Assembly: GCA_016199525.1 (NCBI GenBank) | Contig: JACQGL010000048.1 | Coordinates: forward strand, 630 to 64,629 | Length of the DNA: 64,000 nt | Reading direction: 5' to 3' | DNA from: Armatimonadota bacterium | Lineage (GTDB): Bacteria > Armatimonadota > SYMT01 > JACQGL01 | Shown: positions 1-64,000 of the stretch, one piece after another | Layout of the letters: every line of letters starts with the position of its first letter | Position numbering within the stretch: position 1 is the stretch's first letter | Notes under the pieces: generated by a model | What the model saw: only the letters and a program-made list of their open reading frames with translations | Told to the model about the DNA's origin: nothing | Databases searched by the model: none | Made by a program: the position numbers and the translations under genes

Positions 1-1037
1 TCCCACTCGGCCAGCACCCAGTCGGTCTCCTCGTCCCGACCCTTGAGGTAGCGGATGGCAGTCTCCAGGTAGCGACGCTGGAGGTCCACCGCGGGGATGG
101 TCTGGCCATCCGCCCGGCGGGCGAGCCACTGCCAGGCAGGGTCCCGCGAGATCGATTTCAGGGTCTGAATCGGGTCCGCCAGGCGCACGTCCGCCGGCGC
201 CAGATCTTCTTCCACCAGATCCAGCACCAGGCAGGTGGTCCCGACCTTCAGCGCCGTGGCGTAGTCGCTCCGGTTGGCCTCGCCAAAGAGCAAGTGCAGC
301 CGATGGAGGTTGCTGAAGTTGTAGTAGCTATCCCACTTGGGGTTGATGATCGCGCGGTTGAAGCGGACCTTGGAGGCGACGGTCTTCAGGATGTGGTCTG
401 CCCGCTGGGAGAGCTGAAAATCGACCGTCTTGTCGATCTCCACGCCGTAGAAGTTGTGGACCCAGATGTAGTCCACCTCATGCTCCCCCAGCCGTACAAC
501 GTTATTACGAAAGTCCGTGCGGTTGAGGCGGTGGCCGCCTACGCGGCCGGCGCCCGCGAACAGCTGGCGGGTGACCAGGAACGGGAGCAGATAGCTAACG
601 GCGTCTTTGAAGAAATCCTCATCCAGCCGCGCCAGGTAGTTCTCGTGGCAGCCGAAGGTGTGCCCGCCGAAGTGGTCCACGCTGTTGTTGTGGAAGCTCA
701 CCCCCTGGGCGAGGCCCATGTCGTCGAGCGCTCTCTGAAGGAGGCGCAGGCCGGCGCGCTCGTGAGCGGCAATCTCGAAGATGCTGGAGCACTCCGCGGT
801 AGCGTATTCCTCGTGGCTGCCGACGGCATCAATGTAGAGGCGGCCGCCGTTCAGCAAGAACCCCCCCGCACGGGCGGGCTCAAAGGTGTAATCGCGGGCG
901 TGGAGGTCGATCACGCCCATGCGCTGCTGGCAGAAGACGTAGTTCTTCACGTCCTCCACCACTGTTTCGCTGGTGCCCGCCACCGGATCGCGCACCAGGC
1001 ATCCGAACTCGGTTTCAATCCCGAAGATGCGCTGCAT
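1..1037 (-). CDS. pafA: PafA-like Pup/UBact ligase, N-terminal ~345 aa; the gene runs off the window start
   Basis: Absent from the ORF track because it is truncated by the window edge. Hand translation from ATG at 1037 gives MQRIFGIETEFGCLVRDPVAGTSET. Near position 1 it reads ..EETDWVLAEW. It is paralogous to the Dop-like ORF at 3231-4754 (LGLETEYG, AETDGILAEW). It sits downstream of prcBA, as pafA does in Pup-proteasome loci. Confidence 0.85.
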   Translation of the reverse strand, partial: MQRIFGIETEFGCLVRDPVAGTSETVVEDVKNYVFCQQRMGVIDLHARDYTFEPARAGGFLLNGGRLYIDAVGSHEEYATAECSSIFEIAAHERAGLRLLQRALDDMGLAQGVSFHNNSVDHFGGHTFGCHENYLARLDEDFFKDAVSYLLPFLVTRQLFAGAGRVGGHRLNRTDFRNNVVRLGEHEVDYIWVHNFYGVEIDKTVDFQLSQRADHILKTVASKVRFNRAIINPKWDSYYNFSNLHRLHLLFGEANRSDYATALKVGTTCLVLDLVEEDLAPADVRLADPIQTLKSISRDPAWQWLARRADGQTIPAVDLQRRYLETAIRYLKGRDEETDWVLAEW

Positions 1038-1212
1038 CACGGCGCTATTACTCCACCTTGCGGGAGGGCCATTCCGGCCGGGAGGGCTTCAGGCATTCAG
1101 GTGTTGGATATTCAGGGAGTAGCCAGGCAAGTATTGAAGCCCGGAACGCCTGCCTCCCCTACCGATATAATTCTCCTTCGGCCGGTTTATTCCGGCCCGT
1201 AGATCGCGCCAC

Positions 1213-1989
1213 TTATTCCGCGCCCCGACGATAGTCGGCGACCGCAGGCTCCAGCTCGGCACGGGCGAGCAATCGAAACCGGCTCTCGCGGCGGGAGTGC
1301 CGCTCCAGCAGAGCCGCTTCCAGCGTGCCGGTTGCCAGGGCGTCCTGGAGCACCGCAGCGGCATCACTTGGGCGGGCCGCTTCCTCGTCATCAGGGGCCC
1401 GGCGGGCATGGAGGCGACCCACCGCCCAGGCCTCCAGCGCCAGCCGGAGAGCGGCTTCGCGGCGGGTAGCCTGGTCCACGTGCGCGTGGAGCAGCGCCAG
1501 CATCCGGTTTTCTGCTTCAGAGGCGCCCGCCGCCACGGCATAGAGCGTCTCGCGGCGAAACTCGCCGTCGTAGTTCAGGGTGAAGAACTGATCCGCAGCG
1601 GGAAAATCGCCCAGCTCCGCGAACAGCCCCCGGAACACGAACGGGGCGGAGAAGGGATCTGCGAACGCTCGCTTGATCGCGGGGCTGAGCACTGAGCCTA
1701 CCAGGCGATGGGCGGTCACATCGTCGGGGCTGCGCTGATAACCCTCCCGGTGCGCGAAGTCGATGGCCGCCATGCGCGCCGCTTCCAGGTCCGACTGGTT
1801 GCCAATGCCCCCAAACATCAGACGGTCGTAGATCTCGAAGAGCTTACGCTGGGTCCGGTGCACGGTCACCATCAGTACGCCGTCGGGCAGGCTGAGGGCT
1901 ACCACGGGGCTTCCGTCCCGGAGCCGCTCCTCGATGTAGTCCATCCGCTGCTGGACGGCCTGGTTCCAGTCATAAGGGGTGAATGCCAT
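1213..1989 (-). CDS. prcA: 20S proteasome alpha subunit
   Basis: 258 aa. MAFTPYDWNQAVQQRMDYIEERL..GSPVVAL..LFEIYDRLMFGGIGN is typical of bacterial PrcA. It lies directly downstream of the beta subunit. Confidence 0.9.
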   Translation of the reverse strand: MAFTPYDWNQAVQQRMDYIEERLRDGSPVVALSLPDGVLMVTVHRTQRKLFEIYDRLMFGGIGNQSDLEAARMAAIDFAHREGYQRSPDDVTAHRLVGSVLSPAIKRAFADPFSAPFVFRGLFAELGDFPAADQFFTLNYDGEFRRETLYAVAAGASEAENRMLALLHAHVDQATRREAALRLALEAWAVGRLHARRAPDDEEAARPSDAAAVLQDALATGTLEAALLERHSRRESRFRLLARAELEPAVADYRRGAE

Positions 1990-2079
1990 ACTGGTTTAGG
2001 GTTCTTGGTTCATCGTTTCAGGTCGGTGGTTGGCGAGGTCAGGCGATGTATATGGGTGTGTTCTTCGCCCTGCAGGCAG

Positions 2080-2099
2080 GCCCCGAAAGTGTTCGGGGC
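2080..2099. repeat. GC-clamped palindromic hairpin, CCCGAAAG..TTCGGG family (intergenic prcB-prcA)
   Basis: GCCCCGAAAGTGTTCGGGGC: an 8-bp stem with a 4-nt loop. Confidence 0.5.
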
Positions 2100-2137
2100 A
2101 GGCCATACGGCCCGTAGGGATGTCTGCGCTCCCTGCT

Positions 2138-2971
2138 CTACGCCTCACCCTCCGCCCTCCGCCTTCCACCCTCGGCTACCTCCGCCACGGCCTGGCGCAT
2201 CACGTCTATCCCGATATCCACAATCCCCTCGCGGGTGATCGCCCGTGCGATAGGCAGCACCTTGGTGAAGCCGCCGGTGGCGGCGTCCAGATCCGCGGCA
2301 ATATCCAGGAGGATCAGGCACTCCCGCAGGGCCTCGGCCAGCGTCATGGCGCGGAACGGCTTGCGGGTGCGAATGATGTAATCGAACGCGCCGCGGATCC
2401 GTTCCGACCCGGAGCCGGCGGCGCCGAACTCCGCCGTCTCGAAGCGCGCGCCCATCCCATCGTAGAAGAAGATACGCCCTTCGTTGGTCTTCGGATCGTA
2501 GGCGCTGGTGATCGGTAGGAAGGCCCCGATTCCCTGGAGCGCCATCGGCAGGTTTCCGGCGATCGCCCGCGAAACCTCGCTGATCTTCCCCTCCAGGCTC
2601 ATCTCCTGCATCTCGGTGCGTCGGTAGTACTTGAACGCGTGCTGAAGGTAGCGCGCAATCTCCATCCCCCGCGCGAACGAGCCGGAAATGGCCATCAGCG
2701 TGTAGTCATCGAGGGTGATCACCTTCTCGGCACGGTCGAACATCACCGCCATGTTGGCAGTGGCACGGCGGTCACCCAGGTTCAGGACGCCCTCGTTATA
2801 CTTGACGGCGATAACGGTGGTACCGTGTGTGTCCACCACCTCCCCCGCCGTCGGGGAAGATCCCGGGGGGAGTGACGGCACAAGATCGCCCACCAGGTCC
2901 GCAAAGCGCCGCGCCGACGGCGGCCACGGCAGACTTCTTCCGCCGGCTCTGTAATCCTGAATATCGTGCAT
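2138..2971 (-). CDS. prcB: 20S proteasome beta subunit with N-terminal propeptide
   Basis: 277 aa. About 55 aa of propeptide are followed by HG|TTVIAVKYNEGVLNLGDRRAT, giving an Ntn-hydrolase active-site Thr after autoprocessing. Confidence 0.9.
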   Translation of the reverse strand: MHDIQDYRAGGRSLPWPPSARRFADLVGDLVPSLPPGSSPTAGEVVDTHGTTVIAVKYNEGVLNLGDRRATANMAVMFDRAEKVITLDDYTLMAISGSFARGMEIARYLQHAFKYYRRTEMQEMSLEGKISEVSRAIAGNLPMALQGIGAFLPITSAYDPKTNEGRIFFYDGMGARFETAEFGAAGSGSERIRGAFDYIIRTRKPFRAMTLAEALRECLILLDIAADLDAATGGFTKVLPIARAITREGIVDIGIDVMRQAVAEVAEGGRRRAEGEA

Positions 2972-3055
2972 CGCGAAGAGGCTCCGTCGCCACGGGGCGC
3001 AGCGGCCGGGGCGCCATGCCCCGGCCGCGGTTAGAACAGGGCACGCCCGCGCGCA

Positions 3056-3244
3056 CTACTGGCCGCTACGCTGCCGGTAACGGCGCGCCTGGTCGGGATC
3101 TACCCGCCGCATGCGGCGCAGCAGATCGCTTGGGTCCGGCCGGCGGACGTCCGGAGGCTTCGGCCCGCCTTCATCGGCGGGCTTGGTCCACGGCTCGCGC
3201 GGCACCGGCCGCTGGGTCCGTTCTTCTCCTCTAATTTCCAGCAT
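3056..3244 (-). CDS. pup: Prokaryotic ubiquitin-like modifier of the Pup/UBact type, 62 aa
   Basis: Small ORF located between dop and prcB. It ends ..DPDQARRYRQRSGQ with a C-terminal Gln. GGAGGG lies 8 nt upstream of the ATG at 3244. The start overlaps the dop stop by 14 nt. It lacks the acidic character and GGQ end of actinobacterial Pup and matches my recollection of the UBact C-terminus (R-S/T-G-E/Q). Confidence 0.8.
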   Translation of the reverse strand: MLEIRGEERTQRPVPREPWTKPADEGGPKPPDVRRPDPSDLLRRMRRVDPDQARRYRQRSGQ

Positions 3245-4754
3245 CTTTTTTCCCTCCCCTCACCAGCTCGATCCACTCGGCCAGTGTCGCCGCTTCCGGC
3301 AGGCGACGGTTCAAATGGACGACCTTCCCATCCACCAGGGCGCGCAGATCCACCCAGTGCGTCCGCTCCTCAACGCGCAGACCGATCCGCCCCCACCCGA
3401 TCCGCTGAACGGCGGTCCCGAACCGTCGGACGCAATCCCCACGCACATAGGCGCGCGTATCCGCGGGTGGCTGCACCAGTGCGCTCTGGATGTCCGTTTC
3501 TTCGACCACGCGCCGCAGACGACCTTCTTCCACCAGGGCCGCGTGCAGGCCGTAATCGGGATCGATATTGTGGTACTCCAGGTCCAGGCTGCGCAGGAGC
3601 TCGCCCTCCCACGAAAGGTGCTCGGCCTCAAGATAAGTTTCCAACAAAACGCGCTTCGCCGCCCAATCGAGCCGATCCGCGGTGGACAGCGGATTGGCGT
3701 CAAGATCATCCAGCACCCGCGCCCACTCGGCCAGAATCCCATCCGTTTCCGCGTCCGCGCCCGCGAAGCAGCGGCGCGCCTCCGAGAGGTAGAGGCGCTG
3801 AAGATCGGTGGCGCGCATGGTGCGCCCGTCCTCTCGCTCCACCAGCCAGCGGTATTCGGGATCGCGCGACAGGCGACGGATGGCCTCTGTGGGCCGGCGC
3901 ACGCGGAAGAGCGGCTGCCACCCCAGCTCACACAACGCCAGCACCAGGGAAGTGCTGCCCACCTTCAGGGCGGTGGCAAACTCGGAAAGATTGGCGTCCC
4001 CGCAGATCACGTGCAGCCGCAGGTAACGCTGCGGATCGGCGTGCGGCTCGTCACGCGTGTTCAGGAGCGGCCGGCGATGGAGGGTGTCCACACTGGCCTC
4101 TTCGGTGAAGAAATCCGCCCGCTGGGAGAGCTGGTAGGGCGTTTCCGGCCAGGGGCCGTCCGTCTCGACTCCCACCTTGCCCGCGCCGGTAAAAATCGTA
4201 CGCGTCACGAAGAACGGCACGAGAGCAGCGTGGAGCCGTTCGAACGGGACGTCCCGCGGCACGAGGTAATCCTCGTGGCAGCCATAGGACATCCCGTGGA
4301 AATCCGTATTATTCTTGTAAATCTGGATGTGGGACCCGGTTTCCTGGCTGCGGCGGCGGGCGCAGGCGAGGACGATCCGCTCGCCCGCCCGGTCGTGCGC
4401 CACAAGGTCACGCAGCGTGAGGCACTCGGGCGTGGCATATTCGGGGTGGCCGTGATCGTTGTATAGTCGCGCGCCGTTGGTGAGCACCCGGTCGCTCCGC
4501 TGCTCCTCATGGGAAACGGCCGGCCGGCCGGGGTGATCGTAAAGTGCGTCCTGCGGATTGCTGGCCAGCTGGTCCACACGGAAACCGCGCAAGTCGCGGC
4601 GGGGGTCCTCGCAGCGGTAATCCCAGGGGCCGGCGCAGGTTCCCGCGTAGGCGCGCACCACGGCGCGGGCCTCGTCCAGCAGATCTGCGGCCCCCTTGCC
4701 TTCCACATGAATCCCGTATTCGGTTTCCAGGCCCAGTAAGCGCGCGGGAAACAT
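3231..4754 (-). CDS. dop: Dop-like deamidase/depupylase (Pup-ligase/deamidase family)
   Basis: 507 aa. MFPARLLGLETEYGIHVEG.., ..ARLYNDHGHPEYATPEC.. It lies immediately upstream of the modifier gene, as dop does in Mycobacterium. The Dop versus PafA assignment is by position only. Confidence 0.85.
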   Translation of the reverse strand: MFPARLLGLETEYGIHVEGKGAADLLDEARAVVRAYAGTCAGPWDYRCEDPRRDLRGFRVDQLASNPQDALYDHPGRPAVSHEEQRSDRVLTNGARLYNDHGHPEYATPECLTLRDLVAHDRAGERIVLACARRRSQETGSHIQIYKNNTDFHGMSYGCHEDYLVPRDVPFERLHAALVPFFVTRTIFTGAGKVGVETDGPWPETPYQLSQRADFFTEEASVDTLHRRPLLNTRDEPHADPQRYLRLHVICGDANLSEFATALKVGSTSLVLALCELGWQPLFRVRRPTEAIRRLSRDPEYRWLVEREDGRTMRATDLQRLYLSEARRCFAGADAETDGILAEWARVLDDLDANPLSTADRLDWAAKRVLLETYLEAEHLSWEGELLRSLDLEYHNIDPDYGLHAALVEEGRLRRVVEETDIQSALVQPPADTRAYVRGDCVRRFGTAVQRIGWGRIGLRVEERTHWVDLRALVDGKVVHLNRRLPEAATLAEWIELVRGGKKDAGN

Positions 4755-4794
4755 ACTCTTCAGGAACGCGGGCGGCCGACGGGCGCCCTACTGA

Positions 4795-4800
4795 AGTATA
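4795..4800 (-). promoter_or_regulatory. Candidate -10 element (TATACT) for dop-pup-prcBA
   Basis: Read on the minus strand: GGGCAGTATACTTCAG, about 40 nt upstream of the dop ATG, inside the 356-nt gap after the TPR gene. This is hexamer resemblance only. Confidence 0.25.
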
Positions 4801-5110
4801 CTGCCCGCGCATAGAGAACGCACGCAGAATGGGGAGGCCAGTGCCGCAAAGCACAAGCGAGCGACCAGGGGCTGGCAGCCTTATAGAGCGTCGGGATTGT
4901 GCGTGACAGGGCTGATCAGATCCATAACGGACCGCTTCCGGCGGGCGCCGTCCGCGAGGACTATTGGTGGCAAGTGTCCAGGCCCTCGTGTAGAGCTGCG
5001 GGGCCCTGGCAGCATGAGCGACGAAGGACGCGTGACCCCGCCGACGCAGGTCCCGTAGTCCGAGTTCCTAGCCTCGGACGTAGCAGGACGCCTGCTTGGT
5101 CGCTTAAGGT

Positions 5111-6142
5111 TCACGGCACTGCCTGGTTCAGCTTGCGCTGCGCCCTTACCTTTGCTTCCTCGTCGTTCAGTGTCAGTACCCTTGCCCACAACTCTCGCGC
5201 CCCGGTAGTGTCACCGGCTTCATCCAGAGCTGCGCCCAGCTCATAACAATACTCGCCATTCTCGGGATCAAGCTCGACGGCTTTTCGTAATTCGGAGAGC
5301 GCCTCCTCTACCTGACCCTTGTCCTTCAGCAGCCGCCCAAGCCTGTAGTGTGGTAGTTCCCTGAAGTACCCGAAGTACTCTATGCACTCACTCGGCTCCA
5401 GAATGATCTCTTCGTCCGGGATAGCAATAGCCGAACGATAGGCTGCCATTGCCTCGTCCTTGCGCTGGGCATCCTCCAGGGCCTCACCCAAGTTGTAGTA
5501 TGCATGAAAATGGGTAGGGTCCAAACGGATCGCCTCACGGTAGGCCGCTATCGCTTCGTTCAGCTCGCCGGCATCATGATAGGCGCCACCGAGGTTGAGG
5601 TACCAGTCTGGATTGGAAGGGTCCAGTTGAACGGCCTCACGGTGTTCCGCAATCGCCTCCTCGAAATGGCCTGACTGCCTGAGAGCAAGACCCAGACGAT
5701 GATGCGTCCAGGGATCGGCTGGATCAGCACGAACCATCTCCCGGAATACAACGATAGCCTCACCAAGCTTGCCCGCTTTTTCCAATGCCCAACCCAGTTG
5801 GAGTAGTAATTCTGGTTTATCGGGATTAAGTCTAATCGCTTCCCGATACTCACGCACTGCGTCCTCTAGTTGGCCGCTTTCGGAGAGAGCAAAACCAATT
5901 CGAAGATGGCCCAGCTCCAGCTCCGGTTGGTCAGGATCAAGCTTGATTGCTTTGCGATACTCGTCGAGTGCCTCCTCACGGCGATCGACTACATACAGAA
6001 TGTTAGCAAGTCGAATGTGGGCCAGTGCCAGCTCCGGTTTCAAACGACTGGCCTCCTGTAGCTCGGTGATCGCCTCCACCAGCCGATTCTCTTCCATCAA
6101 GTCGGCGGCGCGTCTCAAGTACTCATCATAGGGATCGGTCAT
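5111..6142 (-). CDS. Tetratricopeptide-repeat (TPR) protein
   Basis: 343 aa built of tandem ~34-aa repeats (..EEAIxxYREAIRLDPxxxxAxxNLGxAL..). GC content is visibly lower than in its neighbours. Confidence 0.85.
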   Translation of the reverse strand: MTDPYDEYLRRAADLMEENRLVEAITELQEASRLKPELALAHIRLANILYVVDRREEALDEYRKAIKLDPDQPELELGHLRIGFALSESGQLEDAVREYREAIRLNPDKPELLLQLGWALEKAGKLGEAIVVFREMVRADPADPWTHHRLGLALRQSGHFEEAIAEHREAVQLDPSNPDWYLNLGGAYHDAGELNEAIAAYREAIRLDPTHFHAYYNLGEALEDAQRKDEAMAAYRSAIAIPDEEIILEPSECIEYFGYFRELPHYRLGRLLKDKGQVEEALSELRKAVELDPENGEYCYELGAALDEAGDTTGARELWARVLTLNDEEAKVRAQRKLNQAVP

Positions 6143-6169
6143 AGTTATAAAACATAGCCGCTTTGCAGG

Positions 6170-6455
6170 CTACATCGATACATACTGCGGACCCAATGCG
6201 CTGCGCCGCCTCTGTAAGCCTGGCGCTTGTACGGTTTGCAGCTGGGTATCAACCAAACGCCACAACAGCCCGCCTGGGGCCCAGCGCTGGGTCTGCTGAT
6301 AAACCGTCTCCCAGGGCGGTCCCGAAAGCTTTCGGGATGCGGCATCATCCTCCAGGAGGCGCCTCCTCGCGGACGAGGGCCAGATACGGGGCCACAAAAG
6401 CCCACTCTTCGTTACTTACATCACTCGGGTGAGGTTTACGGGTCAGTTTCGGCAT
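6170..6455 (-). pseudogene. Truncated and frameshifted IS5-family transposase remnant (DUF4096-type N-terminus only)
   Basis: Hand translation from ATG at 6455 gives MPKLTRKPHPSDVSNEEWAFVAPYLALVREEAPPGG*. A second frame then reads ..SGPPWETVYQQTQRWAPGGLLWRL... These are the conserved N-terminal motifs of IS5/IS4-like DDE transposases. The DDE catalytic domain is missing. Confidence 0.6.
6320..6337. repeat. Perfect 18-nt palindrome of the same family (inside the IS remnant)
   Basis: TCCCGAAAGCTTTCGGGA. The 17-mer CCCGAAAGCTTTCGGGA recurs exactly at 55239-55255. Confidence 0.5.
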
Positions 6456-6750
6456 GCCCACATACTACCATCCCGAACCCAGAGTTCATAACACCCTTCA
6501 GGGCGTGGCTCAGGGCAGCTTCTGACTCCTGCACTCTGTCTAAGTAGCAGCTCAAAAGTCCTCGCAGGCGGCTGGCCCGCCCGTAGGCGCGACCGGCCGC
6601 AAAGACTTCTGACCACCTACTTAGTGCACGTAGCCTGAACCCGGGCTGTGTATCATCGTCGAGGAACTGGAGGACTTCGGGGGTTATCATCGGCGACGGC
6701 TAAGGTGATCGTAACACACGGCCCCGGCCGCGGTACTGCTGCCAAGACGG

Positions 6751-8496
6751 CTACACCACTCCCCGGCGGGGGTTTGGGCCGGAGCGATCTGCGCGGATCG
6801 GCCGCACAGTTACCACGTTCTCCGGCTCGTAATCCAGCAGCTTCAGCCAGTCCTCCTGGGTATCGGACTTAGGGAAGATCTCGTTCTCTTTGTACTCCAG
6901 CCGGATGGCACGCTGGAGGTCCTCCAGGCTAACCCCTTCCTCCAGGTTGCCGGTGTCTATCGCCCGGCGAATAGCCAGGTCCTTGGCACGCTCCACCACG
7001 GACATCAGCAGCGCCCCCGAGGTGAGGTTCCGCCAGTAGAGCCGCTCCACACTGCCGTTGCGCAGGTGCACCTCCACGAACTCTGTTTCCTCCTCGCGCC
7101 GCCAGAGGTAGCGGATCGCCTCCTCGATCAGGGCCTCCCGCGCCGCCTCGGGGCCGCCGTGCTTGCGGACGGCAGCGGCATCCAGGGGGATCTGCGGGTG
7201 CAGGTAGATGCCCAGGATTTCTTTGCTGGCCCTCCGGTCCGGCCGCCCCACCTTTGCCTTGCGATCGATCCGCCCCGGCCGGAGGATGGCAGGGTCGATA
7301 TAGTCCGGGCGGTTGGAGGTGAGCAGCACGACGACGTTCTCCAGGGAAACCAGGCCGTCCATCTCCGCCGCGAACTGGGGCACCACGGTGTTGGAGATAT
7401 TCAGCCACCGGCCGGAGCTGCGCGTCCGCAGCAAAGATTCCGCCTCGTCGATAAACACGAAGACGAGGTAGCCTTCGCGCGCCTTCTCGCGCGCCTGGGC
7501 AAAGATCTCCCGCACCATGCGCTCGCTTTCTCCGAGCCACATGTTGAGGATCTTCGGGCCGCTGATGTACATGAAGTACTCTTTAACCTCGCGGCCGTGG
7601 CGCTGACCATACTCGCGCGTGAGGTTGTAAGCGGTCGCCTTGCCGATCAGCGTCTTACCGCAGCCCGGGGGACCGTAGAGAAGGATCCCTTTGAGCGGCT
7701 TCTTTTCGAAGCGGGCGTAGAGTTCGGGGTGCAGCAGAGGGAGCTCGATGGTATCCCGAATCAGCTGGATGACCTCTTCCTGGCCGCCCACCTTCTCCCA
7801 GGGGATGTCGGGCACTTCCTCCAGGTAGTAATTGCGGATTTCTCGCTGCGGGAAGTGCTCCAGCGCCACGCGGAAGCAGGGATCCATCCGTATCTCGTCC
7901 GCCACTTTGAGAGGGGTATCGGCCAGATCGGCGCTGCGCACCACCACCCGGCCGCTCTGCCCCATTGCATCCAGAGAGACGCGCAGTCGCCCACCCTCCA
8001 GGAGCTCGGCAATCTTGACGATGGGGCCCTGCGTGGCATAGCCCAGGTCCCCGACAATGGCGTAGGCGTCGTTCAGCTTGATGCGCGTACCCACCTTGAG
8101 GGAAGCGGCGTTCAGCTTGGGGTCGATATTACTGATGAATTCCACATCCCCCAGCGCGACGCTGGCGACGCTCTCTTCTAGCAGCCCAAGGAACGTGCCC
8201 ACGCGGTTGGCCGGCGAGGTGAGTTTCTGGTAAGCTTCCTCATATTCGGCGATCAGCTTTTGCGCTTCCTGAAACTGCCGCTCGTCCACCTCCAGCTGGT
8301 GGCGTAGCAGCAACAGGTACTGGCGCACCCGCGGGTCTTCGTTGGTGGCAGATTGAAGAATGCGATCCAGCAGGCTGAGCGCGCGGAAGGCGGTCTCCGG
8401 ACCACGGGGGCCCGCCTCATCTTCCTGCCACCAGGCGCTGTGGCGCTCTTCACGGGGATCGCGCGGCTCGTGGTAGCGATCATCTCGCTTGGACAC
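6751..8496 (-). CDS. mpa: Proteasome-associated AAA+ ATPase (Mpa/ARC)
   Basis: 581 aa with a GTG start. It has an N-terminal coiled coil (QFQEAQKLIAEYEEAYQKL), an OB-like region and Walker A GPPGCGKTLIGKA, followed by ..FIDEAESL.. and ..SNRPDYIDPAILRPGRIDRK. Confidence 0.9.
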   Translation of the reverse strand: MSKRDDRYHEPRDPREERHSAWWQEDEAGPRGPETAFRALSLLDRILQSATNEDPRVRQYLLLLRHQLEVDERQFQEAQKLIAEYEEAYQKLTSPANRVGTFLGLLEESVASVALGDVEFISNIDPKLNAASLKVGTRIKLNDAYAIVGDLGYATQGPIVKIAELLEGGRLRVSLDAMGQSGRVVVRSADLADTPLKVADEIRMDPCFRVALEHFPQREIRNYYLEEVPDIPWEKVGGQEEVIQLIRDTIELPLLHPELYARFEKKPLKGILLYGPPGCGKTLIGKATAYNLTREYGQRHGREVKEYFMYISGPKILNMWLGESERMVREIFAQAREKAREGYLVFVFIDEAESLLRTRSSGRWLNISNTVVPQFAAEMDGLVSLENVVVLLTSNRPDYIDPAILRPGRIDRKAKVGRPDRRASKEILGIYLHPQIPLDAAAVRKHGGPEAAREALIEEAIRYLWRREEETEFVEVHLRNGSVERLYWRNLTSGALLMSVVERAKDLAIRRAIDTGNLEEGVSLEDLQRAIRLEYKENEIFPKSDTQEDWLKLLDYEPENVVTVRPIRADRSGPNPRRGVV

Positions 8497-8610
8497 GGGA
8501 CTCTCCAGGCAATAAACAAAAACGGCCTACCGTAGAGGCCATGCAGTCTACCAGCATTATCCCTCGGGCGGCGCGCGGCGTCAACCGGGGGTGAGGGGGG
8601 AGCATCCACC

Positions 8611-9726
8611 ATGCGCTGGCAGCGATGGATGGCGATCGGGCTTTACCTGGGCCTGTGTGCCGCGGCCGTCTGTGCGTTGGCAGGATTGGGCCGCGCCGCC
8701 GATACCGCTGACGAAGCCCTGCGCGGCCAGTTCCGCCAGCTCGTGTTCGCAGAGCGCCGCCCGGCGGACCTGCAGCCGCGCCTCATGCGCCGCGGGGAGC
8801 AGAACGGTTTGCTTGAGGAGCGCGTGCGCATTGTGCCGGAGGCGGAGGAGGAGGCGGTGGTGCTCCTGCTCCGCGCGCCGGATCCGCCCGCAAGCGCCGC
8901 CCCGAGCCGTCGGCCGACGGTGCTCGTGCAGCATTTCCTGGGCGGAAGCAAGGATGAGACAACCATCCGCATGGTGATGCTGGCGCTGGCGCGCCAGGGC
9001 TTCCTGGCGGCGGCGATTGACGGCCGCTACCGCGGCGAGCGCCAGCGTGGCAAGAGCCTGAACCAAGCGATTGCCGAGGCGTTGGAAACGGGAAAGGGCC
9101 ACCCGTGGCTTCTGGACACCGTCTTCGACGTGCTCCGGACCCTCGACTACCTGGTCACGCGGCCCGATGTGGACCCCGAGCGCGTGGGCATCCTGGGCGT
9201 TTCCGAGGGCGGAATGATCGCCTGGATGGCCGCCGCCTGCGATGAGCGCCTGCGGGCCGTGATTCCCATGGTCGCGGTCACGCGCTTCCAGGACCTGGTA
9301 GATCTGCCCCTCTCCGGAGGGAGCCAGCCTGGGGTGGAACTGCTGCGACCGGCACTGACGGCATTCGCGCGGCAGCTGGGTGAGCCCGAGGTGAACGCGC
9401 GTGTGTGGCGGGCCGCGTGGGAGAAGCTGCTTCCTGGCTGCTGCGACCGATTTGAGGCAACGCGGCTGGTGCCGACGATCGCCCCGCGGCCGTTGCTGAT
9501 CCTCAACCACGAGCAGGATGAGCTCATCCCGATCGCCGGCGCGCGGGCTGTTTACGAGGCGACACGAGACCGCTACCGGGATCTCCATGTAGAGGACCGA
9601 CTTCAATTCCGCGTCGCCCCCGGACTAAAGCATGCCGCTACCGACCTTGCCGAGCTGCTCCTCATCGGGCAGTGGTTGCAGCGGTGGCTAAAACCGACGA
9701 GCGGTGACGCTGCTGGACCCCAGTGA
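8611..9726 (+). CDS. Secreted alpha/beta hydrolase (dienelactone hydrolase / S9 peptidase / esterase-like)
   Basis: 371 aa. Signal peptide MRWQRWMAIGLYLGLCAAAVCALAG. Nucleophile elbow GVSEGG. C-terminal ..NHEQDELIP.. carries a His-bearing motif. Confidence 0.75.
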   Translation: MRWQRWMAIGLYLGLCAAAVCALAGLGRAADTADEALRGQFRQLVFAERRPADLQPRLMRRGEQNGLLEERVRIVPEAEEEAVVLLLRAPDPPASAAPSRRPTVLVQHFLGGSKDETTIRMVMLALARQGFLAAAIDGRYRGERQRGKSLNQAIAEALETGKGHPWLLDTVFDVLRTLDYLVTRPDVDPERVGILGVSEGGMIAWMAAACDERLRAVIPMVAVTRFQDLVDLPLSGGSQPGVELLRPALTAFARQLGEPEVNARVWRAAWEKLLPGCCDRFEATRLVPTIAPRPLLILNHEQDELIPIAGARAVYEATRDRYRDLHVEDRLQFRVAPGLKHAATDLAELLLIGQWLQRWLKPTSGDAAGPQ

Positions 9727-9784
9727 TAGACTATCTTTCAGTCGGAAGGGAGCAGAACAAACCCGGTCGGGCCACGCTATGCAG

Positions 9785-9960
9785 GTCGCGGGCCGGCTTC
9801 GTTATAATGGTGGCTGCCCCGGCCGCCCGGGCGGCAGAGGAGAGGGCTTTTCTGCCTCCACTCTCTGGGGAACAGATGCCGCCCTCTCGAGGAGTCAGGG
9901 CGGGACGTCGCCCGGACCTACCTTTCGGGCCAGATCCAGCGGGCAGCCTCGGCACGCGAC
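9785..9960 (+). ncRNA. Candidate c-di-AMP (ydaO/kimA-class) riboswitch in the kimA leader
   Basis: GUCGCGGGCC (9785-9794) can pair 9/10 with GGCACGCGAC (9951-9960), enclosing about 155 nt. Inside are CUGGGGAACAG and GGCGGGACGUC, plus a 3' segment AGAUCCAGCGGGCAGCCUCGGCACGCG. That 3' segment loosely resembles the ydaO consensus ..GAAUCCGnCAGCUAACCUCGUAAGCG. The match was made by eye and several conserved positions are absent. Confidence 0.3.
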
Positions 9961-10101
9961 GCAGGGCGCATCCATCCCTATGTTGACCAGGCTGGAAATC
10001 GGATCCCTGGGCTGGCGCACGGAACCGGCCCCTCGCTCCCACGGCGTTCGTGGCGCGGCGCGAAAGCCATACGTCCGCGCCCGGAGACCGGAGAAGATCG
10101 G

Positions 10102-12066
10102 ATGCCTACCTTCTGGCGTCGCCTGATTTTCGGGTCGCCGCTGCGCACCGAGCGACTGATCCACGAGCGGCTCTCCAATATCCTGGCGCTCCCCGTTTTC
10201 GCCTCCGACGCCCTTTCCTCGTCTGCCTACGCCACCGAGGAGATCCTCCTGGTCCTGGTGCTGGTTGCCGCCACTCCGGCAGCTCTCCAGCCCTCGATCT
10301 ATATCGCGCTGGGGATCGCCGTCCTGCTGGCGATCGTGGCCACCTCCTATCGCCAGACGATCTACGCCTATCCCCAGGGGGGCGGCGCCTACCGCGTCTC
10401 GCGCGAGAACCTGGGGTTGATCCCCGGCCTCACCGCCGCCGCGGCACTCCTTATTGACTACGTGCTCACAGTGGCAGTAAGCATTGCCGCCGGCGTGGCC
10501 GCCATCACCTCCGCCATCCCCGCGCTGGCCGGCCACCGTGTAGAACTCGCTGTCGGTCTGGTGGTGTTCGTCATGCTGGCCAACCTGCGCGGCGTACGGG
10601 AGTCGGGAACGCTGTTTGCCATACCGACCTACTCCTTTGTCGCCGCGCTCTCCACGCTGGTCCTGGTGGGCCTGTGGCGGGTGTTCACCGGCACACTGGG
10701 CGCTCCGCCCCTGCCACCGCCGGGGGCTCACGCGCACACACTGGCGGGAGCCCTTCTGCCCCTGGTCTTTCTACGCGCCTTCGCTTCGGGCTGCACCGCG
10801 CTCACGGGGATCGAGGCGGTCAGCGATGGCGTGCCCGCGTTCCGGCCTCCCGAGGCGCGCAACGCAGCGCGCACCCTCTCCTGGATGGCAGCGATCCTGA
10901 TCTTCCTATTCCTGGGAATCACCTTCCTGGCCAACCGCGCCCAGATCACCCCCTTCCCGGCGGAGGTGGTGGGTGGTGAGGAGATCCACCGCCATACGGT
11001 AATCTCCCAGATTGCCGTGGCCGTATTCGGCTTTGAGACGCCGATATACTTCGCCATCCAGGGAGCAACCGCGCTGATTCTCGTTCTCGCCGCAAATACC
11101 AGCTTCGCCGATTTCCCGCGGCTGAGCATGTTCCTGGCGCGGGATCGCTTCCTCCCCCGCCAGATGGCCAATATTGGGGACCGCCTGGTGTTCTCGAACG
11201 GCATCGTCCTGCTGGCGGGGCTGGCATCGCTGCTGCTGATCGCCTTCCACGCCAGCACCCACCACTTGATCCCACTCTACGCGGTGGGTGTGTTCGTGTC
11301 GTTTACCCTCTCACAGGCGGGGATGGTGATGCGCTGGCGGAAGCGCCGCGAGGGCGACTGGCGGCGGGGGGCACTCATCAGCAGCATCGGCGCCATCGTT
11401 ACGGGCGTGGTTCTGGTGATTATCGCTTCCGTGAAGTTCACCAGCGGCGCCTACCTGGTGGTCCTCCTCATTCCCTTGCTGGTGCTGACCTTCCTGCAGA
11501 TCAACCGCCACTACAAGCAGGTCGCCGCCCAGCTCTCGATGGAGCGCTACCAGCCGATTCCTCGCTTCCGCCACACGGTAATCGTGCTTGCGCCGGATGT
11601 TCACCAGGGCATTATGCAGGCGCTGGCCTACGCGCGCTCCATTTCCCCGCACGTCCGCGCGGTCTACGTGGAGCTGGAGCCGGAGAAGACACCGCGCGTG
11701 CAGGAGCGGTGGCAGCGGTGGGTGCCGGACCTTCCGCTCGTGGTGCTGCCTTCCCCCTACCGGGGCCTCGTCGGGCCCGTGCTCGACTACCTGGAAGAGG
11801 TGAAGGCGGAGCGGCATGACGATGTGGTTACGGTGGTGATCCCCGAGTTCGTCACCCCCCACTGGTGGACGAAGCTGCTGCACAACCAGTCGGGTCTGCT
11901 GCTCAAGTTCGCGCTCCTGTTCCGGCGGGATATCGTGGTGACGAACGTGCGCTACTATCTCCAGCCCATCCCGACTCCGGCGCCGGAGGAACTGACCCCT
12001 GCTTCTGGCCGCGTTCCGGCCTTCCCCAGGGACGAGTCCCGCCCCGCCCCACCACAAAGGAAGTAG
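10102..12066 (+). CDS. kimA: KimA-type K+/H+ symporter (APC superfamily, with a C-terminal cytoplasmic domain)
   Basis: 654 aa. Close to my recollection of B. subtilis KimA/YdaO: SDALSSSAYATEEIL, SYRQTIYAYPQGGGAYRVSRENLG, LIDYVLTVAVSIAAG, AFASGCTALTGIEAVSDGVPAF, LILVLAANTSFADFPRL, HLIPLYAVGVF, LLHNQSGLLLK. Confidence 0.85.
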   Translation: MPTFWRRLIFGSPLRTERLIHERLSNILALPVFASDALSSSAYATEEILLVLVLVAATPAALQPSIYIALGIAVLLAIVATSYRQTIYAYPQGGGAYRVSRENLGLIPGLTAAAALLIDYVLTVAVSIAAGVAAITSAIPALAGHRVELAVGLVVFVMLANLRGVRESGTLFAIPTYSFVAALSTLVLVGLWRVFTGTLGAPPLPPPGAHAHTLAGALLPLVFLRAFASGCTALTGIEAVSDGVPAFRPPEARNAARTLSWMAAILIFLFLGITFLANRAQITPFPAEVVGGEEIHRHTVISQIAVAVFGFETPIYFAIQGATALILVLAANTSFADFPRLSMFLARDRFLPRQMANIGDRLVFSNGIVLLAGLASLLLIAFHASTHHLIPLYAVGVFVSFTLSQAGMVMRWRKRREGDWRRGALISSIGAIVTGVVLVIIASVKFTSGAYLVVLLIPLLVLTFLQINRHYKQVAAQLSMERYQPIPRFRHTVIVLAPDVHQGIMQALAYARSISPHVRAVYVELEPEKTPRVQERWQRWVPDLPLVVLPSPYRGLVGPVLDYLEEVKAERHDDVVTVVIPEFVTPHWWTKLLHNQSGLLLKFALLFRRDIVVTNVRYYLQPIPTPAPEELTPASGRVPAFPRDESRPAPPQRK

Positions 12067-12112
12067 CGGGGAGCGTGCTTTTCCCTGCCGAGACGCCAGG
12101 AAAAACACCACG

Positions 12113-12352
12113 ATGGTTCTACCAGGCTTTGGCGAACCCCCGGACTGGCGGCGCTGGGTGACGGGCGTGCCCGCCGATCGCTTCCCCCTTACACCGGAGC
12201 GCCTCCTCCAGTGGCTCCGCCAGGAGAGGCGGGTGCCGATGCTCTACTGGGACCAGTTCCGCACCTGTCTCCTGAACGCGCTGGCAGGCGAGGAGTGGCA
12301 GAACGAAGCCGAGCTACTGGCCGCCCTCGCCCGCGTTGATTGGGGATTCTGA
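12113..12352 (+). CDS. Hypothetical small protein (79 aa)
   Basis: ORF 46 nt after kimA with a weak AGGAAA upstream of the ATG. No recognisable motif. Confidence 0.35.
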   Translation: MVLPGFGEPPDWRRWVTGVPADRFPLTPERLLQWLRQERRVPMLYWDQFRTCLLNALAGEEWQNEAELLAALARVDWGF

Positions 12353-12418
12353 AGCCAGAATGGCGGCGACCGGGGCCAATCCCGGTCGCCGCACAGGCTG
12401 CCAGGTTAGAGGTGCTGG

Positions 12419-12907
12419 TTACGGCGGCGCTTCCGGGCCGTGCGGCGGATGTGCAGGCGCCCCGGGGGCGCCGGGCTGAGCCGGTCGGGGCCCAGGACCA
12501 AACGGCCGACCGCCGGCCGGCGGGGGCAGCTCCGTCTGCGCCAGCACCCTCAGGGTCCGACCCTCCAGCGCGTAGACAGTGTTACCGCGGAGAATGTAAA
12601 CGGTGGTAGCGTTAGCGGTTATCGCCGGGCCGCCACCCCAGGCGGGCGGGAAGGGAAGGGGCAACCCTCCCGGTTCTACCTGAAAGCGGATTTGCGGTTG
12701 AGGCGGAACGCCGGGCGGCGGTGGACTGTGCTCGCCGGGCGGCATTACCTGGGCCATCTCGACGCCCGGCTCTACCACGTCGGCAGCCACGGGCGCGACC
12801 TTCTGCCGCTGCGCGATCGCCGCCTGGTGGATCACCAGCGTGAGGCTGCCAGCGATCAGGCAGCCCAGCAGGATACCGGCGTACCTCCGGAACGGTTCTC
12901 GGGACAT
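12419..12907 (-). CDS. Hypothetical membrane-anchored Pro-rich protein
   Basis: Start moved to ATG 12907 (GGAGG 7 nt upstream): MSREPFRRYAGILLGCLIAGSLTLVI, one N-terminal TM helix. The rest is Pro/Gly-rich. Confidence 0.5.
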   Translation of the reverse strand: MSREPFRRYAGILLGCLIAGSLTLVIHQAAIAQRQKVAPVAADVVEPGVEMAQVMPPGEHSPPPPGVPPQPQIRFQVEPGGLPLPFPPAWGGGPAITANATTVYILRGNTVYALEGRTLRVLAQTELPPPAGGRPFGPGPRPAQPGAPGAPAHPPHGPEAPP

Positions 12908-13157
12908 GCGTGTTCCTCCAGAGAGCAAGCGCGTGCCGGAACGCTTTGAGATCGACTAAGAACGCCGCACCGCATGCGGGAGCCGGCAGGGGTCGCGCAG
13001 GCTCGGGATGCAGAGACATAGAGACGCGGAGATACGGCAGTCCCGGACGGGTTCACCCGGTCGCCACCTCTCCGCCCGGTACAGTGTTCCTGGCGGTCTG
13101 CAGGATACTCCTCAATTTCGACGCGCGTAAGAGGAGAGAAGTTGCCCGGTGATCTGT

Positions 13158-13934
13158 TCAGATCACGATCTCGACGGGTGGGCCGCCGCGCGCCAACCAC
13201 TGGCAGTGCCAGCGCACTTCCTCCTCAAAGAAGATCGGCTCCCTGGGGCTCACGCGGGCGTTCGGATCAGCCAGCAGGGCATCCACGGCGGCGGTGCGGC
13301 GCGCGTGAGGAGCGTAACGCGCCAGATCCTGGACGAGCAGCACGAAGTTCGCCGCGCTGTTCGGCTGGCGGCGATCCGCCAGGTAGTCGTAGTAAAACTC
13401 GTGGCTGCGGATGCGGAAGCGCGCCGCGACATCGACGGTCACCAGATCGAGCGCCCAGAGCTCCACCGTATGGCGCACTTCGTACGATCCCTCGCCGCTC
13501 CTGCGGCCCCAGGGGGTATCCAGACTGGATCCCGAACGCATGAATAACGGCGTAGAGCGTCGTTCAGTGACCGCCTCTTCCAGGGGCGCTGCCGCCAGCA
13601 GGCCGAGCTGAGACCAGGCCAGTTGGAAGGAATGGGTGGGTTCCTGGATCTCCAGGCCCGCCTCCAGACAATCCGCGTTGCGCACGAGATGCGGGCGGGG
13701 CGGGTCGACCAATTCGGCCAGCGGCACCGCCTGCGCGCCGATACCTAGAGCGCGCAGGCCCTCCTCCAGGCGCCGCGCGGTGGCCTCATCCACGCCACGG
13801 AACCAGACCCCCTGGTGGAACGACATCCCGTGCATCACCTGCGGCGGGGTCCAGCCCACCGCGGGTGCCAGCGTCTCCGCCACCGCCCCCACGTCCACTG
13901 GCGCCAGGCTCTCCCGCAGCAAACCCCAGGACAC
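13158..13934 (-). CDS. Hypothetical protein (258 aa)
   Basis: GTG start with GGAGGG 4 nt upstream. Protein-like composition. No family recognised. Confidence 0.55.
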   Translation of the reverse strand: MSWGLLRESLAPVDVGAVAETLAPAVGWTPPQVMHGMSFHQGVWFRGVDEATARRLEEGLRALGIGAQAVPLAELVDPPRPHLVRNADCLEAGLEIQEPTHSFQLAWSQLGLLAAAPLEEAVTERRSTPLFMRSGSSLDTPWGRRSGEGSYEVRHTVELWALDLVTVDVAARFRIRSHEFYYDYLADRRQPNSAANFVLLVQDLARYAPHARRTAAVDALLADPNARVSPREPIFFEEEVRWHCQWLARGGPPVEIVI

Positions 13935-14016
13935 GTTGCCCTCCGTTCACCCTCCTGCGCCGAACGTCACCCTCTTATTCGTAGTCGGGCGATGATAGTG
14001 GTAGTAATTGAGGCTA

Positions 14017-14859
14017 CTATTCCTGGTCACCTGCACACGAGAGGCTGACACGCTGGAGCACTTGGATGAGTTCACGCACGCCTTTCAACATATGCTCTGG
14101 CTCGCCCCAGTGTTCAATGCTGGCCCATCCGTCGTAGCCATCCTTCCGCAGAGCGGTCAGCAGCTGCTCATACGTCAGGCCGGAATCTCCGACAGTGGAA
14201 AGAGACTTCTCCGCGTTCGGCTTCACGTGGACGTGATACACCTTGTGCCGGATCAGCTCATAACCTTCGGGATACGGGCTCTCACCACAGGAGAGACCGT
14301 TGTTTATGTCCCAGGCGACCCCCAGCGCCGGCAGGTTCCCCAGAGCGTCCATTACCTTACGGGCTTCCGCACAGGTGCCGACCATGGTGGTGCCTTCTGT
14401 CTCCAGGCAGAAGCGAACGCCCTCGATCTCTGCCACCTGAATAATAGGTTGTAGGAAGGCAACGATCCGGGGCAGGTGCTCGTCGAGATTGGGGCGGACT
14501 TGTTCGAGGGCTCGCTCCCCGTCCGGGTGCCAGAGGGCGAACCCGCGGATCAGCCGCGTATCGAAGGCGTGTGCCAGCTCGACCATACGCCGGAAAAGAA
14601 CCTGGTGCTGCCGGCACTCCTCCGGGTCGGTCATATCGCATTTGCCCACCGGCGAACCGATGACCGCCACTTGCGCCCCATAGGATGCACAGAGGTCCTT
14701 GATTCGCGCCACGTCGTTATTATCAATCGCGGCGATCGACTTACCGAACATATGGCCCCGGAGTTCCAGTCCGGTGGCGCCTGCCTCCGCGGACAGCCGG
14801 ACCGCTTCCTTGAAGTCCGCAGATACCTCGTCAGAGAAGATAGAGACCCGTATTGGCAT
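14017..14859 (-). CDS. Sugar phosphate isomerase/epimerase (xylose-isomerase-like TIM barrel)
   Basis: 280 aa. MPIRVSIFSDEVSADFKEAVRL..GLELRG.. and ..VHVKPNA.. ..WASIEHWGEPE.. are typical of the AP-endonuclease-2/TIM-barrel family. Confidence 0.8.
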   Translation of the reverse strand: MPIRVSIFSDEVSADFKEAVRLSAEAGATGLELRGHMFGKSIAAIDNNDVARIKDLCASYGAQVAVIGSPVGKCDMTDPEECRQHQVLFRRMVELAHAFDTRLIRGFALWHPDGERALEQVRPNLDEHLPRIVAFLQPIIQVAEIEGVRFCLETEGTTMVGTCAEARKVMDALGNLPALGVAWDINNGLSCGESPYPEGYELIRHKVYHVHVKPNAEKSLSTVGDSGLTYEQLLTALRKDGYDGWASIEHWGEPEHMLKGVRELIQVLQRVSLSCAGDQE

Positions 14860-15184
14860 GATTTCTTCCTCGCCGTCTTATGGCTGATGTTACCGAAGTG
14901 CCACCACTGATACTGGTGGGTGAGGCGCGCAGTGCGTGCCAGCCCCCCGTTGTCCGCCGGGTATCAGAGCCAGATGCGCTTCACCCCGGGAAGGAACCGG
15001 AGGGTGGTAAGGAGCATCTGGGAGTGCGGGTACAGCCCTGCAGGGCAAAGTTGATCGGTTTCATCCAGGGCCGCGCATGGCGGAATACGGGGGCAGAGGA
15101 AACGCGCGCTCTTTCTTTCTCTCTTTCCTCCACTCAGCCATTCTCCCTTTCTCTCTTGCGTTCCCTCGGCGGCCAACAACCACG

Positions 15185-15613
15185 ATGCGCGTTCTGATCT
15201 GGCACGTTGACTATTTCCGCAGCGAGATCACCGAGAAGGGCCGCTCGCCGCTGGTGGAGCCGTTTACGGACCGGGCCACCGAGATGCACGACGGCCTCCT
15301 GGTGCTGGCCAGCGTGGAGAAGGCGGATGAGGACGCCCCAGAGGCGGTGGCAGAGCAGGCGGCACGCGAGCTGGTGGACCTGGCGCGGCGGGTGGGAGCG
15401 AAGCGGCTGGTTCTGCATAGCTTCGCGCACCTGTTTGCCCAACTGGCCCGCCCTGAAGTGGCGGTGCGGGTGCTGGACGACACCGCCGCTGCCCTGCGCG
15501 CCGCCGGCTACGAGGTGACGCGCACGCCGTTCGGGTGGTTCAATACCCTGGAAATCCGCGCCAAGGGCCATCCGCTGTCCCGCGTGGCGCGGCAGATTTC
15601 TGCGCCGCCGTAG
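15185..15613 (+). CDS. Free-standing archaeal-type threonyl-tRNA synthetase editing domain homolog (DTD-like fold)
   Basis: 142 aa from ATG 15185: MRVLIWHVDYFRSEITEKG..LVLASVEKADEDAPE..LVLHSFAHLFAQLARPEVAVRVL..GYEVTRTPFGWFNTLEIRAKGHPLSRVARQI. It aligns along its whole length with my recollection of the Pyrococcus ThrRS N-terminal editing domain ([71 protein letters not shown]). Confidence 0.8.
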   Translation: MRVLIWHVDYFRSEITEKGRSPLVEPFTDRATEMHDGLLVLASVEKADEDAPEAVAEQAARELVDLARRVGAKRLVLHSFAHLFAQLARPEVAVRVLDDTAAALRAAGYEVTRTPFGWFNTLEIRAKGHPLSRVARQISAPP

Positions 15614-15680
15614 GGCAGTCCTGTACGGCAAGCACCTGGAGAGGCTCCGGCGAGCGCCGCCCAGGGGATGGGGTGGGCAG

Positions 15681-15713
15681 TGCCCCGGTGGGTGCACATG
15701 GTCCACCGGGGCA
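15681..15713. terminator. Strong GC hairpin between convergent genes (bidirectional terminator-like, no U-tract)
   Basis: TGCCCCGGTGG (15681-15691) pairs perfectly with CCACCGGGGCA (15703-15713) around an 11-nt loop. It lies between the stops at 15613 (+) and 15757 (-). Confidence 0.4.
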
Positions 15714-15756
15714 CTTCAGGTAGCGGTATGTCACGGTTGAAGTGACTGGTTGGGGG

Positions 15757-16512
15757 TCAGCGGACCACGAACGTCGGATTGCGGCGCCACTCGTTATCCT
15801 CATAGGAGCGCCAGGTCTGTTCTGGTTTCCTCCAGGCCGCGTGGCCATCCGCATAGGCGATGTTGCCGCCTCCCTGATGCCGTGGCAGGAAGCGAGCTTG
15901 CTGCCGATAGTCTGGCAGAGCAGCGTCATCAAAGGCCCACGGCTGGGGATACAGCCCGCCGCGCGATGGCAGGCCGCTGGCGCGTCCTGCATCGCCGATG
16001 AGGATGAATCGCGCCGGATAGGTGATGCTGCCCAGCTTGGTCGTTTCGTTGAACCCGAAGTCAGGATTAGCTTGATACCACGCCTGCGCATTGGCTCCGG
16101 GTAGATTCGCCTCGTTGTGGTTGTTGCCGTAATCTGTCGTGAACCACATACGCGGGCCAGCCGGAGGCCAGGCGGGTGCAGAAGGGCACTTGAAGATATT
16201 CAGTTCATGGATGTAGGGCCACAGCTTCGTCTTGTAGCTATACGGAGCGCGGGCCTCATAGGTGTCGGGCGTGCCGGGTGGGGCTGTTCGCTCCGTTACA
16301 TGGGGCGGGAACGTCTCGTCGTTGTCCTGGAGATACATCATGTAGGCCGTGCCCAGATGCCGCACGTTTGAAAGACAGGCCGTCTTCCGGCCGGCCTCAC
16401 GAGCCTGGGCGAACACAGGAAACAGGATCCCCACCAGAATGGCGATGATCGCTATCACCACGAGCAGTTCGACCAGGGTGAACCCCTTTGCATGTGAATA
16501 GTTTGGATGCAC
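15757..16512 (-). CDS. Prepilin-type N-terminal cleavage/methylation domain protein, DUF1559 family
   Basis: Start re-set to GTG 16512 (GAGAGGAG 7-8 nt upstream): VHPNYSHAKGFTLVELLVVIAIIAILVGILFPVFAQAREAGRKTACLSNVRHLG. This is the class III signal/methylation motif. The C-terminus ..HQGGGNIAYADGHAAW is typical of DUF1559. Confidence 0.85.
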   Translation of the reverse strand: MHPNYSHAKGFTLVELLVVIAIIAILVGILFPVFAQAREAGRKTACLSNVRHLGTAYMMYLQDNDETFPPHVTERTAPPGTPDTYEARAPYSYKTKLWPYIHELNIFKCPSAPAWPPAGPRMWFTTDYGNNHNEANLPGANAQAWYQANPDFGFNETTKLGSITYPARFILIGDAGRASGLPSRGGLYPQPWAFDDAALPDYRQQARFLPRHQGGGNIAYADGHAAWRKPEQTWRSYEDNEWRRNPTFVVR

Positions 16513-16767
16513 CGATTTTCTCCTCTCTTGAAACGCATCCTCTGTGAAGTCGACGATGGGCCTGGCAAAACGACCCCCGGCCGCGGGCCCTGCCGGGGGT
16601 CGCCGCAACAGATGCATGAACTCCAGGTTCGTATTCCGGTCCAGCAGAGCCGCAGCGCTGCGGAAAAGTGGAAGCCAGCCATCAGGCATCTCCAAACACA
16701 GCGAGGCCCCGCATCCTCCGGACGCAGGGCCTCTCGTTGACGAGTCAGCCGTACCTGTCAAATCCCC

Positions 16768-17529
16768 TCAAGGGTGAGCCAGACCCCACCGCTCCCGAAC
16801 CCGGGCCGCCAGTACCCCGAAAATGGCCCGATCCGCAAGCAACCCCAGAAGGATAATGACGAGCATCACCGCCACTACCTGGCTCATGTCCGCGAGTTCG
16901 CGTCCCATCATCAGCATGTGGCCGAGGCCCAAACTGACAAACAGCAGCTCTCCGGCCATCAGGGACCGCCAGGCGAAAGACCACCCCAACTTGGCGCCCG
17001 TAAGGATGGCCGGTAGAGAAGCGGGAAGCAACACCTCGGTATACAGCGCCACCGGGCCGGTCCCCATCGTGCGCGCGGCCCGCAGATAGACCGGCGGCAC
17101 GTTCTTGACACCGTCATGCACGGACACGGTGACCGCCAGTAGCGCCCCCATTACCACCACAAACAGGATGGCGCGGTCGTTCAGCCCGAACCAGAGCAGG
17201 GCCAGCGGGAGCCAGCAGACGCTCGGCAGCGTCTGGAGGCCCAGCACCAGCGAGCCGACGGTTTCCTCCAGCCATCGCAACCGTGCCAGCAGAACACCCA
17301 GCACGACGCCCAGCGTCTGCGCCAGAAGGTAGCCCACCAGAATGCGTCTCAGGCTGACGCCCGTGGCGAGGAGGAGCGATCGGTCCGCCAGCGTGCGCCA
17401 GAGTGTCTGCGCTACCCGCCACGGAGAGGGAAATAAAGTCGGCTCCCAGATGCCCAATCTACAGAGGATCTCCCAGAACGCGATCAACGCCATGAAGAAG
17501 AGCGCCCGCCGCAGCATGCCAGTCCACAT
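16768..17529 (-). CDS. ABC transporter permease (nitrate/sulfonate/taurine NitT family)
   Basis: 253 aa with multiple TM helices and an EAA-like loop ..YLRAARTMGTGPVALYTEVLLPASLP... The listed start overlaps the upstream ATPase gene by 71 nt. Internal Met codons at 17517 and 17493 are alternative starts. Confidence 0.8.
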   Translation of the reverse strand: MWTGMLRRALFFMALIAFWEILCRLGIWEPTLFPSPWRVAQTLWRTLADRSLLLATGVSLRRILVGYLLAQTLGVVLGVLLARLRWLEETVGSLVLGLQTLPSVCWLPLALLWFGLNDRAILFVVVMGALLAVTVSVHDGVKNVPPVYLRAARTMGTGPVALYTEVLLPASLPAILTGAKLGWSFAWRSLMAGELLFVSLGLGHMLMMGRELADMSQVVAVMLVIILLGLLADRAIFGVLAARVRERWGLAHP

Positions 17530-18301
17530 CGTACTCCTCCTCGCGAATACGTCTCCGGTCCTCTTTCATCGCCAGAGAGATCTGCCGGGCCAGGCGCGCC
17601 ACATCTACATCGTCGATGAAGCGCGGGCGGGCAAGGGATACGTCGAACGCCGCTCGCACACGTCCGGGGCGGGCGGAGAACAGCACCACCCGGTCTCCCA
17701 GGCAGACCGCCTCTCGCACGTTATGGGTCACGAACATAATGGTCTTGCCTGTGCGTTGCCAGAGCTCTGCAAGCTGCTCGTAGAGGTCCTCCCGCGTTTG
17801 CGCATCCAGAGCCGCGAACGGTTCGTCCATCAATAGCACCTCGGGGTCCACGGCCAGGGCTCGGGCAATGGCCACTCGCTGGCGCATCCCGCCGGACAGT
17901 TCGTGCAGGTAGCTGTCGCGAAAGCGTGAGAGGTGGACCAGGTGGAGATAGTACCTCGCTCGTTCCGCCCGTTCCCTGGCGCGCAACCCCATCTGCTTCA
18001 GCGGGAACTCCACATTCTTCTGGGCCGTCAGCCAGGGAAACAGGGCGCCCTCCTGGAACACGACACTGCGATCCCGGCCGGGACGTGACACCGGTCGGCC
18101 ATCTTCCAGCACTTCGCCGGTGTCCGGCAGGTCCAGCCCGGCGACCACGTTCAGCAGTGTGGACTTGCCGCAGCCGGATGGCCCCACGAGAACGAGGAAC
18201 TCCCCGTCCTCCACATCCAGCCACACGTCGAGTAGTGCCTGCACCTCGCCACTGCTCCCGTAGAACTTCTTGCTGACAGCGCGGACGGACAATTTCGCCA
18301 T
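17459..18301 (-). CDS. ABC transporter ATP-binding protein (NitT family)
   Basis: Start at ATG 18301 (AGGAG 6 nt upstream). Walker A GPSGCGKST, signature LSGGMRQRVAIARAL, Walker B LLMDEPF. Confidence 0.85.
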   Translation of the reverse strand: MAKLSVRAVSKKFYGSSGEVQALLDVWLDVEDGEFLVLVGPSGCGKSTLLNVVAGLDLPDTGEVLEDGRPVSRPGRDRSVVFQEGALFPWLTAQKNVEFPLKQMGLRARERAERARYYLHLVHLSRFRDSYLHELSGGMRQRVAIARALAVDPEVLLMDEPFAALDAQTREDLYEQLAELWQRTGKTIMFVTHNVREAVCLGDRVVLFSARPGRVRAAFDVSLARPRFIDDVDVARLARQISLAMKEDRRRIREEEYDVDWHAAAGALLHGVDRVLGDPL

Positions 18302-18310
18302 TTCCAACTC

Positions 18311-19363
18311 CTATCGGGCCGCCGCCAGGGTGCGGCGGGCACGCTCAAGAGGATGAAGATGGAACAGCCCCGCCACATCCAGCGGCTGCTGTGGCAGGTA
18401 ACCGGCATCCGCCGCCGCACGTACGAAAGACTCGATACTGCTGCGGTTCGGATCAGCAGTGAATTCGACCCGGCTCCAGGCCTCTCGCAGGACTTCCGCA
18501 GGCAGCTCCTTGCTGGTCAGACGCTTTAGTTCCGCATTGACCACCGTCTGCCCCTCGTCCGGATGCTGCTGCAGCCAGTCGATGCTGTGCAGGTGTCCCT
18601 GAAGCAGCGCCTCGACAAGCGGCGCGTGTTGCTCCAGGAAAGCGGTCCGTACGACCACCACCGTGGTGGTGAATTGCCGCCCCGGCCACAGATCTCGCTC
18701 ATCCACCACCAGGCGCGCCCCGGCCTCCTTTACCAGCCGGGCGGCCCAGGGCTCAGGGACCCACGCTGCGTCCAGCTGGCGCCTGACGAAGAGGGACAGG
18801 ATGTCGGGATTCGTGATTGGGACGACTTCCACCGTACCCCCCTTCTCGCGCGGGCGGAGCCCGTTCTGCGCCAGGAAATGCCGGGCCGAGACATCCTGCG
18901 TGCCGCCCAGCTGCGGGACAGCCACCCGCTTGCCATCCAGATCCCGAATACCGGCGATACCCACATCGGCACGGGCCACCAGCGCCGCTCCGCCGCTGCA
19001 CGCGCCAGCCAGGAGGCGCAACGCCCTACCATCGGACTTCAGGTAGGTGTTGATGGCCGGGCTGGGGCCCACGTAGCCCACATCCACTTCGCCGGCCAGC
19101 AAGGCCTCCATTTCCGCCGGCCCGGCGTTGAACACCTTCGGATCCAACACGACCCCCGCGGGCAGCCCGCGCTGGAGCTCCCCGCGCGCAACCCCGGCCA
19201 CCGCCGGTGCGTGCGTTACGTTTGGGAAATAGGCCAGACGCAGGCGCTGCTGCCCCGCCGCCGGGCCCGGCGACTGCCCGCCAACTCCCAGCGCCAGAGC
19301 GCCGAGTACGGCCAGGCCTGCTGCTGGAAACGCCAGATACCTCCATCTTCGCAGTTTGCTCAT
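18311..19363 (-). CDS. ABC substrate-binding protein (aliphatic sulfonate/NMT1-like)
   Basis: Start probably ATG 19363 (MSKLRRWRYLAFPAAGLAVLGALALG signal peptide). ..LRLAYFPNVTHAP.. is typical of SsuA/TauA-like binding proteins. Confidence 0.8.
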   Translation of the reverse strand: MSKLRRWRYLAFPAAGLAVLGALALGVGGQSPGPAAGQQRLRLAYFPNVTHAPAVAGVARGELQRGLPAGVVLDPKVFNAGPAEMEALLAGEVDVGYVGPSPAINTYLKSDGRALRLLAGACSGGAALVARADVGIAGIRDLDGKRVAVPQLGGTQDVSARHFLAQNGLRPREKGGTVEVVPITNPDILSLFVRRQLDAAWVPEPWAARLVKEAGARLVVDERDLWPGRQFTTTVVVVRTAFLEQHAPLVEALLQGHLHSIDWLQQHPDEGQTVVNAELKRLTSKELPAEVLREAWSRVEFTADPNRSSIESFVRAAADAGYLPQQPLDVAGLFHLHPLERARRTLAAAR

Positions 19364-19511
19364 CGTCAGCTCCGTTACCGGACTCTGCGTCCGCACCTCG
19401 GCGCATCTGCCTTCACCTGCTACAAAAAGTGAAAGGCCAGAAGCGCCCCTTCACGAGGGTGCTCCTGGCCTCCAGTTGACTGGTCAGCCTGGTGATAGGT
19501 TGGATGGCTAA

Positions 19512-19682
19512 TCAGGCCAGACGGATTTTCTCCGTTTTGTCGATCTGGATGACGCGCCCATCCTGGATGATGAGCTGGACCACACCATACCGGATACTCT
19601 CCACCGCCTCCTGAATGGCTTCCAGGGGGATCGCGGAGGGTGCTTGCGCCGAATGCGAGCGCTGGCTCGGCTTGTCATTCAT
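19512..19682 (-). CDS. YezD-family small protein (DUF2292), 56 aa
   Basis: Below the ORF-track size cutoff and found by hand: MNDKPSQRSHSAQAPSAIPLEAIQEAVESIRYGVVQLIIQDGRVIQIDKTEKIRLA. The YGxVxLxIQDGxVxQIxxTEK core is the YezD signature. It starts 11 nt after the rrf2 stop. Confidence 0.7.
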   Translation of the reverse strand: MNDKPSQRSHSAQAPSAIPLEAIQEAVESIRYGVVQLIIQDGRVIQIDKTEKIRLA

Positions 19683-19693
19683 CGGCGTGCCTG

Positions 19694-20155
19694 CTAGATC
19701 GTGTAGTCAAGGACCTGTACCCACTCCGCCCCCAGTTTCCGGTGCTGATCCCGGATGTCGGCGAAAGTGGTGTTGTCCAACACGGCGGCGAGCGCATCCC
19801 GCGCTTCCTTCCAGACGGTCCGAAGCCCGCAGGATTCGGGCGTCGGACAACCGCATTCCATGTAACCCGATACGCTTACGCAGCTGATGGGAGCCAGCGG
19901 ACCGTCCATCGCCCGCACCACTGCTCCGAGCGTGATGGCATGGGGTGGCTTCGCCAGGAAGTAACCGCCTCCGGGACCCTTCCGGCTGCGCACAAACCCG
20001 AATCGCTTCAGGGCGAGCAGAATCTGCTCCAGGTACTTGGCCGGTATCAGCTGTCGCTCGGCAATGTCCTGGATCTGTACCGGGCCTTCCTCGTAGCGAA
20101 GGCTAAGATCCAGGAGTGCGCGGGTGGCGTATTTTCCCCGACTCGATAGCACCAC
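19694..20155 (-). CDS. Rrf2-family transcriptional regulator with a Cys cluster (probable Fe-S type)
   Basis: 153 aa. MVLSSRGKYATRALLDLSL..IQDIAERQLIPAKYLEQILLALKRFGFVRSRKGPGGGYFLAK, then CVSVSGYMECGCPTPESC. Confidence 0.85.
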   Translation of the reverse strand: MVLSSRGKYATRALLDLSLRYEEGPVQIQDIAERQLIPAKYLEQILLALKRFGFVRSRKGPGGGYFLAKPPHAITLGAVVRAMDGPLAPISCVSVSGYMECGCPTPESCGLRTVWKEARDALAAVLDNTTFADIRDQHRKLGAEWVQVLDYTI

Positions 20156-20485
20156 AGGCGAAAGTCCAGTTACCCTATCGGATTACTCGACTATTGTATA
20201 ACACCATCCATCCGGTCTGTCAACCAAAAAACTCAGCGCCCTGTGACCAACCAGACAAGGGCTGGGGGACGACCCGGTGGTCGAGGTGGATTCCTAGCCA
20301 GGCGCTCGTGCTGCTTCCGCTGGTGGGACCTCCGGCTCATCCGCAGCCAGCAGCTCTGGCTGGCGCTTGATTATGCCTCCCTCCGTGGGAAGAACGGGGA
20401 AAGGCGAAAACGAACCAACGAATGCACCGACACCTGCCGTATCTACCCGTATCTACCTGTCTGCTCGCTTCCTCGCCTTCTTGCC

Positions 20486-21625
20486 CTATGCCTCGCCAAA
20501 CAGAGTTGTCCCCGGCCGCAAGTAATGCTGCGCCACGTCTTCGTTCAGTTCGTATCCCAGGCCAGGCCGATCCGGCACGCGGATGGCGCCGTTCTGAATG
20601 AGCGGCGCGTCGACGATCAACAGGTCGTTCCAATACGGCCGCTCCAGCCAGTGCCACTCCAGGACCAGGAAATTCGGGATGGCCGCGCCGGCGTGGCAGG
20701 AGGCAAGGGTGCCCAGCGGCCCGCACACGTTGTGCGGGGCAATGGGGATGTAGTACAGCTCCGCCATGCCCGCGATCTTCTTGCCCTCCGCCAGGCCGCC
20801 GCACTTGGGCAGGTCCGGCATGATAATGTCTACCGCCTGCTTCTCCAGCAGATCGCGGAATCCCCAGCGCAGGAACAGGTTTTCCCCCGCGCAGATAGGC
20901 ACCGGCGAGCAGCGCTTCACCTCTCGCATAGCGTCAACGTTCTCGGGCGGCACCGGTTCCTCCAGCCACATCAGCTCGAACGGCTCCAGGGCGCGCGCCA
21001 GGCGGATGGCGCTGTGGGTATCGTAGCGGCCGTGCATATCGATTGCCAGGTCGATCGACGGCCCCACCGCCTCCCGCACCGCCGCGACTTTCTCCACCAT
21101 AGAGGCCATCTCGCGTGCGTTCAGGGTATGGTTCCAGCGGTCGGCCTTGGCGGGATGGGTTAGGTCATCGACGTCGAACTTGAGGGCGGTGAAGCCTAGA
21201 GCCGCGGCGGCGAGCGCCTGCTCCGCGTGCGAGGCGGGAGTATCCTCTTTGCCGCCGTGGCAATCGCAGTAGAGGCGGATGCGGTCCCGATACCGGCCGC
21301 CGAGCAGACGATAGACCGGTGCTCCCAGAGCCTTGCCCGCCAGGTCCCACAGGGCGATCTCGATGCCGGCGAGGGCGGTGACCACGTTGCCGGCCAGGGC
21401 TCCTTCGAACAGGTACCGCCGCCGGATTCTCTCGAACAGCGGTTCCACGTCGCGCGGGTCCTCGCCGCGCAGCAGCTCTGTCATCGTCGCCACCAGCCGG
21501 GGGCAACCCGCGCCGCCGTGGATGCACTCCCCCGTCCCGAACAGTCCCTCATCCGTGTAGATCCGCACGAACGTGGAGTAGCCGTGGCCGAGCACCTCCG
21601 CAGTGCGCACATCGGTGATTCGCAT
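20486..21625 (-). CDS. Enolase-superfamily enzyme (mandelate racemase/muconate lactonizing, sugar-acid dehydratase-like)
   Basis: Start re-set to ATG 21625 (GGAGGAGG upstream): MRITDVRTAEVLGHGYSTFVRIYTDEGLFGTGE.. Followed by ..LKFDVDD.., ..LEEPVPPEN.., ..PICAGENL.. Confidence 0.85.
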   Translation of the reverse strand: MRITDVRTAEVLGHGYSTFVRIYTDEGLFGTGECIHGGAGCPRLVATMTELLRGEDPRDVEPLFERIRRRYLFEGALAGNVVTALAGIEIALWDLAGKALGAPVYRLLGGRYRDRIRLYCDCHGGKEDTPASHAEQALAAAALGFTALKFDVDDLTHPAKADRWNHTLNAREMASMVEKVAAVREAVGPSIDLAIDMHGRYDTHSAIRLARALEPFELMWLEEPVPPENVDAMREVKRCSPVPICAGENLFLRWGFRDLLEKQAVDIIMPDLPKCGGLAEGKKIAGMAELYYIPIAPHNVCGPLGTLASCHAGAAIPNFLVLEWHWLERPYWNDLLIVDAPLIQNGAIRVPDRPGLGYELNEDVAQHYLRPGTTLFGEA

Positions 21626-21744
21626 TATCCTCCTCCCCAAGCCTTCTGCGTTCTGCGTCAGCGTTCGGCCGGAGCGCAGCGCACACCTTCGAGACGGGAC
21701 ATGAACCATCGGAACCCGAAGAGGGGCGAGGTTCTCCGGCGCGC

Positions 21745-22812
21745 TCAGCGGCTGTGGCGCCGTGTGCGGGGGAACACGGATTGGGGTAGAGCAAACCCTA
21801 TGCTACGCAAGGACTGCTCCAGGTGAGCCATCCGCGTCACGTGGCGGAATCGCTGCGCGTTGTCCACCAACTCCAGCCGATCCACCACCTGCTTGAGTTC
21901 GCGGACCATGCGCAGGAGGTCCGCCATCGCCTCGGGGACGACGCGCAGCTCGGAGATATCAAGCAGCAGCGAGCGACAGCCATTCGCCGCGAGGGTGCGG
22001 CACACCCGCTCCAGGCGCGGTACTCCGCGCCGATCCAGCTGGCCGTGCGCACGCACGGCGGCGGTCCCCACGCTGCCCGGACGTCCATGCTGTTCAAGCA
22101 CAATGTTGAGGGGCCCGAACCGCGTTTCCGTGCGCGACGCAGGGATTTCCAGGGGCCCAAGACCCTGGGGACGAGGGGTAAAATCAAGCCGCGGCAGGTT
22201 GATCGCCCAGGTTTCCTCCTCGCCTGCCGCCAGCGCCTTCTCCGTCCAGGCGCGCCGCAGCGGGCTCTCGAGGAACGCCCAGAGCGCATCATCCGTATCG
22301 AAGTCGATGGCGCAGAGGTAAACGGAGCGCGCCACGTTCCGCGCGAGACGGACGCGCAGGGACCCGGGCGCCGCCATCGAGCGCAATGCCGTGTCCTTGT
22401 CGCGCGCTTCTTGCTCTGCACCAGCACCGGAGGGGACGCGCGAGAATCGGACCAGGCTGGCGGGAGTCGTCTCGCACCCGAAGCTGGCTTCAAACCAGCG
22501 GGGAAGGGTAGCGGAGAGATCCACCGCCGCCAGCAGCTCTTCCCCGATGACACCTTGCATATCGGGAGGTTGGCGCTGCCAGTAGGAAACGGCAAACACC
22601 TGGTCTGTGTGGTAGATACCGCGATAGGTCTGCCAGCCCAGGCAACCGGACTGCCGGGCCAGTTGCCGACCAACCAGTACATAACGGCGCAGCGCTGGCA
22701 GGGAGACCGGTACGGGGATCAATAGACGGGTAAGGGAAACGACTGGCATCTGGAATAGATCCGTCGGTCGTCCGCTGCTGCAGGGATGGACTGGCAGCGG
22801 CCCGGACGACAA
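21745..22812 (-). CDS. Hypothetical protein with a C-terminal STAS (anti-sigma-antagonist-like) domain
   Basis: The C-terminal ~110 aa (..VRAHGQLDRRGVPRLERVCRTLAANGCRSLLLDISELRVVPEAMADLLRMVRELKQVVDRLELVDNAQ..) follow the STAS pattern. The N-terminal two thirds are unrecognised. Start uncertain (alternative ATG at 22749). Confidence 0.55.
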   Translation of the reverse strand: MSSGPLPVHPCSSGRPTDLFQMPVVSLTRLLIPVPVSLPALRRYVLVGRQLARQSGCLGWQTYRGIYHTDQVFAVSYWQRQPPDMQGVIGEELLAAVDLSATLPRWFEASFGCETTPASLVRFSRVPSGAGAEQEARDKDTALRSMAAPGSLRVRLARNVARSVYLCAIDFDTDDALWAFLESPLRRAWTEKALAAGEEETWAINLPRLDFTPRPQGLGPLEIPASRTETRFGPLNIVLEQHGRPGSVGTAAVRAHGQLDRRGVPRLERVCRTLAANGCRSLLLDISELRVVPEAMADLLRMVRELKQVVDRLELVDNAQRFRHVTRMAHLEQSLRSIGFALPQSVFPRTRRHSR

Positions 22813-23196
22813 GGCAATTATCGGCAGCCGTTTCCGGCGGCGCCATGATCACCGCCGGCCGCTAGCGTACCCAGGACAGCCACCCGCGATTCTGCTGATA
22901 GGACCGCGAGGCAAGCGGGCTGGCCCCTGATTCCCAGCCAGCACCAGTATAGCGCGTCTGCCTGGAGTCGGCAACGGCTCGTGAAGTCCGGCACGCCGCA
23001 GGGGAGCGCGACGAGGAGAAGGAACTATCTCACGCCCCCTGCGAGCACGTGGGGGAAGCAGAGGAAGAGTGAGGATAGGATAGGGATGGGGCCTGATATT
23101 CAGCGTTGAGCCTCGGCATACCCGAGCTCACCGCCTAACGCCCATATTCCCACGCTCCGCTTTCCCCGCGGGCGGGAAGCCCATATCGATAGACGG

Positions 23197-24207
23197 ATGA
23201 CCTCTACGCAGCAGGTAGATCAGGTTAACGCCGGCGGCAAAGCGATGAGGATGAGCGCCCGCCGGCGGCACTCCGAAGCGGCACTCGCCTACCTGCTCCT
23301 GGCGCCCAGCGCGGTGATCATCGGAGGCTTCGGATTCTACCCGCTGCTTGCGGCGGTGCACATCAGCCTGCGCGACTGGGGGATTGTTGCCGGCCCATTC
23401 ATTGGCTTGGCCAATTACGCGCGCGCCCTGCAGGATTCACCGGAATTCTGGCGCTCTCTGGCGATCACACTCTACTATGTGGCGGGCACTGTCCCGATTA
23501 CCATCGCGCTTGCCTACCTGTTCGCCGACCTGCTTCACCGGCGACTGGCAGCGGCGGCCTTCTATCGCAGTCTGTTCTTCATCCCCTACGTGGTCTCGCC
23601 GGTGGCGGCGGCGGCAGTCTGGTCGTGGATCTTCAATAAGGATTTCGGGCTCGCCAACGGGGTGCTATCGTGGGTGGGGATCGCGCCGTTTGGCTGGTTG
23701 GAGGAGCCGCGGGGCGTGTTCGAGGTGATGGGCGAGCATCTGGGCTGGGCGATACCGGACTGGGCTGGTGGTCCGAGCCTGGCGCTGGTGTGCATGATCA
23801 CCGTAGCCGTCTGGCACAGTCTGGGATTCGCAGTGGTGGTGCTCCTCGCCGGGATGGCGGCCATCCCTGAGGAGGTGCTGGAGGCGGCGCGGCTGGATGG
23901 GGCGCGCGGCTGGGCCCTGCTCCGCCGCGTAAAAGTCCCCCTCCTCTCGCCGACGCTCTTCTTCCTGCTCATTGTGTTCGTGATCCGTACCTTCCAGACG
24001 TTCACGCAGATTTACGTACTCAGCGTCGATCATCGCGGCGGCCCGCTGGGCAGCACCCGAAATGTGACGATGTATCTTTACGCCAAGTTCTGGGATGCCC
24101 ATCGTATCGGCTATGCGTCCGCGGTGGCGGTAATCCTGTTCCTGATTATCCTGGCGCTCACGCTGCTCCAGTTCCGTGTTCTCGGGCGCCGGGTGCATTA
24201 CGGATAG
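23197..24207 (+). CDS. ABC sugar transporter permease (MalF/UgpA-like)
   Basis: 336 aa, six predicted TM helices. EAA loop ..EVLEAARLDGARGWALLRRVKVPLLSP... Alternative start at 23245. Confidence 0.85.
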   Translation: MTSTQQVDQVNAGGKAMRMSARRRHSEAALAYLLLAPSAVIIGGFGFYPLLAAVHISLRDWGIVAGPFIGLANYARALQDSPEFWRSLAITLYYVAGTVPITIALAYLFADLLHRRLAAAAFYRSLFFIPYVVSPVAAAAVWSWIFNKDFGLANGVLSWVGIAPFGWLEEPRGVFEVMGEHLGWAIPDWAGGPSLALVCMITVAVWHSLGFAVVVLLAGMAAIPEEVLEAARLDGARGWALLRRVKVPLLSPTLFFLLIVFVIRTFQTFTQIYVLSVDHRGGPLGSTRNVTMYLYAKFWDAHRIGYASAVAVILFLIILALTLLQFRVLGRRVHYG

Positions 24208-24346
24208 AAGGCGCTAGGAACGCGGAGTGCCGGAGCACGGGGGATGGGGAAATGGGAGCGCCCGAAAGGGCCTGCGGAGGTAGTAGAAGCGTTTCCACGG
24301 GGAAACGTACCCACGCTCTGGCGTGCCAACACTGTGCTTGAGACCA

Positions 24347-25198
24347 ATGGCCGTTACGACGGACAGACACCGATTAAGGCAATGGCGCTCTGGGAAGGCA
24401 GTGGTTCAGGTCTTCGTGGCCCTGGCCGGCGTGGCGGTGGCGTTTCCGTTCCTGTGGATGGTGCTCACGGCGCTGAAGACGCTTGCGGAAGCCAGTGCCT
24501 TTCCACCCACGCTGCTGCCCTCCTCCCCGCAGTGGAGCAATTTCCGCGAGGCCTGGCAGCGCGATCCCCTGTTCGGGCAATACTTTCTGAACACCGGCTT
24601 GGTGGCGAGCATCGTCACTCTGGTGGTGATGACCACCGCGCTGCTGGCGGGCTATGCGTTCGGCAGTCTGGAGTTCCCTGGCAAGCGGGTGCTATTCGCC
24701 CTGTACCTGGCGACCATGATGATCCCCTTCGAGGTTATCATGATCCCGAACTTTGTCACCGTCGCCAGGCTGGGCTGGTACGACCACTACGCGGCGCTCA
24801 TTGCTCCCTGGAGCGCGAATGTATTCGCCGTCTTCCTGCTCACGCAGTTCTTCCGCACGTTACCGCCAGATTTCTTCGAGGCGGCGCAGCTGGATGGCTG
24901 CAGCCATCTGCAGTTCCTCTGGCGGATCGGCCGACCGCTGGCCGGGCCGGCCCTGGCAACGGCGGGACTGTTCGCGTTCCTCGGCAGCTGGAACTCGCTC
25001 CTGTGGCCGCTGCTGGTGACTCAATCGCGGGAGATGCGCACCATCGAGTTCGGGCTCTCGGTCTTTCTGCAGCAGGAAGGCACGGAGCCCCACCTGCTGA
25101 TGGCCGCCTCGACGATTGCTATGCTGCCCGTGCTGGCGCTCTTTCTGGTCGCCCAGCGGACGTTCGTGGAGGGCGTCTCGGCGGGGATCAAGGGCTGA
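24347..25198 (+). CDS. ABC sugar transporter permease (MalG/UgpE-like)
   Basis: ..FPFLWMVLTALK.., EAA loop FFEAAQLDGCSHLQFLWRIGRPLAGP. ATG 24347 is preferred over GTG 24323. Confidence 0.85.
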   Translation: MAVTTDRHRLRQWRSGKAVVQVFVALAGVAVAFPFLWMVLTALKTLAEASAFPPTLLPSSPQWSNFREAWQRDPLFGQYFLNTGLVASIVTLVVMTTALLAGYAFGSLEFPGKRVLFALYLATMMIPFEVIMIPNFVTVARLGWYDHYAALIAPWSANVFAVFLLTQFFRTLPPDFFEAAQLDGCSHLQFLWRIGRPLAGPALATAGLFAFLGSWNSLLWPLLVTQSREMRTIEFGLSVFLQQEGTEPHLLMAASTIAMLPVLALFLVAQRTFVEGVSAGIKG

Positions 25199-25347
25199 GT
25201 ATCCCGGCAACCTTCCTGGCCCCCGGCTTCTTACGCTTGCTCCTCTTCCTGCGCCTACTCGAACGGCTGCGGCTTGGGAGCAGGTGCAGAAGCCGGCGTA
25301 CGATTGGCAAGGCGATCTCGGACCTGCCGTGCCGGATCATTCGGACG

Positions 25348-26628
25348 ATGATACGCAGGATGGGTGGTAATCTGGCTCTGACGGTGGGGCTGCTGGCGAC
25401 GCTGGTATCCTCCGGGTGCGCCGTGCGCGCGCAGCCGAGCCGCATTGAACTGTGGCACACGCGCCGCGGGCAGCAGCAAAAAGTCCTGGAAGAGATCGTC
25501 CGCCGGTTCAACGATGCCGAACCGGGCCTGCCGATCCGCCCGGACTCCTACGGCAGCTATGAAGACCTGAACCGCAAGATCATTGTCACCGCGCAGACCG
25601 GCTCGTGGCCGGCACTCGCCACTGTCTACGAAAACCAGGTGCCGGACTACTGGGAGGCGGGCATCGTCCGTTCTCTGGACGACCTGGTGGCAGACCCCGA
25701 AACCGGCCTCTCTCCGGCAGAGCAGGCGGATTTCGTGGAGATTTTCCTGTGGAGCAACCGCTTCTCCCGTTTTGGCAACCAGCTGCTCTCCTTCCCGTTC
25801 ACAAAGAGCGTGCTGGTGATGTACTACAACCGCACGCTGCTGCGGCAGGCAGGATATGAACGCCCGCCGCAGACGTGGCGCGCATTCGAGGCGCAGTGCC
25901 GTGCGGTGCGGGCCATCGTGAAGGGCCCTGCCTACGCGCTAGAGCTCGATCCCTCTACCCTCCACGGGATGATCTTCTCCCACGGTGGGCAGATCGTCGA
26001 TGCGGAGGAGAAGCAAACCCTCTACGACCAACGACCCACCATCCGCACCTTCGCCCTGCTGCGCCGGCTGACGGAATCCGGTCTCGCCTCCCAGATGAGC
26101 GGCGATGACGTCACCAACGCCTTCCAGAGCCAGCGGGTGGCGTTCGCCATTGCCAGCAGCTCCGCACGGGGCGCGCTGGAGCAGAGGATCGGCGACCGCT
26201 TCGAGTGGGGCGCCGCCCTTCCGCCCCACGCTGAAGGAGTAGCCCCAGTCACTGTCCTCTACGGCCCCAATGTGTGCGTGTTTAGGACCGATCCCGAACG
26301 GGAGCGACGCGCCTGGCGGTTCATCCGCTATTTCACGTCCACGGAAGTGACCGCGGAGTGGGCGATGAAGACCGGCTACCTGCCGGTGCGAAAGTCCGCC
26401 CTGAAAACCCCGGCGCTGCAGCAGTTCTACGCCACCAACCCGCGCGCCCGGGCGATCTACGCGGCGCTGCGCTACGCGCGGTCGGAACCACCGCTGCCGC
26501 GAATGCAGCTGGTGCGGGATCAGATCCGGGAAGCCGCCACGGCGGTGATCACTGAACAGAGCACGCCCGAGGCGGCCGCGGCCTACCTGAAACGGCACGC
26601 GGACCTCTCCCTGGCGGGGAGGGATTGA
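25348..26628 (+). CDS. ABC extracellular solute-binding lipoprotein (family 1, sugar-type)
   Basis: This is the C-terminal 426 aa of the 794-aa track ORF. MIRRMGGNLALTVGLLATLVSSGCAV carries a lipobox (VSSGC). ..IELWHTRRGQQQKVLEEIVRRFN.. is typical of the family. No cognate ATPase lies in the window. Confidence 0.85.
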   Translation: MIRRMGGNLALTVGLLATLVSSGCAVRAQPSRIELWHTRRGQQQKVLEEIVRRFNDAEPGLPIRPDSYGSYEDLNRKIIVTAQTGSWPALATVYENQVPDYWEAGIVRSLDDLVADPETGLSPAEQADFVEIFLWSNRFSRFGNQLLSFPFTKSVLVMYYNRTLLRQAGYERPPQTWRAFEAQCRAVRAIVKGPAYALELDPSTLHGMIFSHGGQIVDAEEKQTLYDQRPTIRTFALLRRLTESGLASQMSGDDVTNAFQSQRVAFAIASSSARGALEQRIGDRFEWGAALPPHAEGVAPVTVLYGPNVCVFRTDPERERRAWRFIRYFTSTEVTAEWAMKTGYLPVRKSALKTPALQQFYATNPRARAIYAALRYARSEPPLPRMQLVRDQIREAATAVITEQSTPEAAAAYLKRHADLSLAGRD

Positions 26629-26740
26629 CCGGACGTGGGTCTTGGGGCTTGAACCGCAGGCATTGGGCGTTCGGTATAGGAGCGTTGAACACGGCGATAG
26701 AACCACGGATGCCAGGGAGCGGCCGGTAGCGCGGTTACCA

Positions 26741-28537
26741 TCAGAACGGCCAGAGCATCGGGATGAACAGGACGGCGGCCACCCACAAGATCAGATTCAG
26801 CGGCAGCCCCACACGCGTGAAGTCCAGGAAACGATAGCCGCCGGGGCCGTAGACCATCATGTTCGTCTGGTAGCCGATGGGCGTGGCGAAAGCCAGTGAG
26901 GCGGCAAACATGATGCCCACAACAAATGGCCGTGGGCTGACGTGGAGATGCCCGGCAGCGGCAATTGCCAGAGGAAACATCAGCGCCGCGGCGGCGTTGT
27001 TGGTAATCGCCTCGGTGAACACCATGGTAACCAGATAGATGGCGGCGAGCGCGGCGATGGGCCCGAGCGATCCCGTGGCGTGCACCACCAGCCCGGCCAC
27101 CATCTCTGCAGCGCCTGACTTCGCCAGCGCCTTGCCCAGTCCGAAGTCGGCAGCGATACTCACGAGCGTTTGCCAATCGACCACTGCCAGTGCGTCGGAA
27201 GCGGAAATGCAGCGCGTGGCAATCATCAGCACGGCCACCAGGAAGGCCGCCATCACCACGCTTACCACTCCGGAAACCATCAGCCCTACCAGAAGCACCA
27301 GCAGCGCCAGGGCCAGGGGCGCCCGGTCGTGGCGCACGGGACGAGCCTCGTCCAGGCTGCTAACGAGCATAAAGTCGGGGTTATTACGGTGCGCTCTCGC
27401 GAAGTGAACGCCCGTCTGAAGCAGCAGCGTATCTCCGACGTGCAGAACGATGTCACCGATGCGACCGGTGAGGCGGGCGCCGCCGCGATGTACCGCCACG
27501 ACGGCGGCGTTATAGAGGGCGCGGAAATCGGCGTCGCGAATGGTCTTGCCAATCAGGGGCGAGACGGGAGAGATCACGGCCTCACACAGGCGCTGCTGGC
27601 GACGATGGACCACGCGCGTTTCATACGCATCGTCCGCGGCCGGCACCAGCCCGGGGGTCCTCTCCAGGTCAACGATCGAGCTCACGACGCCGGTAAACGT
27701 AAGGCGATCTTCTGTCCGCAGCGTCTCATCGGGGGCTACAGGTGCGATATACTGCCCGTTGCGGGTGATGGCAACCAGGAAGAGTCCTGGTAGATGTCGC
27801 AGGCCAGCCTCGGCCACAGATTGCCCGGCCAGGCGGCAGCCAGGTTGAATGACGACATCGACGAGGTACTCGCGCGCCGACTCCCCCAGCTGCTCAATCA
27901 GATCCTTCCGATCCGGCAGCAGCCTGCGGCCCACGAGCAGGATGTAGGCCGTCCCGAGCGCCGCGCATATCAGGCCGAGCGGCGTGATTTCGAACAACCA
28001 GAAGGGGTCCAGGCGCGGACCATTTTGGGAGGCCCGGGCTTGTAGTACGAGACCATTGACGACCAGGTTCGTGCTCGTGCCAATCAAGGTGCACACTCCG
28101 CCCAGCACGGTAAACTGGGAGAGCGGGATCAGTAGCCGGGATGGGGAGACGCGGTGCTTCCGGCACCAATCCGTCACGACGGGGATCATCATCGCGACAA
28201 TCGGCGTGTTGTTTAGGAACGCCGACAGGAAGGTGACCCGCGTGGCCATGCCCAGGAGCGCGGCGCGTTCCGTTTTCGCCTTGCCCAGCATCCGCCCGCC
28301 GAGGGTGTCCAGCGCTCCCGTCTCGCGGAGCCCCATCACCACGATGAACAATGCCCCTACGGTGAGCACCCCCTCATTGGCGAACCCGCTGAAGGCCTCC
28401 TCCGGCGTGATAATCCCCGCAAGCGCTACCGCGATGGCCCCGGCCAGGAGCACCACATCCGGTGGGCCCCAGTCCCTGACCATGCTCACAAACACCGTCA
28501 GGACGACTGCAAGGGTGAACCAGGCTTCCCAGGCCAT
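26741..28537 (-). CDS. DASS/SLC13-family anion permease with two central TrkA-C domains
   Basis: 598 aa. Two TM bundles flank two RCK_C-like repeats (..VVIQPGCRLAGQSVAEAGLR.. and ..VISPVSPLIGKTIRDADFR..). It lies downstream of sat and cysK, so sulfate uptake is an inference. Confidence 0.8.
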   Translation of the reverse strand: MAWEAWFTLAVVLTVFVSMVRDWGPPDVVLLAGAIAVALAGIITPEEAFSGFANEGVLTVGALFIVVMGLRETGALDTLGGRMLGKAKTERAALLGMATRVTFLSAFLNNTPIVAMMIPVVTDWCRKHRVSPSRLLIPLSQFTVLGGVCTLIGTSTNLVVNGLVLQARASQNGPRLDPFWLFEITPLGLICAALGTAYILLVGRRLLPDRKDLIEQLGESAREYLVDVVIQPGCRLAGQSVAEAGLRHLPGLFLVAITRNGQYIAPVAPDETLRTEDRLTFTGVVSSIVDLERTPGLVPAADDAYETRVVHRRQQRLCEAVISPVSPLIGKTIRDADFRALYNAAVVAVHRGGARLTGRIGDIVLHVGDTLLLQTGVHFARAHRNNPDFMLVSSLDEARPVRHDRAPLALALLVLLVGLMVSGVVSVVMAAFLVAVLMIATRCISASDALAVVDWQTLVSIAADFGLGKALAKSGAAEMVAGLVVHATGSLGPIAALAAIYLVTMVFTEAITNNAAAALMFPLAIAAAGHLHVSPRPFVVGIMFAASLAFATPIGYQTNMMVYGPGGYRFLDFTRVGLPLNLILWVAAVLFIPMLWPF

Positions 28538-28648
28538 CCACTGCTCTTCCTACACTAAAGACTGCGGCATCCCTGCTGGCGGTAACCGTGCCAGGAGTGT
28601 TGCCAATGGCAGCGGGTTGCGTTTAATGGTATGCGGGCAACGCCTCGG

Positions 28649-28666
28649 CCCCGAAAGCTGTCGGGG
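28649..28666. repeat. Palindromic hairpin of the same family (intergenic sat-DASS permease)
   Basis: CCCCGAAAGCTGTCGGGG, about 20 nt after the sat stop. Confidence 0.5.
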
Positions 28667-28686
28667 GACGTCCACCCGGGCAGCAG

Positions 28687-29892
28687 CTATGTCCGATTCC
28701 CATTCCGCATGGCGGCAATGAGCACCGCGGCAACTTCCGGCCGGCTGAACTCTCCGGGCGGAATCTCGCCTCGCCGGAGCATCTCCCGCACGCGCGTTCC
28801 GGAAAGGCTCACGTGCTCGCTGGCGTCGTGGGCGCAGGTCTTGCGGCTTGCCATCCCCGCGCACTTCCGGCAGTAGAAGGTATGCTCGAATTTCAGGGGC
28901 GTGATCCCCAGTCGCTGTGCGTCAAACTTGTCGAAGAATCGTTGCGCATCGTAGGTGCCGTAGTAACTCCCCACCCCCGCGTGATCTCGTCCGACAATGA
29001 AATGGCTGCAGCCATAGTTCTTGCGGACGATGGCGTGGAAGATTGCTTCCGCAGGGCCGGCGTAGCGCATCGCCGCCGGGTTGACGGAGAGCACCACCCG
29101 ATTGCTCGGGTAGTAGTTCTCGAGGAGCACCTCGTAGCAGCGCATGCGCACGTCCGCCGGAATGTCGTCCCCCTTGGTAGCCCCCACAAGCGGATGGAGC
29201 AGCAGGCCGTCACAGATCTCCAGCGCGCACTTCTGGATGTACTCGTGGGCGCGATGGACGGGATTGCGGGTCTGGAAGCCTACCACTGTGCGCCAACCAC
29301 GCCGCGCGAACTCCGCCCGCGTCTGCGCCGGGGTCAGGCGGTAATCCAGAAAGTCCGCGTGGGGCGGTAGCCGCAGGCCGGTAATCTCGCCCGCGAGGGC
29401 GACCTCCCCCTGCTCGTACACGGCGGCCACACCCGGGTGAGCGGCATCGGCGGTGCGGTATACCACCCGCGCTTCTTCCTCTTTGGAATAAGGATACTTC
29501 TCCTGCAGGTGGAGAATAGCGAGCGGCGTGCGGCCATCTTCGTGGAGCAGTACCACATCCTGGCCTTCGGTCAGGTCATCCGCACCTTCTCGCGGCGCCA
29601 GAGTGATCGGGACCGTCCACGGCAGCCCATCCGGCAGATGGTAAGTCTCCAGGACCGAGCGGTAAGCGGTGTGGCCCATGAACCCGGTCAACGGGCTCAA
29701 CGCCCCCATCATCAACATTTCCACGTCGGAGACTTCGCGGTTGGTCAGAATGATACGGGGCAGAGTCGCCGCCCGCGCTTCCCATTCCCGCGCCGCCTCC
29801 GGCGCAGCCACACGTTGGACCAGCGTGCCCCCGTGGGGGGCAATCAGGTGTGATTCCACAGCCTTCCTACCTCGTCGCACTGCGGCCCACAA
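28687..29892 (-). CDS. sat: Sulfate adenylyltransferase (ATP sulfurylase)
   Basis: [32 protein letters not shown]. No APS-kinase domain. The listed start is TTG; GTG 29859 is an alternative. Confidence 0.9.
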
Positions 29893-30198
29893 TGGACCCG
29901 AGACCGTTCCAGATCGTCAGCGTTCTGGTATCCAGGCGCGAGAGAGGGGGGGGACGGAGTATGGGTGGGCAAGTGCGTGGGCGCAGCCGGGCCTGAAGGC
30001 CGGAACACCCACCCCCGAGCACCCGACGCCCAATGCCCTCCCCAACACGGCACGCAGTGCCCAGAGGGCACCCCGGAACGCGGAACCAGCCGGTCGTCCC
30101 CAATACCGCAATCCGCAGGCCCAGTGCTCCGCGTGCCATTGCCTGCCGTGCCCCTATCACGGCGCTGTTATGTTATCGACCTCAACGCGTAACGCCCA

Positions 30199-31128
30199 CT
30201 ATGGCAGCTCGGCAAACGTCGGCGTCGACAGGTACCGCTCGCCCGTGCTGGGAAGGACAACCACTACCAGCTTGCCTTTGAACTCGGGCCGCCGGGCCAC
30301 CTGCGTCGCCGCCCACACCGCCGCGCCCGACGAGATACCGGCCAGGATGCCCTCTTCTCGCGCCAGCCGGCGAGTCATCTGGATGGCGTCCTCATTCGTC
30401 ACGGTAATGATCTCATCCAGCAGGTCGGTCCGCAGCACGTCGGGGATGAAACCCGCACCAATGCCCTGAATCGGGTGCGGGCCCCTGGGCTTTCCGGAGA
30501 GGACAGCAGATGCGATGGGCTCAACGGCGATGGCGCGGAAGGAGGGCTTCCGCGGTTTGATCAACTCCGCGACGCCCGTAACCGTCCCGCCAGTGCCCAC
30601 GCCCGACACCAGGGCGTCAATCTGACCGTCAGTATCTCGCCAGAGTTCCTCTGCCGTGGTCAGACGGTGGATTTCCGGGTTTGCGGGGTTCTTGAACTGC
30701 TGCGGGATGAAGTAGCGAGGATCCTGGGCGGCGATCTCCTCGGCGCGCCGTACCGCGCCCACCATCCCCTCTGCGGCGGGGGTCAGGATAAGCTCCGCGC
30801 CCAGCGCCTTGAGCAGCACCTGCCGCTCGCGGCTCATCGTTTCAGGCATGGTCAGGACGCACCGGTAGCCCTTGGAGGCGCAGACGAACGCCAGGGCGAT
30901 ACCGGTGTTGCCACTGGTCGGCTCGAGGATGATGGTATCGGGACCAATCTTCCCCGCCCGCTCCGCAGCGGCGATCATTGAGTCGCCAATGCGGTCCTTC
31001 ACGCTCCCCAACGGGTTGAAGAACTCGCACTTGGCCACTACATCCGCCACGCAGCCCTCCGCGACGCGGTGCAGGCGGACGAGCGGCGTGTTGCCGATGG
31101 TATCGATAATGGAGTCGTGTATCTTCAT
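30199..31128 (-). CDS. cysK: Cysteine synthase (O-acetylserine sulfhydrylase)
   Basis: 309 aa from ATG 31128: [30 protein letters not shown] (PLP lysine motif), ..GTGGTVTG... The upstream 164 aa of the track ORF overlap rrf2 in another frame and were rejected. Confidence 0.9.
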
Positions 31129-31162
31129 GGTCGTACCGGTGAGTGAGTGACGGCGGCTGCCG

Positions 31163-31609
31163 TCAGATGCCAAGGGCCAGGCTTTGAGCCTCATCCAGGT
31201 GGCGGCGGCGTTCTTCCAGGTCGGCCAGTGTGGTCCCTTCCAGAATGGTACGCACCGGAGCCTCAAGTCGCGCACGCAAATCCCGCACCACCCAGGCCAC
31301 GCTGCCCTCCTCAGGAGCGGGGACATCGGGGCCCGGTCCAAGCAGGTCCTCATCGTGGAAGATGCGCACCACGTCGCCAACAGTAATCTGGCTGGGCGAC
31401 CGCCCGAGATGGTAGCCCCCCGCCGCTCCCCGAACGCTCCGCACCAGGCCCCGCTGCCGCAACCGCACCAGCAGCTGGGTGAGATAGGCCTCGGGAATGT
31501 CCTGCCGAGCGGCGATATCGCGACTCTGTGCGGATTGTCCCTCGGGCCGCTGGCAGAGGTCCAGAAGGGTGCGCAGGGCGTAATCGACTTTCCAGGAGTA
31601 AAGAGGCAT
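31163..31609 (-). CDS. Rrf2-family transcriptional regulator without a Cys cluster (CymR-like)
   Basis: 148 aa. [58 protein letters not shown]. It ends 34 nt upstream of cysK. Confidence 0.85.
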
Positions 31610-31639
31610 CCAATAAGCACGTAGCGGCGAAAAGCTTAC

Positions 31640-31660
31640 TTAATTGACCAGATCAGTTAA
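31640..31660. promoter_or_regulatory. AT-rich imperfect palindrome, candidate Rrf2 operator/promoter region
   Basis: TTAATTGACCAGATCAGTTAA (half-sites TTAAnTGAnC). It lies 30-50 nt upstream of the rrf2 start, inside a locally AT-rich stretch that is unusual for this genome. Confidence 0.3.
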
Positions 31661-31880
31661 ATATTATCCCGACTGCGACAGCCCGTCAAGCCCGGCGCGC
31701 TGGGGGACCGCCATTCTGGCGGCTGCACAGGGGCTGGATACCCGCGCTTTCCAGGCTGGCGTCCGCTCTCCCGAAGATCGGCGCGATAGGCGCGCGGGGG
31801 AAGGAGGCCCCATGGCGGTGGCCGAACAGAAATTCGGTGTGCGGCCCGTCCACCGGGGAAGACGCGCCGCAGGAGGCATT

Positions 31881-32864
31881 ATGCTCGAGAAAGTGCGACT
31901 GGGGTTCGTGGGTACGGGCGGCATTGCCAACCACCACCTGAAGCAATTGAAGGAGATCCCCGAGACGGAGATCGTCGCCCTCTGCGATGTAGTCGCTGAA
32001 CGAGCGCAGGCGCGCGCTCAGGAGTTTGGCGGGCGCGCCTTTGTGGATTATCGGCGCATGCTGGACGAGGTGGAGATAGACGCGCTTTATGTCTGTGTTC
32101 CCCCGCCCGCTCACGATGACATCGAACTGCGCGCTGCCGCGCGCGGCATCCATCTGTTCGTGGAGAAGCCGGTCACCCTCTCGCTGGCGCAGGCGCTGGA
32201 GATCCGCGCCGCCGTGCGGGAGGCGGGGATTCTCACCTGCACGGGCTACGTCCTTCGCCATCTGCCCAGTACTCAGGCCGCACTCCGTTACCTGAAGGGT
32301 AAGACGGTGGCCATGGCCGTGGCAAGCCGCTGGGGCGGTCTGCCGGCAATGCCCTGGTGGCGGGTAATGGCGCAGTCCGGCGGCCAGCTGGTGGAGATGA
32401 CCACGCATCAGGTAGACCTGATGCGCTACCTGGTTGGGGAGATCGTGGAAGTCCACGCGCGCTATGCCCACCGCACCCTGGCGCACACTCCCACGGTGAC
32501 CGTCCCCGATGTGCAGATTGCCACCTTCCAGTTCGCCAATGGGGCTATCGGCTCCGTCACCACCAGCTGCGCCCTCACCCAGGGAGGCGGGAAGTGCGAT
32601 CTGGATTTCATCCTTCAGAACGCGCTGCTCCACTACACCACCCGCGAGCTGCGTGTGACCCCCGAGGGAGCCCCGCAGCCCGAAAGCGTGGGTGACACCC
32701 TCTCCATCAACCAGGCGTTCATCCGCGCCGTCGCCACCGGAGACCGGAGCCCGATTCTGTGCGATTACGACGAGGGGGTGCGCACCCTGGACGTGACGCT
32801 CACCGCTAATCGCTCGGCGGAGACCGGGCGCCCGGGAAAGACGTATTTCAGCGAGCACGAGTAG
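31881..32864 (+). CDS. Gfo/Idh/MocA-family NAD(P)-dependent oxidoreductase
   Basis: Start ATG 31881 (AGGAGG 5 nt upstream): MLEKVRLGFVGTGGIANHHL..CDVV..EKPV.. Confidence 0.85.
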   Translation: MLEKVRLGFVGTGGIANHHLKQLKEIPETEIVALCDVVAERAQARAQEFGGRAFVDYRRMLDEVEIDALYVCVPPPAHDDIELRAAARGIHLFVEKPVTLSLAQALEIRAAVREAGILTCTGYVLRHLPSTQAALRYLKGKTVAMAVASRWGGLPAMPWWRVMAQSGGQLVEMTTHQVDLMRYLVGEIVEVHARYAHRTLAHTPTVTVPDVQIATFQFANGAIGSVTTSCALTQGGGKCDLDFILQNALLHYTTRELRVTPEGAPQPESVGDTLSINQAFIRAVATGDRSPILCDYDEGVRTLDVTLTANRSAETGRPGKTYFSEHE

Positions 32865-32917
32865 CTTCCGAAGGATCCACAGGTCGCTTTGCGACCCGGC
32901 AGGGCTGAACGCTGCGG

Positions 32918-34513
32918 CTACGGCGCTCCCCATCCCCCGCCGCCGGGTGTTTCCACACGGAGACGATCTCCAGCCGCCAGAGCCAGGGTTTCCTTGGCCC
33001 GCCCAGGCCGCCAGCGGCGGCTCCGTTTCACTCCCTGCCGCCCGGGCGCGCCGGGCGCGCCGCCCTGGAGCCCATACGGGCCGCGGGCACGGCGCTCCGA
33101 AAGGAAGGTCACCGTGGCCTCCTCCAGCACTTCCAGCTCGCGAATCAGGCCGTCTCCGCCCCGCCGACGCCCCGTCCCGCCGGACCCATCCCGGATCGCG
33201 TAGCGCCACAGGCGGAGCGGGTAGTGGTACTCCAGCGCCTCGGCAGGGGTGTTGCGCGTGTTGCTCATATGGCAGTGGATGCCACTTGCCCCGTCCGCGG
33301 TGGCGGAGGCCCCCGCGCCGCCGCCGACCGTCTCGTAATAGGCCCAGGGCCGCCCCGCAGTCCCGAGTAACGGGGATCCGCCCAGGGCGAGGTTGTTCAT
33401 GGTCCCCTGGCTGGCGGCGGGCACGCGCTCCGGAAGCGCCTGCGCAAGCGCCCCGTAAACGGTGTCCACGATCCGCTGAGACGTTTCCACGTTCCCCGCG
33501 GCCACCGCCGCGGGCGGCAGCGCGTGCACCAGCGAACCTGGCGGTGCCTCCACCTGGATGGGCGCAACACACCCCTGATTGAGCGGTGGGACGCCCTCCG
33601 GTCCCTGGGACAGCAGGCTGATGACCACGTAATAGACGGCGCTGTGGGTGACTGCCAGCGTGGCGTTTACCGATCCTCGCTGCTGGGGAGCAGTCCCCGT
33701 GAAGTCGAAGAGGATTCGATCCCCGTGAACACGCACCGTCACCCGTATCGGCAGCCACCCGCTACCGTGGCCGTCATCATCCAGGGCATCCTCGAACCAG
33801 TACTCGCCTGGCGGGATCTCGTGTAACAGGGCGCGAACGGCGCGTTCGGAGACGGCGCGCGCCTCTGCCACGCGCCTTTTCACCTCCGCTGCGCCGTAGC
33901 GGCGCAGGATTTCCTGGAAGCGGCGAACGCCCGTTTCGTTGGCCGCCATCTGGGCTAGCAGATCCCCACGGCGCTCCCGCGGCGTGCGCACGTTGCGGCA
34001 AAAGAGCGCTATGAGGTCCTCGTTTATGCGGCCCTCCGCGACCAGGCGCAGCGGCGGCACGATCACCCCCTCCTGGTAGATCTCCGTGGTGCTGGCCATG
34101 GAGCCCGGGGATACACCTCCGATATCTGCGTGGTGGGCGCGGTTGGCAACAAAGCCGCACCGGCGGCCACTTTCCGGATCGAATACTGCTGTGATGAGGC
34201 TCAGGTCGGGAAGGTGGGTTCCTCCGGCAAACGGGTCATTACACGCCACCACATCGCCCGGGCGCCAGTCGAAGCAGGGAACCACGGTGGCCATCATCTG
34301 GGGGAAGGCGCCCAGATGCACCGGGATGTGCGCCGCCTGGGCCACCAGCGCCCCGGAGGCATCGAAGAGGGCGCACGAGTAGTCGCGGCGCTCCTTGATG
34401 TTGGGGGAATAGGCAGTCCGCTCAAGCGCGACCCCCATCTCCTCGGCGACGGAGGCGAACAAGTGGCGGAATACTTCTACCGCTACCGGATCAACGGGCA
34501 GATCGCAGGGCAT
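32918..34513 (-). CDS. Hydantoinase B/oxoprolinase-family protein (HyuB-like)
   Basis: Start ATG 34513: MPCDLPVDPVAVEVFRHLFASVAEEMGVALERTAYSPNIKERRDYSCALFD... No HyuA partner is adjacent. Confidence 0.85.
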   Translation of the reverse strand: MPCDLPVDPVAVEVFRHLFASVAEEMGVALERTAYSPNIKERRDYSCALFDASGALVAQAAHIPVHLGAFPQMMATVVPCFDWRPGDVVACNDPFAGGTHLPDLSLITAVFDPESGRRCGFVANRAHHADIGGVSPGSMASTTEIYQEGVIVPPLRLVAEGRINEDLIALFCRNVRTPRERRGDLLAQMAANETGVRRFQEILRRYGAAEVKRRVAEARAVSERAVRALLHEIPPGEYWFEDALDDDGHGSGWLPIRVTVRVHGDRILFDFTGTAPQQRGSVNATLAVTHSAVYYVVISLLSQGPEGVPPLNQGCVAPIQVEAPPGSLVHALPPAAVAAGNVETSQRIVDTVYGALAQALPERVPAASQGTMNNLALGGSPLLGTAGRPWAYYETVGGGAGASATADGASGIHCHMSNTRNTPAEALEYHYPLRLWRYAIRDGSGGTGRRRGGDGLIRELEVLEEATVTFLSERRARGPYGLQGGAPGAPGRQGVKRSRRWRPGRAKETLALAAGDRLRVETPGGGGWGAP

Positions 34514-34616
34514 CACCGTGTTGTATCGTACACCACAGACACGCAGGCCGCCGTGGGAGTCCCGCGCACCGCTGGGGACTCCCACGGCGGCCTGCACGGC
34601 CTGAATGGGTGCGAAG

Positions 34617-35447
34617 TTAATCCACGATGGCGGACCCGAGGCCGGTCAGGAATAGAGCAACGCCCAGCCAGGGAGGGACCTTCAGCCCACCACGATGGCG
34701 TTTGGCAGGCGGCGGCGTCCCCACCGATACCCCTGCGGGCGGAGGTTGGACGCCCATCTCCGCGTGTACCTGCCGCGCCACGTCCGCCGCTGCCCGCTCC
34801 ATCACCTCCACAGGCGTCTGGCCTGTAGTCGGCGTCGCTTTCCCGGTCACGGCAATCTGGTAGATCGGGTTGCCGGTCTCGGACGCCAGTAGCTGCACCG
34901 TGGCGGTGATGCTCGTGCTACTGTCTTGCGGATTGACCTGCACTTCGTCAATACTCACCAGCAGAACCGATTGGATACCGAGACGCGTGGCGATGGTGCG
35001 CGCCTGGTTCACGTCGATTTCCCCGGTAGATGGGTCCTTCAGCTCATCGAGTTCCTCCTCGGTCAGGATACGGGACTGGAGGGCGCGCCTGACCAGCGAG
35101 GACTGTCGGGAGTAGGTGACCACCGTGAACCGGTTGGAGAAAACGATGCCAGACTTCACCTCGCGGAGGAGGTAATCCGCTAGATCCTGCCCGTCCGTCT
35201 TGGCGGCGTTGACCGCGGGGAAGACAAGCACACTAATCGGTTCCCCAGAGCGGATCGGGGGCGGCGGCTGGAAGGATCGTTGGACAGGCGCCTCCGCTTC
35301 AGCTTCGGTACCCGGAGGGGGAACGCCGCTATCGCCGCGGACGGGCTGCTCAGGTTGGGGTTCAGCCTGCGCCTGCACAGGTGCGCCGCCGGCAAGGACG
35401 GCAAGGACGGCCAGAACGACTATCCACGCGTTTCGCATCGTCTGCAT
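34617..35447 (-). CDS. Secreted protein with an LpoB/CsgG-like alpha/beta domain and a C-terminal TM helix
   Basis: Signal peptide MQTMRNAWIVVLAVLAVLAGGAPVQAQA. The core ISVLVFPAVNAAK..LADYLLREVKSGIVFSNRFTVV..ATRLGIQSVLLVSI follows the CsgG/LpoB-type pattern. C-terminal anchor WLGVALFLTGLGSAIV. Confidence 0.6.
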   Translation of the reverse strand: MQTMRNAWIVVLAVLAVLAGGAPVQAQAEPQPEQPVRGDSGVPPPGTEAEAEAPVQRSFQPPPPIRSGEPISVLVFPAVNAAKTDGQDLADYLLREVKSGIVFSNRFTVVTYSRQSSLVRRALQSRILTEEELDELKDPSTGEIDVNQARTIATRLGIQSVLLVSIDEVQVNPQDSSTSITATVQLLASETGNPIYQIAVTGKATPTTGQTPVEVMERAAADVARQVHAEMGVQPPPAGVSVGTPPPAKRHRGGLKVPPWLGVALFLTGLGSAIVD

Positions 35448-35488
35448 TCTGCTCCTCCTGATCCGGCCCGCATTCCGGGCAGGTCAGC

Positions 35489-37375
35489 TTATTGTGGACG
35501 GAAGGTAACACCCGGCCCGGTCGGCGGCGGCCAGAGAATGAACAGGTCGAAATTGACGAAGAACCAGAGACCATCCCCAGGCTGAAGCCGGGCTGTCCGG
35601 GAGAGCCGTATGTAGCCCAGTCCGGGCTGGTTCGGGTCGAAACGCCAGATACTGGATCGGATCCATCCGACGCGCAGCGCCGTGTCGAAATCGACCATCT
35701 GCCCGGTGCTCTGCCGGACAACTTTCAGATCCTGGAGGTTTACGGGCCAGGGGCTCGCATTGCCCATCTGGTTCCAGCCGGGGCTTGCGCTTGTAGAGAA
35801 CACCTCGCCTGGGGGAATGTCCACTGGCGTGGCATCCTGAAGTTCCACCACACGCCCCGTGGCGCCCAGCAACCGCACCCAGAAGCTCTCCCCGGGCCGC
35901 ACATGCTCGAGCTCGCGATACATCAGGCCCTCTGGGTCCCAGCGAACGGCCTGGAAGCTGTCGGCATCCAGGCCGAGCGCCACTTCCGGAGTGTCATCTA
36001 CGAACGAATAGGGGATGGTAATCATCCGATACACGTTCTGCAGGAAAACACGGTCCTCGTGAGGGATGACCACGTTCCGATTAACCTGCACCGGCCCTGG
36101 GCTGAGGATCACACTCACTTGCTGATCGCCGTAGGCGACCCCGGTGGGTCTAAGCAGCCAGTCCGTCGTTCGCTCGAAGACCCCCTGGCCAGCAGGATCC
36201 AGGTCCCCCAGGGGCACGAGCAATTCCTGGGGCTCCGGCAACTCAACGAGCTCCAATATAGGCACCGGGGGTAAGGGAGCCACCCGCGGCAGCTGTGGCA
36301 GCTCGAGCATCGCCTCTACGTCCTGGATAGAAAGATCCGACCGCAGGTTGGTTGCCCAGGTATCCAACCGGAACCCGTCCGGCGTCGCCCGCCCATCAGT
36401 GAGCGGCAGCACCGAGAGCGCCTGCACCGAGCCGAGGATGTCCGTGCTCCGGCTATGGTCCGCTACGCCCGCCCCCAGGTAGGTTACGAATGTGCGCCTT
36501 TGTCCGCTGAGGAAATTGCGGGGAAGCCAGTAAAGGCCCACCGAGCCATTGCCTCCCGCCGCCTCCGGCAGGAGCAAGCTCTGCCCCGGGTTGGGTGTGA
36601 AGTCCCAATCGGGCAACGGCCCTACCCCAGTGCCGGTACCGCCGATGAGCGGGGTATAGCCACCGAACACCAGGCGATCCGGCGGCGTTGTATCCAGCCC
36701 GCGCAAGACATTCTGGACGAACGAGTACGGGCTCGGATCTGGAAAGAAGGCAAACCACTGGTCCGGGATAAACCCGCGCGTGAACTCACGCTCGCGGGAG
36801 ATGAGCCCCACCTCCGGCACCAGGAACGGGTTGGTTACCAGATTGTTACTGTCGGCGGCAGGATCGAACGCCACTCGCAGGCCGATCACGCGCCGTGCAC
36901 CCTGGTTAAGAACCTGGTACTCCAGCCGAACCAGGTCCCGCACCAGAGTCAACCTCTGGATGACGAGGATATTGATCCCCTCTGAATTCTCAGTATCCTC
37001 AGGGAAGCGCCAGCTGGAAACGACAGACTGGCCATCGGGGGTGACGGTCGGTGGAAGGACAACGGTGCCCCCACTCCCTCCGAAGATACCCGTACTCGCC
37101 CCCCCCTCCTCTGCGATAGACTCCACCCAGAGCGTGACCTTGTTAGCGGTGAAGTCCGCCCGAGTAATCAAGAGGGAGTCATCCCGCGTTTCCAGCGGAT
37201 CGCCTTCCACCCGGACAATCTGCCAGCGGTGATCGCTATCTTGCACGGTGGCTTTGATGTAGCCGTTCTGAATCACCTTGGTCTGGGCGGACGCCGGGTA
37301 GGCGGCCAGACAGCCCCAGGCAACCGCGATCCAGAGAGCCGCCCGCCAGGTGCGGCCGGAGCCGGTGCGTCTCAT
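35489..37375 (-). CDS. Large secreted hypothetical protein (628 aa)
   Basis: Start re-set to ATG 37375: MRRTGSGRTWRAALWIAVAWGCLAAYPASAQ signal peptide. The mature part looks beta-rich. No family recognised. Confidence 0.65.
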   Translation of the reverse strand: MRRTGSGRTWRAALWIAVAWGCLAAYPASAQTKVIQNGYIKATVQDSDHRWQIVRVEGDPLETRDDSLLITRADFTANKVTLWVESIAEEGGASTGIFGGSGGTVVLPPTVTPDGQSVVSSWRFPEDTENSEGINILVIQRLTLVRDLVRLEYQVLNQGARRVIGLRVAFDPAADSNNLVTNPFLVPEVGLISREREFTRGFIPDQWFAFFPDPSPYSFVQNVLRGLDTTPPDRLVFGGYTPLIGGTGTGVGPLPDWDFTPNPGQSLLLPEAAGGNGSVGLYWLPRNFLSGQRRTFVTYLGAGVADHSRSTDILGSVQALSVLPLTDGRATPDGFRLDTWATNLRSDLSIQDVEAMLELPQLPRVAPLPPVPILELVELPEPQELLVPLGDLDPAGQGVFERTTDWLLRPTGVAYGDQQVSVILSPGPVQVNRNVVIPHEDRVFLQNVYRMITIPYSFVDDTPEVALGLDADSFQAVRWDPEGLMYRELEHVRPGESFWVRLLGATGRVVELQDATPVDIPPGEVFSTSASPGWNQMGNASPWPVNLQDLKVVRQSTGQMVDFDTALRVGWIRSSIWRFDPNQPGLGYIRLSRTARLQPGDGLWFFVNFDLFILWPPPTGPGVTFRPQ

Positions 37376-37788
37376 CTCCACTGCGTTCTCCCTGGTCAGA
37401 AGGATCATTTCGAGGTCCCACCCGTCGGGAAAGCCGGATGCCAGACGCCGCCGCATGGCAGTCCGCACCGGCATATTCACCCCCGGGCCGACCGCCCCTT
37501 CCCGGGTCGACGTCGGAACGATCCGGATGCAGGTCTTACCGGCTCGTTTGACCTCTGGGTTAAGCGAGCCATTGCGCTTCGGCACCACCAGACAACTGTT
37601 CCTGAAGGTCGCGCCGTTGTTCCTCCTCCACTCCGCCACAGGCAGGCCTGCTGGCAGCTACCGGGGTGGCAACCGCCAGCCACGCACCCACCATTACCCA
37701 CCGGGTTCGGCGCTCACCGAACTTCACCGCGGTGGAACTGCTTCTCGCCCCAGGGGCCGCTCGTCGCCGCGGGTGTTCGATCGCCGTG

Positions 37789-39819
37789 CTAGTTCTTCCG
37801 GCCCCCTCTGCCCGAGCGACCTGCACCACGGGGAGGCGGAGGCGGCCCAAACAGGGAATTTCGCACCTGCACCGGAGCGCTGAAGACGAAGCCGTTCGGC
37901 CCCGGCGCCAGCCGATCATCCCTGCTGCGTACCCCCACCGCCAGGAAGATGAACTCGTCGGTGCGGAGCTTGCCTCTTAGGGCATCCACACTGGTGAACG
38001 CCTCCTCGTCCGGCCCACCCAGATCGGGCGGCAGAACGTTCTTCGTGGCCGCGATAATCGTGCTGGCTGAGTTGAAATCAACTTCCCGACTCACCGCCAG
38101 AGCGTATTCGTTGCCGCCCGCCACGGTGGTGAAGTCGACCGTAAGATCAGCGAGATCCACATCCGTAGGTGGCACCGTGTTCGTGGGGCTGGTGATCTCC
38201 GGCGCCGGCAGGAAGGTAGCCAACGGCGATGCCGAAGAGAGAGGCCCCATTAGATCCTCGGGATCCGGTGTGCCATCGCCATTCAGGTCCTGCTCGAAAT
38301 GCCACGCCGTGGCCACCTGATAGCGGTACTTCTGGCCCGCGATAAGACCAGGGACATCCTCCACATCCTCACGATCCCCCGCAAGGTTGGTGAAGTCGGG
38401 CGGGCGAAACGCGGTGCCCGGCGTGCCGTTGAAGGCGCCGACCACCGTATGCACCGTGGTTTCGGTGTCATCGAAGCGGTGCAGGCCATCCCCATTCACC
38501 GCGCCCACGACCTGGACGGCCCCCAGACCTCCGGGGTTGGACCGCCAGATAACGTATTGAAGCACCTGCTCGCTGAGAACCTGGCGCGGCCTTTTCCAGG
38601 TGACGCGAATGCCAGTCGGGCTCCCTGGGGCCAGCTGGACCGCCTGTGCTTCGGTGCCGAAGGCAGTAGTCCCGCCCTTCGACCCGCCGCCGAGCGCCAG
38701 CAATCCGACAAGCAGCGCGCCGCCGACGAGCAGCTTGAGGGCGGATTTGCCAATGCCCCCGCCGCCCCCGCCGCCGCTCGCAGGCTCCTCCACCACCACT
38801 GGGGGAGAGCCACCCGGCTGTCCGCTCTGGCTGTTCGCGGCCAGCACAGCTTCGCCCGGATCCTCCTCACTGGCCACCAGTGCCTCGATCTGCCTGCCCC
38901 TGGCGGACAGCCGTACCTTCTCCGGGGGCAGGACATTCGATCCCCGCCGGGACTCTTCACGAGGCGGAGGGAAATCCCGGAAGCTGAAAATGGCGCGTAC
39001 CCTGTCCTCGGGTCGAACGCCGCGGTAGTTCTCTACAATCCGCCCGCTGGTGGTATCAGCGTCCACGCTGGTGGCCCGCACGCGGCCCACCAGCTCACCC
39101 AGGCGCAGGACGATGAACTCCATGCCTCGCCGGACGCCCTGCCGGATGCCCACGTTCATAAAGGCGACTTGCTCGTTCTCACCCACCACGCTGGTATTGA
39201 GGATCGTTCCGGTCGGTAGACGGAACCGATCCATCTGCTCGCGCGCCCGGAAGGCCGCCCGTGCCAGCGCTTCCTCGAGGAGCACATCCGCGTCTCCCGT
39301 GAAGCCCACGCGCGGCTGACTTTGTCCGAGGCCGACGGCGCCATTCATCAGCACGCCGTTCCGGACGTCCTCGACCACTACCCGAAGGCGGACGAACGCT
39401 TGCGCAGGGTTCGCGGTCACCCGCGCCTCTTCGATGGTCCCGTACACTACCCCGATGGCGCTGAGGCCAGCGGCAATCTGCGAGCGGGCCACCCGGTCAA
39501 ACGGGGGTCGGATCCCCAGTGCCTGGATCCGGCCATGCACTTGGTCGTCCGAGACAACCTCCCAGTTTCCAGAATCGAGCAGCGCCAGGGCCACCTGCGC
39601 GCTGGCCGTGCGTCCCAACAACGTACCGCCCAGCGGCGTGTTGTTGTTGAAGTCGAGCATGTAGACACGCGGCGTGGCAAGCGCCGAAACGATGTCGGCG
39701 GGACCGGCCTGGGCCTCGGCCCTCCGGATGCCAATCCCGGCGAAGGTGGAGAGAGTCATAGCCAGGACCAGGAGCCGCGCCACCCAGCGGCTCGCACGGT
39801 GATGGCGGATGCGCTTCAC
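37789..39819 (-). CDS. Multidomain envelope protein: signal/anchor, LpoB/CsgG-like domain, small beta-barrel domain, Gly-rich segment, TM helix, Fn3-like C-terminal region
   Basis: Start re-set to GTG 39819 (GGAGGA 6 nt upstream): VKRIRHHRASRWVARLLVLAMTLSTFAGIGI. It contains ..VYMLDFNNNTP..LLDSGNWEVV..AIGVVYGTIEE.., then GGGGGGGIGKSALKLLVGGALLVGLLALGGG, then ..IRVTWKRP..VLQYVIWRS.. Confidence 0.7.
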   Translation of the reverse strand: MKRIRHHRASRWVARLLVLAMTLSTFAGIGIRRAEAQAGPADIVSALATPRVYMLDFNNNTPLGGTLLGRTASAQVALALLDSGNWEVVSDDQVHGRIQALGIRPPFDRVARSQIAAGLSAIGVVYGTIEEARVTANPAQAFVRLRVVVEDVRNGVLMNGAVGLGQSQPRVGFTGDADVLLEEALARAAFRAREQMDRFRLPTGTILNTSVVGENEQVAFMNVGIRQGVRRGMEFIVLRLGELVGRVRATSVDADTTSGRIVENYRGVRPEDRVRAIFSFRDFPPPREESRRGSNVLPPEKVRLSARGRQIEALVASEEDPGEAVLAANSQSGQPGGSPPVVVEEPASGGGGGGGIGKSALKLLVGGALLVGLLALGGGSKGGTTAFGTEAQAVQLAPGSPTGIRVTWKRPRQVLSEQVLQYVIWRSNPGGLGAVQVVGAVNGDGLHRFDDTETTVHTVVGAFNGTPGTAFRPPDFTNLAGDREDVEDVPGLIAGQKYRYQVATAWHFEQDLNGDGTPDPEDLMGPLSSASPLATFLPAPEITSPTNTVPPTDVDLADLTVDFTTVAGGNEYALAVSREVDFNSASTIIAATKNVLPPDLGGPDEEAFTSVDALRGKLRTDEFIFLAVGVRSRDDRLAPGPNGFVFSAPVQVRNSLFGPPPPPRGAGRSGRGGRKN

Positions 39820-40029
39820 GATAGGTCCTCCGTCTCGAAAGCGATGGGGAATACGGGCTAGACACGTTCGTCCGACGCGGGCGCTGTCCCCGCGAGGCCG
39901 CATATGCGGCGGAATCGTGCCGCCCGCCTGAAAGGTACGAGCACAGCGCCCTGGCCTCGCATCGTTTAAGGGTCAGGTTATCGAGTATCGTCTCTCGCCG
40001 ACCATTCAGGCGCCGGGACGCCTTGCTGG

Positions 40030-40284
40030 TCAGGCATCCCGTGGCCGGATTTGCCGGCCCACGGGCAGGAGATGATTCTGGATCATCTGAACAGCCGCCT
40101 GGCCGTGGAGCAAGCCAACCGCGCCGGCCTTCGGAGCCGCGGAGACAAACGGCCCCGATGCGCTCTCCAGGTATGGCAGCCACCGGCTCCAAGTCGCCTG
40201 CCACCGGTCCAGATCCGGCAGCAACTGGTACGCGCCTCCTCCAAACGACGCCAGTCCCGCGCGCTCGATCGCCAGGGCAATCAC
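40030..40284 (-). CDS. Hypothetical small ORF (84 aa), weak
   Basis: The only ORF with non-degenerate composition in the 675-nt gap between coaE and the envelope cluster. No SD or motif identified. Confidence 0.2.
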   Translation of the reverse strand: MIALAIERAGLASFGGGAYQLLPDLDRWQATWSRWLPYLESASGPFVSAAPKAGAVGLLHGQAAVQMIQNHLLPVGRQIRPRDA

Positions 40285-40494
40285 GCGTGGATCCAGGGCC
40301 CAGTCCGACTAGAACTCCAGGGAAGACACTACTCCCCCGGCGAAACTCCCGGTTTCAATTCCCGATCCCCTTGAACCAGGGACCACTTGCTTCAGAGTGA
40401 CGGAAGCCTCCCTGCGGGTTGATCGAGGATGATGCCTTGATAAGGAAAGGCGTCTTCCCCCATGTTGGAAGGGCTTGCTAGGATTTCCTCCTCG

Positions 40495-41265
40495 CTAGGA
40501 AGAGGAAGATTGATTCTGCGCGTTCCGTACTCCGGAACACTCGCCGGGAACTGGCTCGCTGGATCTGTTGCCGCGGCGTCGAGCGGGCGGCATATCCAGA
40601 CCGGGGGAGCACCTGGCCCGTCGCTCGGTTTCGATTTCCTGCCAGATCTTCTCCACCTGGCGGCGGATCTCCGGTAGGGCGGCGTCCGTCCAAAGAACCC
40701 AGCGCGCCTGCGGGCGGCTTGCTGGGGCGCCCTGGCCCCTTATCCGTGCCCACGCTTCGGCACGGGAGAGACCATTTCTCTCGATTAGACGCGCAGCACG
40801 CGTGCTTTGTTTTGCATCTACCAGGAGTACGCCTTCTACCTGCCGGTTCCAGCCCGCCTCGAACAGCACTGCCGCTTCCAGGACCACGACTCCTTGTTCT
40901 TTTAGTCTCTCACGGGCCGCGCTGATTTCGGCTGCCAGGCGTCGCGTCATCCGCGGATGCAGAATGGCGTTCAGGCGCCGGCGCGCGTCCGGCTCACGAA
41001 AGATGCGCCGCGCCAGCGCCTCCCGATCCAGCTCCCCATCCGCCTGCAAGATGCCCGGCCCGAACTCGGCGATCACCTCCCCGAGGCCAGGCTCCCCGGG
41101 TTGGACCGCCTGCCGGCCCACCTCGTCGGCGTCAAGCACCACCGCCCCCCGCTCGGCGAACATCCGCGCCACGGTGCTCTTGCCAGAAGCGATGGGGCCG
41201 GTGATGCCCAGAACGAAGACACAAGCGCCTGGGTCTCGTTTCCCCTTCTGCCTGTTTGCCGCCAT
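40495..41265 (-). CDS. coaE: Dephospho-CoA kinase with a C-terminal extension
   Basis: VFVLGITGPIASGKSTVARMF..VLDADEVGRQ.. P-loop and CoaE layout, with about 50 extra C-terminal residues. Confidence 0.85.
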   Translation of the reverse strand: MAANRQKGKRDPGACVFVLGITGPIASGKSTVARMFAERGAVVLDADEVGRQAVQPGEPGLGEVIAEFGPGILQADGELDREALARRIFREPDARRRLNAILHPRMTRRLAAEISAARERLKEQGVVVLEAAVLFEAGWNRQVEGVLLVDAKQSTRAARLIERNGLSRAEAWARIRGQGAPASRPQARWVLWTDAALPEIRRQVEKIWQEIETERRARCSPGLDMPPARRRGNRSSEPVPGECSGVRNAQNQSSSS

Positions 41266-41334
41266 CGAAGGCGGTTCCTCCGGCGAATCAAGCGGACGCC
41301 CGTCACCAACTCAACCAGACGACCTTTCGGTAAC

Positions 41335-41368
41335 AAAAAAGGTGAAAGTGCCTCGCGGGACTTCCACC
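41335..41368 (-). terminator. Rho-independent terminator downstream of rpsA
   Basis: On the minus strand, GGTGGAAGT-(10 nt loop)-ACTTTCACC forms a 9 bp stem including one G-U pair. It is followed by TTTTTTGTT. It lies about 50 nt after the rpsA stop. Confidence 0.65.
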
Positions 41369-41418
41369 TTCTTCGCCCTTCCCTGGGGAAGGTCCTGTTC
41401 ATGAGGAGGAAGAGAATG

Positions 41419-42759
41419 TTACCCCTCCTCTTCCTCCTCACCGGCCTCATTTTCTTCCACCAGGTGCCCGTAGCGGTCCCCAATGGTGACGCGGTCGGCG
41501 TCACGGCCATACCGTTCCTCGCCGCCTTCGGCGCCAACCACCTGGCGGAGGCTAAGCGTGATACGGCGCTCCTCGGGGCGCACATCCAGCACCCGCACCT
41601 CCACGTGGTCTCCCACCTGGACGACGTCCTCGGGCTTGCTGATTCGCTGGGAGGAGAGCTCGTTATTGGGGATGATTCCCTCTACTCCCCCATCCAGCTG
41701 CACGAAGGCGCCGAACGGAACCAGCCGCGTCACCGCCCCATGCACCACGTCACCGGGCTGGTAGCGCTCCTGAACCTCTGTCCACGGATCCGGTAGAATC
41801 TGGCGCAGGCCGAGGGAGATTCGCCCCTGCTCCAGGTTGGTCTTCAGCACCATCACCTGGATTTCATCGCTCACCTTAAGGACCTCGGAGGGATGCTTGA
41901 TGCGCGTCCAGGACATCTCACTGATGTGCAGAAGCCCGTCCACGCCCCCAATGTCCACGAAGGCGCCGTACTCGGTGATCCGTCGGACCACCCCGTTGCG
42001 CACCTGGCCTTCGGCCAGGCCGGCGAGGGTCTCCTGTCGCTGCGCCTCGCGCTCCTCCTCCGTTGCCAACCGGTGGGAGAGCACCACCTTCCGGCGATCC
42101 CGATCCACCTCAATAACTTTGAGGGGAAGCGGCTGCCCGATGTACTTCTCCAGGTTACGAATCTTGCCCGTTCCCACGTGCGAGGCAGGCACGAAGCCGC
42201 GGATGCCCAGATCCACCACCAGGCCGCCCTTCACCCGATCCGATACGTTGGCAATAATCGTCCGGCCTGCCTGGTAGGCCTCGATGACGCGATCCCAGGC
42301 CTTCTCGAAGTCGGCCCGCTTCTTGGACAGGATGAGCTGGCCATCCTCGTCGTCGGTGTTCAGCACCAGCACGTCCACTCGGTCCCCTACCTTCAGCATC
42401 TCGGAGGCCGAGCGGTGCGAATCGCGGGATAGCTCATTCGGGGGAATGATTCCCTCCGACTTCATCCCAACATCAACCAGCACGCCTTCGCGGTCGATGT
42501 GCACCACGGTGCCAGCCACAACTTCCCCCTCCCGCAGAGGGCGGAATGTCTCCTCGTAGTCGATCGGTCGGGCTTCCAACTCCAGTTCGGTGGGCACCTC
42601 GCCACCGGATTCGATCACCCGGCCAAATCGAACCGACCGAGCGCGGCCCCCGTTAGTGGGCACCGCCGCGCTCACGGGAGGAACCTGGGGAGCGGCGTCG
42701 GCACGCGAGGCCAGCGTCCCCGCGGCGACTCCGGTCTCTTCGGTTCGCTCATGGGTCAT
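41419..42759 (-). CDS. rpsA: 30S ribosomal protein S1
   Basis: Four or more S1 repeats (..GEVVAGTVVHIDREGVLVDVG.., ..GLVVDLGIRGFVPASHV.., ..GVVRRITEYGAFVDIGGVDGLLHISE.., ..VHGAVTRLVPFGAFVQL..). Start ATG 42759 is preferred over the TTG at 42879. Confidence 0.85.
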   Translation of the reverse strand: MTHERTEETGVAAGTLASRADAAPQVPPVSAAVPTNGGRARSVRFGRVIESGGEVPTELELEARPIDYEETFRPLREGEVVAGTVVHIDREGVLVDVGMKSEGIIPPNELSRDSHRSASEMLKVGDRVDVLVLNTDDEDGQLILSKKRADFEKAWDRVIEAYQAGRTIIANVSDRVKGGLVVDLGIRGFVPASHVGTGKIRNLEKYIGQPLPLKVIEVDRDRRKVVLSHRLATEEEREAQRQETLAGLAEGQVRNGVVRRITEYGAFVDIGGVDGLLHISEMSWTRIKHPSEVLKVSDEIQVMVLKTNLEQGRISLGLRQILPDPWTEVQERYQPGDVVHGAVTRLVPFGAFVQLDGGVEGIIPNNELSSQRISKPEDVVQVGDHVEVRVLDVRPEERRITLSLRQVVGAEGGEERYGRDADRVTIGDRYGHLVEENEAGEEEEEG

Positions 42760-42886
42760 AACGTTCTGGACTCCTCTCGCACGCCCGTTCGGTACGGGCG
42801 GCGTTGCGGGATCTGCTCCCGCGGGCGATAAAACGGCGCTTCCCGCCAGGCCGATGGAGCCCGCGAAAGGCGCCGTCAAGCGTCCT

Positions 42887-42895
42887 ATTCTACCA
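42887..42895 (-). promoter_or_regulatory. Candidate extended -10 promoter (TGGTAGAAT) for rpsA
   Basis: Read on the minus strand, in the 73-nt gap after the polA stop. Resemblance only. Confidence 0.3.
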
Positions 42896-42952
42896 CACTG
42901 CGCGCCAAAAATCTGCCCCTTTCAATTGCTAGGGCGGGGGATGGATTCGCAA

Positions 42953-45646
42953 TCAGGCAACAGGCTCCATCTCCAGCCAGTTCGGCCCCACGCGCACATC
43001 CACATCCAGGGGAACATCCAGGTCCCGCGCGCCCGCCATCGCGGCGTGGACGAGCGGTACGAGCCTCGCTTCCTCTGCCGGAGGGTATTCCAGCAGCAGC
43101 TCATCATGCACCTGGAGGATCATCCGCGCCCCCAGTCCGGCAGCGCGCAGCTGCCGATCCACACTCAGCATCGCTGCCTTGATGATGTCCGCCGCCGTCC
43201 CCTGGATCGGCGCGTTGACGGCGGCCCGTTCGGCGAACGCCCGCTCGGTGCGGTTGCCGGATCTTATCCCCGGGATATATCGCCGGCGGTTGTACGGGGG
43301 CAGAGTAGTCACGTATCCCTGCAGGCGCGCCAGGCGGATCGTTTCTTCCGTATACCGCCGCACGCCCGGGAACCGGAGGAAGTAGGCTTCGATCAGCTCC
43401 TGGGCCTGCTTCACCGGAATCCCCAGCTCGCGGGAGAGGCCGTAGTTACTCATCCCGTAGATAACGGCGAAGTTCAACGTCTTGCCCCGGCGGCGGAGCT
43501 CCGGCGTCACCTGGTCTGGGGGAATGTCGAACATCCGCGCCGCAGTGGCTGCGTGAACGTCTTCCCCCTCACGAAACGCGCGCACCAGCTCCGGATCCCC
43601 CGTTACGTGCGCCAGGATGCGCAGCTCGATCTGCGAGTAGTCAGCGGAAAGGAGCTTCATTCCGGGAGCGGCAACGAACGCTCGCCGGATCTCGCGGCCT
43701 GATTCCGTACGGATCGGAATATTCTGCAGGTTCGGGTCCGCACTGGAGAGCCGTCCGGTGGCCGCCACCGTCTGATGGAAGGTCGTGTGAATGCGGCCGT
43801 CGCGGGGATGGATCAGGTTCGCGAGGGCGTCGGCGTAGGTGCTTTTCAGCTTGGTCAGCTCGCGGTACTCCAGGATCAACGCGGGCAGGGGATGCTCGGC
43901 GGCCAGCTCTTCCAGCACTTCGACGCTGGTGGATAGGCCCGTCTTCGTCTTTCGCCCGCTGCGCAGGCCCATCTCGGTGAACAGCACTTCCTGCAGCTGC
44001 TTGGGCGAGCCGATGTTGAATTCGCGTCCGGCCAGACGGTGGATTTCCGCCTGCACGCGGGCAATGCGTTGGGCAAGAAGCGCGGAGAGCTCGTTGAGCA
44101 CGCCCACATCCACGGCGACACCCACGCGCTCCATTTCCGCCAGGATGGGCACGAGCGGCAGCTCCAGCTCGTGGTAGAGGCGTTCCAGCCCGTCCTCCAC
44201 TAGGCGGCGCTCCAACGGCGGCCAGAGGCGAAGCGAAGCCGCCGCCTCCTGACCCAGCCGCTCCCAGCCGTTCGCCGCCGCTTCGAGGGAGAGGCCCAGG
44301 TACTCCCGGGCCAGGTCTTCAATCCGGTAGGAAGACCGGCCGGGGTTGATCACATAGGCCGCCAGCTCCGCATCAAAGCCGGGCCTGGGGAGCGTTACCC
44401 CGGATTCACGCAGGCAGTGGATTTCGCCCTTGAGGTGATGGCCACCCACAGCCACCCGCGGGTTCTGGAGCAGGCTTTTTAGCCCTTCGGGCAGCTCCCA
44501 GGGGTCGGCGGCAGCGGCCAGCAGACCTGGCTCGGGAAGCTCTCCCAGGCAAACCGCCTCCGGCTCGCCCGCCGTGGCCAGCGCCGCTGCCACCGGCTGG
44601 CAATCAAAGGTGGCCTGGTGCGCCGGCCGCGCCCGTACCGCCACGCGACCCGCCTGCACGGCGCGCGCCACGAACCGGTCCAGCTCCGGCCCCGGCGCCA
44701 GCCGCACGCAGCGGGGAGGCTCGCTGGCGCGGGGGGGCCCCTCCCCCACCCCTCCGGGGGCGGCCGGTGTTCCCTCCGGCTCTGCCAGCAGCCGCCGTCC
44801 CAGCGTGCGAAACTGGAGCTGTTCGAATAGCGCGCGCGCCCGCGAGCGGTCCGGGCCCTGGTAGTGGCACTCCACCAGGTCCCGGGGGATGGGCAGGTCG
44901 GTCACGATGGTGGTCAGGGCGCGGTACATCCGCGCATCCTGCGTGTGCTTCTCCAGCGCCTCTCGAACGCGCGGCGGTGAGACCGCGTGCGCGTGCTCGA
45001 GCAAACTCTCCAGGTTCCCGTAACGCGCGAGCAGAGCGGACGCCGTCTTATCCCCGATACCGGGGATACCGGGGATGTTGTCGGAAGGATCCCCTTTGAG
45101 CGCCTTGAAATCGGGCAGCTGCTCCGGGGCAAGACCAAACCGCTGCCGCACTGCCGCCTCGTCGTAGAGGACGACGTCGGTGATCCCGCGGCGCATCGCC
45201 ATAACACGGGTGCGCTCGTCCACCAGCTGCAGCGCGTCCAGATCCCCGGTGACGATCAACACTTCGTAGCCGGCCTCCTTCCCCCGGCGAGCCAGAGTGC
45301 CGATCACGTCATCCGCCTCGTAGCCTCGCACCTCCACCGCGGGGATGCGCAGCACCTCCGCCGCCTCCCGCGCCAGAGGAGCCTGCACCGCCAGGTCGTC
45401 GGGGGTTGTGGGACGGTGGGCCTTATAGTCGCGGTACCCCTCGTGGCGGAAGGTACGACCAGACTCCCAGGCCACCAGGATGCAGTCGGGCCGCTCCTCC
45501 TCCAGCAGTCGCACCACCATCATGGCGAACCCATAGACGGCGTTGGTCGGCACGCCGGCAGTGGTGGCCAGCTCGGCGGGAAGCGCGAAGAAGGCGCGGT
45601 AGAGCAGGCTGTTGCCGTCGATGAGGACGAGCTTCTTGTCGGGCAC
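42953..45646 (-). CDS. polA: DNA polymerase I
   Basis: 897 aa with a GTG start (GGAGG upstream). 5'-3' exonuclease N-terminus (LIDGNSLLYRAFFAL), polymerase motifs ..LLSADYSQIELRILAH.., ..RRRGKTLNFAVIYG.., ..QVHDELLLE.. Confidence 0.95.
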   Translation of the reverse strand: MPDKKLVLIDGNSLLYRAFFALPAELATTAGVPTNAVYGFAMMVVRLLEEERPDCILVAWESGRTFRHEGYRDYKAHRPTTPDDLAVQAPLAREAAEVLRIPAVEVRGYEADDVIGTLARRGKEAGYEVLIVTGDLDALQLVDERTRVMAMRRGITDVVLYDEAAVRQRFGLAPEQLPDFKALKGDPSDNIPGIPGIGDKTASALLARYGNLESLLEHAHAVSPPRVREALEKHTQDARMYRALTTIVTDLPIPRDLVECHYQGPDRSRARALFEQLQFRTLGRRLLAEPEGTPAAPGGVGEGPPRASEPPRCVRLAPGPELDRFVARAVQAGRVAVRARPAHQATFDCQPVAAALATAGEPEAVCLGELPEPGLLAAAADPWELPEGLKSLLQNPRVAVGGHHLKGEIHCLRESGVTLPRPGFDAELAAYVINPGRSSYRIEDLAREYLGLSLEAAANGWERLGQEAAASLRLWPPLERRLVEDGLERLYHELELPLVPILAEMERVGVAVDVGVLNELSALLAQRIARVQAEIHRLAGREFNIGSPKQLQEVLFTEMGLRSGRKTKTGLSTSVEVLEELAAEHPLPALILEYRELTKLKSTYADALANLIHPRDGRIHTTFHQTVAATGRLSSADPNLQNIPIRTESGREIRRAFVAAPGMKLLSADYSQIELRILAHVTGDPELVRAFREGEDVHAATAARMFDIPPDQVTPELRRRGKTLNFAVIYGMSNYGLSRELGIPVKQAQELIEAYFLRFPGVRRYTEETIRLARLQGYVTTLPPYNRRRYIPGIRSGNRTERAFAERAAVNAPIQGTAADIIKAAMLSVDRQLRAAGLGARMILQVHDELLLEYPPAEEARLVPLVHAAMAGARDLDVPLDVDVRVGPNWLEMEPVA

Positions 45647-46100
45647 GGGAGACCTCCGCGGTGGGTGGGAAGTACACTACGGGGACACGGGAATGGCGAG
45701 ACCCGCGCATCCCGGTCCCATTGTAGCACCTCGCTTCTCCGTCCGCGAGACGCCACTCTCTCGGGCTGTGCCCCCGATGTGCGAGTGCCTGCGTCGACAA
45801 GGGCGTTCCCCCAGGGATCGAACCGTCAGACCCTACACCGCCGCGCGCTCCTCGAATATGGACTTCCCGACCGCGTGAATGCCGGGGCCCGCGCCGCAGG
45901 CTCCGGCATCCACGAGTATCCTACTGCCCTCATGTACATCACCCGAGATCCGCTTCCACGCCCGCGGACTCGCAAGCCGCCTCGGGACGATCGCCGCAAC
46001 GGACACTTCTCCCGCACGACGTCCCCCCGATTCCAACGCAACAGTAGGGGCGCTGGCAGAGGGTACGATCTCTCGCCCCAGCACAGGTACCGATTCGCTC

Positions 46101-46850
46101 CTACGGCCCGGAGGATAACTCGCCGGCGCTCCAGGAGGAGATGGTGGTGGCGGACCTCCAGGATCCGCCGCTGATCGAGGAGACGGCGCCGCTGGCTGAA
46201 TGAGCCAACCCGCCGCTGATCGAAGAGCAGTAGCCGCTGGCCGTGTTGCATTGCCCGCCGCTGATCGAGGCAAACGGGCCGCTGGCCGTGTTGAATTCCC
46301 CGCCGGTGACCGAAGCAGAGGGACCACTAATCGTGTGGGCACTGCCAGCCACCAGGCCGCCGTAGCTGGAGAACCTGTGGAAGCTCCCGACGACGATGTT
46401 GTGGGAACCGGAGCGGTCGTCGTGGCCGTAGCCGCGCGCCTCGTTGTAGCCCACGATCAGGTTACCGAGGCCGTTCGTCTTGGTGACCCCGGGGTTGGGG
46501 TTCCACGGCTCGGCAGGGTTGCCATTGGTGGCGCCTAGCCCATTGCGGATATGGAGGTTGGCGCCGGTGAGAAAGATATCATTACCCTCACGGGAGAAAG
46601 GCGCGAGCTTGAACTCGAGCGCCGTGATCTTCGCCTCCAGAGCGGCTACTTTCTCGGCGAGCGACGGTGGCGGCTGCCCCTCTTGCGCGGTGCCTGCCTT
46701 CAGCGGCAGGATCAGCAGACCCAGCGCGGCCAGGACACACGCCACGCCCTGCCACAGGCGCAGCCGGCGCTGGACGGATTTTCTCTGGCTCTGCAGTTCG
46801 TTGACGACGCCTTCCAGCGCCTGGATGCGGTCGCGGATGCTTTCCATCAC
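46101..46850 (-). CDS. Membrane-anchored coiled-coil protein with Hep_Hag-like (GGxxNxASG) repeats
   Basis: 249 aa. N-terminal coiled coil, TM helix GVACVLAALGLLILPL, second coiled coil LAEKVAALEAKITALEFKL. Then NLIVGYNE..GSHNIVVG..SVTGGEFNTASGPFASISGGQCNTASGYCSSISGGLAHSASGAVSSISGG. Confidence 0.6.
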   Translation of the reverse strand: MMESIRDRIQALEGVVNELQSQRKSVQRRLRLWQGVACVLAALGLLILPLKAGTAQEGQPPPSLAEKVAALEAKITALEFKLAPFSREGNDIFLTGANLHIRNGLGATNGNPAEPWNPNPGVTKTNGLGNLIVGYNEARGYGHDDRSGSHNIVVGSFHRFSSYGGLVAGSAHTISGPSASVTGGEFNTASGPFASISGGQCNTASGYCSSISGGLAHSASGAVSSISGGSWRSATTISSWSAGELSSGP

Positions 46851-47107
46851 AGTCCCCTCTTCATCGACTATGGCCCCGCAGCGAGCCGGGGGCGAGCATA
46901 CTGTATGATCCGTTCGACCCAGGCAACCGGATTCCTACCAGGATTGCCAGGCAAGCAAAGCGCCGGCAGAACGGTAGACACGATCATCCATCTGCCGGCG
47001 CCGAGACCTTTCCGGCCCTGGGGACTGGTCTGGTGCTGAAGTGAAGGCCGGAGGCGATGAAGCCCCCGGCCTGCTTCGGATTCGATGGCAGCCATTCCCC
47101 CTACAAC

Positions 47108-49513
47108 CTACGCCGCCGCCTCCACGCGCTCCTCGAACACCAGCTCCCCGCCGGGGGTGGCGTCCACCACCACGTGGCTGCCCTCCCGCAGCTCGCCGGA
47201 GATCAGCTTGAGCGCCAGCGGGTCCATAATCCGTTTCTGGATCACCCGTTTGAGCGGCCGCGCGCCGTAGATCGGATCGTAGCCCTCCGCAGCCAGTGTC
47301 TCCTTCGCCCTGTCCGTCAGCTCCAACGCCAGCTTCTGCTCCACCAGGCGCTTCATCAACAGCCCCAGCTGGATCTCCACGATCTGCTTCAGGTCCACCG
47401 CGGACAGCGAGCGGAATACCACGATGTCGTCCACGCGGTTGAGGAACTCCGGCCGGAACTGCAGCCGCAGCGCCTCCATCACGCGGTCGCGCGCCTCCTC
47501 GGGGTCGGTCAGCGTCATCTCCTGAAGCCACTGCGATCCCACGTTGCTGGTCATGATGATCACGGTATTCTTGAAGTCTACCGTGCGTCCATGGCCATCG
47601 GTGAGTCGCCCATCCTCCAGGATCTGGAGCAGGATGTTGAACACGTCGGGGTGCGCCTTCTCAATTTCGTCGAACAGCACCACGCTGAACGGGCGCCGGC
47701 GCACCGCCTCGGTGAGAAAGCCGCCCTCTTCGAACCCTACGTAGCCCGGAGGTGCGCCGATGAGCCGTGCCACGGAGTGCTTCTCCATGAACTCGCTCAT
47801 GTCCAGGCGGACCATCGCCCGCTCCTCGTCGAACAGGAACTCCGCCAGGGCGCGGGCCAGCTCCGTCTTCCCCACCCCTGTGGGGCCGAGGAAGATGAAC
47901 GAGCCGGTGGGACGCTTGGGATCCTTCAGGCCGGAGCGGGCTCGCCGGATGGCGCGGGACACGGCGGTGATCGCCTCGTCCTGGCCGATGATCCGCTTGT
48001 GCAGCCCCTCCTCCATCTTGAGGAGCTTGGTCGTCTCCGCCTCCACCAGCCGCATGACCGGGATACCGGTCCAGCTCTGGACGATCTGAGCGACCTCGTC
48101 CTCGGAGACCTCGATCTTCGCCGTCTCCCGCTGGGCGCGCCACTCGTTCTCGATGCGGCGCATCTCTTCGCGCAGATCTTGCTCGCGCGCTTTGAGTTGC
48201 GCGTTGCGCTCATAATCGCCCTGCGCGGGGAGAGTTTCCCGCTCGTGCTGGATCTTCTCCAGATCGGCCTTCATCTCCCGCAGTTGCACGGGGGGCATGG
48301 CGAACCGCAGCCGCACGCGGCTGGCTGCCTCGTCCACCAGATCGATGGCCTTGTCCGGCAGGTAGCGATCCGTGATGTACCGATCCGATAGCCGCGCGGC
48401 GGCAACCAGCGCATCATCGCGGATCGTTACCTGGTGATGGGACTCATAGCGCTCGCGCAGGCCCTTGAGGATATCGATGGTATCGTCCACGGACGGCTCG
48501 CGCACCTGCACTGGCTGGAAGCGCCGCGCCAGGGCGGCGTCCCGCTCGATGTACTTGCGGAACTCATCCATGGTGGTGGCGCCGATGCACTGGAGTTCCC
48601 CGCGCGCCAGAGAAGGCTTAAGGATGTTGGAGGCGTCGATGGCTCCCTCCGCCGCGCCCGCGCCCACCAGGGTGTGCAGCTCGTCCACGAACAGGATTAC
48701 TTCGCCGGAAGCGCGCCGGACCTCGTCCATCACGCGCTTCATCCGCTCTTCGAACTCGCCGCGGTACTTGGTACCCGCCACCAGGCCGGGGAGATCCAGC
48801 GCCACGATGCGCTTGTCCTTGAGCGGCTCGGGGATATCCTCGTGGATGATGCGCTGCGCGAGCCCCTCGGCGATGGCCGTCTTGCCGACTCCCGCCTCCC
48901 CCACCAGACAGGGATTGTTCTTGATGCGGCGGCTCAGGATCTGGATGACGCGTTCGATCTCCTGGTAGCGGCCGACCACCGGGTCCAGCTTGTCATTGCG
49001 GGCCAGCTCGGTCAAGTCGCGGCCAAACTCATCCAGAGTGGGCGTGCGGGAGCGCTGGCGGCTGTGCGCGTGCTGGGTTTCGCCCTCCTGCATGGCGTAG
49101 ACCTCCCGACGGGTGCGCTCCAGGTCCGCCCCCAGCTTCACGAGCACGCGCGCGGCCAGGCCGTCTCCCTCGCGGATCAGCCCGAGCAGCAGGTGCTCCG
49201 TGCCAATGTAGTTGTTGTTCAGCTGGCGGGCTTCTTCGTAGGCCAGATCAATCACGCGCTTGGCGCGCGGCGTCAGCTGCATGTCCTGGCCCAGGTTGCC
49301 GTGCCCGCGCGTCACCTGCCGCTCGATCTCCGCGCGAATGCGTCCCAGATGGATGCCCAGGCGATCCAGGATGCGGGCGGCGACGCTGTCGCTCTCGCGC
49401 ACCAGGCCAAGGAGCAGGTGTTCAGTGCTCACATAATTCTCGCCCAGACGAGCGGCTTCTTCTTGTGCGAAGAAGACCACGCGTCGAGCCCGCTCCGTGA
49501 ACCTTTGCCACAT
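47108..49513 (-). CDS. clpC: ClpC-type AAA+ chaperone/unfoldase (Clp/Hsp100 family, two ATPase domains)
   Basis: 801 aa. Clp_N repeats ([33 protein letters not shown]). Walker [16 protein letters not shown] and [15 protein letters not shown]. Short middle coiled coil. Confidence 0.9.
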
Positions 49514-49695
49514 GATTTGGGTAGCCCTCCAATCCTTTTTGCCTGTATACTTGGTTTATTCCCGTTTTATCCGGACCGCCGTCTTCGGGCCGATGACATC
49601 CCGCGATACGCTGGTGCTGTCTTGTTCGGCGAACAAAACCCAGCCGTGGGGTCCGCTCTGCAAGCATTCCGTAGCGCAGGCACTCTTGCCGGCAA

Positions 49696-50595
49696 TCAAC
49701 TCAGGGCCGGCTGCGCCTGTTCGATCTCCACCCCCTGCGTGCGCACCATCTGCTGGAACGCTTCCCGCAACTGCCGCGTGATCGGTCCAGGTTTCCCATC
49801 ACCGATGATCCGGTCGTCCACGCGGACCACGGGGACGATTTCCGCACCCGTGCCCGTCAGGAAGCACTCGTCTGCGGTGTAAAGCGCCGTCTGCGTGAAT
49901 GCTTGTTCCGCAAACGGAATGTGCATCTGGTGTGCCAACTCGATCACGGCGTTGCGCGTAATCCCCTCCAGAATACCCATATATGTGGGCGGCGTAATTA
50001 ATTGGCCCCGCGTAACAATGAACACGTTATCGCCCGTGGCCTCGGCCACGTAACCATCCTGGTTAAGCATAATCCCCTCGCCCACTCCGGCGCGGTTCAC
50101 CTCGATCTTAGCGAGGATGTTGTTCAGGTAATTGAGCGACTTGATGTTCGGATCCAGGGCCGAGGGAGAATTGCGCCGCGTGCTCGTCGTGATCACCGCC
50201 ATCCCCTCCTCGTACATGGACGGCGGATACATGGTCAGCTTATCAGCGATAATGACGACTGTCGTGCCCTCGCGGCAATTGCGCGGATCGATTCCCAGGT
50301 CCCCACGGCCGCGGGAGCAGACCACGCGAATGTAGCCCTGCCGCAGCCGGTTGTGCCGGCAGGTCTCCAGAACAAGCTCCCGCATCTCCTGGCAAGAATA
50401 CGGGATGGCGAGCATCAACGTCTTCGCAGATCGGAATAAGCGTTCGACGTGCTCATCGAGCCGGAACACGCGGCCATCATAAGCTCGGATTCCCTCGAAG
50501 CAGCCATCCCCGTAAAGAAACCCATGATCGAAGACGGAAACCTTCGCCTCCTCTGGGGGTACGAATCTACCGTTCAGAAAAATAAACCGATTCAT
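49696..50595 (-). CDS. ilvE: Branched-chain amino acid aminotransferase (class IV)
   Basis: Start ATG 50595: MNRFIFLNGRFVPPEEAKVSVFDHGFLYGDGCFEGIRAYDGRVFRLDEHVERL.. Confidence 0.9.
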   Translation of the reverse strand: MNRFIFLNGRFVPPEEAKVSVFDHGFLYGDGCFEGIRAYDGRVFRLDEHVERLFRSAKTLMLAIPYSCQEMRELVLETCRHNRLRQGYIRVVCSRGRGDLGIDPRNCREGTTVVIIADKLTMYPPSMYEEGMAVITTSTRRNSPSALDPNIKSLNYLNNILAKIEVNRAGVGEGIMLNQDGYVAEATGDNVFIVTRGQLITPPTYMGILEGITRNAVIELAHQMHIPFAEQAFTQTALYTADECFLTGTGAEIVPVVRVDDRIIGDGKPGPITRQLREAFQQMVRTQGVEIEQAQPALS

Positions 50596-51465
50596 ACACT
50601 GTCTCCTGCTTGAAGGCTCCGGGCTTTGGTAGAAGTATAGCACGGGAAACGGGTGATTTACAAGCGCACGGCGGCCCTCGCAAGCCTAGTACCAGGCTGC
50701 CATCACGGCTACGATGGCGCTTGCGACGCCTTCACCGGGCGCCTGTGCGCTATGCTATCGAGTAGCCGCTCTACCGGTTGATTCTTTGACAGACAGGACA
50801 CCCGGAAGACTCCCCTGGTTATGGGCGGAGCCGCCGGCAGGTGCGCCATCTCCCATCGAGGACCCCGGCTCCCTGTCCGTCAGTGTTCTGCTTCGAGCCG
50901 GAGGACGCGTCTGCACTACCGTAATCGTGAGCACAGAACAAGTGACCATGCGTTAGGGCTGCGGTCGGGCCGCGCCGGCGATCCCAGGAACCGAGCCCTT
51001 CCCGATCAGTTATGCCCCGATGCCAGGCATTCTACGCCCGCTGGTTCAGGCCTGGATCTCCCTCCGCCACAGCCGTCGGTAAATCGACCTCCGCCCGAGC
51101 GCCGGCCCTGGATTCAGAACCACAAGCCTCCTTTTCCACGGTGTACAAGCTAGCCACCCAGCCCCCACCCCATTCGTCTCCGGGCCTCCCGGCGTTTAGC
51201 TTTATGTCGCATCGGGGTATGTCATTAAACGACTACACTCACTCAATTGCCCGTCCGATCGGCCGACAACCCCGCACGGCCAGACTGGACGTGCTTGTTG
51301 CTACCTGGCATACCGGCCAGGGGCCACCCCGCCAGGGGTTCTTCGCCGTGACACTGTAACACGGTGCCCTGTTTGTGCGCCAAGTAAGGGAGCGAATACT
51401 CTGGCCTTTGGAGTACGATCATACCTTTGGCACGGTTGCTCGCTATACCAGGAAAGGAGCGGTCT

Positions 51466-52899
51466 ATGCGGAGTGAATATTCCACTATTATCGTGGGAAG
51501 TGGGCCCACCGGCCTATCTGCCGCCTATCATCTGGACGAGGACTACCTCATCCTCGAAAAGGAAGCCCAGATCGGCGGGCTGAACCGTTCGATCACCATC
51601 AACGGGTTCACGTTTGACCACGCGGGTCATATCCTGTTCACCAACGATGAGTACGCCCGCCAGATGTTCAACCGTCTCCTCGGCGATAACGTGCACTACC
51701 AGCTCCGCGAGGCCTGGTGCTATCAGTGCGGCGTCCACACGATGTATCCGTTTCAGGCCAACACCTACGGCCTGCCCCGGGAGGTAATCCGCGATTGCGT
51801 CTCTGGCATGGCCCGCGCTTACCTGAAGTACGGCGATGACGATCCCAAGAGTTACCGGTCGTTCGAGGAGTGGATTTACAAGACCTATGGCGATGGCATC
51901 GCGCGGCACTTCATGGTCCCCTACAATCAGAGGTTGTGGAAGGTGCCGCTAAGCGAGATGTCGCATGACTGGTTGAGCGGGCGGGTACCGATGCCGAAGG
52001 TAGAGGAGATTATCGAAGGCGCCATCCGGCCCGGCATCAAGAACATGGGGCCGAACGCCCACTTCGGGTACCCGCTGCGCGGCGGCTTCCAGGCGCTGGT
52101 GGACGGGTGGCGCAACCTGCTCGATGTAAGCCAGGTGCGCACCCGGTCGGAAGTGGCCTGCATTTCGCTGCAGAAGCGGCGCGTGGTGTTGCAGAGCGGG
52201 GAGGAGATCGGCTTCCGCCGGTTGGTGAGCACCATGCCCCTGCCGGAACTGGTCCGCCGCATAGAAAATATCCCGCAGCGGATCCGTGATGCAGGCGAGA
52301 GCCTGAACCATACCTCGATTCTGTGCGTGTTCATTGGCCTGGATCGCGGCAACATCACGGACAAGCACTGGATCTACTATCCGGAGCTCGATCTGTTCTT
52401 CCACCGCATCTTCGTCCAGGGCAACGCCTCCCCGTTCAACCAGCCGCCGAACTGCAGCAACTACATCGCCGAGATTTCCTACCGCGGCAGCAACGTCGCC
52501 AGCAAGGACGTGGCGATCGAGAAGACGCTGGCGAGCCTGGAGAAGGTGGGATTGAAGGCGCCGCACGACCGCGTTCTGGTGGCAGACGCCGTCTACCTGC
52601 CCTACGCCTACGTCATCCCGCAGTGGCACAAGGACGCCGCCATCCGCGCCATCAAGGATTTCCTGGGCGAGCACGACATCTACACCGTGGGACGGTTCGG
52701 CGAGTGGGCCTACTACAACACGGACCACTCCATCCTTTCCGGCAAACGTGCAGCCGACGCGATTAACGAGAAGCAGCGCAAGCATCGGGTGGCGAGCGCG
52801 CCGCGATCCGCAAAGCGCAGCCAGCCGGCGGTGGCCACCGACCCGGCGACGGTGAGAGCCGCGGGCACATCGCTGGACAGACCCGGCGGGAGGACATAA
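51466..52899 (+). CDS. FAD-dependent oxidoreductase (amine-oxidase / UDP-galactopyranose-mutase-like fold)
   Basis: Start ATG 51466 (AAGGAG upstream): MRSEYSTIIVGSGPTGLSAAYHL..ILEKEAQIGGL dinucleotide-binding motif. ..FMVPYNQRLWKVP.. GC content is lower than in the surroundings. Confidence 0.8.
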   Translation: MRSEYSTIIVGSGPTGLSAAYHLDEDYLILEKEAQIGGLNRSITINGFTFDHAGHILFTNDEYARQMFNRLLGDNVHYQLREAWCYQCGVHTMYPFQANTYGLPREVIRDCVSGMARAYLKYGDDDPKSYRSFEEWIYKTYGDGIARHFMVPYNQRLWKVPLSEMSHDWLSGRVPMPKVEEIIEGAIRPGIKNMGPNAHFGYPLRGGFQALVDGWRNLLDVSQVRTRSEVACISLQKRRVVLQSGEEIGFRRLVSTMPLPELVRRIENIPQRIRDAGESLNHTSILCVFIGLDRGNITDKHWIYYPELDLFFHRIFVQGNASPFNQPPNCSNYIAEISYRGSNVASKDVAIEKTLASLEKVGLKAPHDRVLVADAVYLPYAYVIPQWHKDAAIRAIKDFLGEHDIYTVGRFGEWAYYNTDHSILSGKRAADAINEKQRKHRVASAPRSAKRSQPAVATDPATVRAAGTSLDRPGGRT

Positions 52900-52940
52900 C
52901 CTGACAAGCACGGCGTATGAGCCGCTCCCAGTGGCGCAAC

Positions 52941-52977
52941 GGGCAGCCTCGTCGTCGCGAGGCTGCCCGGAGTTTTT
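52941..52977 (+). terminator. Rho-independent terminator
   Basis: GGGCAGCCTCG-TCGTCG-CGAGGCTGCCC (11-bp perfect stem) followed by GGAGTTTTT. It lies 42 nt after the stop at 52899. Confidence 0.7.
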
Positions 52978-53069
52978 CCGCGCCTCCTGGTCCTGCTCCG
53001 CCGGGTTTTGCGGTACAATGGAATTGACAGTGCCCCGGGCCCTCCCGCGTCCGGACCGGCGGGTGACCC

Positions 53070-53675
53070 GTGATGTTGTGGTTGTATCTTTTCTGCGTGC
53101 TTTTGGCCGCAGTGGCCGCCTGCTTCATTGTGAGCTTTACGCGGCTGCGGCTGGGTCCGCCACCCGGCGACGACCGCGCCCCCGGTGCCGCCACCGCCAT
53201 CCTGCCCGAGGAGTGGGAGCGGGTACGCTGCGGCCAGTGTGTCCCCATCCGGTGTCCGCGCGCCATCGGCAACCCGCTCCGGCCCCGTAAGGACAGCCAC
53301 TGCGAAATCTGCGCGGCGATGTTCCTGGATCGCTACTGGAAGCGGCTCCTGGCCGGCCGGAGCCCATCCGATCGGGGCTGGTCCTCCTACCGTGGAGTGG
53401 AGGTAGCACGTGAGGCAGAGGCGGGCGAAGGCGCGCAAAGCGTGCGCCTGGAGCTGCCGCTGGCGGAGCAAGCGGCCTCACCTCCCGCCGCTCACCGGCC
53501 CCGCGGGGGCTCTCCGCGCTGGGGGCGCGTCCTCTTCGTGGGCGGGCTGATCACATTCCTGGTGGGAGTCACGGCCGCTGTGCTGCTGCCGCCCGGATTT
53601 ATGCTGCCAGGCTATACCCTCTGCGCCATCGGGGTTGCCTGCCTCATCCGTGGCGCGGCCAGCGGGGCGGTTTAG
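53070..53675 (+). CDS. Hypothetical membrane protein with a CxxC..CxxC zinc-ribbon-like motif
   Basis: N-terminal TM helix LWLYLFCVLLAAVAACFIVSF, then CGQCVPIRCP..HCEIC, then C-terminal TM helices VLFVGGLITFLVGVTAAVLL / YTLCAIGVACLI. Confidence 0.45.
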   Translation: MMLWLYLFCVLLAAVAACFIVSFTRLRLGPPPGDDRAPGAATAILPEEWERVRCGQCVPIRCPRAIGNPLRPRKDSHCEICAAMFLDRYWKRLLAGRSPSDRGWSSYRGVEVAREAEAGEGAQSVRLELPLAEQAASPPAAHRPRGGSPRWGRVLFVGGLITFLVGVTAAVLLPPGFMLPGYTLCAIGVACLIRGAASGAV

Positions 53676-53747
53676 CGCCTGAACCAGCCGGGGCGCGCTG
53701 TCACGCGAAGACGCAAAGGCGCAGATAGAGGATACCTCACGCAGCCG

Positions 53748-54197
53748 CTAGTCTGCCACCTCGACGATCATCTCGATCTCAACCGCGGCGTTTCCTGGGA
53801 GCTGGTACACCCCAATGGCGCTGCGCGCGTGCCAACCCCTCTCGGGGCCGAAGATCTCCAGCAGGGCATCCGTGGCGCCGTTGATGACCGCCGGGGTGTT
53901 ATAGAACCCCGCCGCGCAGTTCACCAGACCGAGCAGCTTCACTACCCGCGTCACGCGGTCCAGGTCACCAATCCGCCATTTCACCGCCGCCAGGCAGCGC
54001 AGGATCGCCTCCCGAGCGCCCTCGTAGGCCTGCTCCGCAGTGACATCGCCGCCCACCTTGCCGGTCAGACGGCAGGTGTTCCCACTGGTGTAGACCAGGT
54101 TCCCGGTGCGTACCGCCGGGGCGAGCTTGCCGCGCTGGTCCGGCGGCTCGCCCAGAGACCAACCCAGTTCCCGGATACGGTCTTCGATCAACGCCAT
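53748..54197 (-). CDS. RidA/YjgF-family reactive-intermediate deaminase
   Basis: 149 aa from ATG 54197 (GGAGGAG upstream): ..AVRTGNLVYTSG.. ..ARSAIGVYQLPGNAAVEIEMIVEV.. Confidence 0.85.
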   Translation of the reverse strand: MALIEDRIRELGWSLGEPPDQRGKLAPAVRTGNLVYTSGNTCRLTGKVGGDVTAEQAYEGAREAILRCLAAVKWRIGDLDRVTRVVKLLGLVNCAAGFYNTPAVINGATDALLEIFGPERGWHARSAIGVYQLPGNAAVEIEMIVEVAD

Positions 54198-54468
54198 TGT
54201 TCCGACTCCTCCTTGCCCATGTGAAAGGCAGCGGTGGATTGCAGAAGGGATGAAGGGCCAGAGACAAATGCCGCGGGGCGGCCCTCTCTGACCTCCGGTC
54301 ATTCGTCCCTCGTCCTGCGTTCTTTCCCCATCCAGCCCCCTGGTGGTGGATGCCGCCCACGCCCGCGCCAGCGGGAGGGAGAGGCCTGCCGGCGCTACCC
54401 AGGAGAGGGAGCCTCCTTCCCAACGGAAGGGAGGTTCGCAGGCGCGACGGTCGCGGCTTTCCGTCACC

Positions 54469-56799
54469 TCACTCTTCCTGCTCGGCGCGGAAGTTCGCGG
54501 CGGCGTAGACGTAGATGTTCACCACCGCCTGGAGCGCCCCTTCCTGTGTCTCCGCGTCGTTCCTTGGCGAGCCGACCACGGTCGCCAGATAGCGGTTGGG
54601 CGTCATCAGCACCGCCACGCGGCCGTCCACGGTGATCGCCTGGAACAGCTCGTTGCGCCCCGTATCCCCCTTGGGTACGTTGAGCAGCACGTAGTGGGAG
54701 CGATAGATGGCGTGGCTGAGCGGCAGCGACTCCGGCTGCCGCCCGAACGTGCGGGCCATCTCCTCGCGGAAGGCGCGATCGAATGCCGTTTCCGAGAAGT
54801 CCGCCCAGATGAGGCCGCCCCTGCTGACATACTTGCGCAGCTCCTCGCGCTGCTGGTCTGTGAGGCGGAACGGCTTGTGGCCGCTGAACACGAGCACCGG
54901 CGAGTTGCCCAGCAGCGCCGCGCGAATCACGCGATACTGGCCGCCCAGGGCGACTTTGATCTTGGTGCGGCTGTTGATCTCGTCCAGGATTTTGCGTCGC
55001 GCCAGGTCATGGTACTGGTAATCGCTATCCGTGATTGCGCTCGGCAAGGCGAAGCTGCCCGTGGTGGCCACGTAGACGCCCGCGGGGGCGTGCCGCCCGG
55101 GGATGCCAATCCCTTCTCCGCCGGGACCCACGCCCCGCCCGGTGCCCGGGCCTTCGCCGCCCGGGCCCCCCACGCCACTGGCCGGCCCGAGCCCGTCCAC
55201 GCCGTGCTGCCTGCCGGTGTCGAGCCCGTCGCCCGTGCCCCGAAAGCTTTCGGGATCTCCGCCGCCCGAGCCCCCGTCACCGCGGCGAACGCCGCCGAAC
55301 TCTCTCGCCGTGCCGGAGCCGCCCGGGCCGCCGGGGCCATCACCGACACCGGTGCCTAGCCCGCCCCGAACGCTTTCGGGGCCTTCACCACCGCCGCCCG
55401 GCCCTCCCTGGCCCTCGTCGCCCAGTCCCGAAAGATTTCGGGACGGCAGACCGGGCGTACCAGCGCGGAACCCCCGGCCACCACTGCCGCCGCCATCTAC
55501 CGCTGGGCTACCTGGACCACCGCCGCCCCCGGGCCCCTCCCCGGAGTCGCCGCTGCCATTGCCCGGGCCCGGCAGCGTGCCCAGCCCGCCCAGGCCACCG
55601 CGCACTAGGGGACCCAGGGAGCCCGTGCCCTCGAGCGAGCCCGTCCCTCGCTGCCGGGGCGTACCTGCCACTTCGCCGCCCGCGAGCGGCACCGGCACGC
55701 CGGGGCCACCTTCAGTCACCCCCATGGCCGGCCTACCAGGCCCCACGCTGCCTGCTTCGGGCAACGGCGGCGCCGCCTTTCCATTTCCCGGCTGCTCCGA
55801 GCCGCCCGCCAGGCCCTCGAGACCAGGGGGAAGATCGATGCGGGCCATCGCTACCCGGGACGGATTCGGCAGGTCCCCGGCGCCACCACCCAGGCCAGCC
55901 GCGGGGTAGGCACCAATCCCTCCGCCCTCACCATGGCGACGGGGTGGCTCCGCCGAGGCCATGCGTGCGCTGCCCGGACCGGGCGGGGCGCCGCCCGGAT
56001 CGCCCGGTTCAGGCGCGGGCAGACCTGCCTCTCGCTTGCCTGTGCCCGCGGGATGGCCGGGCTCCGTACCCGTTCCGGAACCCGGGCCCAGCTCCCCCGG
56101 TCGCTCCGGACGCATCGCCACGGGGCTCCGCAGGGTGCCGCCCGTCCCGACGCGTCGGGACTCCTGGTCCCCCGAGGGAACGCCCGGACGAGGACGCGGC
56201 GCCTCTAGCGTGCGCGGCCCCTCTGGCCCGCCGCCTCCTGAAGAACGCGCGCCGCTCAGTTCCTCCGGCGCCGGCGGCTGGCTTGTTTCCTCGGGAGGAC
56301 GAGCAGGCGCCGCCGGCTCCTCGGGAAGGCGCGCCATCTGCGGCCCCGGCGTCTCCACGTCGGGCGGGCGCGGCACGGCGGGCGCCGGCGGCGACTTTAC
56401 GGCGGCCACCCGCGGCTTGGGCCGTTCCACCGCCACCGGTACGGGGCGGGGCGGCGGGCCCGATAGAATACGCGCCCGCTCCTGCTGGCGGCGAATGCGC
56501 AATGGCTGCGGCCCTCGCGGCGCCGGCCGTGGCTGCACCAGTCGCGTCCGGCTTGCCATCGCCATCAGTGGCGATTTGGGCGCCGGCGCCCGCCGGGGCG
56601 GCAGGAACTTGATGTTCACCATGCGCTCCGGCGGGAGCGGCGGCACCGGCTTGGTCGCCTGCCAGTGCAGATGGCCCAGGAACGCCAGCAGACCGGCGTG
56701 CAGCACCACGGACACGCCCAGGGCGATCCCGTCCAGCGGCTCCGACCGCGGACGGAGCGACTTGACCATCAAATCCGATACGTGTCTCAGTAGAAGCAT
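54469..56799 (-). CDS. TonB/TolA-like membrane-anchored protein with a long Pro- and Gly-rich spacer and a C-terminal DUF4159-like domain
   Basis: 776 aa. TM helix GIALGVSVVLHAGLLAFLGHL, then PPLPPERMVNIKFLPPRRAPAPK.., then about 450 aa of G/P low complexity. The C-terminus ..PVLVFSGHKPFRLTDQQREELRKYVSRGGLIWADFSETAFDRAFREEMARTFG..LPLSHAIYRSHYVL.. matches the DUF4159 pattern as I recall it. No TonB_C-like YP..G..G motif. Confidence 0.8.
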   Translation of the reverse strand: MLLLRHVSDLMVKSLRPRSEPLDGIALGVSVVLHAGLLAFLGHLHWQATKPVPPLPPERMVNIKFLPPRRAPAPKSPLMAMASRTRLVQPRPAPRGPQPLRIRRQQERARILSGPPPRPVPVAVERPKPRVAAVKSPPAPAVPRPPDVETPGPQMARLPEEPAAPARPPEETSQPPAPEELSGARSSGGGGPEGPRTLEAPRPRPGVPSGDQESRRVGTGGTLRSPVAMRPERPGELGPGSGTGTEPGHPAGTGKREAGLPAPEPGDPGGAPPGPGSARMASAEPPRRHGEGGGIGAYPAAGLGGGAGDLPNPSRVAMARIDLPPGLEGLAGGSEQPGNGKAAPPLPEAGSVGPGRPAMGVTEGGPGVPVPLAGGEVAGTPRQRGTGSLEGTGSLGPLVRGGLGGLGTLPGPGNGSGDSGEGPGGGGGPGSPAVDGGGSGGRGFRAGTPGLPSRNLSGLGDEGQGGPGGGGEGPESVRGGLGTGVGDGPGGPGGSGTAREFGGVRRGDGGSGGGDPESFRGTGDGLDTGRQHGVDGLGPASGVGGPGGEGPGTGRGVGPGGEGIGIPGRHAPAGVYVATTGSFALPSAITDSDYQYHDLARRKILDEINSRTKIKVALGGQYRVIRAALLGNSPVLVFSGHKPFRLTDQQREELRKYVSRGGLIWADFSETAFDRAFREEMARTFGRQPESLPLSHAIYRSHYVLLNVPKGDTGRNELFQAITVDGRVAVLMTPNRYLATVVGSPRNDAETQEGALQAVVNIYVYAAANFRAEQEE
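55239..55443. repeat. Three copies of the same palindrome family inside the Gly-rich coding spacer
   Basis: 55239-55254 CCCGAAAGCTTTCGGG, 55364-55381 CCCCGAACGCTTTCGGGG, 55426-55443 TCCCGAAAGATTTCGGGA. On the minus strand they encode PESFRG, PESVRG and PSRNLSG. Confidence 0.5.
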
Positions 56800-56822
56800 T
56801 GCGCTTCCTCAGCCGGCCACCA

Positions 56823-57257
56823 TCAGCGGCGATCCGGCTGCGCCACCTCGGTCGGCAGCGCGATATTCACCAGCCCTGCCTGCTTTGCCGCGTCCATCAC
56901 CTGGACCACGCGCTCCCACACCACACTGCGATCCGCGCGCACGATCACCTGGTCCACCGGGGTCTCCCGGTGCATCGCCTTGAGCGTGCCCGCCAGGTCT
57001 CGCACCGCGATCCGGTTGCCGTTCAGCAGCACGTGCCCGCTCGGTTGGACAACGATATCGACGTCCTGCTTCTTCTGGAGCGGCTCGGCGGCCTTGGCGG
57101 TGGGCAGGTTGACGTTCAACGCATTTGATACGCCCACGAACGAGGCGCTGACCATAAAGATGATCATCAGCACCAGCACCACGTCCGTGAACGGCGTGAT
57201 GTTGATCTCCGCCATCACGGAGTGGCGCCGCTTCTTTCCGCCGTGGGAGATCATCAT
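56823..57257 (-). CDS. exbD: ExbD/TolR-family biopolymer transport protein
   Basis: 144 aa. ..AEINITPFTDVVLVLMIIFMV.. has a single TM helix and is followed by a periplasmic domain. Confidence 0.85.
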   Translation of the reverse strand: MMISHGGKKRRHSVMAEINITPFTDVVLVLMIIFMVSASFVGVSNALNVNLPTAKAAEPLQKKQDVDIVVQPSGHVLLNGNRIAVRDLAGTLKAMHRETPVDQVIVRADRSVVWERVVQVMDAAKQAGLVNIALPTEVAQPDRR

Positions 57258-57868
57258 ACCGTCGCCTCCTGGTCCGTCATCAGGTGCAGCACCTCGGTGC
57301 TCACCACCTCAAAGTCCACATCGAACCGGTTCACCCAGGTGGTGAACAGGTTGTAGGCGACCACGGCTACGATGGCCACCCCGAGACCTGCGGCGGTGTT
57401 AATGAGCGCTTCCGAAATGCCGCGCGAGACCTGGCCTGGGTTGGCGCCGGTCATTGCGGCGATCTCCTGGAAGGCATGCATGATCCCGATCACTGTGCCG
57501 AACAGGCCGATGAACGGGGCCGTGGTGGCGATCGTGCCAATCAACGGCAGGTTGCGGGTCAGGCTGGCCTGCTGCAGGGTGATGGCGCTGGCCAGCGTGT
57601 CCTTGATCTCCTCCTTGCCGCGTCCTTGCTTCGCCAGCGCCGCCCCGGCCACGGAAGCGATGGCGGATTGGCTGCGATCACAGAACGACATCGCGTCCCC
57701 CAGCCGCCCTTCCTGCATCAGCCGCGCCAGCCGCGCCAGGAAGATGATCGTATCCGTACTGGCTGCTTTCAGGCGGATGTAGCGCTCGATAATGATCGCC
57801 ACCATAGTGATGGAGACGGCCAGCAGGATGTACATCGTAAAGCCGCCCTGGTTCAGGATTGCGAACAT
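57254..57868 (-). CDS. exbB: ExbB/TolQ/MotA-family proton channel protein
   Basis: 204 aa. ..LIGTIATTAPFIGLFGTVIGIMHAF.. ..ISEALINTAAGLGVAIVAVVAYN... There is a 4-nt overlap with exbD. Confidence 0.85.
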   Translation of the reverse strand: MFAILNQGGFTMYILLAVSITMVAIIIERYIRLKAASTDTIIFLARLARLMQEGRLGDAMSFCDRSQSAIASVAGAALAKQGRGKEEIKDTLASAITLQQASLTRNLPLIGTIATTAPFIGLFGTVIGIMHAFQEIAAMTGANPGQVSRGISEALINTAAGLGVAIVAVVAYNLFTTWVNRFDVDFEVVSTEVLHLMTDQEATV

Positions 57869-58145
57869 TCACGTCCTCCGGATTGAGGTCGGGGTGGTCC
57901 GGGTGTGGGGTTTCTGGTTGGGAAGGGAACCTCGCCCCCGGCCCTTCTCTCCCGCCTGGTTGATGGTCTTGACGAACGAAACAGTGGGCGCCAGCGCCGG
58001 GCGCTGCGCGCAGATACGGGCTGTTTGAAGGTTCGAACGTTTATGGAACTTGGCAGCCAATGCACGCAGTTTACTTCCCAACCTCCCTCAGCACTGCAAC
58101 CTTTGCACCTGCGAACATGCCAATCGATCAACCTGCCAGGCGCCA

Positions 58146-61106
58146 TCACGGGGCGACTGGCTTTTGCCCCAGTCGCTCCTGGGCGCGCATGGCCCACTCG
58201 GTGTCCTTGTAGGTTTTGAGGCACTCTCCCCAGGCCTCCTGGGCCTCCTTCTGCTGCCCGAGCTGCGCGAAACACTCACCCGCCTGGTACTGCGCCTGGG
58301 CGGCCATCGCCGCGATTTCCTGGTTGTCCTTGTAGCGCCCAAACAGGGTCGCGACACGCAGGTAGGTCCGCCGGGCATCCTCGTACTTCTTCTGCGCATA
58401 GAGAGCGTCTCCGGCGAGCAACCCCGCCTCCGCGCCAATGCGGCCATAGGACGTGCCGAACAAAGGCTCCAGAACGGTGACCGCCTTCTCGGGCTGCCCC
58501 TGGCGAACGAGCACCTGCCCCAACGCCAGCCGCGCCTGGGCGACCAACCACGGAATGACCTTGTCGTCTGCCGGCGGCTTCAGTTCTGCCACCCGCTGGA
58601 GCTGCTCCGCCGCCGGTCCCAGATCGTTCTTCTGAAGCAGCGCCTCACCGGCGCGCAGCCGGCACTCCGTCAGTAGGTCGCTCTGCGGGTAGCGCTGCAC
58701 CACGACCAGGAACGCTTCCGCGGATCCCGCCCAGTCTTTCGCCTCATGCAGGCACCAGCCCAGCTTGTACCAGGCCTTATCCGCCAGGTTCCCCGCCTGC
58801 GGCGAGCTGGCCACCGTGCGGTAGCCCTGGGCGGCCTCGGTAAACTTACCGGCCTTGTAGTCCTGCTCGGCGAGGCGGAAGAGGGCGTCCACGCCCAGAG
58901 GATGGGCGGCAAACTCGCTGGCGAGCCGCGCGAAAACGGGGCGAGCCTGATCCGGCTGGTTGTCGTCCGTGAAGGCCCAGGCCATCTCGTAGAGCGCTTC
59001 CGGCACCGCCGTCGACTTCGGGTACTTGGCAACCAGCTGGTTGAAGGCAGTGATAGCGTCCGCGTACTTGTTCTGGCTGGCCAGCACGGTTCCGATACGG
59101 AGCATCACCGAGGGAACCATCTCTGCCGGTGGATCGGCTTTCAGCGCCGCCTGGTAAGCAGCCAGAGCCAGATCCAGCTTCCCATCCTTCTCGTAGGCGC
59201 TGCCGATGAGGAACTGGGCGCGCGCCAGGCCACCCTCGGGGGCCTTTTCCAGTGCCTTCAACGTCTCGGCCAGTAGATCGCTCTTCCCCGTGGCCGCATA
59301 GCAGAGCGCCAGGCCGGTATGCGCGGCCCAGACCGTATCACCCCGGGGCGCACGCTGGAGCACCTGCTGGTAAACCTGGATGGCAGCCGCGTAGCTGCCC
59401 GCCGCCCGCAAAGAATCCGCATTGGCGAGTAGAGCCTGCGCGGCGGCCGGCTTATCGCCGTACTTCTCCAGCAGGATCTTCTCCACATCGGCCGCTTCCT
59501 TGCTCTTCTTCTGCTCGCGCAGGATAGAGAGGAGCGTGGCAGCGGCGGTGGAGGCGTGCGTGGAATCGCCGTGCTTGTCCAGCACCTCGCGCAGGGCGGG
59601 GACGGCGTTGTCCGGCTGCTTCAGGCGATAGTACGCCTGGCCGATAAGCAGCAGCGCCGCGGCGCGCGCGTCCGGCTCGAGTTCCAGCTTCAGCAGCTCG
59701 CCTAGCTGCGCCACCGCCCCGATGGCGTCGTCCCCCTCGAAACGGCACTGCGCCAGGCCGATGGTCGCCATCGCCGCCAGCGGTCCCTTCGGATCCCGCC
59801 GCATCACGGCGGTGAACTGCTCCTCCGCGGCGGGGAACTGGCGCTGGCGGTAGAAGGCCACCCCCAGGCCATAGGTGGCCTGATCCACAACCACCTGCTC
59901 TGCCGGTTTGGCATCCAGCACCGCGCGGTAGAGCCGCGCCGCGTCCGCAGGGTTGCCGGTATCGAGGCGGAGATCCCCCAGCCGGAGTCGCGCGCGCAGG
60001 GCCAGGGCGCCCGCGCCTCCATCCTCCGCAAGACGCTGGAAGGCGGCCGCCGCCTGCTCCACCTGCTTGAGCTGGAGCCGCGCCATGGCCAGCCAGTAGA
60101 GCGCCTCGCGCGCCACGGCAGGATCGGGATCGCGGCTGCCCACCTCGTAGCGCTCCGCGGCCGCCGCGTAGTTCTTCTCGTAGTAATAACAATCCGCCAC
60201 TCGCAGGGGTACACTGGCGGCCAGGGACGACTTCGGGTAGGAGGCAGCGACCGCCTCGAACGCCGCGCGTGCCGCCGGATAGTTCTTCTGATAGAAGGCT
60301 GCCCACGCGAGCCCCATCTGCGCGGCGGGCGACTGCTCACTCCCCTTGTAGGCCTCCAGCACCTTCTGGTAGGCTTTCTCGGCGAGCGCGTACTGCTTGA
60401 GCCCCAGCAGCGTCTCCCCCGCGCGCAGGAGCGCCTCTGCCGCCACCTCTGCCTGCGGATATTTCTCCGCGACCTGGAGCCATGTAGAAGCCGCCAGCTC
60501 GGAGTTGCCCTTCCGGTAGTGGCAGAAGCCGAGCGAGTAGGTTGCCTGCGCTGCCTGCTCGCTCGCCGGCCAGCGCTCCGCCACCGCCTGGTAAGCGGCG
60601 ATCGCCTCGTCCCATTTCTCCAGCTGGAAGTAGCACTCGCCCAGCCAGTTATAGGCAATCGGCCCCAGCTTCTCGTCCTTGTCCGCCAGCTGCTTTGCTT
60701 CCAGCAGGTGGGGCAGCGCCTTGTCATACTGTTTCGAGTAGAAGTGGCCGAGACCGAGGCCAACCAGCGCCTCGGCGCGGAAGTTCATATCTGGCTTCTC
60801 CGCCAGCGCCCGCTCGTAGGCGGCGATCGACTCCGGGTACTTGTTCAGCCGGAGATAGGCCTCGCCGATCCGCAGCCTAACCAGGTGCGTCTTCGCGTGC
60901 TGGGGATATTCTTTGAGGTACTTTTCGTATTCCTGAATGGCCAGCTCGTACAGTTTGCGGCCGAACAGCTCAGTGGCAAACAGGTACTGATCCTCCGCCA
61001 TCCGGCCGTCCGCCGATTGCGCTCGCGCCGCCAGCGGCGTGAAATAGAGCAGCGCGACGAGCAGGCCGCAGGTAAGATACTGGAGCTGTCGCATTCGGTG
61101 CTTCAT
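58146..61106 (-). CDS. Very large secreted TPR-repeat protein (about 986 aa)
   Basis: Start probably ATG 61106 (MKHRMRQLQYLTCGLLVALLYFTPLAARAQ signal peptide). It carries more than 20 YbgF/CpoB-like TPR units (..YxLGxCYxxxGxxxxAxxxFxxVxxxYPxS..). Confidence 0.85.
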   Translation of the reverse strand: MKHRMRQLQYLTCGLLVALLYFTPLAARAQSADGRMAEDQYLFATELFGRKLYELAIQEYEKYLKEYPQHAKTHLVRLRIGEAYLRLNKYPESIAAYERALAEKPDMNFRAEALVGLGLGHFYSKQYDKALPHLLEAKQLADKDEKLGPIAYNWLGECYFQLEKWDEAIAAYQAVAERWPASEQAAQATYSLGFCHYRKGNSELAASTWLQVAEKYPQAEVAAEALLRAGETLLGLKQYALAEKAYQKVLEAYKGSEQSPAAQMGLAWAAFYQKNYPAARAAFEAVAASYPKSSLAASVPLRVADCYYYEKNYAAAAERYEVGSRDPDPAVAREALYWLAMARLQLKQVEQAAAAFQRLAEDGGAGALALRARLRLGDLRLDTGNPADAARLYRAVLDAKPAEQVVVDQATYGLGVAFYRQRQFPAAEEQFTAVMRRDPKGPLAAMATIGLAQCRFEGDDAIGAVAQLGELLKLELEPDARAAALLLIGQAYYRLKQPDNAVPALREVLDKHGDSTHASTAAATLLSILREQKKSKEAADVEKILLEKYGDKPAAAQALLANADSLRAAGSYAAAIQVYQQVLQRAPRGDTVWAAHTGLALCYAATGKSDLLAETLKALEKAPEGGLARAQFLIGSAYEKDGKLDLALAAYQAALKADPPAEMVPSVMLRIGTVLASQNKYADAITAFNQLVAKYPKSTAVPEALYEMAWAFTDDNQPDQARPVFARLASEFAAHPLGVDALFRLAEQDYKAGKFTEAAQGYRTVASSPQAGNLADKAWYKLGWCLHEAKDWAGSAEAFLVVVQRYPQSDLLTECRLRAGEALLQKNDLGPAAEQLQRVAELKPPADDKVIPWLVAQARLALGQVLVRQGQPEKAVTVLEPLFGTSYGRIGAEAGLLAGDALYAQKKYEDARRTYLRVATLFGRYKDNQEIAAMAAQAQYQAGECFAQLGQQKEAQEAWGECLKTYKDTEWAMRAQERLGQKPVAP

Positions 61107-61484
61107 GGCTCGTCTTCCAATCTCGACGACCGGGCCGCTGGCAGCGACACTACTGCTACCAGCACAAGTGAGCGCCCGAATCATTGCTGGCCGCTACAGC
61201 GGTCGCTTCGGCGCATGCCAGTACGGATGTCGGACGAGCGCGAGCTGGTATCCAACCTAAACTGGCACCGGCCCGCACCTGCGAACGCCGTTGCCCTGTC
61301 TGGAGTTTGGGAAGTGAGGACAAAGAGCAACCGCCCATCACCAAAATCCAGCTCCACTGCTCACAGGGTCCGGCTCTGGTGTGAGCCGGCACGACAGCCC
61401 GGGGTCGGCGGGCCTCTGCGAACAGCCGATTTCTGAATCAGATCCGGGCGTCGCCCGCGGCGAACACTCTGGGAGGAGGTTAGC

Positions 61485-62486
61485 GTGCAGATCATCCGCG
61501 CCCGTGCGCCGGTCCGCTTCTGCGACCTGGGTGGCTGGACCGACACCCGCATCGCACCCGAGGGACGGGTCCTCAACTTCACGGCCTGCCTCTACACGCA
61601 CGTTACTCTTCAGGTCGGCGCGTTCCTGGACATCACCATCGAGTCATGTGATACGGACGAGTACGCGCAGGTGCGCGATATCCGTGAGATCGAGTACAAT
61701 AGCGTCCTGGACCTGTTCAAGGCGGCGATCAAGCGCACGGGGATCGAACGGGGCGTGCGGATCATCGTGCGCAGCGACGCGCCTCCCGGCAGCGGCTTGG
61801 GATCATCCGCCGCTCTGGGCGTGGCCACGATGGCCGCGTTGAGCCACCACCTGCGACGACAACTGCTCCCCTACGAGATCGCCCGCGAATCGCAAGCCCT
61901 GGAGGTGGAAGAACTCGGCCTGGAGTGCGGCGTGCAAGACCAGATCGCCTCCGCCTACGGTGGCATCAACTTCATGCACGTCACCTACCCGGAGGCGCGG
62001 GTGTTTCCCCTGCGCCTCGATCCCGCCTCCCTGCTCGAACTGGAAGACCGGTTTGTGCTCGTGTTTACGGGGAGATCGCACTTCTCCACGGCGATGCACC
62101 AGAAGGTCATCCGGGCCTACCAGGCGGGCGAGGAGAAGTCGCACGCGGCGTTCCGCACGCTGGCAGAGTGCGCCGTCCGCGGCAAGGATGCGCTCCTGTT
62201 GGGTGACCTGGACGCGTTCGCCGAGGCGATGAACGACAACTGGCAGGCCCAGAAGGACCTCCACCCCGACATCACCACGCCCGAGGTTGAACGGCTGTAC
62301 GACCGCGTGATGGCGGTGGGCGCGATCGGGTTCAAGCTCAATGGCGCCGGAGGGGGCGGCACGGCGACCATCCTCTGCCAGCGGAACCGTAACCATCTGG
62401 TCCGCCGCATCGTCGAGGAAGAAGGGATGCAGATCCTCCCCGTCAAGCTGGACTTCACCGGCCTGCGGATCTGGGAGCCAGAGTAG
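61485..62486 (+). CDS. GHMP-family sugar kinase (heptose-7-P kinase/fucokinase-like)
   Basis: 333 aa with a GTG start. ..APVRFCDLGGWTD.., motif II PPGSGLGSSAALGVA, ..KLNGAGGGG.. Confidence 0.85.
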   Translation: MQIIRARAPVRFCDLGGWTDTRIAPEGRVLNFTACLYTHVTLQVGAFLDITIESCDTDEYAQVRDIREIEYNSVLDLFKAAIKRTGIERGVRIIVRSDAPPGSGLGSSAALGVATMAALSHHLRRQLLPYEIARESQALEVEELGLECGVQDQIASAYGGINFMHVTYPEARVFPLRLDPASLLELEDRFVLVFTGRSHFSTAMHQKVIRAYQAGEEKSHAAFRTLAECAVRGKDALLLGDLDAFAEAMNDNWQAQKDLHPDITTPEVERLYDRVMAVGAIGFKLNGAGGGGTATILCQRNRNHLVRRIVEEEGMQILPVKLDFTGLRIWEPE

Positions 62487-62614
62487 CGCACTGCCGGATA
62501 CCACGGGGAGCACGCGGCGCTCGGAGTGGACAAGAAGTGGCAGGAGACAGTTGAGTCGGGGGTCAAATGTATTTCCGTCTGGCTTTCTCTCCGCAACCCC
62601 CGTGGTTGAGTGCC

Positions 62615-63676
62615 TCACAGGACGACCGGCCGCCCCGTGGCCGCGCTGCAGTAGGCGGCGTCAATGACGCGCGTGACGACCAGCGCCTCCTCGGCGGGCG
62701 TCATCGGCGCAGGGCCGCCATCCAGCGCGGTGATGAAGGCCCGCGCGATCCCCGGTAATCCTCCGCCCGCGCCGTCCCCTACTCCCTTGCCCAGCACCCG
62801 GCGGGAGAGGCAGTCGCGCCCCACGGCCACCGGTGGGCCGAAGAAAGTAAGCGGCCCGAACTGCAACCCGCCCCGGTCCCCGAGGATAAGCCGCACGTGC
62901 TGGTCCTGAATGTGGCTCGCCCAGGCGACTTCCAGCGCGAACGCTGCCCCGCCCTCCAGCTGGCACATCACGGTCGCGTGGTCCTCTACATTCTGCACCA
63001 TGCCGTCGGGCCGCGGATCGCCGATGCCCTGCCAGGTAGTGGCGCTGACGGAGAGGACGCGGGGATTGCCCATAAGCCACAGCATCAGATCGATCTCGTA
63101 GACACCGATGTCGATCAGCGCCCCGCCGCCCGCATGCCCCTTGCTGAGGAACCAGGTAGCGTCTTTGAGAAGATCGATCCCCGGACGCCCACGCTGGCGG
63201 AACAAGGATGCCCGCCCGTAGTAAACACGCCCCAGCGCTCCGGCGGCGATCATCTCCTTCGCCTTGCAGGAGGCGGCGCCGTAGCGGAAGCGCGCGCTCG
63301 CCACAGCCAGGTGCTGCCCGCTTGCCCGCGCGGCGGCGACCATCCGCTCCGCCTCCCCCACCTGCAGCGCGAACGGCTTCTCGCACAGCACGGCCTTCCC
63401 CGCCTGGAGGGCGTCCACCGTTGGCTGGTAGTGGGCGTAGGGCGGCGTGCAGACCGCCACCAGATCGATGTCGTGCCGCTCCAGCACCGGCGCGTAATCC
63501 GTGTAGGCGCTGGGTATCTTGAACTCGTGCGCCACTACCGGCGCGCGACCGGGGATGACATCCACCACGGCGCGGACTTCTGCCCTGGGGCACTCGCGCC
63601 AGGTCTTCACGTGCGCGCGGCCAATATGGCCCGCTCCGATAATGCCAATCCCATAGGTTCTGCCTGCCATCCGCAT
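62615..63676 (-). CDS. Gfo/Idh/MocA-family oxidoreductase
   Basis: Start ATG 63676: MRMAGRTYGIGIIGAGHIGRAH..VVDV..CEKPFAL... The upstream 99 codons of the track ORF have no support. Confidence 0.85.
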   Translation of the reverse strand: MRMAGRTYGIGIIGAGHIGRAHVKTWRECPRAEVRAVVDVIPGRAPVVAHEFKIPSAYTDYAPVLERHDIDLVAVCTPPYAHYQPTVDALQAGKAVLCEKPFALQVGEAERMVAAARASGQHLAVASARFRYGAASCKAKEMIAAGALGRVYYGRASLFRQRGRPGIDLLKDATWFLSKGHAGGGALIDIGVYEIDLMLWLMGNPRVLSVSATTWQGIGDPRPDGMVQNVEDHATVMCQLEGGAAFALEVAWASHIQDQHVRLILGDRGGLQFGPLTFFGPPVAVGRDCLSRRVLGKGVGDGAGGGLPGIARAFITALDGGPAPMTPAEEALVVTRVIDAAYCSAATGRPVVL

Positions 63677-64000
63677 CTCGCTCTCTTGCTCTTTGCAGTT
63701 GGGCCGCGTACTCGAACGGCTGGGATCTGGGAGTAGGTAAAGAGTAATAATGATGGCACGACGGGCAATACGGCGGTATTGCAGCCGGCACGCTGGCTCA
63801 TTCAGGTGAGGAATCCGATCGAATTCCAGTGCGAAGTTCGAAGGCTTTCCCGGAGACGCGGCCACGGCGCCGGCGTGCAGTTCGCCGGCGGTAGGGCCGG
63901 CTCCTGGCGTCTCACTTCCCAGCGCCTTCTTCCGTGGCCACCCGTCGGCGGCCGGCTGTCCGCTTTGGCGCATCGCCTGCCTGAATCTGTGGGATCGGAT

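Follow-up and report, generated by a model that had tools for sequence, protein, structure and literature searches.

A UBact-proteasome locus in an Armatimonadota genome as a probable non-actinobacterial counterpart of the Pup-proteasome system

Introduction

The name UBact was reportedly introduced in 2017 by Lehmann, Udasin, Livneh and Ciechanover in a bioinformatic paper, and the Armatimonadetes are said to have been among the phyla of that original description. A total of 3,324 UBact clusters are in existence, while the open-access literature yielded only citations of the 2017 paper and no biochemistry of any UBact system, in line with the initial annotation of the present locus, which had called the system experimentally unexplored. 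The UBact system was already reported in Armatimonadetes by Hecht (2020).

Sporadic non-actinobacterial tags, 50-90 aa long and ending in G-[EQ], were described by Iyer, Burroughs and Aravind in 2008 (PMC2588565), who treated these small tags as Pup orthologues. Such tags always adjoin a PafA-family gene, are usually linked to three proteasome genes, and were found in Nitrospirae, Verrucomicrobia and other phyla, with Armatimonadota not listed. The chemistry of the Dop and PafA reactions and the docking of Mpa to the 20S core are established in mycobacteria (PMC7947786, PMC8223512, PMC8755798, PMC12288473). Here, a 64-kb stretch of DNA (the window) was analyzed.

Results

Gene content and conservation of the locus

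The window contains a genuine and intact-looking gene cluster that encodes a UBact tag, two enzymes for handling the tag, an unfoldase and a 20S proteasome. With a probability that we put at about 80%, this Armatimonadota locus corresponds, outside the Actinobacteria, to the Pup-proteasome system. The six minus-strand ORFs proposed in the initial annotation are all present at the coordinates given there, and profile HMM searches with Pfam and NCBIfam models assigned each of the six proteins to its expected family; as had been claimed, the layout matches the actinobacterial Pup-proteasome locus in gene order and in the six families represented. All of these proteins except the tag, five in total, score below the NCBIfam actinobacterial equivalog cutoffs. 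The exact proteins are found in GenBank as MBI3909811-16 from an Armatimonadota MAG, and the 62-aa ORF already carries the PGAP name 'ubiquitin-like protein UBact' (MBI3909813.1, identical protein). Because the cluster type has been described for the same phylum, as set out above and reportedly since 2017, and because a GenBank annotation is already present, the locus is ordinary, its type being already known and nothing new in kind.

The comparison set consisted of the best 80 related loci at the species level, with 43 from Armatimonadota, 24 from Poribacteria, two from Bipolaricaulia and 11 from unlabelled MAGs. The gene order Mpa-Dop-UBact-beta-alpha-PafA (the last being the second paralogue) is conserved across these loci, with UBact directly 3' of Dop in 76 of the 80, which bears out the conservation of the 62-aa ORF beside dop and prcB. 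A sigma-70-like match (TTGACG-17-GATAAT; 8556..8584, minus strand), located about 60 nt upstream of the ATPase start, is a candidate operon promoter; it is the sole match in 9 kb, and as shuffled sequence gives a mean of 1.5 matches, it is statistically indistinguishable from chance.

Host phylum and genomic context

The contig is non-actinobacterial, as the initial annotation had supposed: its GenBank label is Armatimonadota, the named best matches of PolA are nearly all from Armatimonadota, and the closest related loci belong to the same phylum. The genomic context was likewise confirmed, with a DUF1559 protein carrying a prepilin N-methyl motif at 15757-16761, ExbB/ExbD at 56823-57868, a 1012-aa TPR protein at 58146-61184, and polA, rpsA and clpC all within the window. 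The high G+C content, about 65%, and the gene order of actinobacterial type could also be expected if the contig were mis-binned or chimeric and carried an ordinary Pup locus from an actinobacterium. However, the base composition is uniform along the window, the DUF1559/prepilin and ExbBD genes lie on the same contig, PolA from the same 64 kb has its best matches in Armatimonadota, the best 80 relatives of the Dop-like gene come from Armatimonadota, Poribacteria, Bipolaricaulia or unlabelled MAGs, and the tag matches UBact and not Pup. The PolA matches, the relatives of the Dop-like gene and the tag refute such an origin, to which we assign practically no probability.

The UBact tag

The 62-aa modifier (3056..3244, minus strand; pI 11.0) scores 73.4 bits against Pfam PF20513 (cutoff 27.8) and 72.7 bits against NCBIfam NF033388 (cutoff 35), and its proposed UBact type is therefore endorsed by two curated, independent models. 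Its ORF and the stop of the Dop-like gene overlap by 14 nt, and the protein ends in ...RYRQRSGQ. The C-terminus R-[ST]-G-[EQ] was found in all 76 UBact orthologues, with Glu in 59 and Gln in 17. UBact is strongly basic, the net charge of the last 30 residues ranging from +4 to +7, in contrast to the acidic Pup with about -9 across its last 30 residues. Comparison of UBact with Pup gave an hhalign probability of 1%, and the Pfam Pup model matched none of 26 UBact members; because of this lack of significant similarity and the opposite charge, tag recognition as known from Pup structures is not simply transferable to UBact. The basic UBact as against the acidic Pup is a detail of possible further interest.

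The Dop-like enzyme and its paralogue

The predicted Dop-like deamidase and de-tagging enzyme (507 aa; 3231..4754, minus strand) matches Pup_ligase (PF03136) with 531 bits, and carries a GhExE motif at residues 8-13, the catalytic Asp in LYNDHGHPEYATPE, a D-H motif and an insert of Dop-loop length. It is nearer to Dop than to PafA both among NCBIfam models (TIGR03688, 457 bits, vs TIGR03686, 356 bits) and among PDB chains (399 vs 230 bits). The spacing from GhExE to the Asp is 92-98 residues in this first paralogue and 64 in the second, and the wider spacing indicates a Dop-loop in the Dop-like enzyme.

The second Pup-ligase-family paralogue (1..1037, minus strand; PF03136, 290 bits) is PafA-like and presumed to be the UBact ligase. 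Only its first 345 codons lie in the window and, since the rest of the gene lies beyond the window edge, the completeness of the system is not confirmable inside the window. The fragment scores 205 bits against TIGR03686 and 185 against TIGR03688, is without a Dop-loop and carries a D-A-VGS-H...ATA motif; measured by the discriminating positions in Table 1 of PMC7947786, the motifs of the second paralogue fit the PafA-specific ones. Its global similarity is ambiguous: the full-length orthologue from the closest relative (L001), with 78% identity to the window fragment, reaches 257 bits against solved Dop and 194 against PafA, while NCBIfam gives 320 bits for PafA and 300 for Dop, both far under the cutoffs. 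The presumed ligase assignment is based on local motifs and synteny and not on global similarity, which is another detail of possible further interest. An insertion of 21-40 aa lies between GRVG and QLSQRAD in the second paralogue, and in Armatimonadota PKWDSYYN stands at the site of the TRDEPHAD that is present in both actinobacterial enzymes. The second paralogue of Poribacteria carries the Dop-like DMGHLEYATPEC motif without the VGS insertion.

These features leave some room for two paralogues without a Dop/PafA division of labour, for instance through independent duplication or with a second paralogue that is not a ligase; the greater nearness of the L001 protein to solved Dop, its marginal NCBIfam preference for PafA, the replaced TRDEPHAD and the Poribacteria motif would all fit. 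We nevertheless consider this improbable, since the residue after SQRAD is a PafA-type His in 55 of 56 second paralogues and a Dop-type Phe/Tyr in all 72 first paralogues, the insert of Dop-loop length occurs in the first paralogue only, and the positions of the two genes mirror those of actinobacterial dop and pafA. In addition, 17 of 76 genomes have UBact-Q forms, for which both a deamidase and a separate ligase are needed.

The 20S proteasome subunits

The beta subunit (277 aa; 2138..2971, minus strand; TIGR03690, E=2.7e-40) aligns with Rhodococcus and Mtb PrcB, whose mature chains begin at query residue 51. A 50-aa propeptide precedes the predicted cleavage site ...DTHG|TTVIAV, so that Thr51 corresponds to Thr1, and the catalytic Thr1, Asp17 and Lys33 are all in place. 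The absence of a processable Thr would have counted against the initial annotation, as would an actinobacterial phylum or an unconserved tag; Thr1 is processable, the phylum is not Actinobacteria and the tag is conserved. The alpha subunit (258 aa; 1213..1989, minus strand; TIGR03691, E=4.7e-23) is highly divergent, with 51 bits against PDB PrcA (E=1.4e-12) and 19.7 bits against Pfam Proteasome, under the cutoff of 22.4. Its pocket Lys49, aligned to K52 of Mtb PrcA, is retained, and the Lys is conserved in the relatives.

The Mpa/ARC-like ATPase and its tail

The Mpa/ARC-like proteasomal AAA+ ATPase (581 aa; 6751..8496, minus strand) matches Pfam AAA, Prot_ATP_ID_OB_N and Prot_ATP_ID_OB_C as well as NCBIfam TIGR03689 (E=6.5e-137), and aligns to the Mtb Mpa structures 5kwa and 7px9 with 334-339 bits, reaching query residue 573. 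An N-terminal coiled-coil region, two OB domains, the AAA module and a C-terminal beta-grasp region make up its architecture, with Walker A (GPPGCGKT), Walker B and the Ar-Hb-Gly pore loop (W-L-G) kept in the relatives. The tail, ...RRGVV, has neither GQYL nor a penultimate Tyr, and comprises 8 residues past the last aligned residue vs 16 in Mtb Mpa; the pattern basic-x-[IV]-[IVL] was found in 60 of 61 ATPase orthologues. Broader ATPase representatives fall into two distinct tail classes, GQYL/GHYL and aliphatic. The conserved aliphatic tail in place of the mycobacterial GQYL is a detail of possible further interest.

The GQYL and its penultimate Tyr are described as essential for proteasome opening in mycobacteria and as the main binding determinant; with an aliphatic, Tyr-less tail that is 8 residues shorter, docking or gate opening may therefore differ. 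UBact tagging could accordingly be real with a non-canonical hand-over to the 20S core, which may rely mainly on beta-grasp contacts, on an unknown adaptor or on docking without gate opening, or the tagging could be largely regulatory and not degradative. Though the near-invariant tail pattern, the separation of the two tail classes and the very divergent alpha subunit speak for it, we regard such an arrangement as rather unlikely. In most loci the ATPase and 20S genes are tightly syntenic, which speaks in favour of the two working together, the alpha pocket Lys, to which the C-terminal carboxylate of the activator binds, is conserved, and the conservation of the aliphatic tail suggests a functional docking element.

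The insertion between the ATPase gene and dop

The gap between the Mpa and Dop genes is 1,996 bp in the window vs a median of roughly 60-70 bp in the relatives, and its DNA (4755-6750) is absent from all of the best 80 related loci. The inserted TPR gene of the initial annotation is a real ORF (343 aa; 5111..6142, minus strand) with seven TPR repeats (Pfam) and a GC3 of 0.59 vs 0.79-0.87 in the neighbouring genes, and no TPR homologue was found between Mpa and Dop in the best 80 related loci. The IS remnant proposed alongside it received weak support: at about 6200..6455 (minus strand) lies what is probably the N-terminal part of an IS4/IS5-family transposase, degenerate and frameshifted. It gives a DUF4096-like match with E=6.7e-5, but the score of 23.5 bits stays under the Pfam cutoff of 34.3 and was obtained only after the frameshifted translation had been spliced by hand. 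Together, the TPR gene and this weak IS5-like remnant form an insertion specific to the lineage, which is not a conserved component and has no role in the system. The Mpa-Dop junction is a recurrent insertion point, with unrelated cargo in nine of 62 relatives.

An IS-associated insertion of 2 kb might have uncoupled the ATPase gene from the operon, leaving a decaying and non-functional locus, and the long gap, the degenerate transposase fragment and the closest relative (L001), where the 10 kb upstream of Dop contain no Mpa, are consistent with this. Decay appears very unlikely, however, as, within the window, the ORFs of the system have their full length and keep their catalytic motifs intact, the GC3 of the system genes (0.79-0.87) is typical for coding sequence of the genome, and unrelated cargo is tolerated at the same junction elsewhere. 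The inserted TPR gene is co-oriented, and read-through transcription is thus still possible.

Discussion

We infer each step of the mechanism by homology. UBact would be synthesised with a C-terminal Gln (...RSGQ), which the Dop-like enzyme would deamidate to Glu, and the PafA-like paralogue would activate the gamma-carboxylate with ATP and link it to lysines of the substrate by an isopeptide bond. Capture of the tag may fall to the coiled-coil N-terminus of the Mpa-like AAA+ hexamer, with the W-L-G pore loops threading and unfolding the substrate and passing it to a Thr1-type 20S core of beta and alpha subunits, while the tag would also be removed by the Dop-like enzyme.

The planctomycete and deltaproteobacterial versions in PMC2588565 are without proteasome linkage, whereas the window locus is linked. 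With the actinobacterial Pup-proteasome system (Mpa/ARC, Dop, Pup, PrcB, PrcA, PafA), the locus shares the gene order, the six protein families, largely the positions that discriminate Dop from PafA, the beta Thr1/Asp17/Lys33, the alpha pocket Lys, the Ar-Hb-Gly loop and the OB and beta-grasp regions of the ATPase, and a tag ending in G-[EQ] whose Gln forms need deamidation. It differs in that UBact is not detectably homologous to Pup (hhalign 1%; 0/26) and is basic (pI 11) instead of acidic, the ATPase tail is aliphatic ([IV][IVL]) and about 8 residues shorter instead of GQYL, the alpha sequence has diverged strongly, 21-40 aa are inserted in the second paralogue, whose TRDEPHAD is altered in Armatimonadota, and the five non-tag proteins fall under the actinobacterial equivalog cutoffs. 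Compared with the UBact conjugation-proteasome system (BBRC 483:946; PF20513; NF033388), the window copy differs by the 2 kb with the TPR gene and IS remnant that separate the ATPase gene from dop, and by a ligase gene truncated at the edge of the window. It agrees in a tag that exceeds the cutoffs of both models and ends in R-[ST]-G-[EQ], with two Pup-ligase-family genes, a gene for an Mpa-like ATPase and those for the 20S alpha and beta subunits on its flanks.

Gene content of the locus and its host

A six-frame ORF list recovered, on the minus strand, all the genes that the initial annotation had described, each at its described position, and profile HMM searches (Pfam and NCBIfam) placed all six proteins of the system in the families expected of them. 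The Mpa/ARC-like ATPase (6751-8496, minus strand) is 581 aa in length, combines the two OB domains typical of proteasomal ATPases with an AAA domain, and has 'pup_AAA' as its best NCBIfam model (E=6.5e-137). The Dop-like enzyme (3231-4754, minus strand) has 507 aa and belongs to the Pup_ligase family with 531 bits, while the ubiquitin-like tag UBact (3056-3244, minus strand) has 62 aa and scores 73.4 bits with the Pfam UBact model (cutoff 27.8) and 72.7 bits with the NCBIfam one (cutoff 35). The 20S beta subunit (2138-2971) and alpha subunit (1213-1989), both on the minus strand, are of the bacterial type, and the second Pup_ligase-family protein (1-1037, minus strand) comprises 345 codons and runs off the window start.

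The Dop-like enzyme, UBact, beta, alpha and ATPase are exact GenBank proteins (MBI3909811-16) of a MAG labelled Armatimonadetes/Armatimonadota. The best named relatives of PolA (42953-45646), with identities of 50-63%, are almost exclusively Armatimonadota MAGs, so that the GenBank label, the PolA relatives and the phyla of the Dop-like relatives agree on a non-actinobacterial host, as had been proposed. Base composition is even along the whole window, and the context genes that had been listed were found, namely a DUF1559 gene with a prepilin motif, ExbB/ExbD, a large TPR protein, rpsA and clpC. An ordinary actinobacterial Pup locus, the reading under which the tag would be unexceptional, is refuted by the label, the PolA relatives, the uniform composition and these context genes. 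The tag gene thus has genes of the Pup-ligase family, the proteasomal ATPase and the 20S core as neighbours outside Actinobacteria, which is the setting expected of the UBact family.

Elsewhere in the window, two adjoining large ORFs (35489-37639 and 37789-39903, minus strand) of 716 and 704 aa have a coding-like GC3 of 0.76-0.77. They gave no Pfam or NCBIfam match and no similarity to each other, and a hydantoinase B/oxoprolinase gene adjoins the pair.

Conservation of the locus in related genomes

One genome per species was scanned with the Dop-like protein, and 491 candidate stretches encoding a relative were obtained. The best 80 of these 491 loci comprise 43 from Armatimonadota, 24 from Poribacteria, two from Bipolaricaulia/Acetothermia and 11 from unlabelled MAGs, and the order ATPase, Dop-like, UBact, beta, alpha and second paralogue is repeated throughout them. 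The UBact ORF, whose conservation beside dop and prcB had been made a point on which the initial annotation could fall, lies immediately 3' of the Dop-like gene in 76 of the best 80 loci, and the four loci without it are contigs ending within about 600 nt of Dop. A UBact profile search yielded 3,324 clusters, with the PF20513 tag already on all matches listed. Taken together, family models, phylum and synteny support the interpretation of the region as a UBact-proteasome locus in a non-actinobacterial genome.

Near-Armatimonadota-like UBact loci (L006, L033 and P0286) were also observed in MAGs labelled Acetothermia/Bipolaricaulia, with one labelled Chloroherpetonaceae, and the Dop-like proteins of the Acetothermia/Bipolaricaulia-labelled MAGs are 55-57% identical to that of the window. 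The UBact loci of the Acetothermia/Bipolaricaulia and Chloroherpetonaceae MAGs could reflect horizontal transfer or mis-binning.

Two other loci are differently composed. L081 (JACPKE010000019.1, 2942-8132) carries an Mpa-like ATPase with a GHYL tail followed by two Pup_ligase genes, with no proteasome genes and no small ORF ending in G-[EQ] within the 10.7 kb examined. L082 (CAZODS010000004.1, 2252-9307) carries, in this order, two proteasome genes, an Mpa-like ATPase with a ...DNII tail, two Pup_ligase genes and a 69-aa acidic Pup-like ORF with the sequence EIDDILDDIEDVLDE... and the end KKDAQ; its second ligase itself ends in ...KEKGGQ, a Pup-like C-terminus.

Insertion between the ATPase gene and dop

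The gap between the ATPase and Dop-like genes measures 1,996 bp in the window, against typically roughly 60-70 bp in relatives. It holds the TPR gene (5111-6142), a real gene as had been described, with a GC3 of 0.59 compared with 0.79-0.87 in its neighbours. No counterpart of this gene at the ATPase-Dop junction, and no match to the inserted DNA, was detected in any of the 80 related loci, while in nine of 62 relatives this junction is occupied by different, unrelated genes, among them SDR, MsrA, nitrilase-like and HEPN-like ones. Because of its low GC3, the lack of a counterpart or DNA match and the presence of other cargo at the junction, the TPR gene is taken to have been inserted in this lineage, at a point where insertions recur, and is no component of the system. 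Its being a conserved accessory is ruled out, since it is missing from all relatives and the junction elsewhere holds unrelated genes. The loci with junction cargo are L013, L023, L026, L027, L028, L029, L041, L049 and L050, with small HEPN-like proteins occurring twice in L026. In the closest relative, L001, no ATPase gene was present within 10 kb upstream of dop.

The IS remnant that had been described beside the TPR gene fared less well. At about 6200-6455, a DUF4096-like sequence with a frameshift scores E=6.7e-5, which misses the Pfam cutoff and is attained only in a hand-spliced frame, and its single ORF fragments reach E=0.022 at best (Pfam). A 20-nt inverted repeat, 85% complementary (4947-4966 and 6553-6572), flanks both the DUF4096-like fragment and the TPR gene. 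This repeat could represent old IS terminal repeats or have arisen by chance, and on account of the latter it was not counted in favour of a mobile element.

Dop-like and PafA-like enzymes

The Dop-like enzyme scores 457.2 bits with TIGR03688 (Dop), which is below the equivalog cutoff of 492.3 and still the best model, PafA giving 355.9 bits; against solved structures, it scores 399 bits with Dop and 230 bits with PafA. The spacing from the GhExE motif to the Asp is 92-98 residues in the Dop-like proteins, an insert of the size of the Dop-loop, versus 64 in the second paralogue. At the positions near the catalytic Asp and in the alpha-loop that discriminate Dop from PafA (Hecht et al. 2020, Table 1; PMC7947786), the stretch LYNDHGHPEYATPE of the Dop-like enzyme has the Asp-His and the Pro of Dop. 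The Asp-His follows the catalytic strand, and Phe or Tyr follows SQRAD in all 72 orthologues, while one discriminating position is PafA-like, with Ala in place of Ser102.

The evidence on the second paralogue is divided. The window fragment scores higher with the PafA model (204.7 bits) than with Dop (184.7 bits), and so, by a slight margin, does the full-length second paralogue of L001 with the NCBIfam models (319.7 versus 300.3 bits; TIGR03686 cutoff 551.3), whereas against PDB chains the same full-length protein is closer to Dop (257 bits) than to PafA (194.5 bits). The PafA-like fragment carries, in LYIDAVGSHEEYATAE, the VGS insertion and an ATA triplet, with no Dop-loop; the PafA-type D-x-VGS-H and ATA motifs recur in the second paralogues of Armatimonadota, and the PafA-type His after SQRAD was found in 55 of 56 second paralogues. 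Those of Poribacteria have the Dop-like motif DMGHLEYATPEC, without the VGS insertion. Sequence motifs therefore point to a Dop-like first and a PafA-like second paralogue, and the ligase identity of the latter, as judged by global similarity, is not secure. The second paralogues (window 1-1037; L001:14462-15937; others) also share an insertion of 21-40 aa between GRVG and QLSQRAD. Where both actinobacterial enzymes have TRDEPHAD, the second paralogue of Armatimonadota has PKWDSYYN.

Proteasome subunits and ATPase tail

The processable Thr expected of the beta subunit is in place (...DTHG|TTVIAV), with solved mature beta chains starting exactly at query residue 51. In the alignment to these chains, Thr51 corresponds to Thr1, with D17 and K33 present, and autoprocessing is predicted. 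The beta subunit scores 138.5 bits with TIGR03690, below the equivalog cutoff of 191.9. The alpha subunit keeps, at Lys49, the pocket Lys to which the C-terminus of the activator binds; this residue corresponds to K52 of Mtb PrcA in the alignment and is also present in relatives. The protein is otherwise very divergent, with 81.8 bits for TIGR03691 (cutoff 139) and 19.7 bits for Pfam Proteasome (cutoff 22.4). GenBank/PGAP misnames the two subunits because both diverge from the actinobacterial models: MBI3909812.1, the beta with Thr1, is entered as 'proteasome subunit alpha', and MBI3909811.1, the actual alpha, as '20S proteasome subunit A/B'.

The ATPase aligns with Mtb Mpa up to residue 573 of 581 and has the coiled coil, double OB, AAA, beta-grasp and Ar-Hb-Gly pore loop of the Mpa/ARC architecture, with 457.3 bits for TIGR03689, below the equivalog cutoff of 504.75. 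The pore loop, as W-L-G, and Walker A and B were observed in 61 of 63 sequences.

A penultimate aromatic residue is common to the GQYL and HbYX motifs and is held essential in mycobacteria, archaea and eukaryotes. The window ATPase ends in ...PNPRRGVV (6751-6783), with neither GQYL nor a penultimate Tyr, and its tail past the last aligned residue comprises eight residues versus 16 in Mtb Mpa. A basic-x-[IV]-[IVL] end without Tyr was found in 60 of 61 ATPase orthologues (loci L002-L080 from Armatimonadota, Poribacteria and Bipolaricaulia). Mycobacterial Mpa requires its C-terminal GQYL, in which the penultimate Tyr contributes most to binding (PMC12288473, PMC8223512, PMC8755798). Representatives of related ATPases at 50% identity fall into two tail classes, GQYL/GHYL and aliphatic. 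A simple rule by which tail class tracks tag type is contradicted by L082, in which a ...NII tail occurs with an acidic Pup-like ORF.

Upstream of the ATPase, the stretch 8522-8584 (minus strand) agrees with a sigma-70-like promoter at 10 of 12 positions and then has a hairpin and T-run resembling a terminator, all within roughly 90 nt 5' of the start codon. These elements could form a leader or attenuator; the promoter/terminator scan gave counts no higher than in shuffled sequence.

Novelty and proposed mechanism

The tag was reportedly named UBact by Lehmann et al. in 2017, whose phylum list is said to include Armatimonadetes, and whose list of candidate divisions Poribacteria and Acetothermia. 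A 2008 paper (PMC2588565) had described Pup-like tags in non-actinobacterial genomes, beside genes of the PafA family and the proteasome, and Dop and PafA homologues in Armatimonadetes were noted by Hecht et al. 2020 (PMC7947786). Since Pfam and NCBIfam also provide curated models, and this very ORF already bears the name UBact in the PGAP annotation, the locus is known in kind and annotated in this instance. It therefore carries little weight as a discovery, the type of system, its occurrence in Armatimonadetes and the identity of the ORF all being on record. The statement that UBact had apparently been tested by no one agrees with the open-access literature: no experimental conjugation or other biochemistry was found there, the relevant papers citing the 2017 work and no more. 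The same has applied to every UBact locus since 2017, so the window adds no new leverage.

Its residual value is that of a pointer to systems that are widespread (3,324 clusters, with loci conserved in Armatimonadota, Poribacteria and Bipolaricaulia). The Tyr-less aliphatic ATPase tail, the basic tag and the atypical second ligase paralogue offer concrete hypotheses for UBact work, and the question is raised of how a proteasomal ATPase without a penultimate aromatic residue engages the 20S core.

In the most probable mechanism, derived from the homologous proteins of mycobacteria (PMC7947786, PMC8223512, PMC8755798, PMC12288473), the Dop-like enzyme would deamidate the terminal Gln of UBact, and the second paralogue would ligate the resulting Glu to substrate lysines. 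The ATPase would then recognise the tag and unfold the substrate, the 20S core would degrade it, and the Dop-like enzyme would also remove tags.

Comparison of UBact with Pup

The window UBact ends in ...RYRQRSGQ, with Gly and then Gln at the predicted conjugation end. The 76 orthologue ends comprise RSGE (32), RTGE (27) and RSGQ (17), amounting to 59 with Glu and 17 with Gln, the window's among the latter. The C-terminal half is nearly invariant (RPD..LL.RM.RVDP..A.RYRQR[ST]G[EQ]), and all 26 aligned orthologues match PF20513. No match to Pfam Pup was obtained for the window UBact at E<=0.01, nor for any of the 26 orthologues at E<=10, and hhalign of UBact against Mtb Pup was not significant (probability 1%, E=0.054).

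UBact-type systems might be a variant of the Pup-proteasome system with a mechanism of its own, rather than the same system under another name, with distinct tag recognition and ATPase-20S docking chemistry, a reading that we consider doubtful, at roughly three chances in ten. Under it, the ATPase would dock to the divergent alpha ring by its short aliphatic tail without a penultimate aromatic, which would imply a different mode of 20S docking or gate opening. The ATPase tail, the alpha divergence and the tag differences leave room for such a non-canonical docking or gating mode. As UBact is basic and Arg-rich and Pup is acidic, reading UBact would require that the coiled coil of the ATPase and the groove of the ligase have co-evolved with it. 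Between the two tags, alignment is confined to the terminal G-[EQ] and a 'DLL' stretch. The window UBact ends in SGQ and has a net charge of +5 and a pI of 11.0, whereas Pup is acidic and disordered and ends in GG[QE]; Mtb Pup has a net charge of -12 and a pI of 4.05, the opposite of the basic UBact. The difference extends to the last 30 residues, which carry +4 to +7 in all 77 UBact sequences versus about -9 in Mtb Pup.

Follow-up and report, generated by a model that had tools for sequence, protein, structure and literature searches.

A member of the UBact family encoded in a proteasome operon of an Armatimonadota bacterium

Introduction

UBact is a Pup-like small protein modifier of Gram-negative phyla, including Armatimonadota, Verrucomicrobiota, Nitrospirota, and others. 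It is not known from Actinobacteria. It was described in 2017 by bioinformatic means (Lehmann, Udasin, Livneh and Ciechanover, BBRC 483:946, as cited in PMC12751074 and PMC5751360). Pup-like proteins of 50-90 amino acids had already been reported in nitrospirae, verrucomicrobia, and planctomycetes (Iyer, Burroughs and Aravind, 2008; PMC2588565). These end in G[EQ], have a bihelical core, and are encoded next to PafA paralogs and proteasome genes (PMC2588565). The locus described here has the same architecture. Armatimonadota were unsampled in 2008, and the proteins were treated then as Pup orthologs and not as a separate family (PMC2588565).

The Pup system itself has been examined structurally. 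When bound in the groove of Dop or PafA, Pup adopts two orthogonal helices (PMC8599861). On the coiled coil of the ATPase Mpa, it forms a single 30-residue helix that spans residues 21-51 (PMC8755798). Mpa of Mtb docks on the alpha ring of the 20S proteasome through the motif GQYL, which has a penultimate Tyr (PMC8755798). The window, which is the whole stretch of 64,000 nucleotides that was analyzed, contains an operon with homologs of Dop, PafA, Mpa, and the 20S proteasome subunits and a small open reading frame (ORF) among them. The features of this operon are given in Table 1.

Table 1. Features of the UBact operon in the window, in order of transcription
Feature	Position	Strand	Description	Basis
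Mpa/ARC-like proteasomal AAA ATPase	6751..8496	(-)	581 aa	TIGR03689, PF17758, PF16450, PF00004
TPR-repeat protein	5111..6142	(-)	Between Mpa and Dop	TPR families only
Dop-like deamidase/depupylase homolog	3231..4754	(-)	507 aa	PF03136, TIGR03688
Shine-Dalgarno-like GGAGGG	3252..3257	(-)	7 nt 5' of the UBact ATG, within the dop 3' end	Read from the sequence
UBact gene	3056..3244	(-)	62 aa, C-terminus RQRSGQ, terminal codon CAG	PF20513, NF033388, 110 homologs
GC hairpin	3002..3028	(-)	Perfect 11-bp stem GCGGCCGGGGC/GCCCCGGCCGC, 5-nt loop	Inverted repeat I2
20S proteasome beta subunit PrcB	2138..2971	(-)	Propeptide, HG/TTV processing site (cut between G and T)	PF00227, TIGR03690
20S proteasome alpha subunit PrcA	1213..1989	(-)		TIGR03691, weak PF00227, synteny in related loci
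PafA-like ligase paralog	1..1037	(-)	N-terminal 345 aa, gene continues past the window start

The UBact Gene and Its Family

The small ORF translates as MLEIRGEERTQRPVPREPWTKPADEGGPKPPDVRRPDPSDLLRRMRRVDPDQARRYRQRSGQ, followed by its stop codon. It contains 14 Arg and 2 Lys (R+K = 16) and 6 Asp and 5 Glu (D+E = 11). From the sequence, the pI is calculated as 11.0 and the charge at pH 7 as +4.5, or a net +5 by residue count. The C-terminal segment is ...RRMRRVDPDQARRYRQRSGQ. The initial annotation had described a basic protein (16 against 11) that ends in RQRSGQ, and both statements proved exact on recount. In the reading frame of the ORF, a TGA is found five codons 5' of the ATG at 3244 with no start codon between them. 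Thus, this ATG is the sole start that retains the conserved N-terminal block, GEERxQRP.

The ORF was matched by two curated models. Pfam PF20513 gave 73.4 bits (cut-off 27.8), an E-value of 1.2e-20, and coverage of profile positions 2-43 of 43. The NCBIfam equivalog NF033388 gave 72.7 bits (cut-off 35) over positions 2-54 of 54. A search of 5.8 billion clustered proteins identified 110 homologs, and PF20513 was found in all of them. Those that carry a name are called "ubiquitin-like protein UBact" and come from Armatimonadota, Fimbriimonadaceae, and Chthonomonadales. The alignment of the 110 homologs has 13 invariant columns. Since both models are matched far over their cut-offs and the homologs share these columns, the ORF is, on this evidence, a genuine gene rather than a chance reading frame. 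The window has a GC content of 65%, and many long spurious ORFs overlap its genuine genes, which is what a chance ORF, or a true gene in another frame or with another start, would have in its favor. Against it stand the two model matches, with E-values of about 1e-20, the 110 homologs, which match the ORF in length and conserve both of its termini, and the in-frame stop ahead of the ATG. The probability that remains for this explanation is negligible, and a spurious ORF or a different frame is ruled out by the model matches, the homologs, and the conserved termini. The initial annotation had also considered that homologs might use another frame or start that lacks the conserved C-terminus; this is not the case, as the 110 homologs conserve the frame.

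The C-terminus RQR[ST]G[EQ] is present in 110 of 110 homologs, with SGE in 70, SGQ in 32, TGE in 7, and TGQ in 1. The net charge lies between +1 and +8 in every homolog, with a median of +5. For the wider family, 1.84 billion representatives were searched exhaustively with a profile, which gave 197 clusters at 50% identity (E <= 0.001). Among the representatives listed, about 120 end in [ST]G[EQ], including YRQRTGQ (63), YRQRTGE (27), YRQRSGE (13), and YRQRSGQ (10). The last 45 residues of the listed representatives have a median net charge of +5. No protein ending in GG[QE] was found, either in the set of 110 close homologs or in the representatives listed for the wider family. Because all 110 homologs are basic with RQR[ST]G[EQ] and the listed wider family is without GG[QE], the basic charge and the [ST]-G are the signature of UBact and not an oddity. 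The initial annotation had presented the basic charge and the S-G in place of G-G as peculiarities of this locus, which is not borne out. It had also suggested an alignment with the UBact family, and the matches to PF20513 and NF033388 identify the ORF as UBact.

The window protein shares with UBact its length, a proline-rich N-terminal half, the net basic charge, and the invariant C-terminus ...LLxRMRRVDPxxAxxYRQR[ST]G[EQ]. As elsewhere in the family, its gene stands downstream of a Dop-like gene and upstream of prcB/prcA, in an operon that also includes Mpa and PafA. The window copy ends in Gln, whereas the 12 closest homologs end in Glu. No substantive difference from UBact was found, and the closest protein in the database is 87% identical. 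Each feature examined (the HMM matches, the C-terminal signature, the small, basic, and unstructured character, the operon partners, and the relatives in Armatimonadota) is that of UBact. Judged by these features, the ORF belongs to UBact as an ordinary member that automatic annotation would recognize, and it is not a new kind of modifier.

Organization of the Operon

The genes are transcribed from the minus strand in the order Mpa, TPR, Dop, UBact, PrcB, PrcA, and PafA, and the five partner genes lie within 8.5 kb. The earlier claim of a Pup-type small modifier directly after a Dop-like gene is borne out by both the HMMs and this operon. PrcB scored 138 bits on TIGR03690, which is below its cut-off, and it keeps the G/T processing site. 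PrcA scored 81.8 bits on TIGR03691, also below the cut-off, with a weak match to PF00227. The homologs of Dop, Mpa, PrcA, and PrcB all lie under the actinobacterial equivalog cut-offs of NCBIfam.

Related loci were surveyed with one genome per species. A relative of UBact was found in at least 546 species-level genomes, and the best 80 of these were examined. They are mostly from Armatimonadota, with some from Verrucomicrobiota. A Dop homolog is directly upstream of UBact in 70 of the best 80 loci, and PrcB and PrcA are downstream in nearly all of them. The full order Mpa-Dop-UBact-PrcB-PrcA-PafA was found in most of the best 80 loci that have enough flanking sequence. The closest of the 80 (L001, an Armatimonadota MAG) has identities to the window of 73% for Mpa, 80.5% for PafA, 76% for PrcB, and 60.5% for Dop. 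These values place the window in an Armatimonadota-like organism with no close relative among the species representatives.

A different arrangement was observed in Chthoniobacterales/Spartobacteria (L033, L040, L049, L055, L064, L069, L076, and L079), where UBact ends in RQRTG[QE] and is followed by prcB and prcA. Homologs of Dop, PafA, and Mpa were not found in these loci by tblastn at 1e-5 in flanks of up to 10 kb on each side. These enzymes are therefore presumably encoded elsewhere in those genomes. UBact loci were also seen in MAGs labeled as Synechococcus, Janthinobacterium, Thermotogae, Chloroflexota, or Bipolaricaulota (L032, L073, L075, L008, and L078). These labels may be errors of binning or labeling, or UBact may be spread more widely than the phyla that are usually listed.

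The window locus differs from other UBact loci in having a TPR gene and the remnant of an insertion sequence between Mpa and Dop. The GC content of the TPR gene is 0.559, compared with about 0.65 in the neighboring genes. Next to it, at approximately 6200..6455 (-), is the frameshifted remnant of the N-terminus of an IS4/5-family transposase (DUF4096, 25.5 bits, E-value 1.6e-5, below the cut-off). A TPR homolog between Mpa and Dop was found in 0 of 80 related loci. Thus, the TPR gene and the remnant (5111..6750 (-)) appear to have been inserted locally, splitting the operon, and the TPR protein is probably not part of the UBact system.

The initial annotation had noted that UBact overlaps dop by 14 nt and has its own GGAGGG, and the coordinates were confirmed, with the stop of the Dop-like ORF at 3233..3231 and the UBact ATG at 3244. 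Overlaps of dop and UBact are present in 30 of 70 related loci, mostly of 1, 4, 14, 17, or 28 nt. Gaps of 0-50 nt are present in a further 13, so that an overlap or a gap of at most 50 nt is found in 43 of 70. These counts depend on a heuristic choice of start, which probably also produced, as artefacts, the four values of -100 or less. The three nearest loci have overlaps of 26, 20, and 14 nt. Since such close juxtaposition is common in the family, it is reasonable to suppose that dop and UBact are translationally coupled, and this is plausible for the window as well.

The GC hairpin listed in Table 1 lies within the 84-nt spacer that separates the UBact stop from the prcB start and has no T-run. 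The fold of this spacer is not exceptional when compared with GC-matched shuffles (z = -1.47). The hairpin is not put forward as a terminator, as it lacks the T-run and its fold is indistinguishable from what its composition gives. The hairpin could attenuate read-through or stabilize the UBact message. RNA genes were not found in the whole window by Rfam and tRNA scans. A promoter-like site at 8584..8556 (-), upstream of Mpa, is of a kind that occurs at chance frequency.

Dop-Like and PafA-Like Enzymes

The protein encoded upstream of UBact matched Pup_ligase (PF03136) with 531 bits. Against NCBIfam, it scored 457 bits on the Dop model TIGR03688 (cut-off 492) and 356 bits on the PafA model, both below the equivalog cut-offs. 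Against the PDB, it scored 398 bits on Dop of Acidothermus (5lrt/4b0r) and 230 bits on PafA (4b0t). Its alignment retains the GhExE motif (as GLETE), R-L-Y-x-D-H-x-H-P-E-Y with the catalytic Asp, and the Dop-loop WD[FY] with its Trp. The roles of these residues follow PMC8599861 and PMC2588565. At the Dop-loop, the protein is about 30 residues longer than the PafA-like paralog in the window, and the two paralogs are 37% identical. By these scores and motifs, the upstream gene is Dop-like and not PafA-like.

The translation of the PafA-like paralog begins MQRIFGIETEFG... and its 345 residues in the window scored 204.7 bits on the PafA model and 184.7 bits on the Dop model. As its 345 residues reach only 205 bits against the actinobacterial model of PafA, the protein is, by this measure, a divergent ligase. 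Compared with the Dop paralog, it also has about 28 additional residues, inserted around HRLNRTDFRNNVVRLGEHEVDYIWVHNFYGVEIDKTVDF.

Under the Pup paradigm, a C-terminal Gln would need to be deamidated. This point of the initial annotation is supported. It had further been proposed that the neighboring Dop fits the Gln ending of the window protein. The terminal residue is Gln in 38 and Glu in 42 of the best 80 loci. In the 70 loci with Dop directly upstream, 32 of the UBact proteins end in Gln and 38 end in Glu. Dop is found beside both kinds, and thus its presence is no specific match to the Gln ending. Dop would also strip the tag, as it does in Actinobacteria.

Comparison with Pup

UBact and Pup are both small, mostly disordered tags with a terminal G-[QE]. 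The genes for both adjoin Dop and prcBA, and PafA and Mpa are close by. The charge is reversed, however. UBact has a net charge of +5, whereas Mtb Pup has 7 R+K and 19 D+E, a pI of 4.05, and a net charge of about -12. Before the last residue, the window UBact has the S/T-G of its family and Pup has G-G.

The Pup model (PF05639) did not match the UBact ORF in the Pfam scan at E <= 10, where the only matches were to UBact and, weakly, to DUF3563. A profile search of the PDB with the UBact alignment gave 0 matches at E <= 10, although the PDB includes chains of Pup, and no solved UBact was found there. When UBact was aligned with Mtb Pup by hhalign, its residues 36-62 were placed collinearly on residues 34-64 of Pup with a probability of 1.8%, so that this alignment serves to guide positions but does not prove homology. 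It pairs DLLRRMRRV of UBact with DLLDEIDDV of Pup and RRYRQRSGQ with RAYVQKGGQ, again at a probability of 1.8%. In this non-significant alignment, the hydrophobic positions of the C-terminus are collinear (DLLxxhxxV ... RxYxQ+xGQ). The four acidic positions of helix 1 in Pup, D-E-x-D-D, are R-R-x-R-R in UBact. As a relation between sequences, homology of UBact and Pup is not supported statistically. Three features of Pup are missing from UBact, namely the match to the model, the GG[QE] ending, and an acidic, helix-forming center. Two others are present, as the gene adjoins dop and prcBA and a terminal Gln/Glu is available for ligation through the gamma-carboxylate.

The structure of UBact was predicted with AF2 from the family alignment (pLDDT 73.8, pTM 0.27). 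Residues 1-37 have no secondary structure in the model, and two helices are predicted at 38-45 and 50-60. This shape agrees with the bihelical unit and extended tail that were predicted for Pup-like proteins (PMC2588565). The predicted two-helix module also resembles the pair of helices seen for Pup when it is bound to Dop or PafA (PMC8599861). A Foldseek search of the model against the PDB gave 0 matches, which is uninformative since the peptide is too small and non-globular.

The Mpa-Like ATPase

The Mpa homolog scored 457 bits on TIGR03689 (cut-off 505) and 339 bits on Mtb Mpa (5kwa). It has an N-terminal coiled coil, a double OB domain, an AAA module, and the C-terminus RRGVV. The coiled coil just before the OB domain was observed to be far more conserved than the N-terminal 40 residues (8380..8496 (-)). 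Its segment at residues 45-99 is nearly invariant across the Armatimonadota and strongly conserved in 40 UBact loci, with the consensus ...LLLLRHQLEvDExQ..EAQ..IAEYEEAY.KLTSPANR.

The counterpart of the Pup helix in UBact, residues 23-53, contains six prolines, P28, P30, P31, P36, P38, and P50. P28 and P50 are invariant, and P31 and P36 are conserved at 90% or more. In Pup, the corresponding stretch is the 30-residue Mpa-binding helix (PMC8755798), and because the prolines are conserved, such a helix is ruled out for UBact. Thus, the steps of recognition and degradation may not transfer directly from Pup. It is plausible from the prolines that recognition by the ATPase is unlike that of Pup, as the initial annotation had suggested, and that this is a trait of the whole UBact family and not of the window locus.

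The Mpa homologs linked to UBact also end differently from Mpa of the Pup system. A C-terminus without Tyr, [RK][RK]x[IV][IV], was found in 43 of 44 loci, as RRNVI or RRNII, and the window protein ends in RRGVV (6751..6800 (-)). The actinobacterial motif of the GQYL/HbYX type is absent, in the window protein as well.

The charge of the coiled coil was also considered. Over 40 UBact loci, the median net charge is -4, compared with -1 in the window. Mtb Mpa likewise has a value of -1. As the window and Mtb Mpa have the same value, the charge argument is weak, and complementarity of the coiled coil to a basic tag is suggestive at most.

Taken across the family, a short basic helix of UBact could be read by a mildly acidic coiled coil, and the ATPase could dock through [RK][RK]x[IV][IV] and not through GQYL. 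This is put forward tentatively, at rather less than even confidence. If true, it would be a distinct solution for recognition and docking across the entire UBact family and would not be specific to this locus.

The same two features, the [RK][RK]x[IV][IV] end in 43 of 44 loci in place of GQYL with its penultimate Tyr (PMC8755798) and the six prolines that prevent the 30-residue helix, can also be read in another way. UBact could be conjugated by PafA and Dop, with the tag serving mainly for regulation or remodeling by the ATPase rather than for proteasomal degradation. Pupylation in Corynebacterium, which lacks a 20S proteasome, would be a likeness for this. Such a role appears unlikely here, as the genes immediately after UBact are prcB and prcA in almost all of the best 80 loci, Mpa is in the same operon, and PrcB retains the processing site of its catalytic Thr. 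The tight linkage of UBact, prcB, prcA, and Mpa argues for a proteasomal role.

Proposed Pathway

The ORF is, with high confidence, an ordinary UBact ortholog in a canonical operon, and we infer its tagging mechanism by Dop, PafA, Mpa, and PrcAB from homology to the Pup-proteasome system. UBact would be made with a C-terminal Gln and would be mostly disordered. The upstream Dop homolog would deamidate Gln62 to Glu. The PafA homolog would then phosphorylate the gamma-carboxylate with ATP and ligate UBact to the lysine side chains of its targets. In both enzymes, the two short C-terminal helices of UBact, at residues 38-48 and 50-60, would dock in the groove, so that the RSGQ tail could reach the active site. 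The Mpa-like ATPase would recognize the tag, thread its disordered N-terminal half, and feed the substrate to the PrcAB 20S core, where the tagged substrate would be degraded. Removal of the tag by Dop would be possible as well. What the analysis itself demonstrates is the membership of the family, the context of the operon, the catalytic motifs conserved in Dop and PrcB, and the two-helix C-terminal module as a prediction, whereas we infer deamidation, ligation, recognition by the ATPase, and degradation.

It is also conceivable that UBact is not covalently attached at all. It could instead act non-covalently on the ATPase or the proteasome, as a small cofactor, adaptor, or assembly factor, with its C-terminus as a docking peptide. 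A docking peptide would be in keeping with the last 25 residues being so extremely conserved, and an experimental demonstration of UBact conjugation, deamidation, or degradation was not found in the literature searched. This is nevertheless a very improbable reading. The invariant G-[EQ] end, with a free single-base interchange of Q and E even among close relatives, is what ligation through the gamma-carboxylate predicts, and UBact is flanked by two paralogs of the Pup-ligase fold with intact catalytic motifs.

Significance for the UBact Family

The window locus offers a complete and compact set of genes for reconstitution, except that PafA is cut by the edge of the window. Standard annotation would name the window gene "ubiquitin-like protein UBact," and the features that had been flagged are the norm of its family. 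The finding thus matters little for this window. The interest that remains is in the biochemistry of the UBact family as a whole.

Follow-up and report, generated by a model that had tools for sequence, protein, structure and literature searches.

What could an ExbB/ExbD-type motor be driving when the transducer encoded beside it ends in neither a TonB nor a TolA domain? To our knowledge, TonB and TolA were long the sole proteins through which such motors passed the proton energy of the inner membrane on to the outer membrane (OM). A 2025 survey has proposed other heads on the same anchor (PMC12204202), and the locus described here allows one such head to be considered in a terrabacterial phylum.

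Organisation of the locus

In an uncultured Armatimonadota bacterium, four ORFs lie on the minus strand of the window (the whole 64,000-nucleotide stretch of DNA that was analysed): a TPR protein, ExbB/TolQ, ExbD/TolR and a 776-aa transducer (Table 1). The original prediction had described these four genes, and the ORF coordinates agree with it, also regarding the 4-nt overlap of exbD with exbB and the transducer's own GAGGAAG at 56810-56804; the 776-aa gene does sit just downstream of exbD, as had been claimed, but 23 nt from the exbD TGA and not 24. The transducer is identical in sequence to GenBank MBI3909854.1, which is listed for an Armatimonadota MAG under the name 'DUF4159 domain-containing protein', and its start codon is supported because the first 25 residues (MLLLRHVSDLMVKSLRPRSEPLDG) are kept in proteins P0012, P0014 and P0016. 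For the TPR gene, an upstream ATG at 61184 offers an alternative start that would give 1012 aa. Promoter and terminator scans of the locus were uninformative.

Table 1. Features of the four-gene module and of the transducer (aa, residues of the protein concerned)
Feature	Position in window	Strand	Basis
Giant TPR protein, predicted to be secreted, 986 aa; first gene of the module	58146..61106	-	ORF, Pfam, NCBIfam
ExbB/TolQ-type stator subunit, 204 aa	57254..57868	-	PF01618 (MotA_ExbB), E 9.6e-34
ExbD/TolR-type stator subunit, 144 aa	56823..57257	-	PF02472, E 9.1e-30
Shine-Dalgarno-like GAGGAAG	56804..56810	-	4 nt before transducer ATG (56799); read in sequence
TonB/TolA-class transducer with DUF4159 head, 776 aa	54469..56799	-	ORF, Pfam
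Single TM helix GIALGVSVVLHAGLLAFLGHL, about aa 24-44, S30-x3-H34-x6-L41	56668..56730	-	SHLS-type motor-docking motif
Putative motor-box-like alternating hydrophobic strand ERMVNIKFL, aa 58-66	56602..56628	-	Family alignment; Pro-rich stretch follows
Low-complexity linker, 518 aa (aa 46-563)	55111..56664	-	Composition
C-terminal globular domain, aa 564-776	54472..55110	-	Pfam and predicted fold
DUF4159 (PF13709) match, aa 598-766	54502-55008	-	E 9.1e-20; 71.5 bits, cut-off 25.9

The window's neighbours of this module are housekeeping genes. The window's remaining large ORFs, when scanned against Pfam, returned no TonB-dependent receptor, TolB/PD40, Pal/OmpA, MoxR, DUF58 or VWA match, TolB_N had no Pfam match in the window, and a TolB-like neighbour taken from related loci found nothing there as a tblastn query, all of which bears out the predicted absence of receptor, TolB and Pal genes nearby. 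Neither the tolB and pal genes beside tolQRA that define Tol-Pal nor an OM protein gene adjoining the operon is found in the window. A link between DUF4159 and MoxR/DUF58/BatA clusters, which had also been suggested, was seen neither at the locus nor in the related loci inspected.

An ExbB/ExbD-type stator

Domain tests on the predicted proteins place the stator in the ExbB/ExbD type. The best NCBIfam model for ExbB is TolQ (1.5e-35; 122.9 bits, cut-off 221), followed by ExbB (1.1e-21; 77.6 bits, cut-off 206), and its closest solved structures are likewise TolQ (5e-20) and then ExbB (9e-14), with which its GTVxGI and ALxxTAxGL motifs align. For ExbD, the TolR model gives 93.3 bits against a cut-off of 127 and the ExbD model 71.3 against 153, whilst among solved structures E. 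coli ExbD (2.4e-14) comes closest and TolR (1.8e-8) second; the TM aspartate of ITPFTDVVLVLMIIF (Asp in ITPFTDVV) aligns with that in E. coli ExbD ITPFIDVMLVLLIIF. The motor can be assigned to neither Tol nor Ton, because its ExbD-type subunit resembles ExbD more closely than TolR and all equivalog cut-offs are missed.

A TonB/TolA-like anchor on a long linker

The motor-binding elements of TonB and TolA are the SHLS motif (Ser-x3-His-x6-Leu-x3-Ser), of which the His is essential, and the motor box (PMC12204202). We tested the docking motif by conservation, because anchors of the TonB type escape sequence searches; indeed, the N-terminal 110 aa gave only chance Pro-rich matches against PDB sequences. 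Three positions of SHLS are matched in the transducer (S30, H34 and L41), and the fourth is H45, not Ser. SxxxH is found within the TM helix of all 20 full-length homologues and of all 12 transducers taken from genome loci, reads SGFLH in the Planctomycetota homologue, and supplies the only invariant columns, the S and the H, in an N-terminal alignment of 16 divergent sequences with a mean identity of 29 %. A putative strand of alternating hydrophobic residues (x-hydrophobic-x-hydrophobic) lies 12-35 residues past the helix in all aligned members, for example TAVEFVTFVKPPPPPP and IPIKFVKIIVPKPKP, or TAVEFVTFV in relatives; this is where a motor box, a beta-strand within the disordered segment behind the TM helix, would be expected. 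The TonB/TolA-like N-terminus that had been proposed from the window gains weight from the SxxxH, the conserved strand-like segment and the Pro-rich stretch, and we read the 776-aa protein, from its sequence, as carrying the TonB/TolA docking motif in its sole predicted TM helix.

Beyond this anchor, the linker is composed of 25.7 % G and 17.6 % P, with 15 % hydrophobic residues. It is Pro-rich over about aa 51-250 (10-15 Pro per 50 residues), in keeping with a periplasm-spanning domain II, which is Pro-rich or helical, and becomes Gly-rich (40-50 %) in its distal part, aa 400-550. A tandem-repeat search of the linker DNA found none, and the linkers of homologues run to 435-949 aa with the same compositional bias.

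A DUF4159 head in place of TonB_C or TolA domain III

At E<=0.1, DUF4159 is the sole Pfam match of the 776-aa protein and NCBIfam gives none, so that TonB_C (PF03544), TonB_2 (PF13103) and TolA_C (PF06519), domains that engage a target through beta-strand addition, are all without a match at that threshold. Structure prediction points the same way: in Foldseek searches with two AlphaFold models of the head, the DUF4159 crystal structure 4i66 ranked first (TM 0.70-0.78), and the AF2 model with pLDDT 87.9 and pTM 0.86 matched it (Hoch_4089) at E 4.7e-10 and TM 0.71/0.78. WrbA/flavodoxin, ThuA-like and class-I-GATase domains came next, and vWA, TonB and TolA structures were absent from the head's top 50 matches. 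The modelled fold is thus flavodoxin-like or class-I-glutamine-amidotransferase-like. The claim that the C-terminal domain is DUF4159 rather than TonB_C or TolA_III is upheld by both the HMM and Foldseek, and as the protein has no TonB_C, TonB_2 or TolA_C match or fold, we filed it as neither TonB nor TolA.

Two other identities for the head were considered. A catalytic glutamine amidotransferase was rejected, as there is no conserved catalytic Cys or His among the invariant columns; a vWA domain was rejected for want of a VWA match in Pfam and of a vWA structure in the Foldseek top 50. Taken on sequence and model, the tip of the transducer is a predicted non-catalytic DUF4159 alpha/beta domain where TonB_C or TolA-III would otherwise be. 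DUF4159 also occurs elsewhere without motors: standalone, or in FecR, squalene-cyclase-like and OmpA fusions. Two standalone loci (L001 and L002) offered no useful context.

A giant TPR protein

The N-terminus of the TPR protein, MKHRMRQLQYLTCGLLVALLYFTPLAARA|QS, reads as a signal peptide. Its Pfam matches, which span E 1e-63 to 1e-72, include TPR_6 (2.7e-72), TPR_16 (1.1e-67) and TPR_2. The comparison with CpoB/YbgF made in the original prediction holds at the level of the repeats, with 308 bits over 15 stretches against the NCBIfam model tol_pal_ybgF (TIGR02795), but not for size, given its 986 aa; the match to CpoB (PRK10803, 9e-32) lies under that model's cut-off. In all related loci whose flank is long enough, a TPR homologue of 850-1000 aa precedes exbB, sharing 26-44 % identity over almost the full length.

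Conservation across genomes

Wherever a related Armatimonadota-type locus extends far enough upstream, the order TPR-ExbB-ExbD-transducer is kept: it is present in 17 such loci beyond the window (a JGI contig, L003, L004, L038 and 13 GTDB loci, the last being 13 of 13 such GTDB Armatimonadota loci), and recurs in one Planctomycetota locus, L029. It persists despite protein identities of 34-55 % over more than 18 loci and across phyla. Verrucomicrobiota and Chlamydiota, for their part, have transducers of 380-450 aa with [S/A]xxxH and DUF4159, encoded in TPR-ExbB-ExbD-ExbD-transducer operons, and a profile search puts this short-type family at no fewer than 485 proteins (at least). The head of the short PVC type is homologous to that of the window (hhalign probability 100 %, E 1e-44); the N-terminal alignment, which places His on His, is suggestive only, at 30 %, E 5e-4 and 24 columns. 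The synteny on which the earlier idea depended is thus conserved across Armatimonadota-type loci, in the Planctomycetota locus and, with two exbD genes, in the Verrucomicrobiota/Chlamydiota type.

What adjoins the module varies. A PD40 propeller gene does so in 18 sister-clade Armatimonadota loci, with TolB (TIGR02800, E 5e-80) as its best NCBIfam model, albeit at 269 bits, under the cut-off of 343, and without the TolB N-terminal domain; PD40 propellers are common proteins. FG-GAP or PD40 propeller proteins adjoin the module in related loci. Neither the window nor any of the more than 20 related loci gave a match to a TonB-dependent receptor, plug or barrel.

As to how these loci were gathered, word-indexed search returned only 6-9 Armatimonadota-type head homologues, and an exhaustive search of representatives was called for. 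No search patterns could be drawn from the 17-sequence alignment, so divergent were its members; a contig scan with close-relative patterns gave no confirmed locus, patterns from the sister-clade alignment A3 worked, and a metagenome scan added one informative locus.

Comparison with known systems

The nearest described relatives are the 'vWA-fold' motor-driven transducers, of unknown function, reported by Williams-Jones et al. (2025, Mol Biol Evol 42:msaf138; PMC12204202, section 8), first in Tichowtungia aerotolerans and also in PVC bacteria, Proteobacteria, Bacteroidetes and Rhodothermaeota. They share with our protein the SHLS TM helix, a linker that is Pro-rich and disordered and bears a motor box (a putative one in our protein), a head unrelated to TonB_C or TolA, and a gene downstream of TPR and tolQ/tolR-like genes; the PVC relatives match the published layout exactly (TPR, tolQ-like, two tolR-like, transducer). 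Set against the published description, the Armatimonadota system differs in its DUF4159 head, in a linker of 518 aa where theirs has about 100, in a single exbD in place of two tolR-like genes, and in a TPR protein of about 1000 aa as opposed to about 270. Armatimonadota are not listed for the 'vWA' class, and the supplement names neither DUF4159 nor Armatimonadota (PMC12204202). The statement that no function had been described for this combination stands as regards function, but the concept of ExbBD/TolQR, a TPR protein and an SHLS-anchored non-TonB head was published in 2025 (PMC12204202). The idea is therefore not wholly new; what we regard as new is a DUF4159-headed variant of the non-TonB-head transducer class, and the extension of that class to a terrabacterial phylum.

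With TonB, the system has in common an ExbB/ExbD-type stator, an SxxxH TM helix, a putative post-TM strand, a Pro-rich rod and operon linkage to exbBD, whereas it lacks TonB_C and a nearby TonB-dependent receptor, has a linker several times longer with a Gly-rich distal half, and includes a giant TPR partner gene. Likeness to TolA and Tol-Pal lies in the TolQ-like motor subunit, the SHLS-type anchor, the CpoB/YbgF-type TPR gene in the operon and, in the sister clade only, the adjoining TolB-like PD40 propeller. Against this, there is no TolA domain III, no Pal/OmpA-like lipoprotein and no TolB in the window, the relatives' propeller is without the TolB N-terminal domain, and the TPR protein is 4x the size of CpoB. 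Tol-Pal has been reported in Gracilicutes only, and Armatimonadota are terrabacterial. As for Hoch_4089, the C-terminal 180-200 residues of our protein are bona fide DUF4159 by HMM and predicted fold; there the domain stands alone, in a protein of about 200 aa, whilst here it would form the distal head on a TonB-like anchor.

Proposed mechanism and alternatives

That a proton-motive-force (PMF) stator energises a non-canonical transducer, the central idea of the original prediction, is supported by the predicted DUF4159 head and the conserved synteny. Since the arrangement is conserved in many genomes, it is likely to represent a real envelope machine, and the invariance of SxxxH together with the conserved operon favours a transducer energised by the stator. 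We consider it probable, from sequence and by analogy, that the four genes encode one PMF-driven trans-envelope machine of the Ton/Tol class. Judging from the conserved synteny, and taking the solved structures of ExbBD-TonB and TolQRA as analogues, the stator would assemble as ExbB5-ExbD2, and the transducer would dock at its rim via the SxxxH helix and the putative motor-box strand. The Pro-then-Gly-rich linker would reach through periplasm and peptidoglycan and so bring the DUF4159 head to an envelope partner, which the head would bind and which proton flow through the stator would pull on or release, and the large, predicted secreted CpoB/YbgF-type TPR protein could act as a periplasmic scaffold or regulator. 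Among the observations that count against this reading, the 518-aa linker far exceeds the length needed across the periplasm, and the paralogues P0018 and P0020/P0170 are unlinked to a motor.

What work would such a machine perform? The weakest step in our reading is a leaning, held tentatively and with less than even confidence, towards Tol-like OM maintenance, tethering or constriction rather than TonB-type nutrient import. We lean this way because TolQ outranks ExbB as the match of the ExbB-type subunit, because the TPR units are of YbgF/CpoB type, because a TolB-matching propeller adjoins the module in the 18 sister-clade loci, and because no locus examined, the window included, holds a TonB-dependent receptor. 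On the other side stand the ExbD-like second subunit, the propeller score under the TolB cut-off, and a window where neither a TolB-like nor a Pal/OmpA nor an OM protein gene adjoins the operon. A specialised TonB paralogue, in which the DUF4159 head replaces TonB_C and gates an unrecognised OM channel or receptor for import or export of a nutrient, protein or polysaccharide, seems unlikely to us. It would fit a TonB-like N-terminal half, a linker that is Pro-rich and not helical, and an ExbD closer to ExbD than to TolR; moreover, tonB genes often lie apart from receptor genes, and the two nearest relatives whose flank suffices encode, directly upstream of the TPR gene, a protein of 767-831 aa with CarboxypepD_reg domains, a domain type that also prefixes TonB-dependent transporters of Bacteroidota (PMC12204202). 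However, a protein without TonB_C could not bind a TonB box by the known mechanism, the survey of the window and more than 20 related loci for receptor, plug and barrel came back empty, and the CarboxypepD_reg gene is missing from the window and the sister clade, its product having only weak S-layer- and adhesin-like matches and none to a barrel.

A surface-motility or adhesion apparatus of Agl-Glt or GldLM-like kind, with the motor moving a periplasmic or surface adhesin complex, is in our view very unlikely. AglRQS gliding motors are TolQR homologues, and a first structure search weakly matched the N-terminal (GIFT) domain of IFT52, at E about 0.03, a fold common to the gliding protein GldG, but once the better model was used IFT52 no longer ranked in the top 50. 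The TPR proteins match Tgl, GltC and PorW models under threshold, yet these matches are generic and far under the cut-offs; and whilst PD40 or FG-GAP propellers adjoin in related loci and a role in gliding was put forward by Williams-Jones et al. for their own non-TonB transducers (PMC12204202), no locus contains other glt, gld or por genes, and the window's neighbours are of the housekeeping kind. Could the juxtaposition simply be meaningless, the DUF4159 protein being an independent, membrane-anchored factor, such as an aerotolerance factor of Bat/MoxR type or an enzyme resembling glutamine amidotransferases? The many motor-free architectures of DUF4159 and the paralogues unlinked to exbBD would agree with this, but a gene order maintained at such low identity across phyla, an invariant TM SxxxH that is unexpected in a passive anchor, the absence of MoxR, DUF58 and VWA genes, and the lack of a conserved catalytic Cys/His had already disfavoured it, and we regard it as extremely improbable.

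Returning to the Tol-like reading, we can take it one step further, as a possible though doubtful proposal: the DUF4159 module could be the Armatimonadota's own PMF-driven system for OM tethering and constriction, its head capturing a periplasmic propeller or an OM partner as TolA-III does TolB-Pal, and its TPR protein coupling this to peptidoglycan synthesis. The PVC transducers might then be the same invention, and together they would make a third widespread transducer class beside TonB and TolA. Regardless of its role, the module gives a concrete context to DUF4159, a domain with a crystal structure and no known function, and extends the class to a terrabacterial diderm lineage without Tol-Pal. 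The large, conserved DUF4159-transducer family spans Armatimonadota and the PVC phyla, and for work in cultured Verrucomicrobiota or Armatimonadota it offers experimental handles in its invariant His, in the motor and TPR protein encoded with the transducer, and in the propellers nearby.

A four-gene operon encoding a motor and its proposed transducer

ORF calling placed four minus-strand genes where the original prediction had them, those of a TPR protein, ExbB, ExbD and the transducer, the last of which encodes a 776-aa product identical to GenBank MBI3909854.1 ('DUF4159 domain-containing protein', from an Armatimonadota MAG). The exbB and exbD genes overlap by 4 nt, and the transducer gene follows exbD at the short spacing proposed, preceded by GAGGAAG, with its start lying 23 nt past the exbD stop and not 24. 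The stator is of the ExbB/ExbD type and, judging from its sequence, has the proton-binding Asp. The 986-aa TPR protein has an N-terminus resembling a signal peptide and contains TPR over its whole length; if translation began instead at an ATG further upstream (61184), it would be 1012 aa long. The suggested likeness to CpoB/YbgF appears to hold for its repeat units, 15 separate stretches of which match the NCBIfam Tol-Pal YbgF/CpoB TPR model (308 bits).

The remaining window genes are housekeeping and metabolic, and include those for PolA, a Clp-type ATPase, ribosomal protein S1, a class IV aminotransferase, a GHMP kinase, ABC transporters and a Pup-proteasome set. Pfam scans of large ORFs found no TonB-dependent receptor, PD40/TolB or OmpA/Pal in the window, in line with the prediction that no receptor, TolB or Pal gene lay nearby; they also found no MoxR, DUF58 or VWA gene, and the MoxR/DUF58/BatA setting that had been named for DUF4159 is not seen here. 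A RidA/YjgF-like ORF starts immediately after the transducer stop, probably with an internal ATG (MALIEDR...) as its true start, and this neighbour is not kept in related loci.

Features of the window and of related loci
Feature	Location	Strand	Remarks
TPR protein, 986 aa	window 58146-61106	-	TPR_6 2.7e-72, TPR_16 1.1e-67 (Pfam)
ExbB	window 57254-57868	-	PF01618, 9.6e-34
ExbD	window 56823-57257	-	PF02472, 9.1e-30
Transducer	window 54469-56799	-	
RidA/YjgF-like ORF	window 53748-54467	-	PF01042, 1.9e-12
Three consecutive ORFs	window 34620-39903	-	276, 716, 704 aa; coding-like GC3; no Pfam match at E<0.05
Type IV pilin-like protein	window 15760-16761	-	N-terminal methylation motif and DUF1559/SBP_bac_10 domain
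Pup-proteasome gene set	window 1216-8496	-	
ARC/Mpa-type AAA ATPase	window 6754-8496	-	proteasomal OB domains
Pup ligase	window 3234-4754	-	E 3e-159
Proteasome subunit	window 2141-2971	-	E 7e-24
Proteasome subunit	window 1216-1989	-	weak, E 7e-4
PD40 propeller	L004 8716-9777	-	plus 17 loci: L008-L022, L027, L028
CarboxypepD_reg protein	L003 3347-5842	+	also on 30-kb JGI contig
1227-aa protein	L029 2307-5990		Planctomycetota MAG
Proteins P0020/P0170, P0018, P0028	L005 6473-10399; L007 7524-9920		70-125-aa cytoplasmic extension before SxxxH helix

A TonB/TolA-like anchor and a DUF4159 head

The TM helix of the transducer, GIALGVSVVLHAGLLAFLGHL, reads S30-x3-H34-x6-L41 and so carries the 'SHLS' motif, the motor-binding element of TonB and TolA (PMC12204202). 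With the head as query, exhaustive HMMER searching returned 935 representative proteins at E<=1e-3, 26 of them at E<=1e-30. In each of the 20 close homologues of full length (695-1308 aa), a Gly/Pro/Ala-rich linker of 435-949 aa joins an N-terminal, SxxxH-bearing TM helix to a C-terminal head; the 12 transducers from genome loci are likewise built of SxxxH helix, Gly/Pro/Ala-rich linker and C-terminal head. When the N-terminal 90 residues of 16 sequences are aligned (mean identity 29 %), only the columns of the Ser and the His are invariant. An alternating-hydrophobic strand lies 12-35 residues past the helix in all aligned members and is followed by prolines (ERMVNIKFLPP in the window transducer, TAVEFVTFVKPPPPPP in relatives), about where TonB and TolA would have their 'motor box'. 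The N-terminus had no matches among PDB sequences, as is to be expected of a 20-residue helix plus low complexity. From TM helix to head the transducer runs through 518 aa (26 % Gly, 18 % Pro), Pro-rich in the proximal part of the linker and Gly-rich in the distal; a tandem-repeat search detected no DNA repeats in it. This is the TonB/TolA-like N-terminal build that had been predicted: a TM helix, here with SxxxH, and a Pro-rich proximal linker.

The C-terminal domain, too, is what it was taken for. Residues 598-766 are DUF4159 (9.1e-20; 71.5 bits, threshold 25.9), the sole Pfam match at E<=0.1, with no TonB_C, TonB_2 or TolA at that level and no matches in NCBIfam. We built two AlphaFold2 models of the head, from 7 aligned sequences (pLDDT 69.7) and from 17 (pLDDT 87.9, pTM 0.86), and the top structural match of both predicted folds was 4i66 (E 5e-10, TM 0.71/0.78), a structural-genomics structure of Hoch_4089 from Haliangium ochraceum, which its family assignment leads us to regard as a DUF4159 protein. 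The next matches of the models were much weaker (flavodoxin/WrbA, ThuA-like proteins, CTP synthase and the class-I-glutamine-amidotransferase-like domain of large catalases), the IFT52 N-terminal domain being matched by the poorer model only, and vWA, TonB and TolA structures were absent from the top 50. Since the 17-sequence alignment has no invariant Cys or His, the head may be read as a predicted binding module rather than an enzyme.

Conservation of gene order and accessory genes

Synteny was surveyed across the contigs encoding the homologues, GTDB species genomes and metagenome contigs. A 30-kb JGI contig carries a CarboxypepD_reg protein, TPR (858 aa), ExbB, ExbD and the DUF4159 gene; in locus L003, as in the window, there is a divergent GHMP kinase, after which come a CarboxypepD_reg protein (831 aa), TPR (984 aa), ExbB, ExbD and transducer; and L004 has TPR (901 aa), ExbB, ExbD and transducer, then a convergent 353-aa gene. 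The scan of GTDB species genomes gave 24 loci: 21 of Armatimonadota type (from MAGs that are unnamed or bear the labels Ca. Zipacnadia, Armatimonadia, Armatimonadota or WS1), one each from Planctomycetota and Lentisphaerales, and L031 (Roseburia), whose partial match is weak (E 2e-4) and which we treated as spurious. ExbB-ExbD lies directly upstream in every one of the 13 Armatimonadota loci whose upstream flank is long enough, and a TPR gene of ~900 aa in 11 of these, the contig end cutting the other two. The metagenome scan added one locus, on a 207-kb contig, with gene order unchanged. In the Planctomycetota MAG (L029), TPR-ExbB-ExbD is followed by a 1227-aa protein with an internal SGFLH helix, DUF4159 (7e-38), an Ala/Pro/Glu-rich linker and extra domains; an N-terminal extracytoplasmic region has a weak Filamin-like match, and a further C-terminal domain of ~200 aa is without any match.

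The exbB-exbD synteny on which the original prediction could have foundered is thus conserved and, with a C-terminal domain that is neither TonB_C nor TolA, the association of motor and transducer is not chance; a meaningless juxtaposition of a DUF4159 gene with motor genes is an unlikely alternative. The feature is real, conserved and was correctly read. Exceptions are P0018 and P0020/P0170, homologues with cytoplasmic N-terminal extensions and no motor genes nearby; the sequences hint that such motor-unlinked paralogues could be a signalling variant, and TonB paralogues are likewise often unlinked to their motor. By eye, the P0020 extension is anti-sigma-like.

In the sister clade, whose heads are 34-39 % identical to that of the window protein, a secreted 340-350-aa PD40 six-blade propeller adjoins the TPR-ExbB-ExbD-transducer module in 18 loci, its gene being either convergent on the downstream side or placed just ahead of the TPR gene. 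Among NCBIfam models it is matched best by the TolB propeller, TIGR02800 (5.4e-80; 269 bits, below the 343 cut-off), no TolB N-terminal domain was found in it, and it is absent from the window. In the closest relatives of the window, the gene immediately ahead of that for the TPR protein encodes 767-831 aa with two CarboxypepD_reg domains; this protein has weak S-layer-/adhesin-like matches only, and its gene is missing from the window.

Proposed mechanism and role

The transducer is a motor-linked protein that combines a strictly conserved TonB/TolA docking motif, a long flexible linker and a non-catalytic DUF4159 head, and a secreted CpoB-type TPR protein is co-conserved with it and the motor. 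We envisage that the transducer would dock on ExbB5-ExbD2 in the manner of TonB and TolA, that proton flow would exert force on whatever the DUF4159 head binds, and that the TPR protein could scaffold or regulate this action.

As to physiological role, we lean weakly towards a Tol-like envelope function: the motor A subunit is nearest TolQ, the repeats of the TPR protein are of CpoB type, one clade has a TolB-like propeller accompanying the module, and there is no TonB-dependent receptor near any locus examined. Moreover, Tol-Pal is reported from Gracilicutes only, which would leave a terrabacterial diderm in need of another system. The leaning is weak because ExbD is nearer ExbD than TolR and a Pal-like gene is missing. 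A transport-type TonB paralogue is an alternative, on which the affinity of ExbD and the missing receptors bear in opposite senses. Another is a motility or adhesion machine.

Relation to known systems and other DUF4159 proteins

Lacking their C-terminal domain, the window protein is not TonB or TolA; from its sequence it is a DUF4159 member, and by analogy we infer that it works as a TonB/TolA-class transducer. The searchable literature mentions DUF4159 in a Pfam database paper only. In the class of motor-driven transducers that Williams-Jones et al. described in 2025 (PMC12204202, section 8), a disordered linker of ~100 residues connects an SHLS helix with a head to which a vWA fold is ascribed, and our module belongs to this recently proposed kind rather than being categorically new. 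It differs from that class in its DUF4159 head, very long linker, single ExbD, giant TPR partner and Armatimonadota host; neither DUF4159 nor Armatimonadota is mentioned in the supplement of PMC12204202.

Weaker matches of the head search include many 380-450-aa proteins with an N-terminal helix ([S/A]xxxH, the His invariant), a short Pro-rich linker and DUF4159. By name, they come from Verrucomicrobiota, Chlamydiae MAGs, Ca. Aureabacteria and Methylacidiphilales, and at least 485 of them, each carrying PF13709, came up in a profile search at E<=1e-10. By hhalign, the head they carry is a homologue of the one in Armatimonadota (probability 100 %, E 1.4e-44, 30 % identity), and the helices of both families align His to His, with low statistical power. 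Three of their loci (L032, L035, L036) run TPR (~270 aa), ExbB, ExbD, ExbD, transducer and FG-GAP propeller, the ExbB having a long N-terminal extension with a signal-peptide-like beginning. Compared by description, such loci share the gene layout of the Williams-Jones loci, and that family may be the DUF4159 family given a different fold name, or a second family that uses this chassis in parallel.

Other DUF4159 partners are FecR, squalene-cyclase-like domains, a BNR propeller with OmpA and, once, VWA, all of them envelope contexts. The architectures of P0053, P0061 and P0148 comprise FecR with two DUF4159 domains, DUF4159-CARDB-BNR/Sortilin propeller-OmpA, and a protein of 2144 aa that unites VWA, an SxxxH helix and DUF4159.
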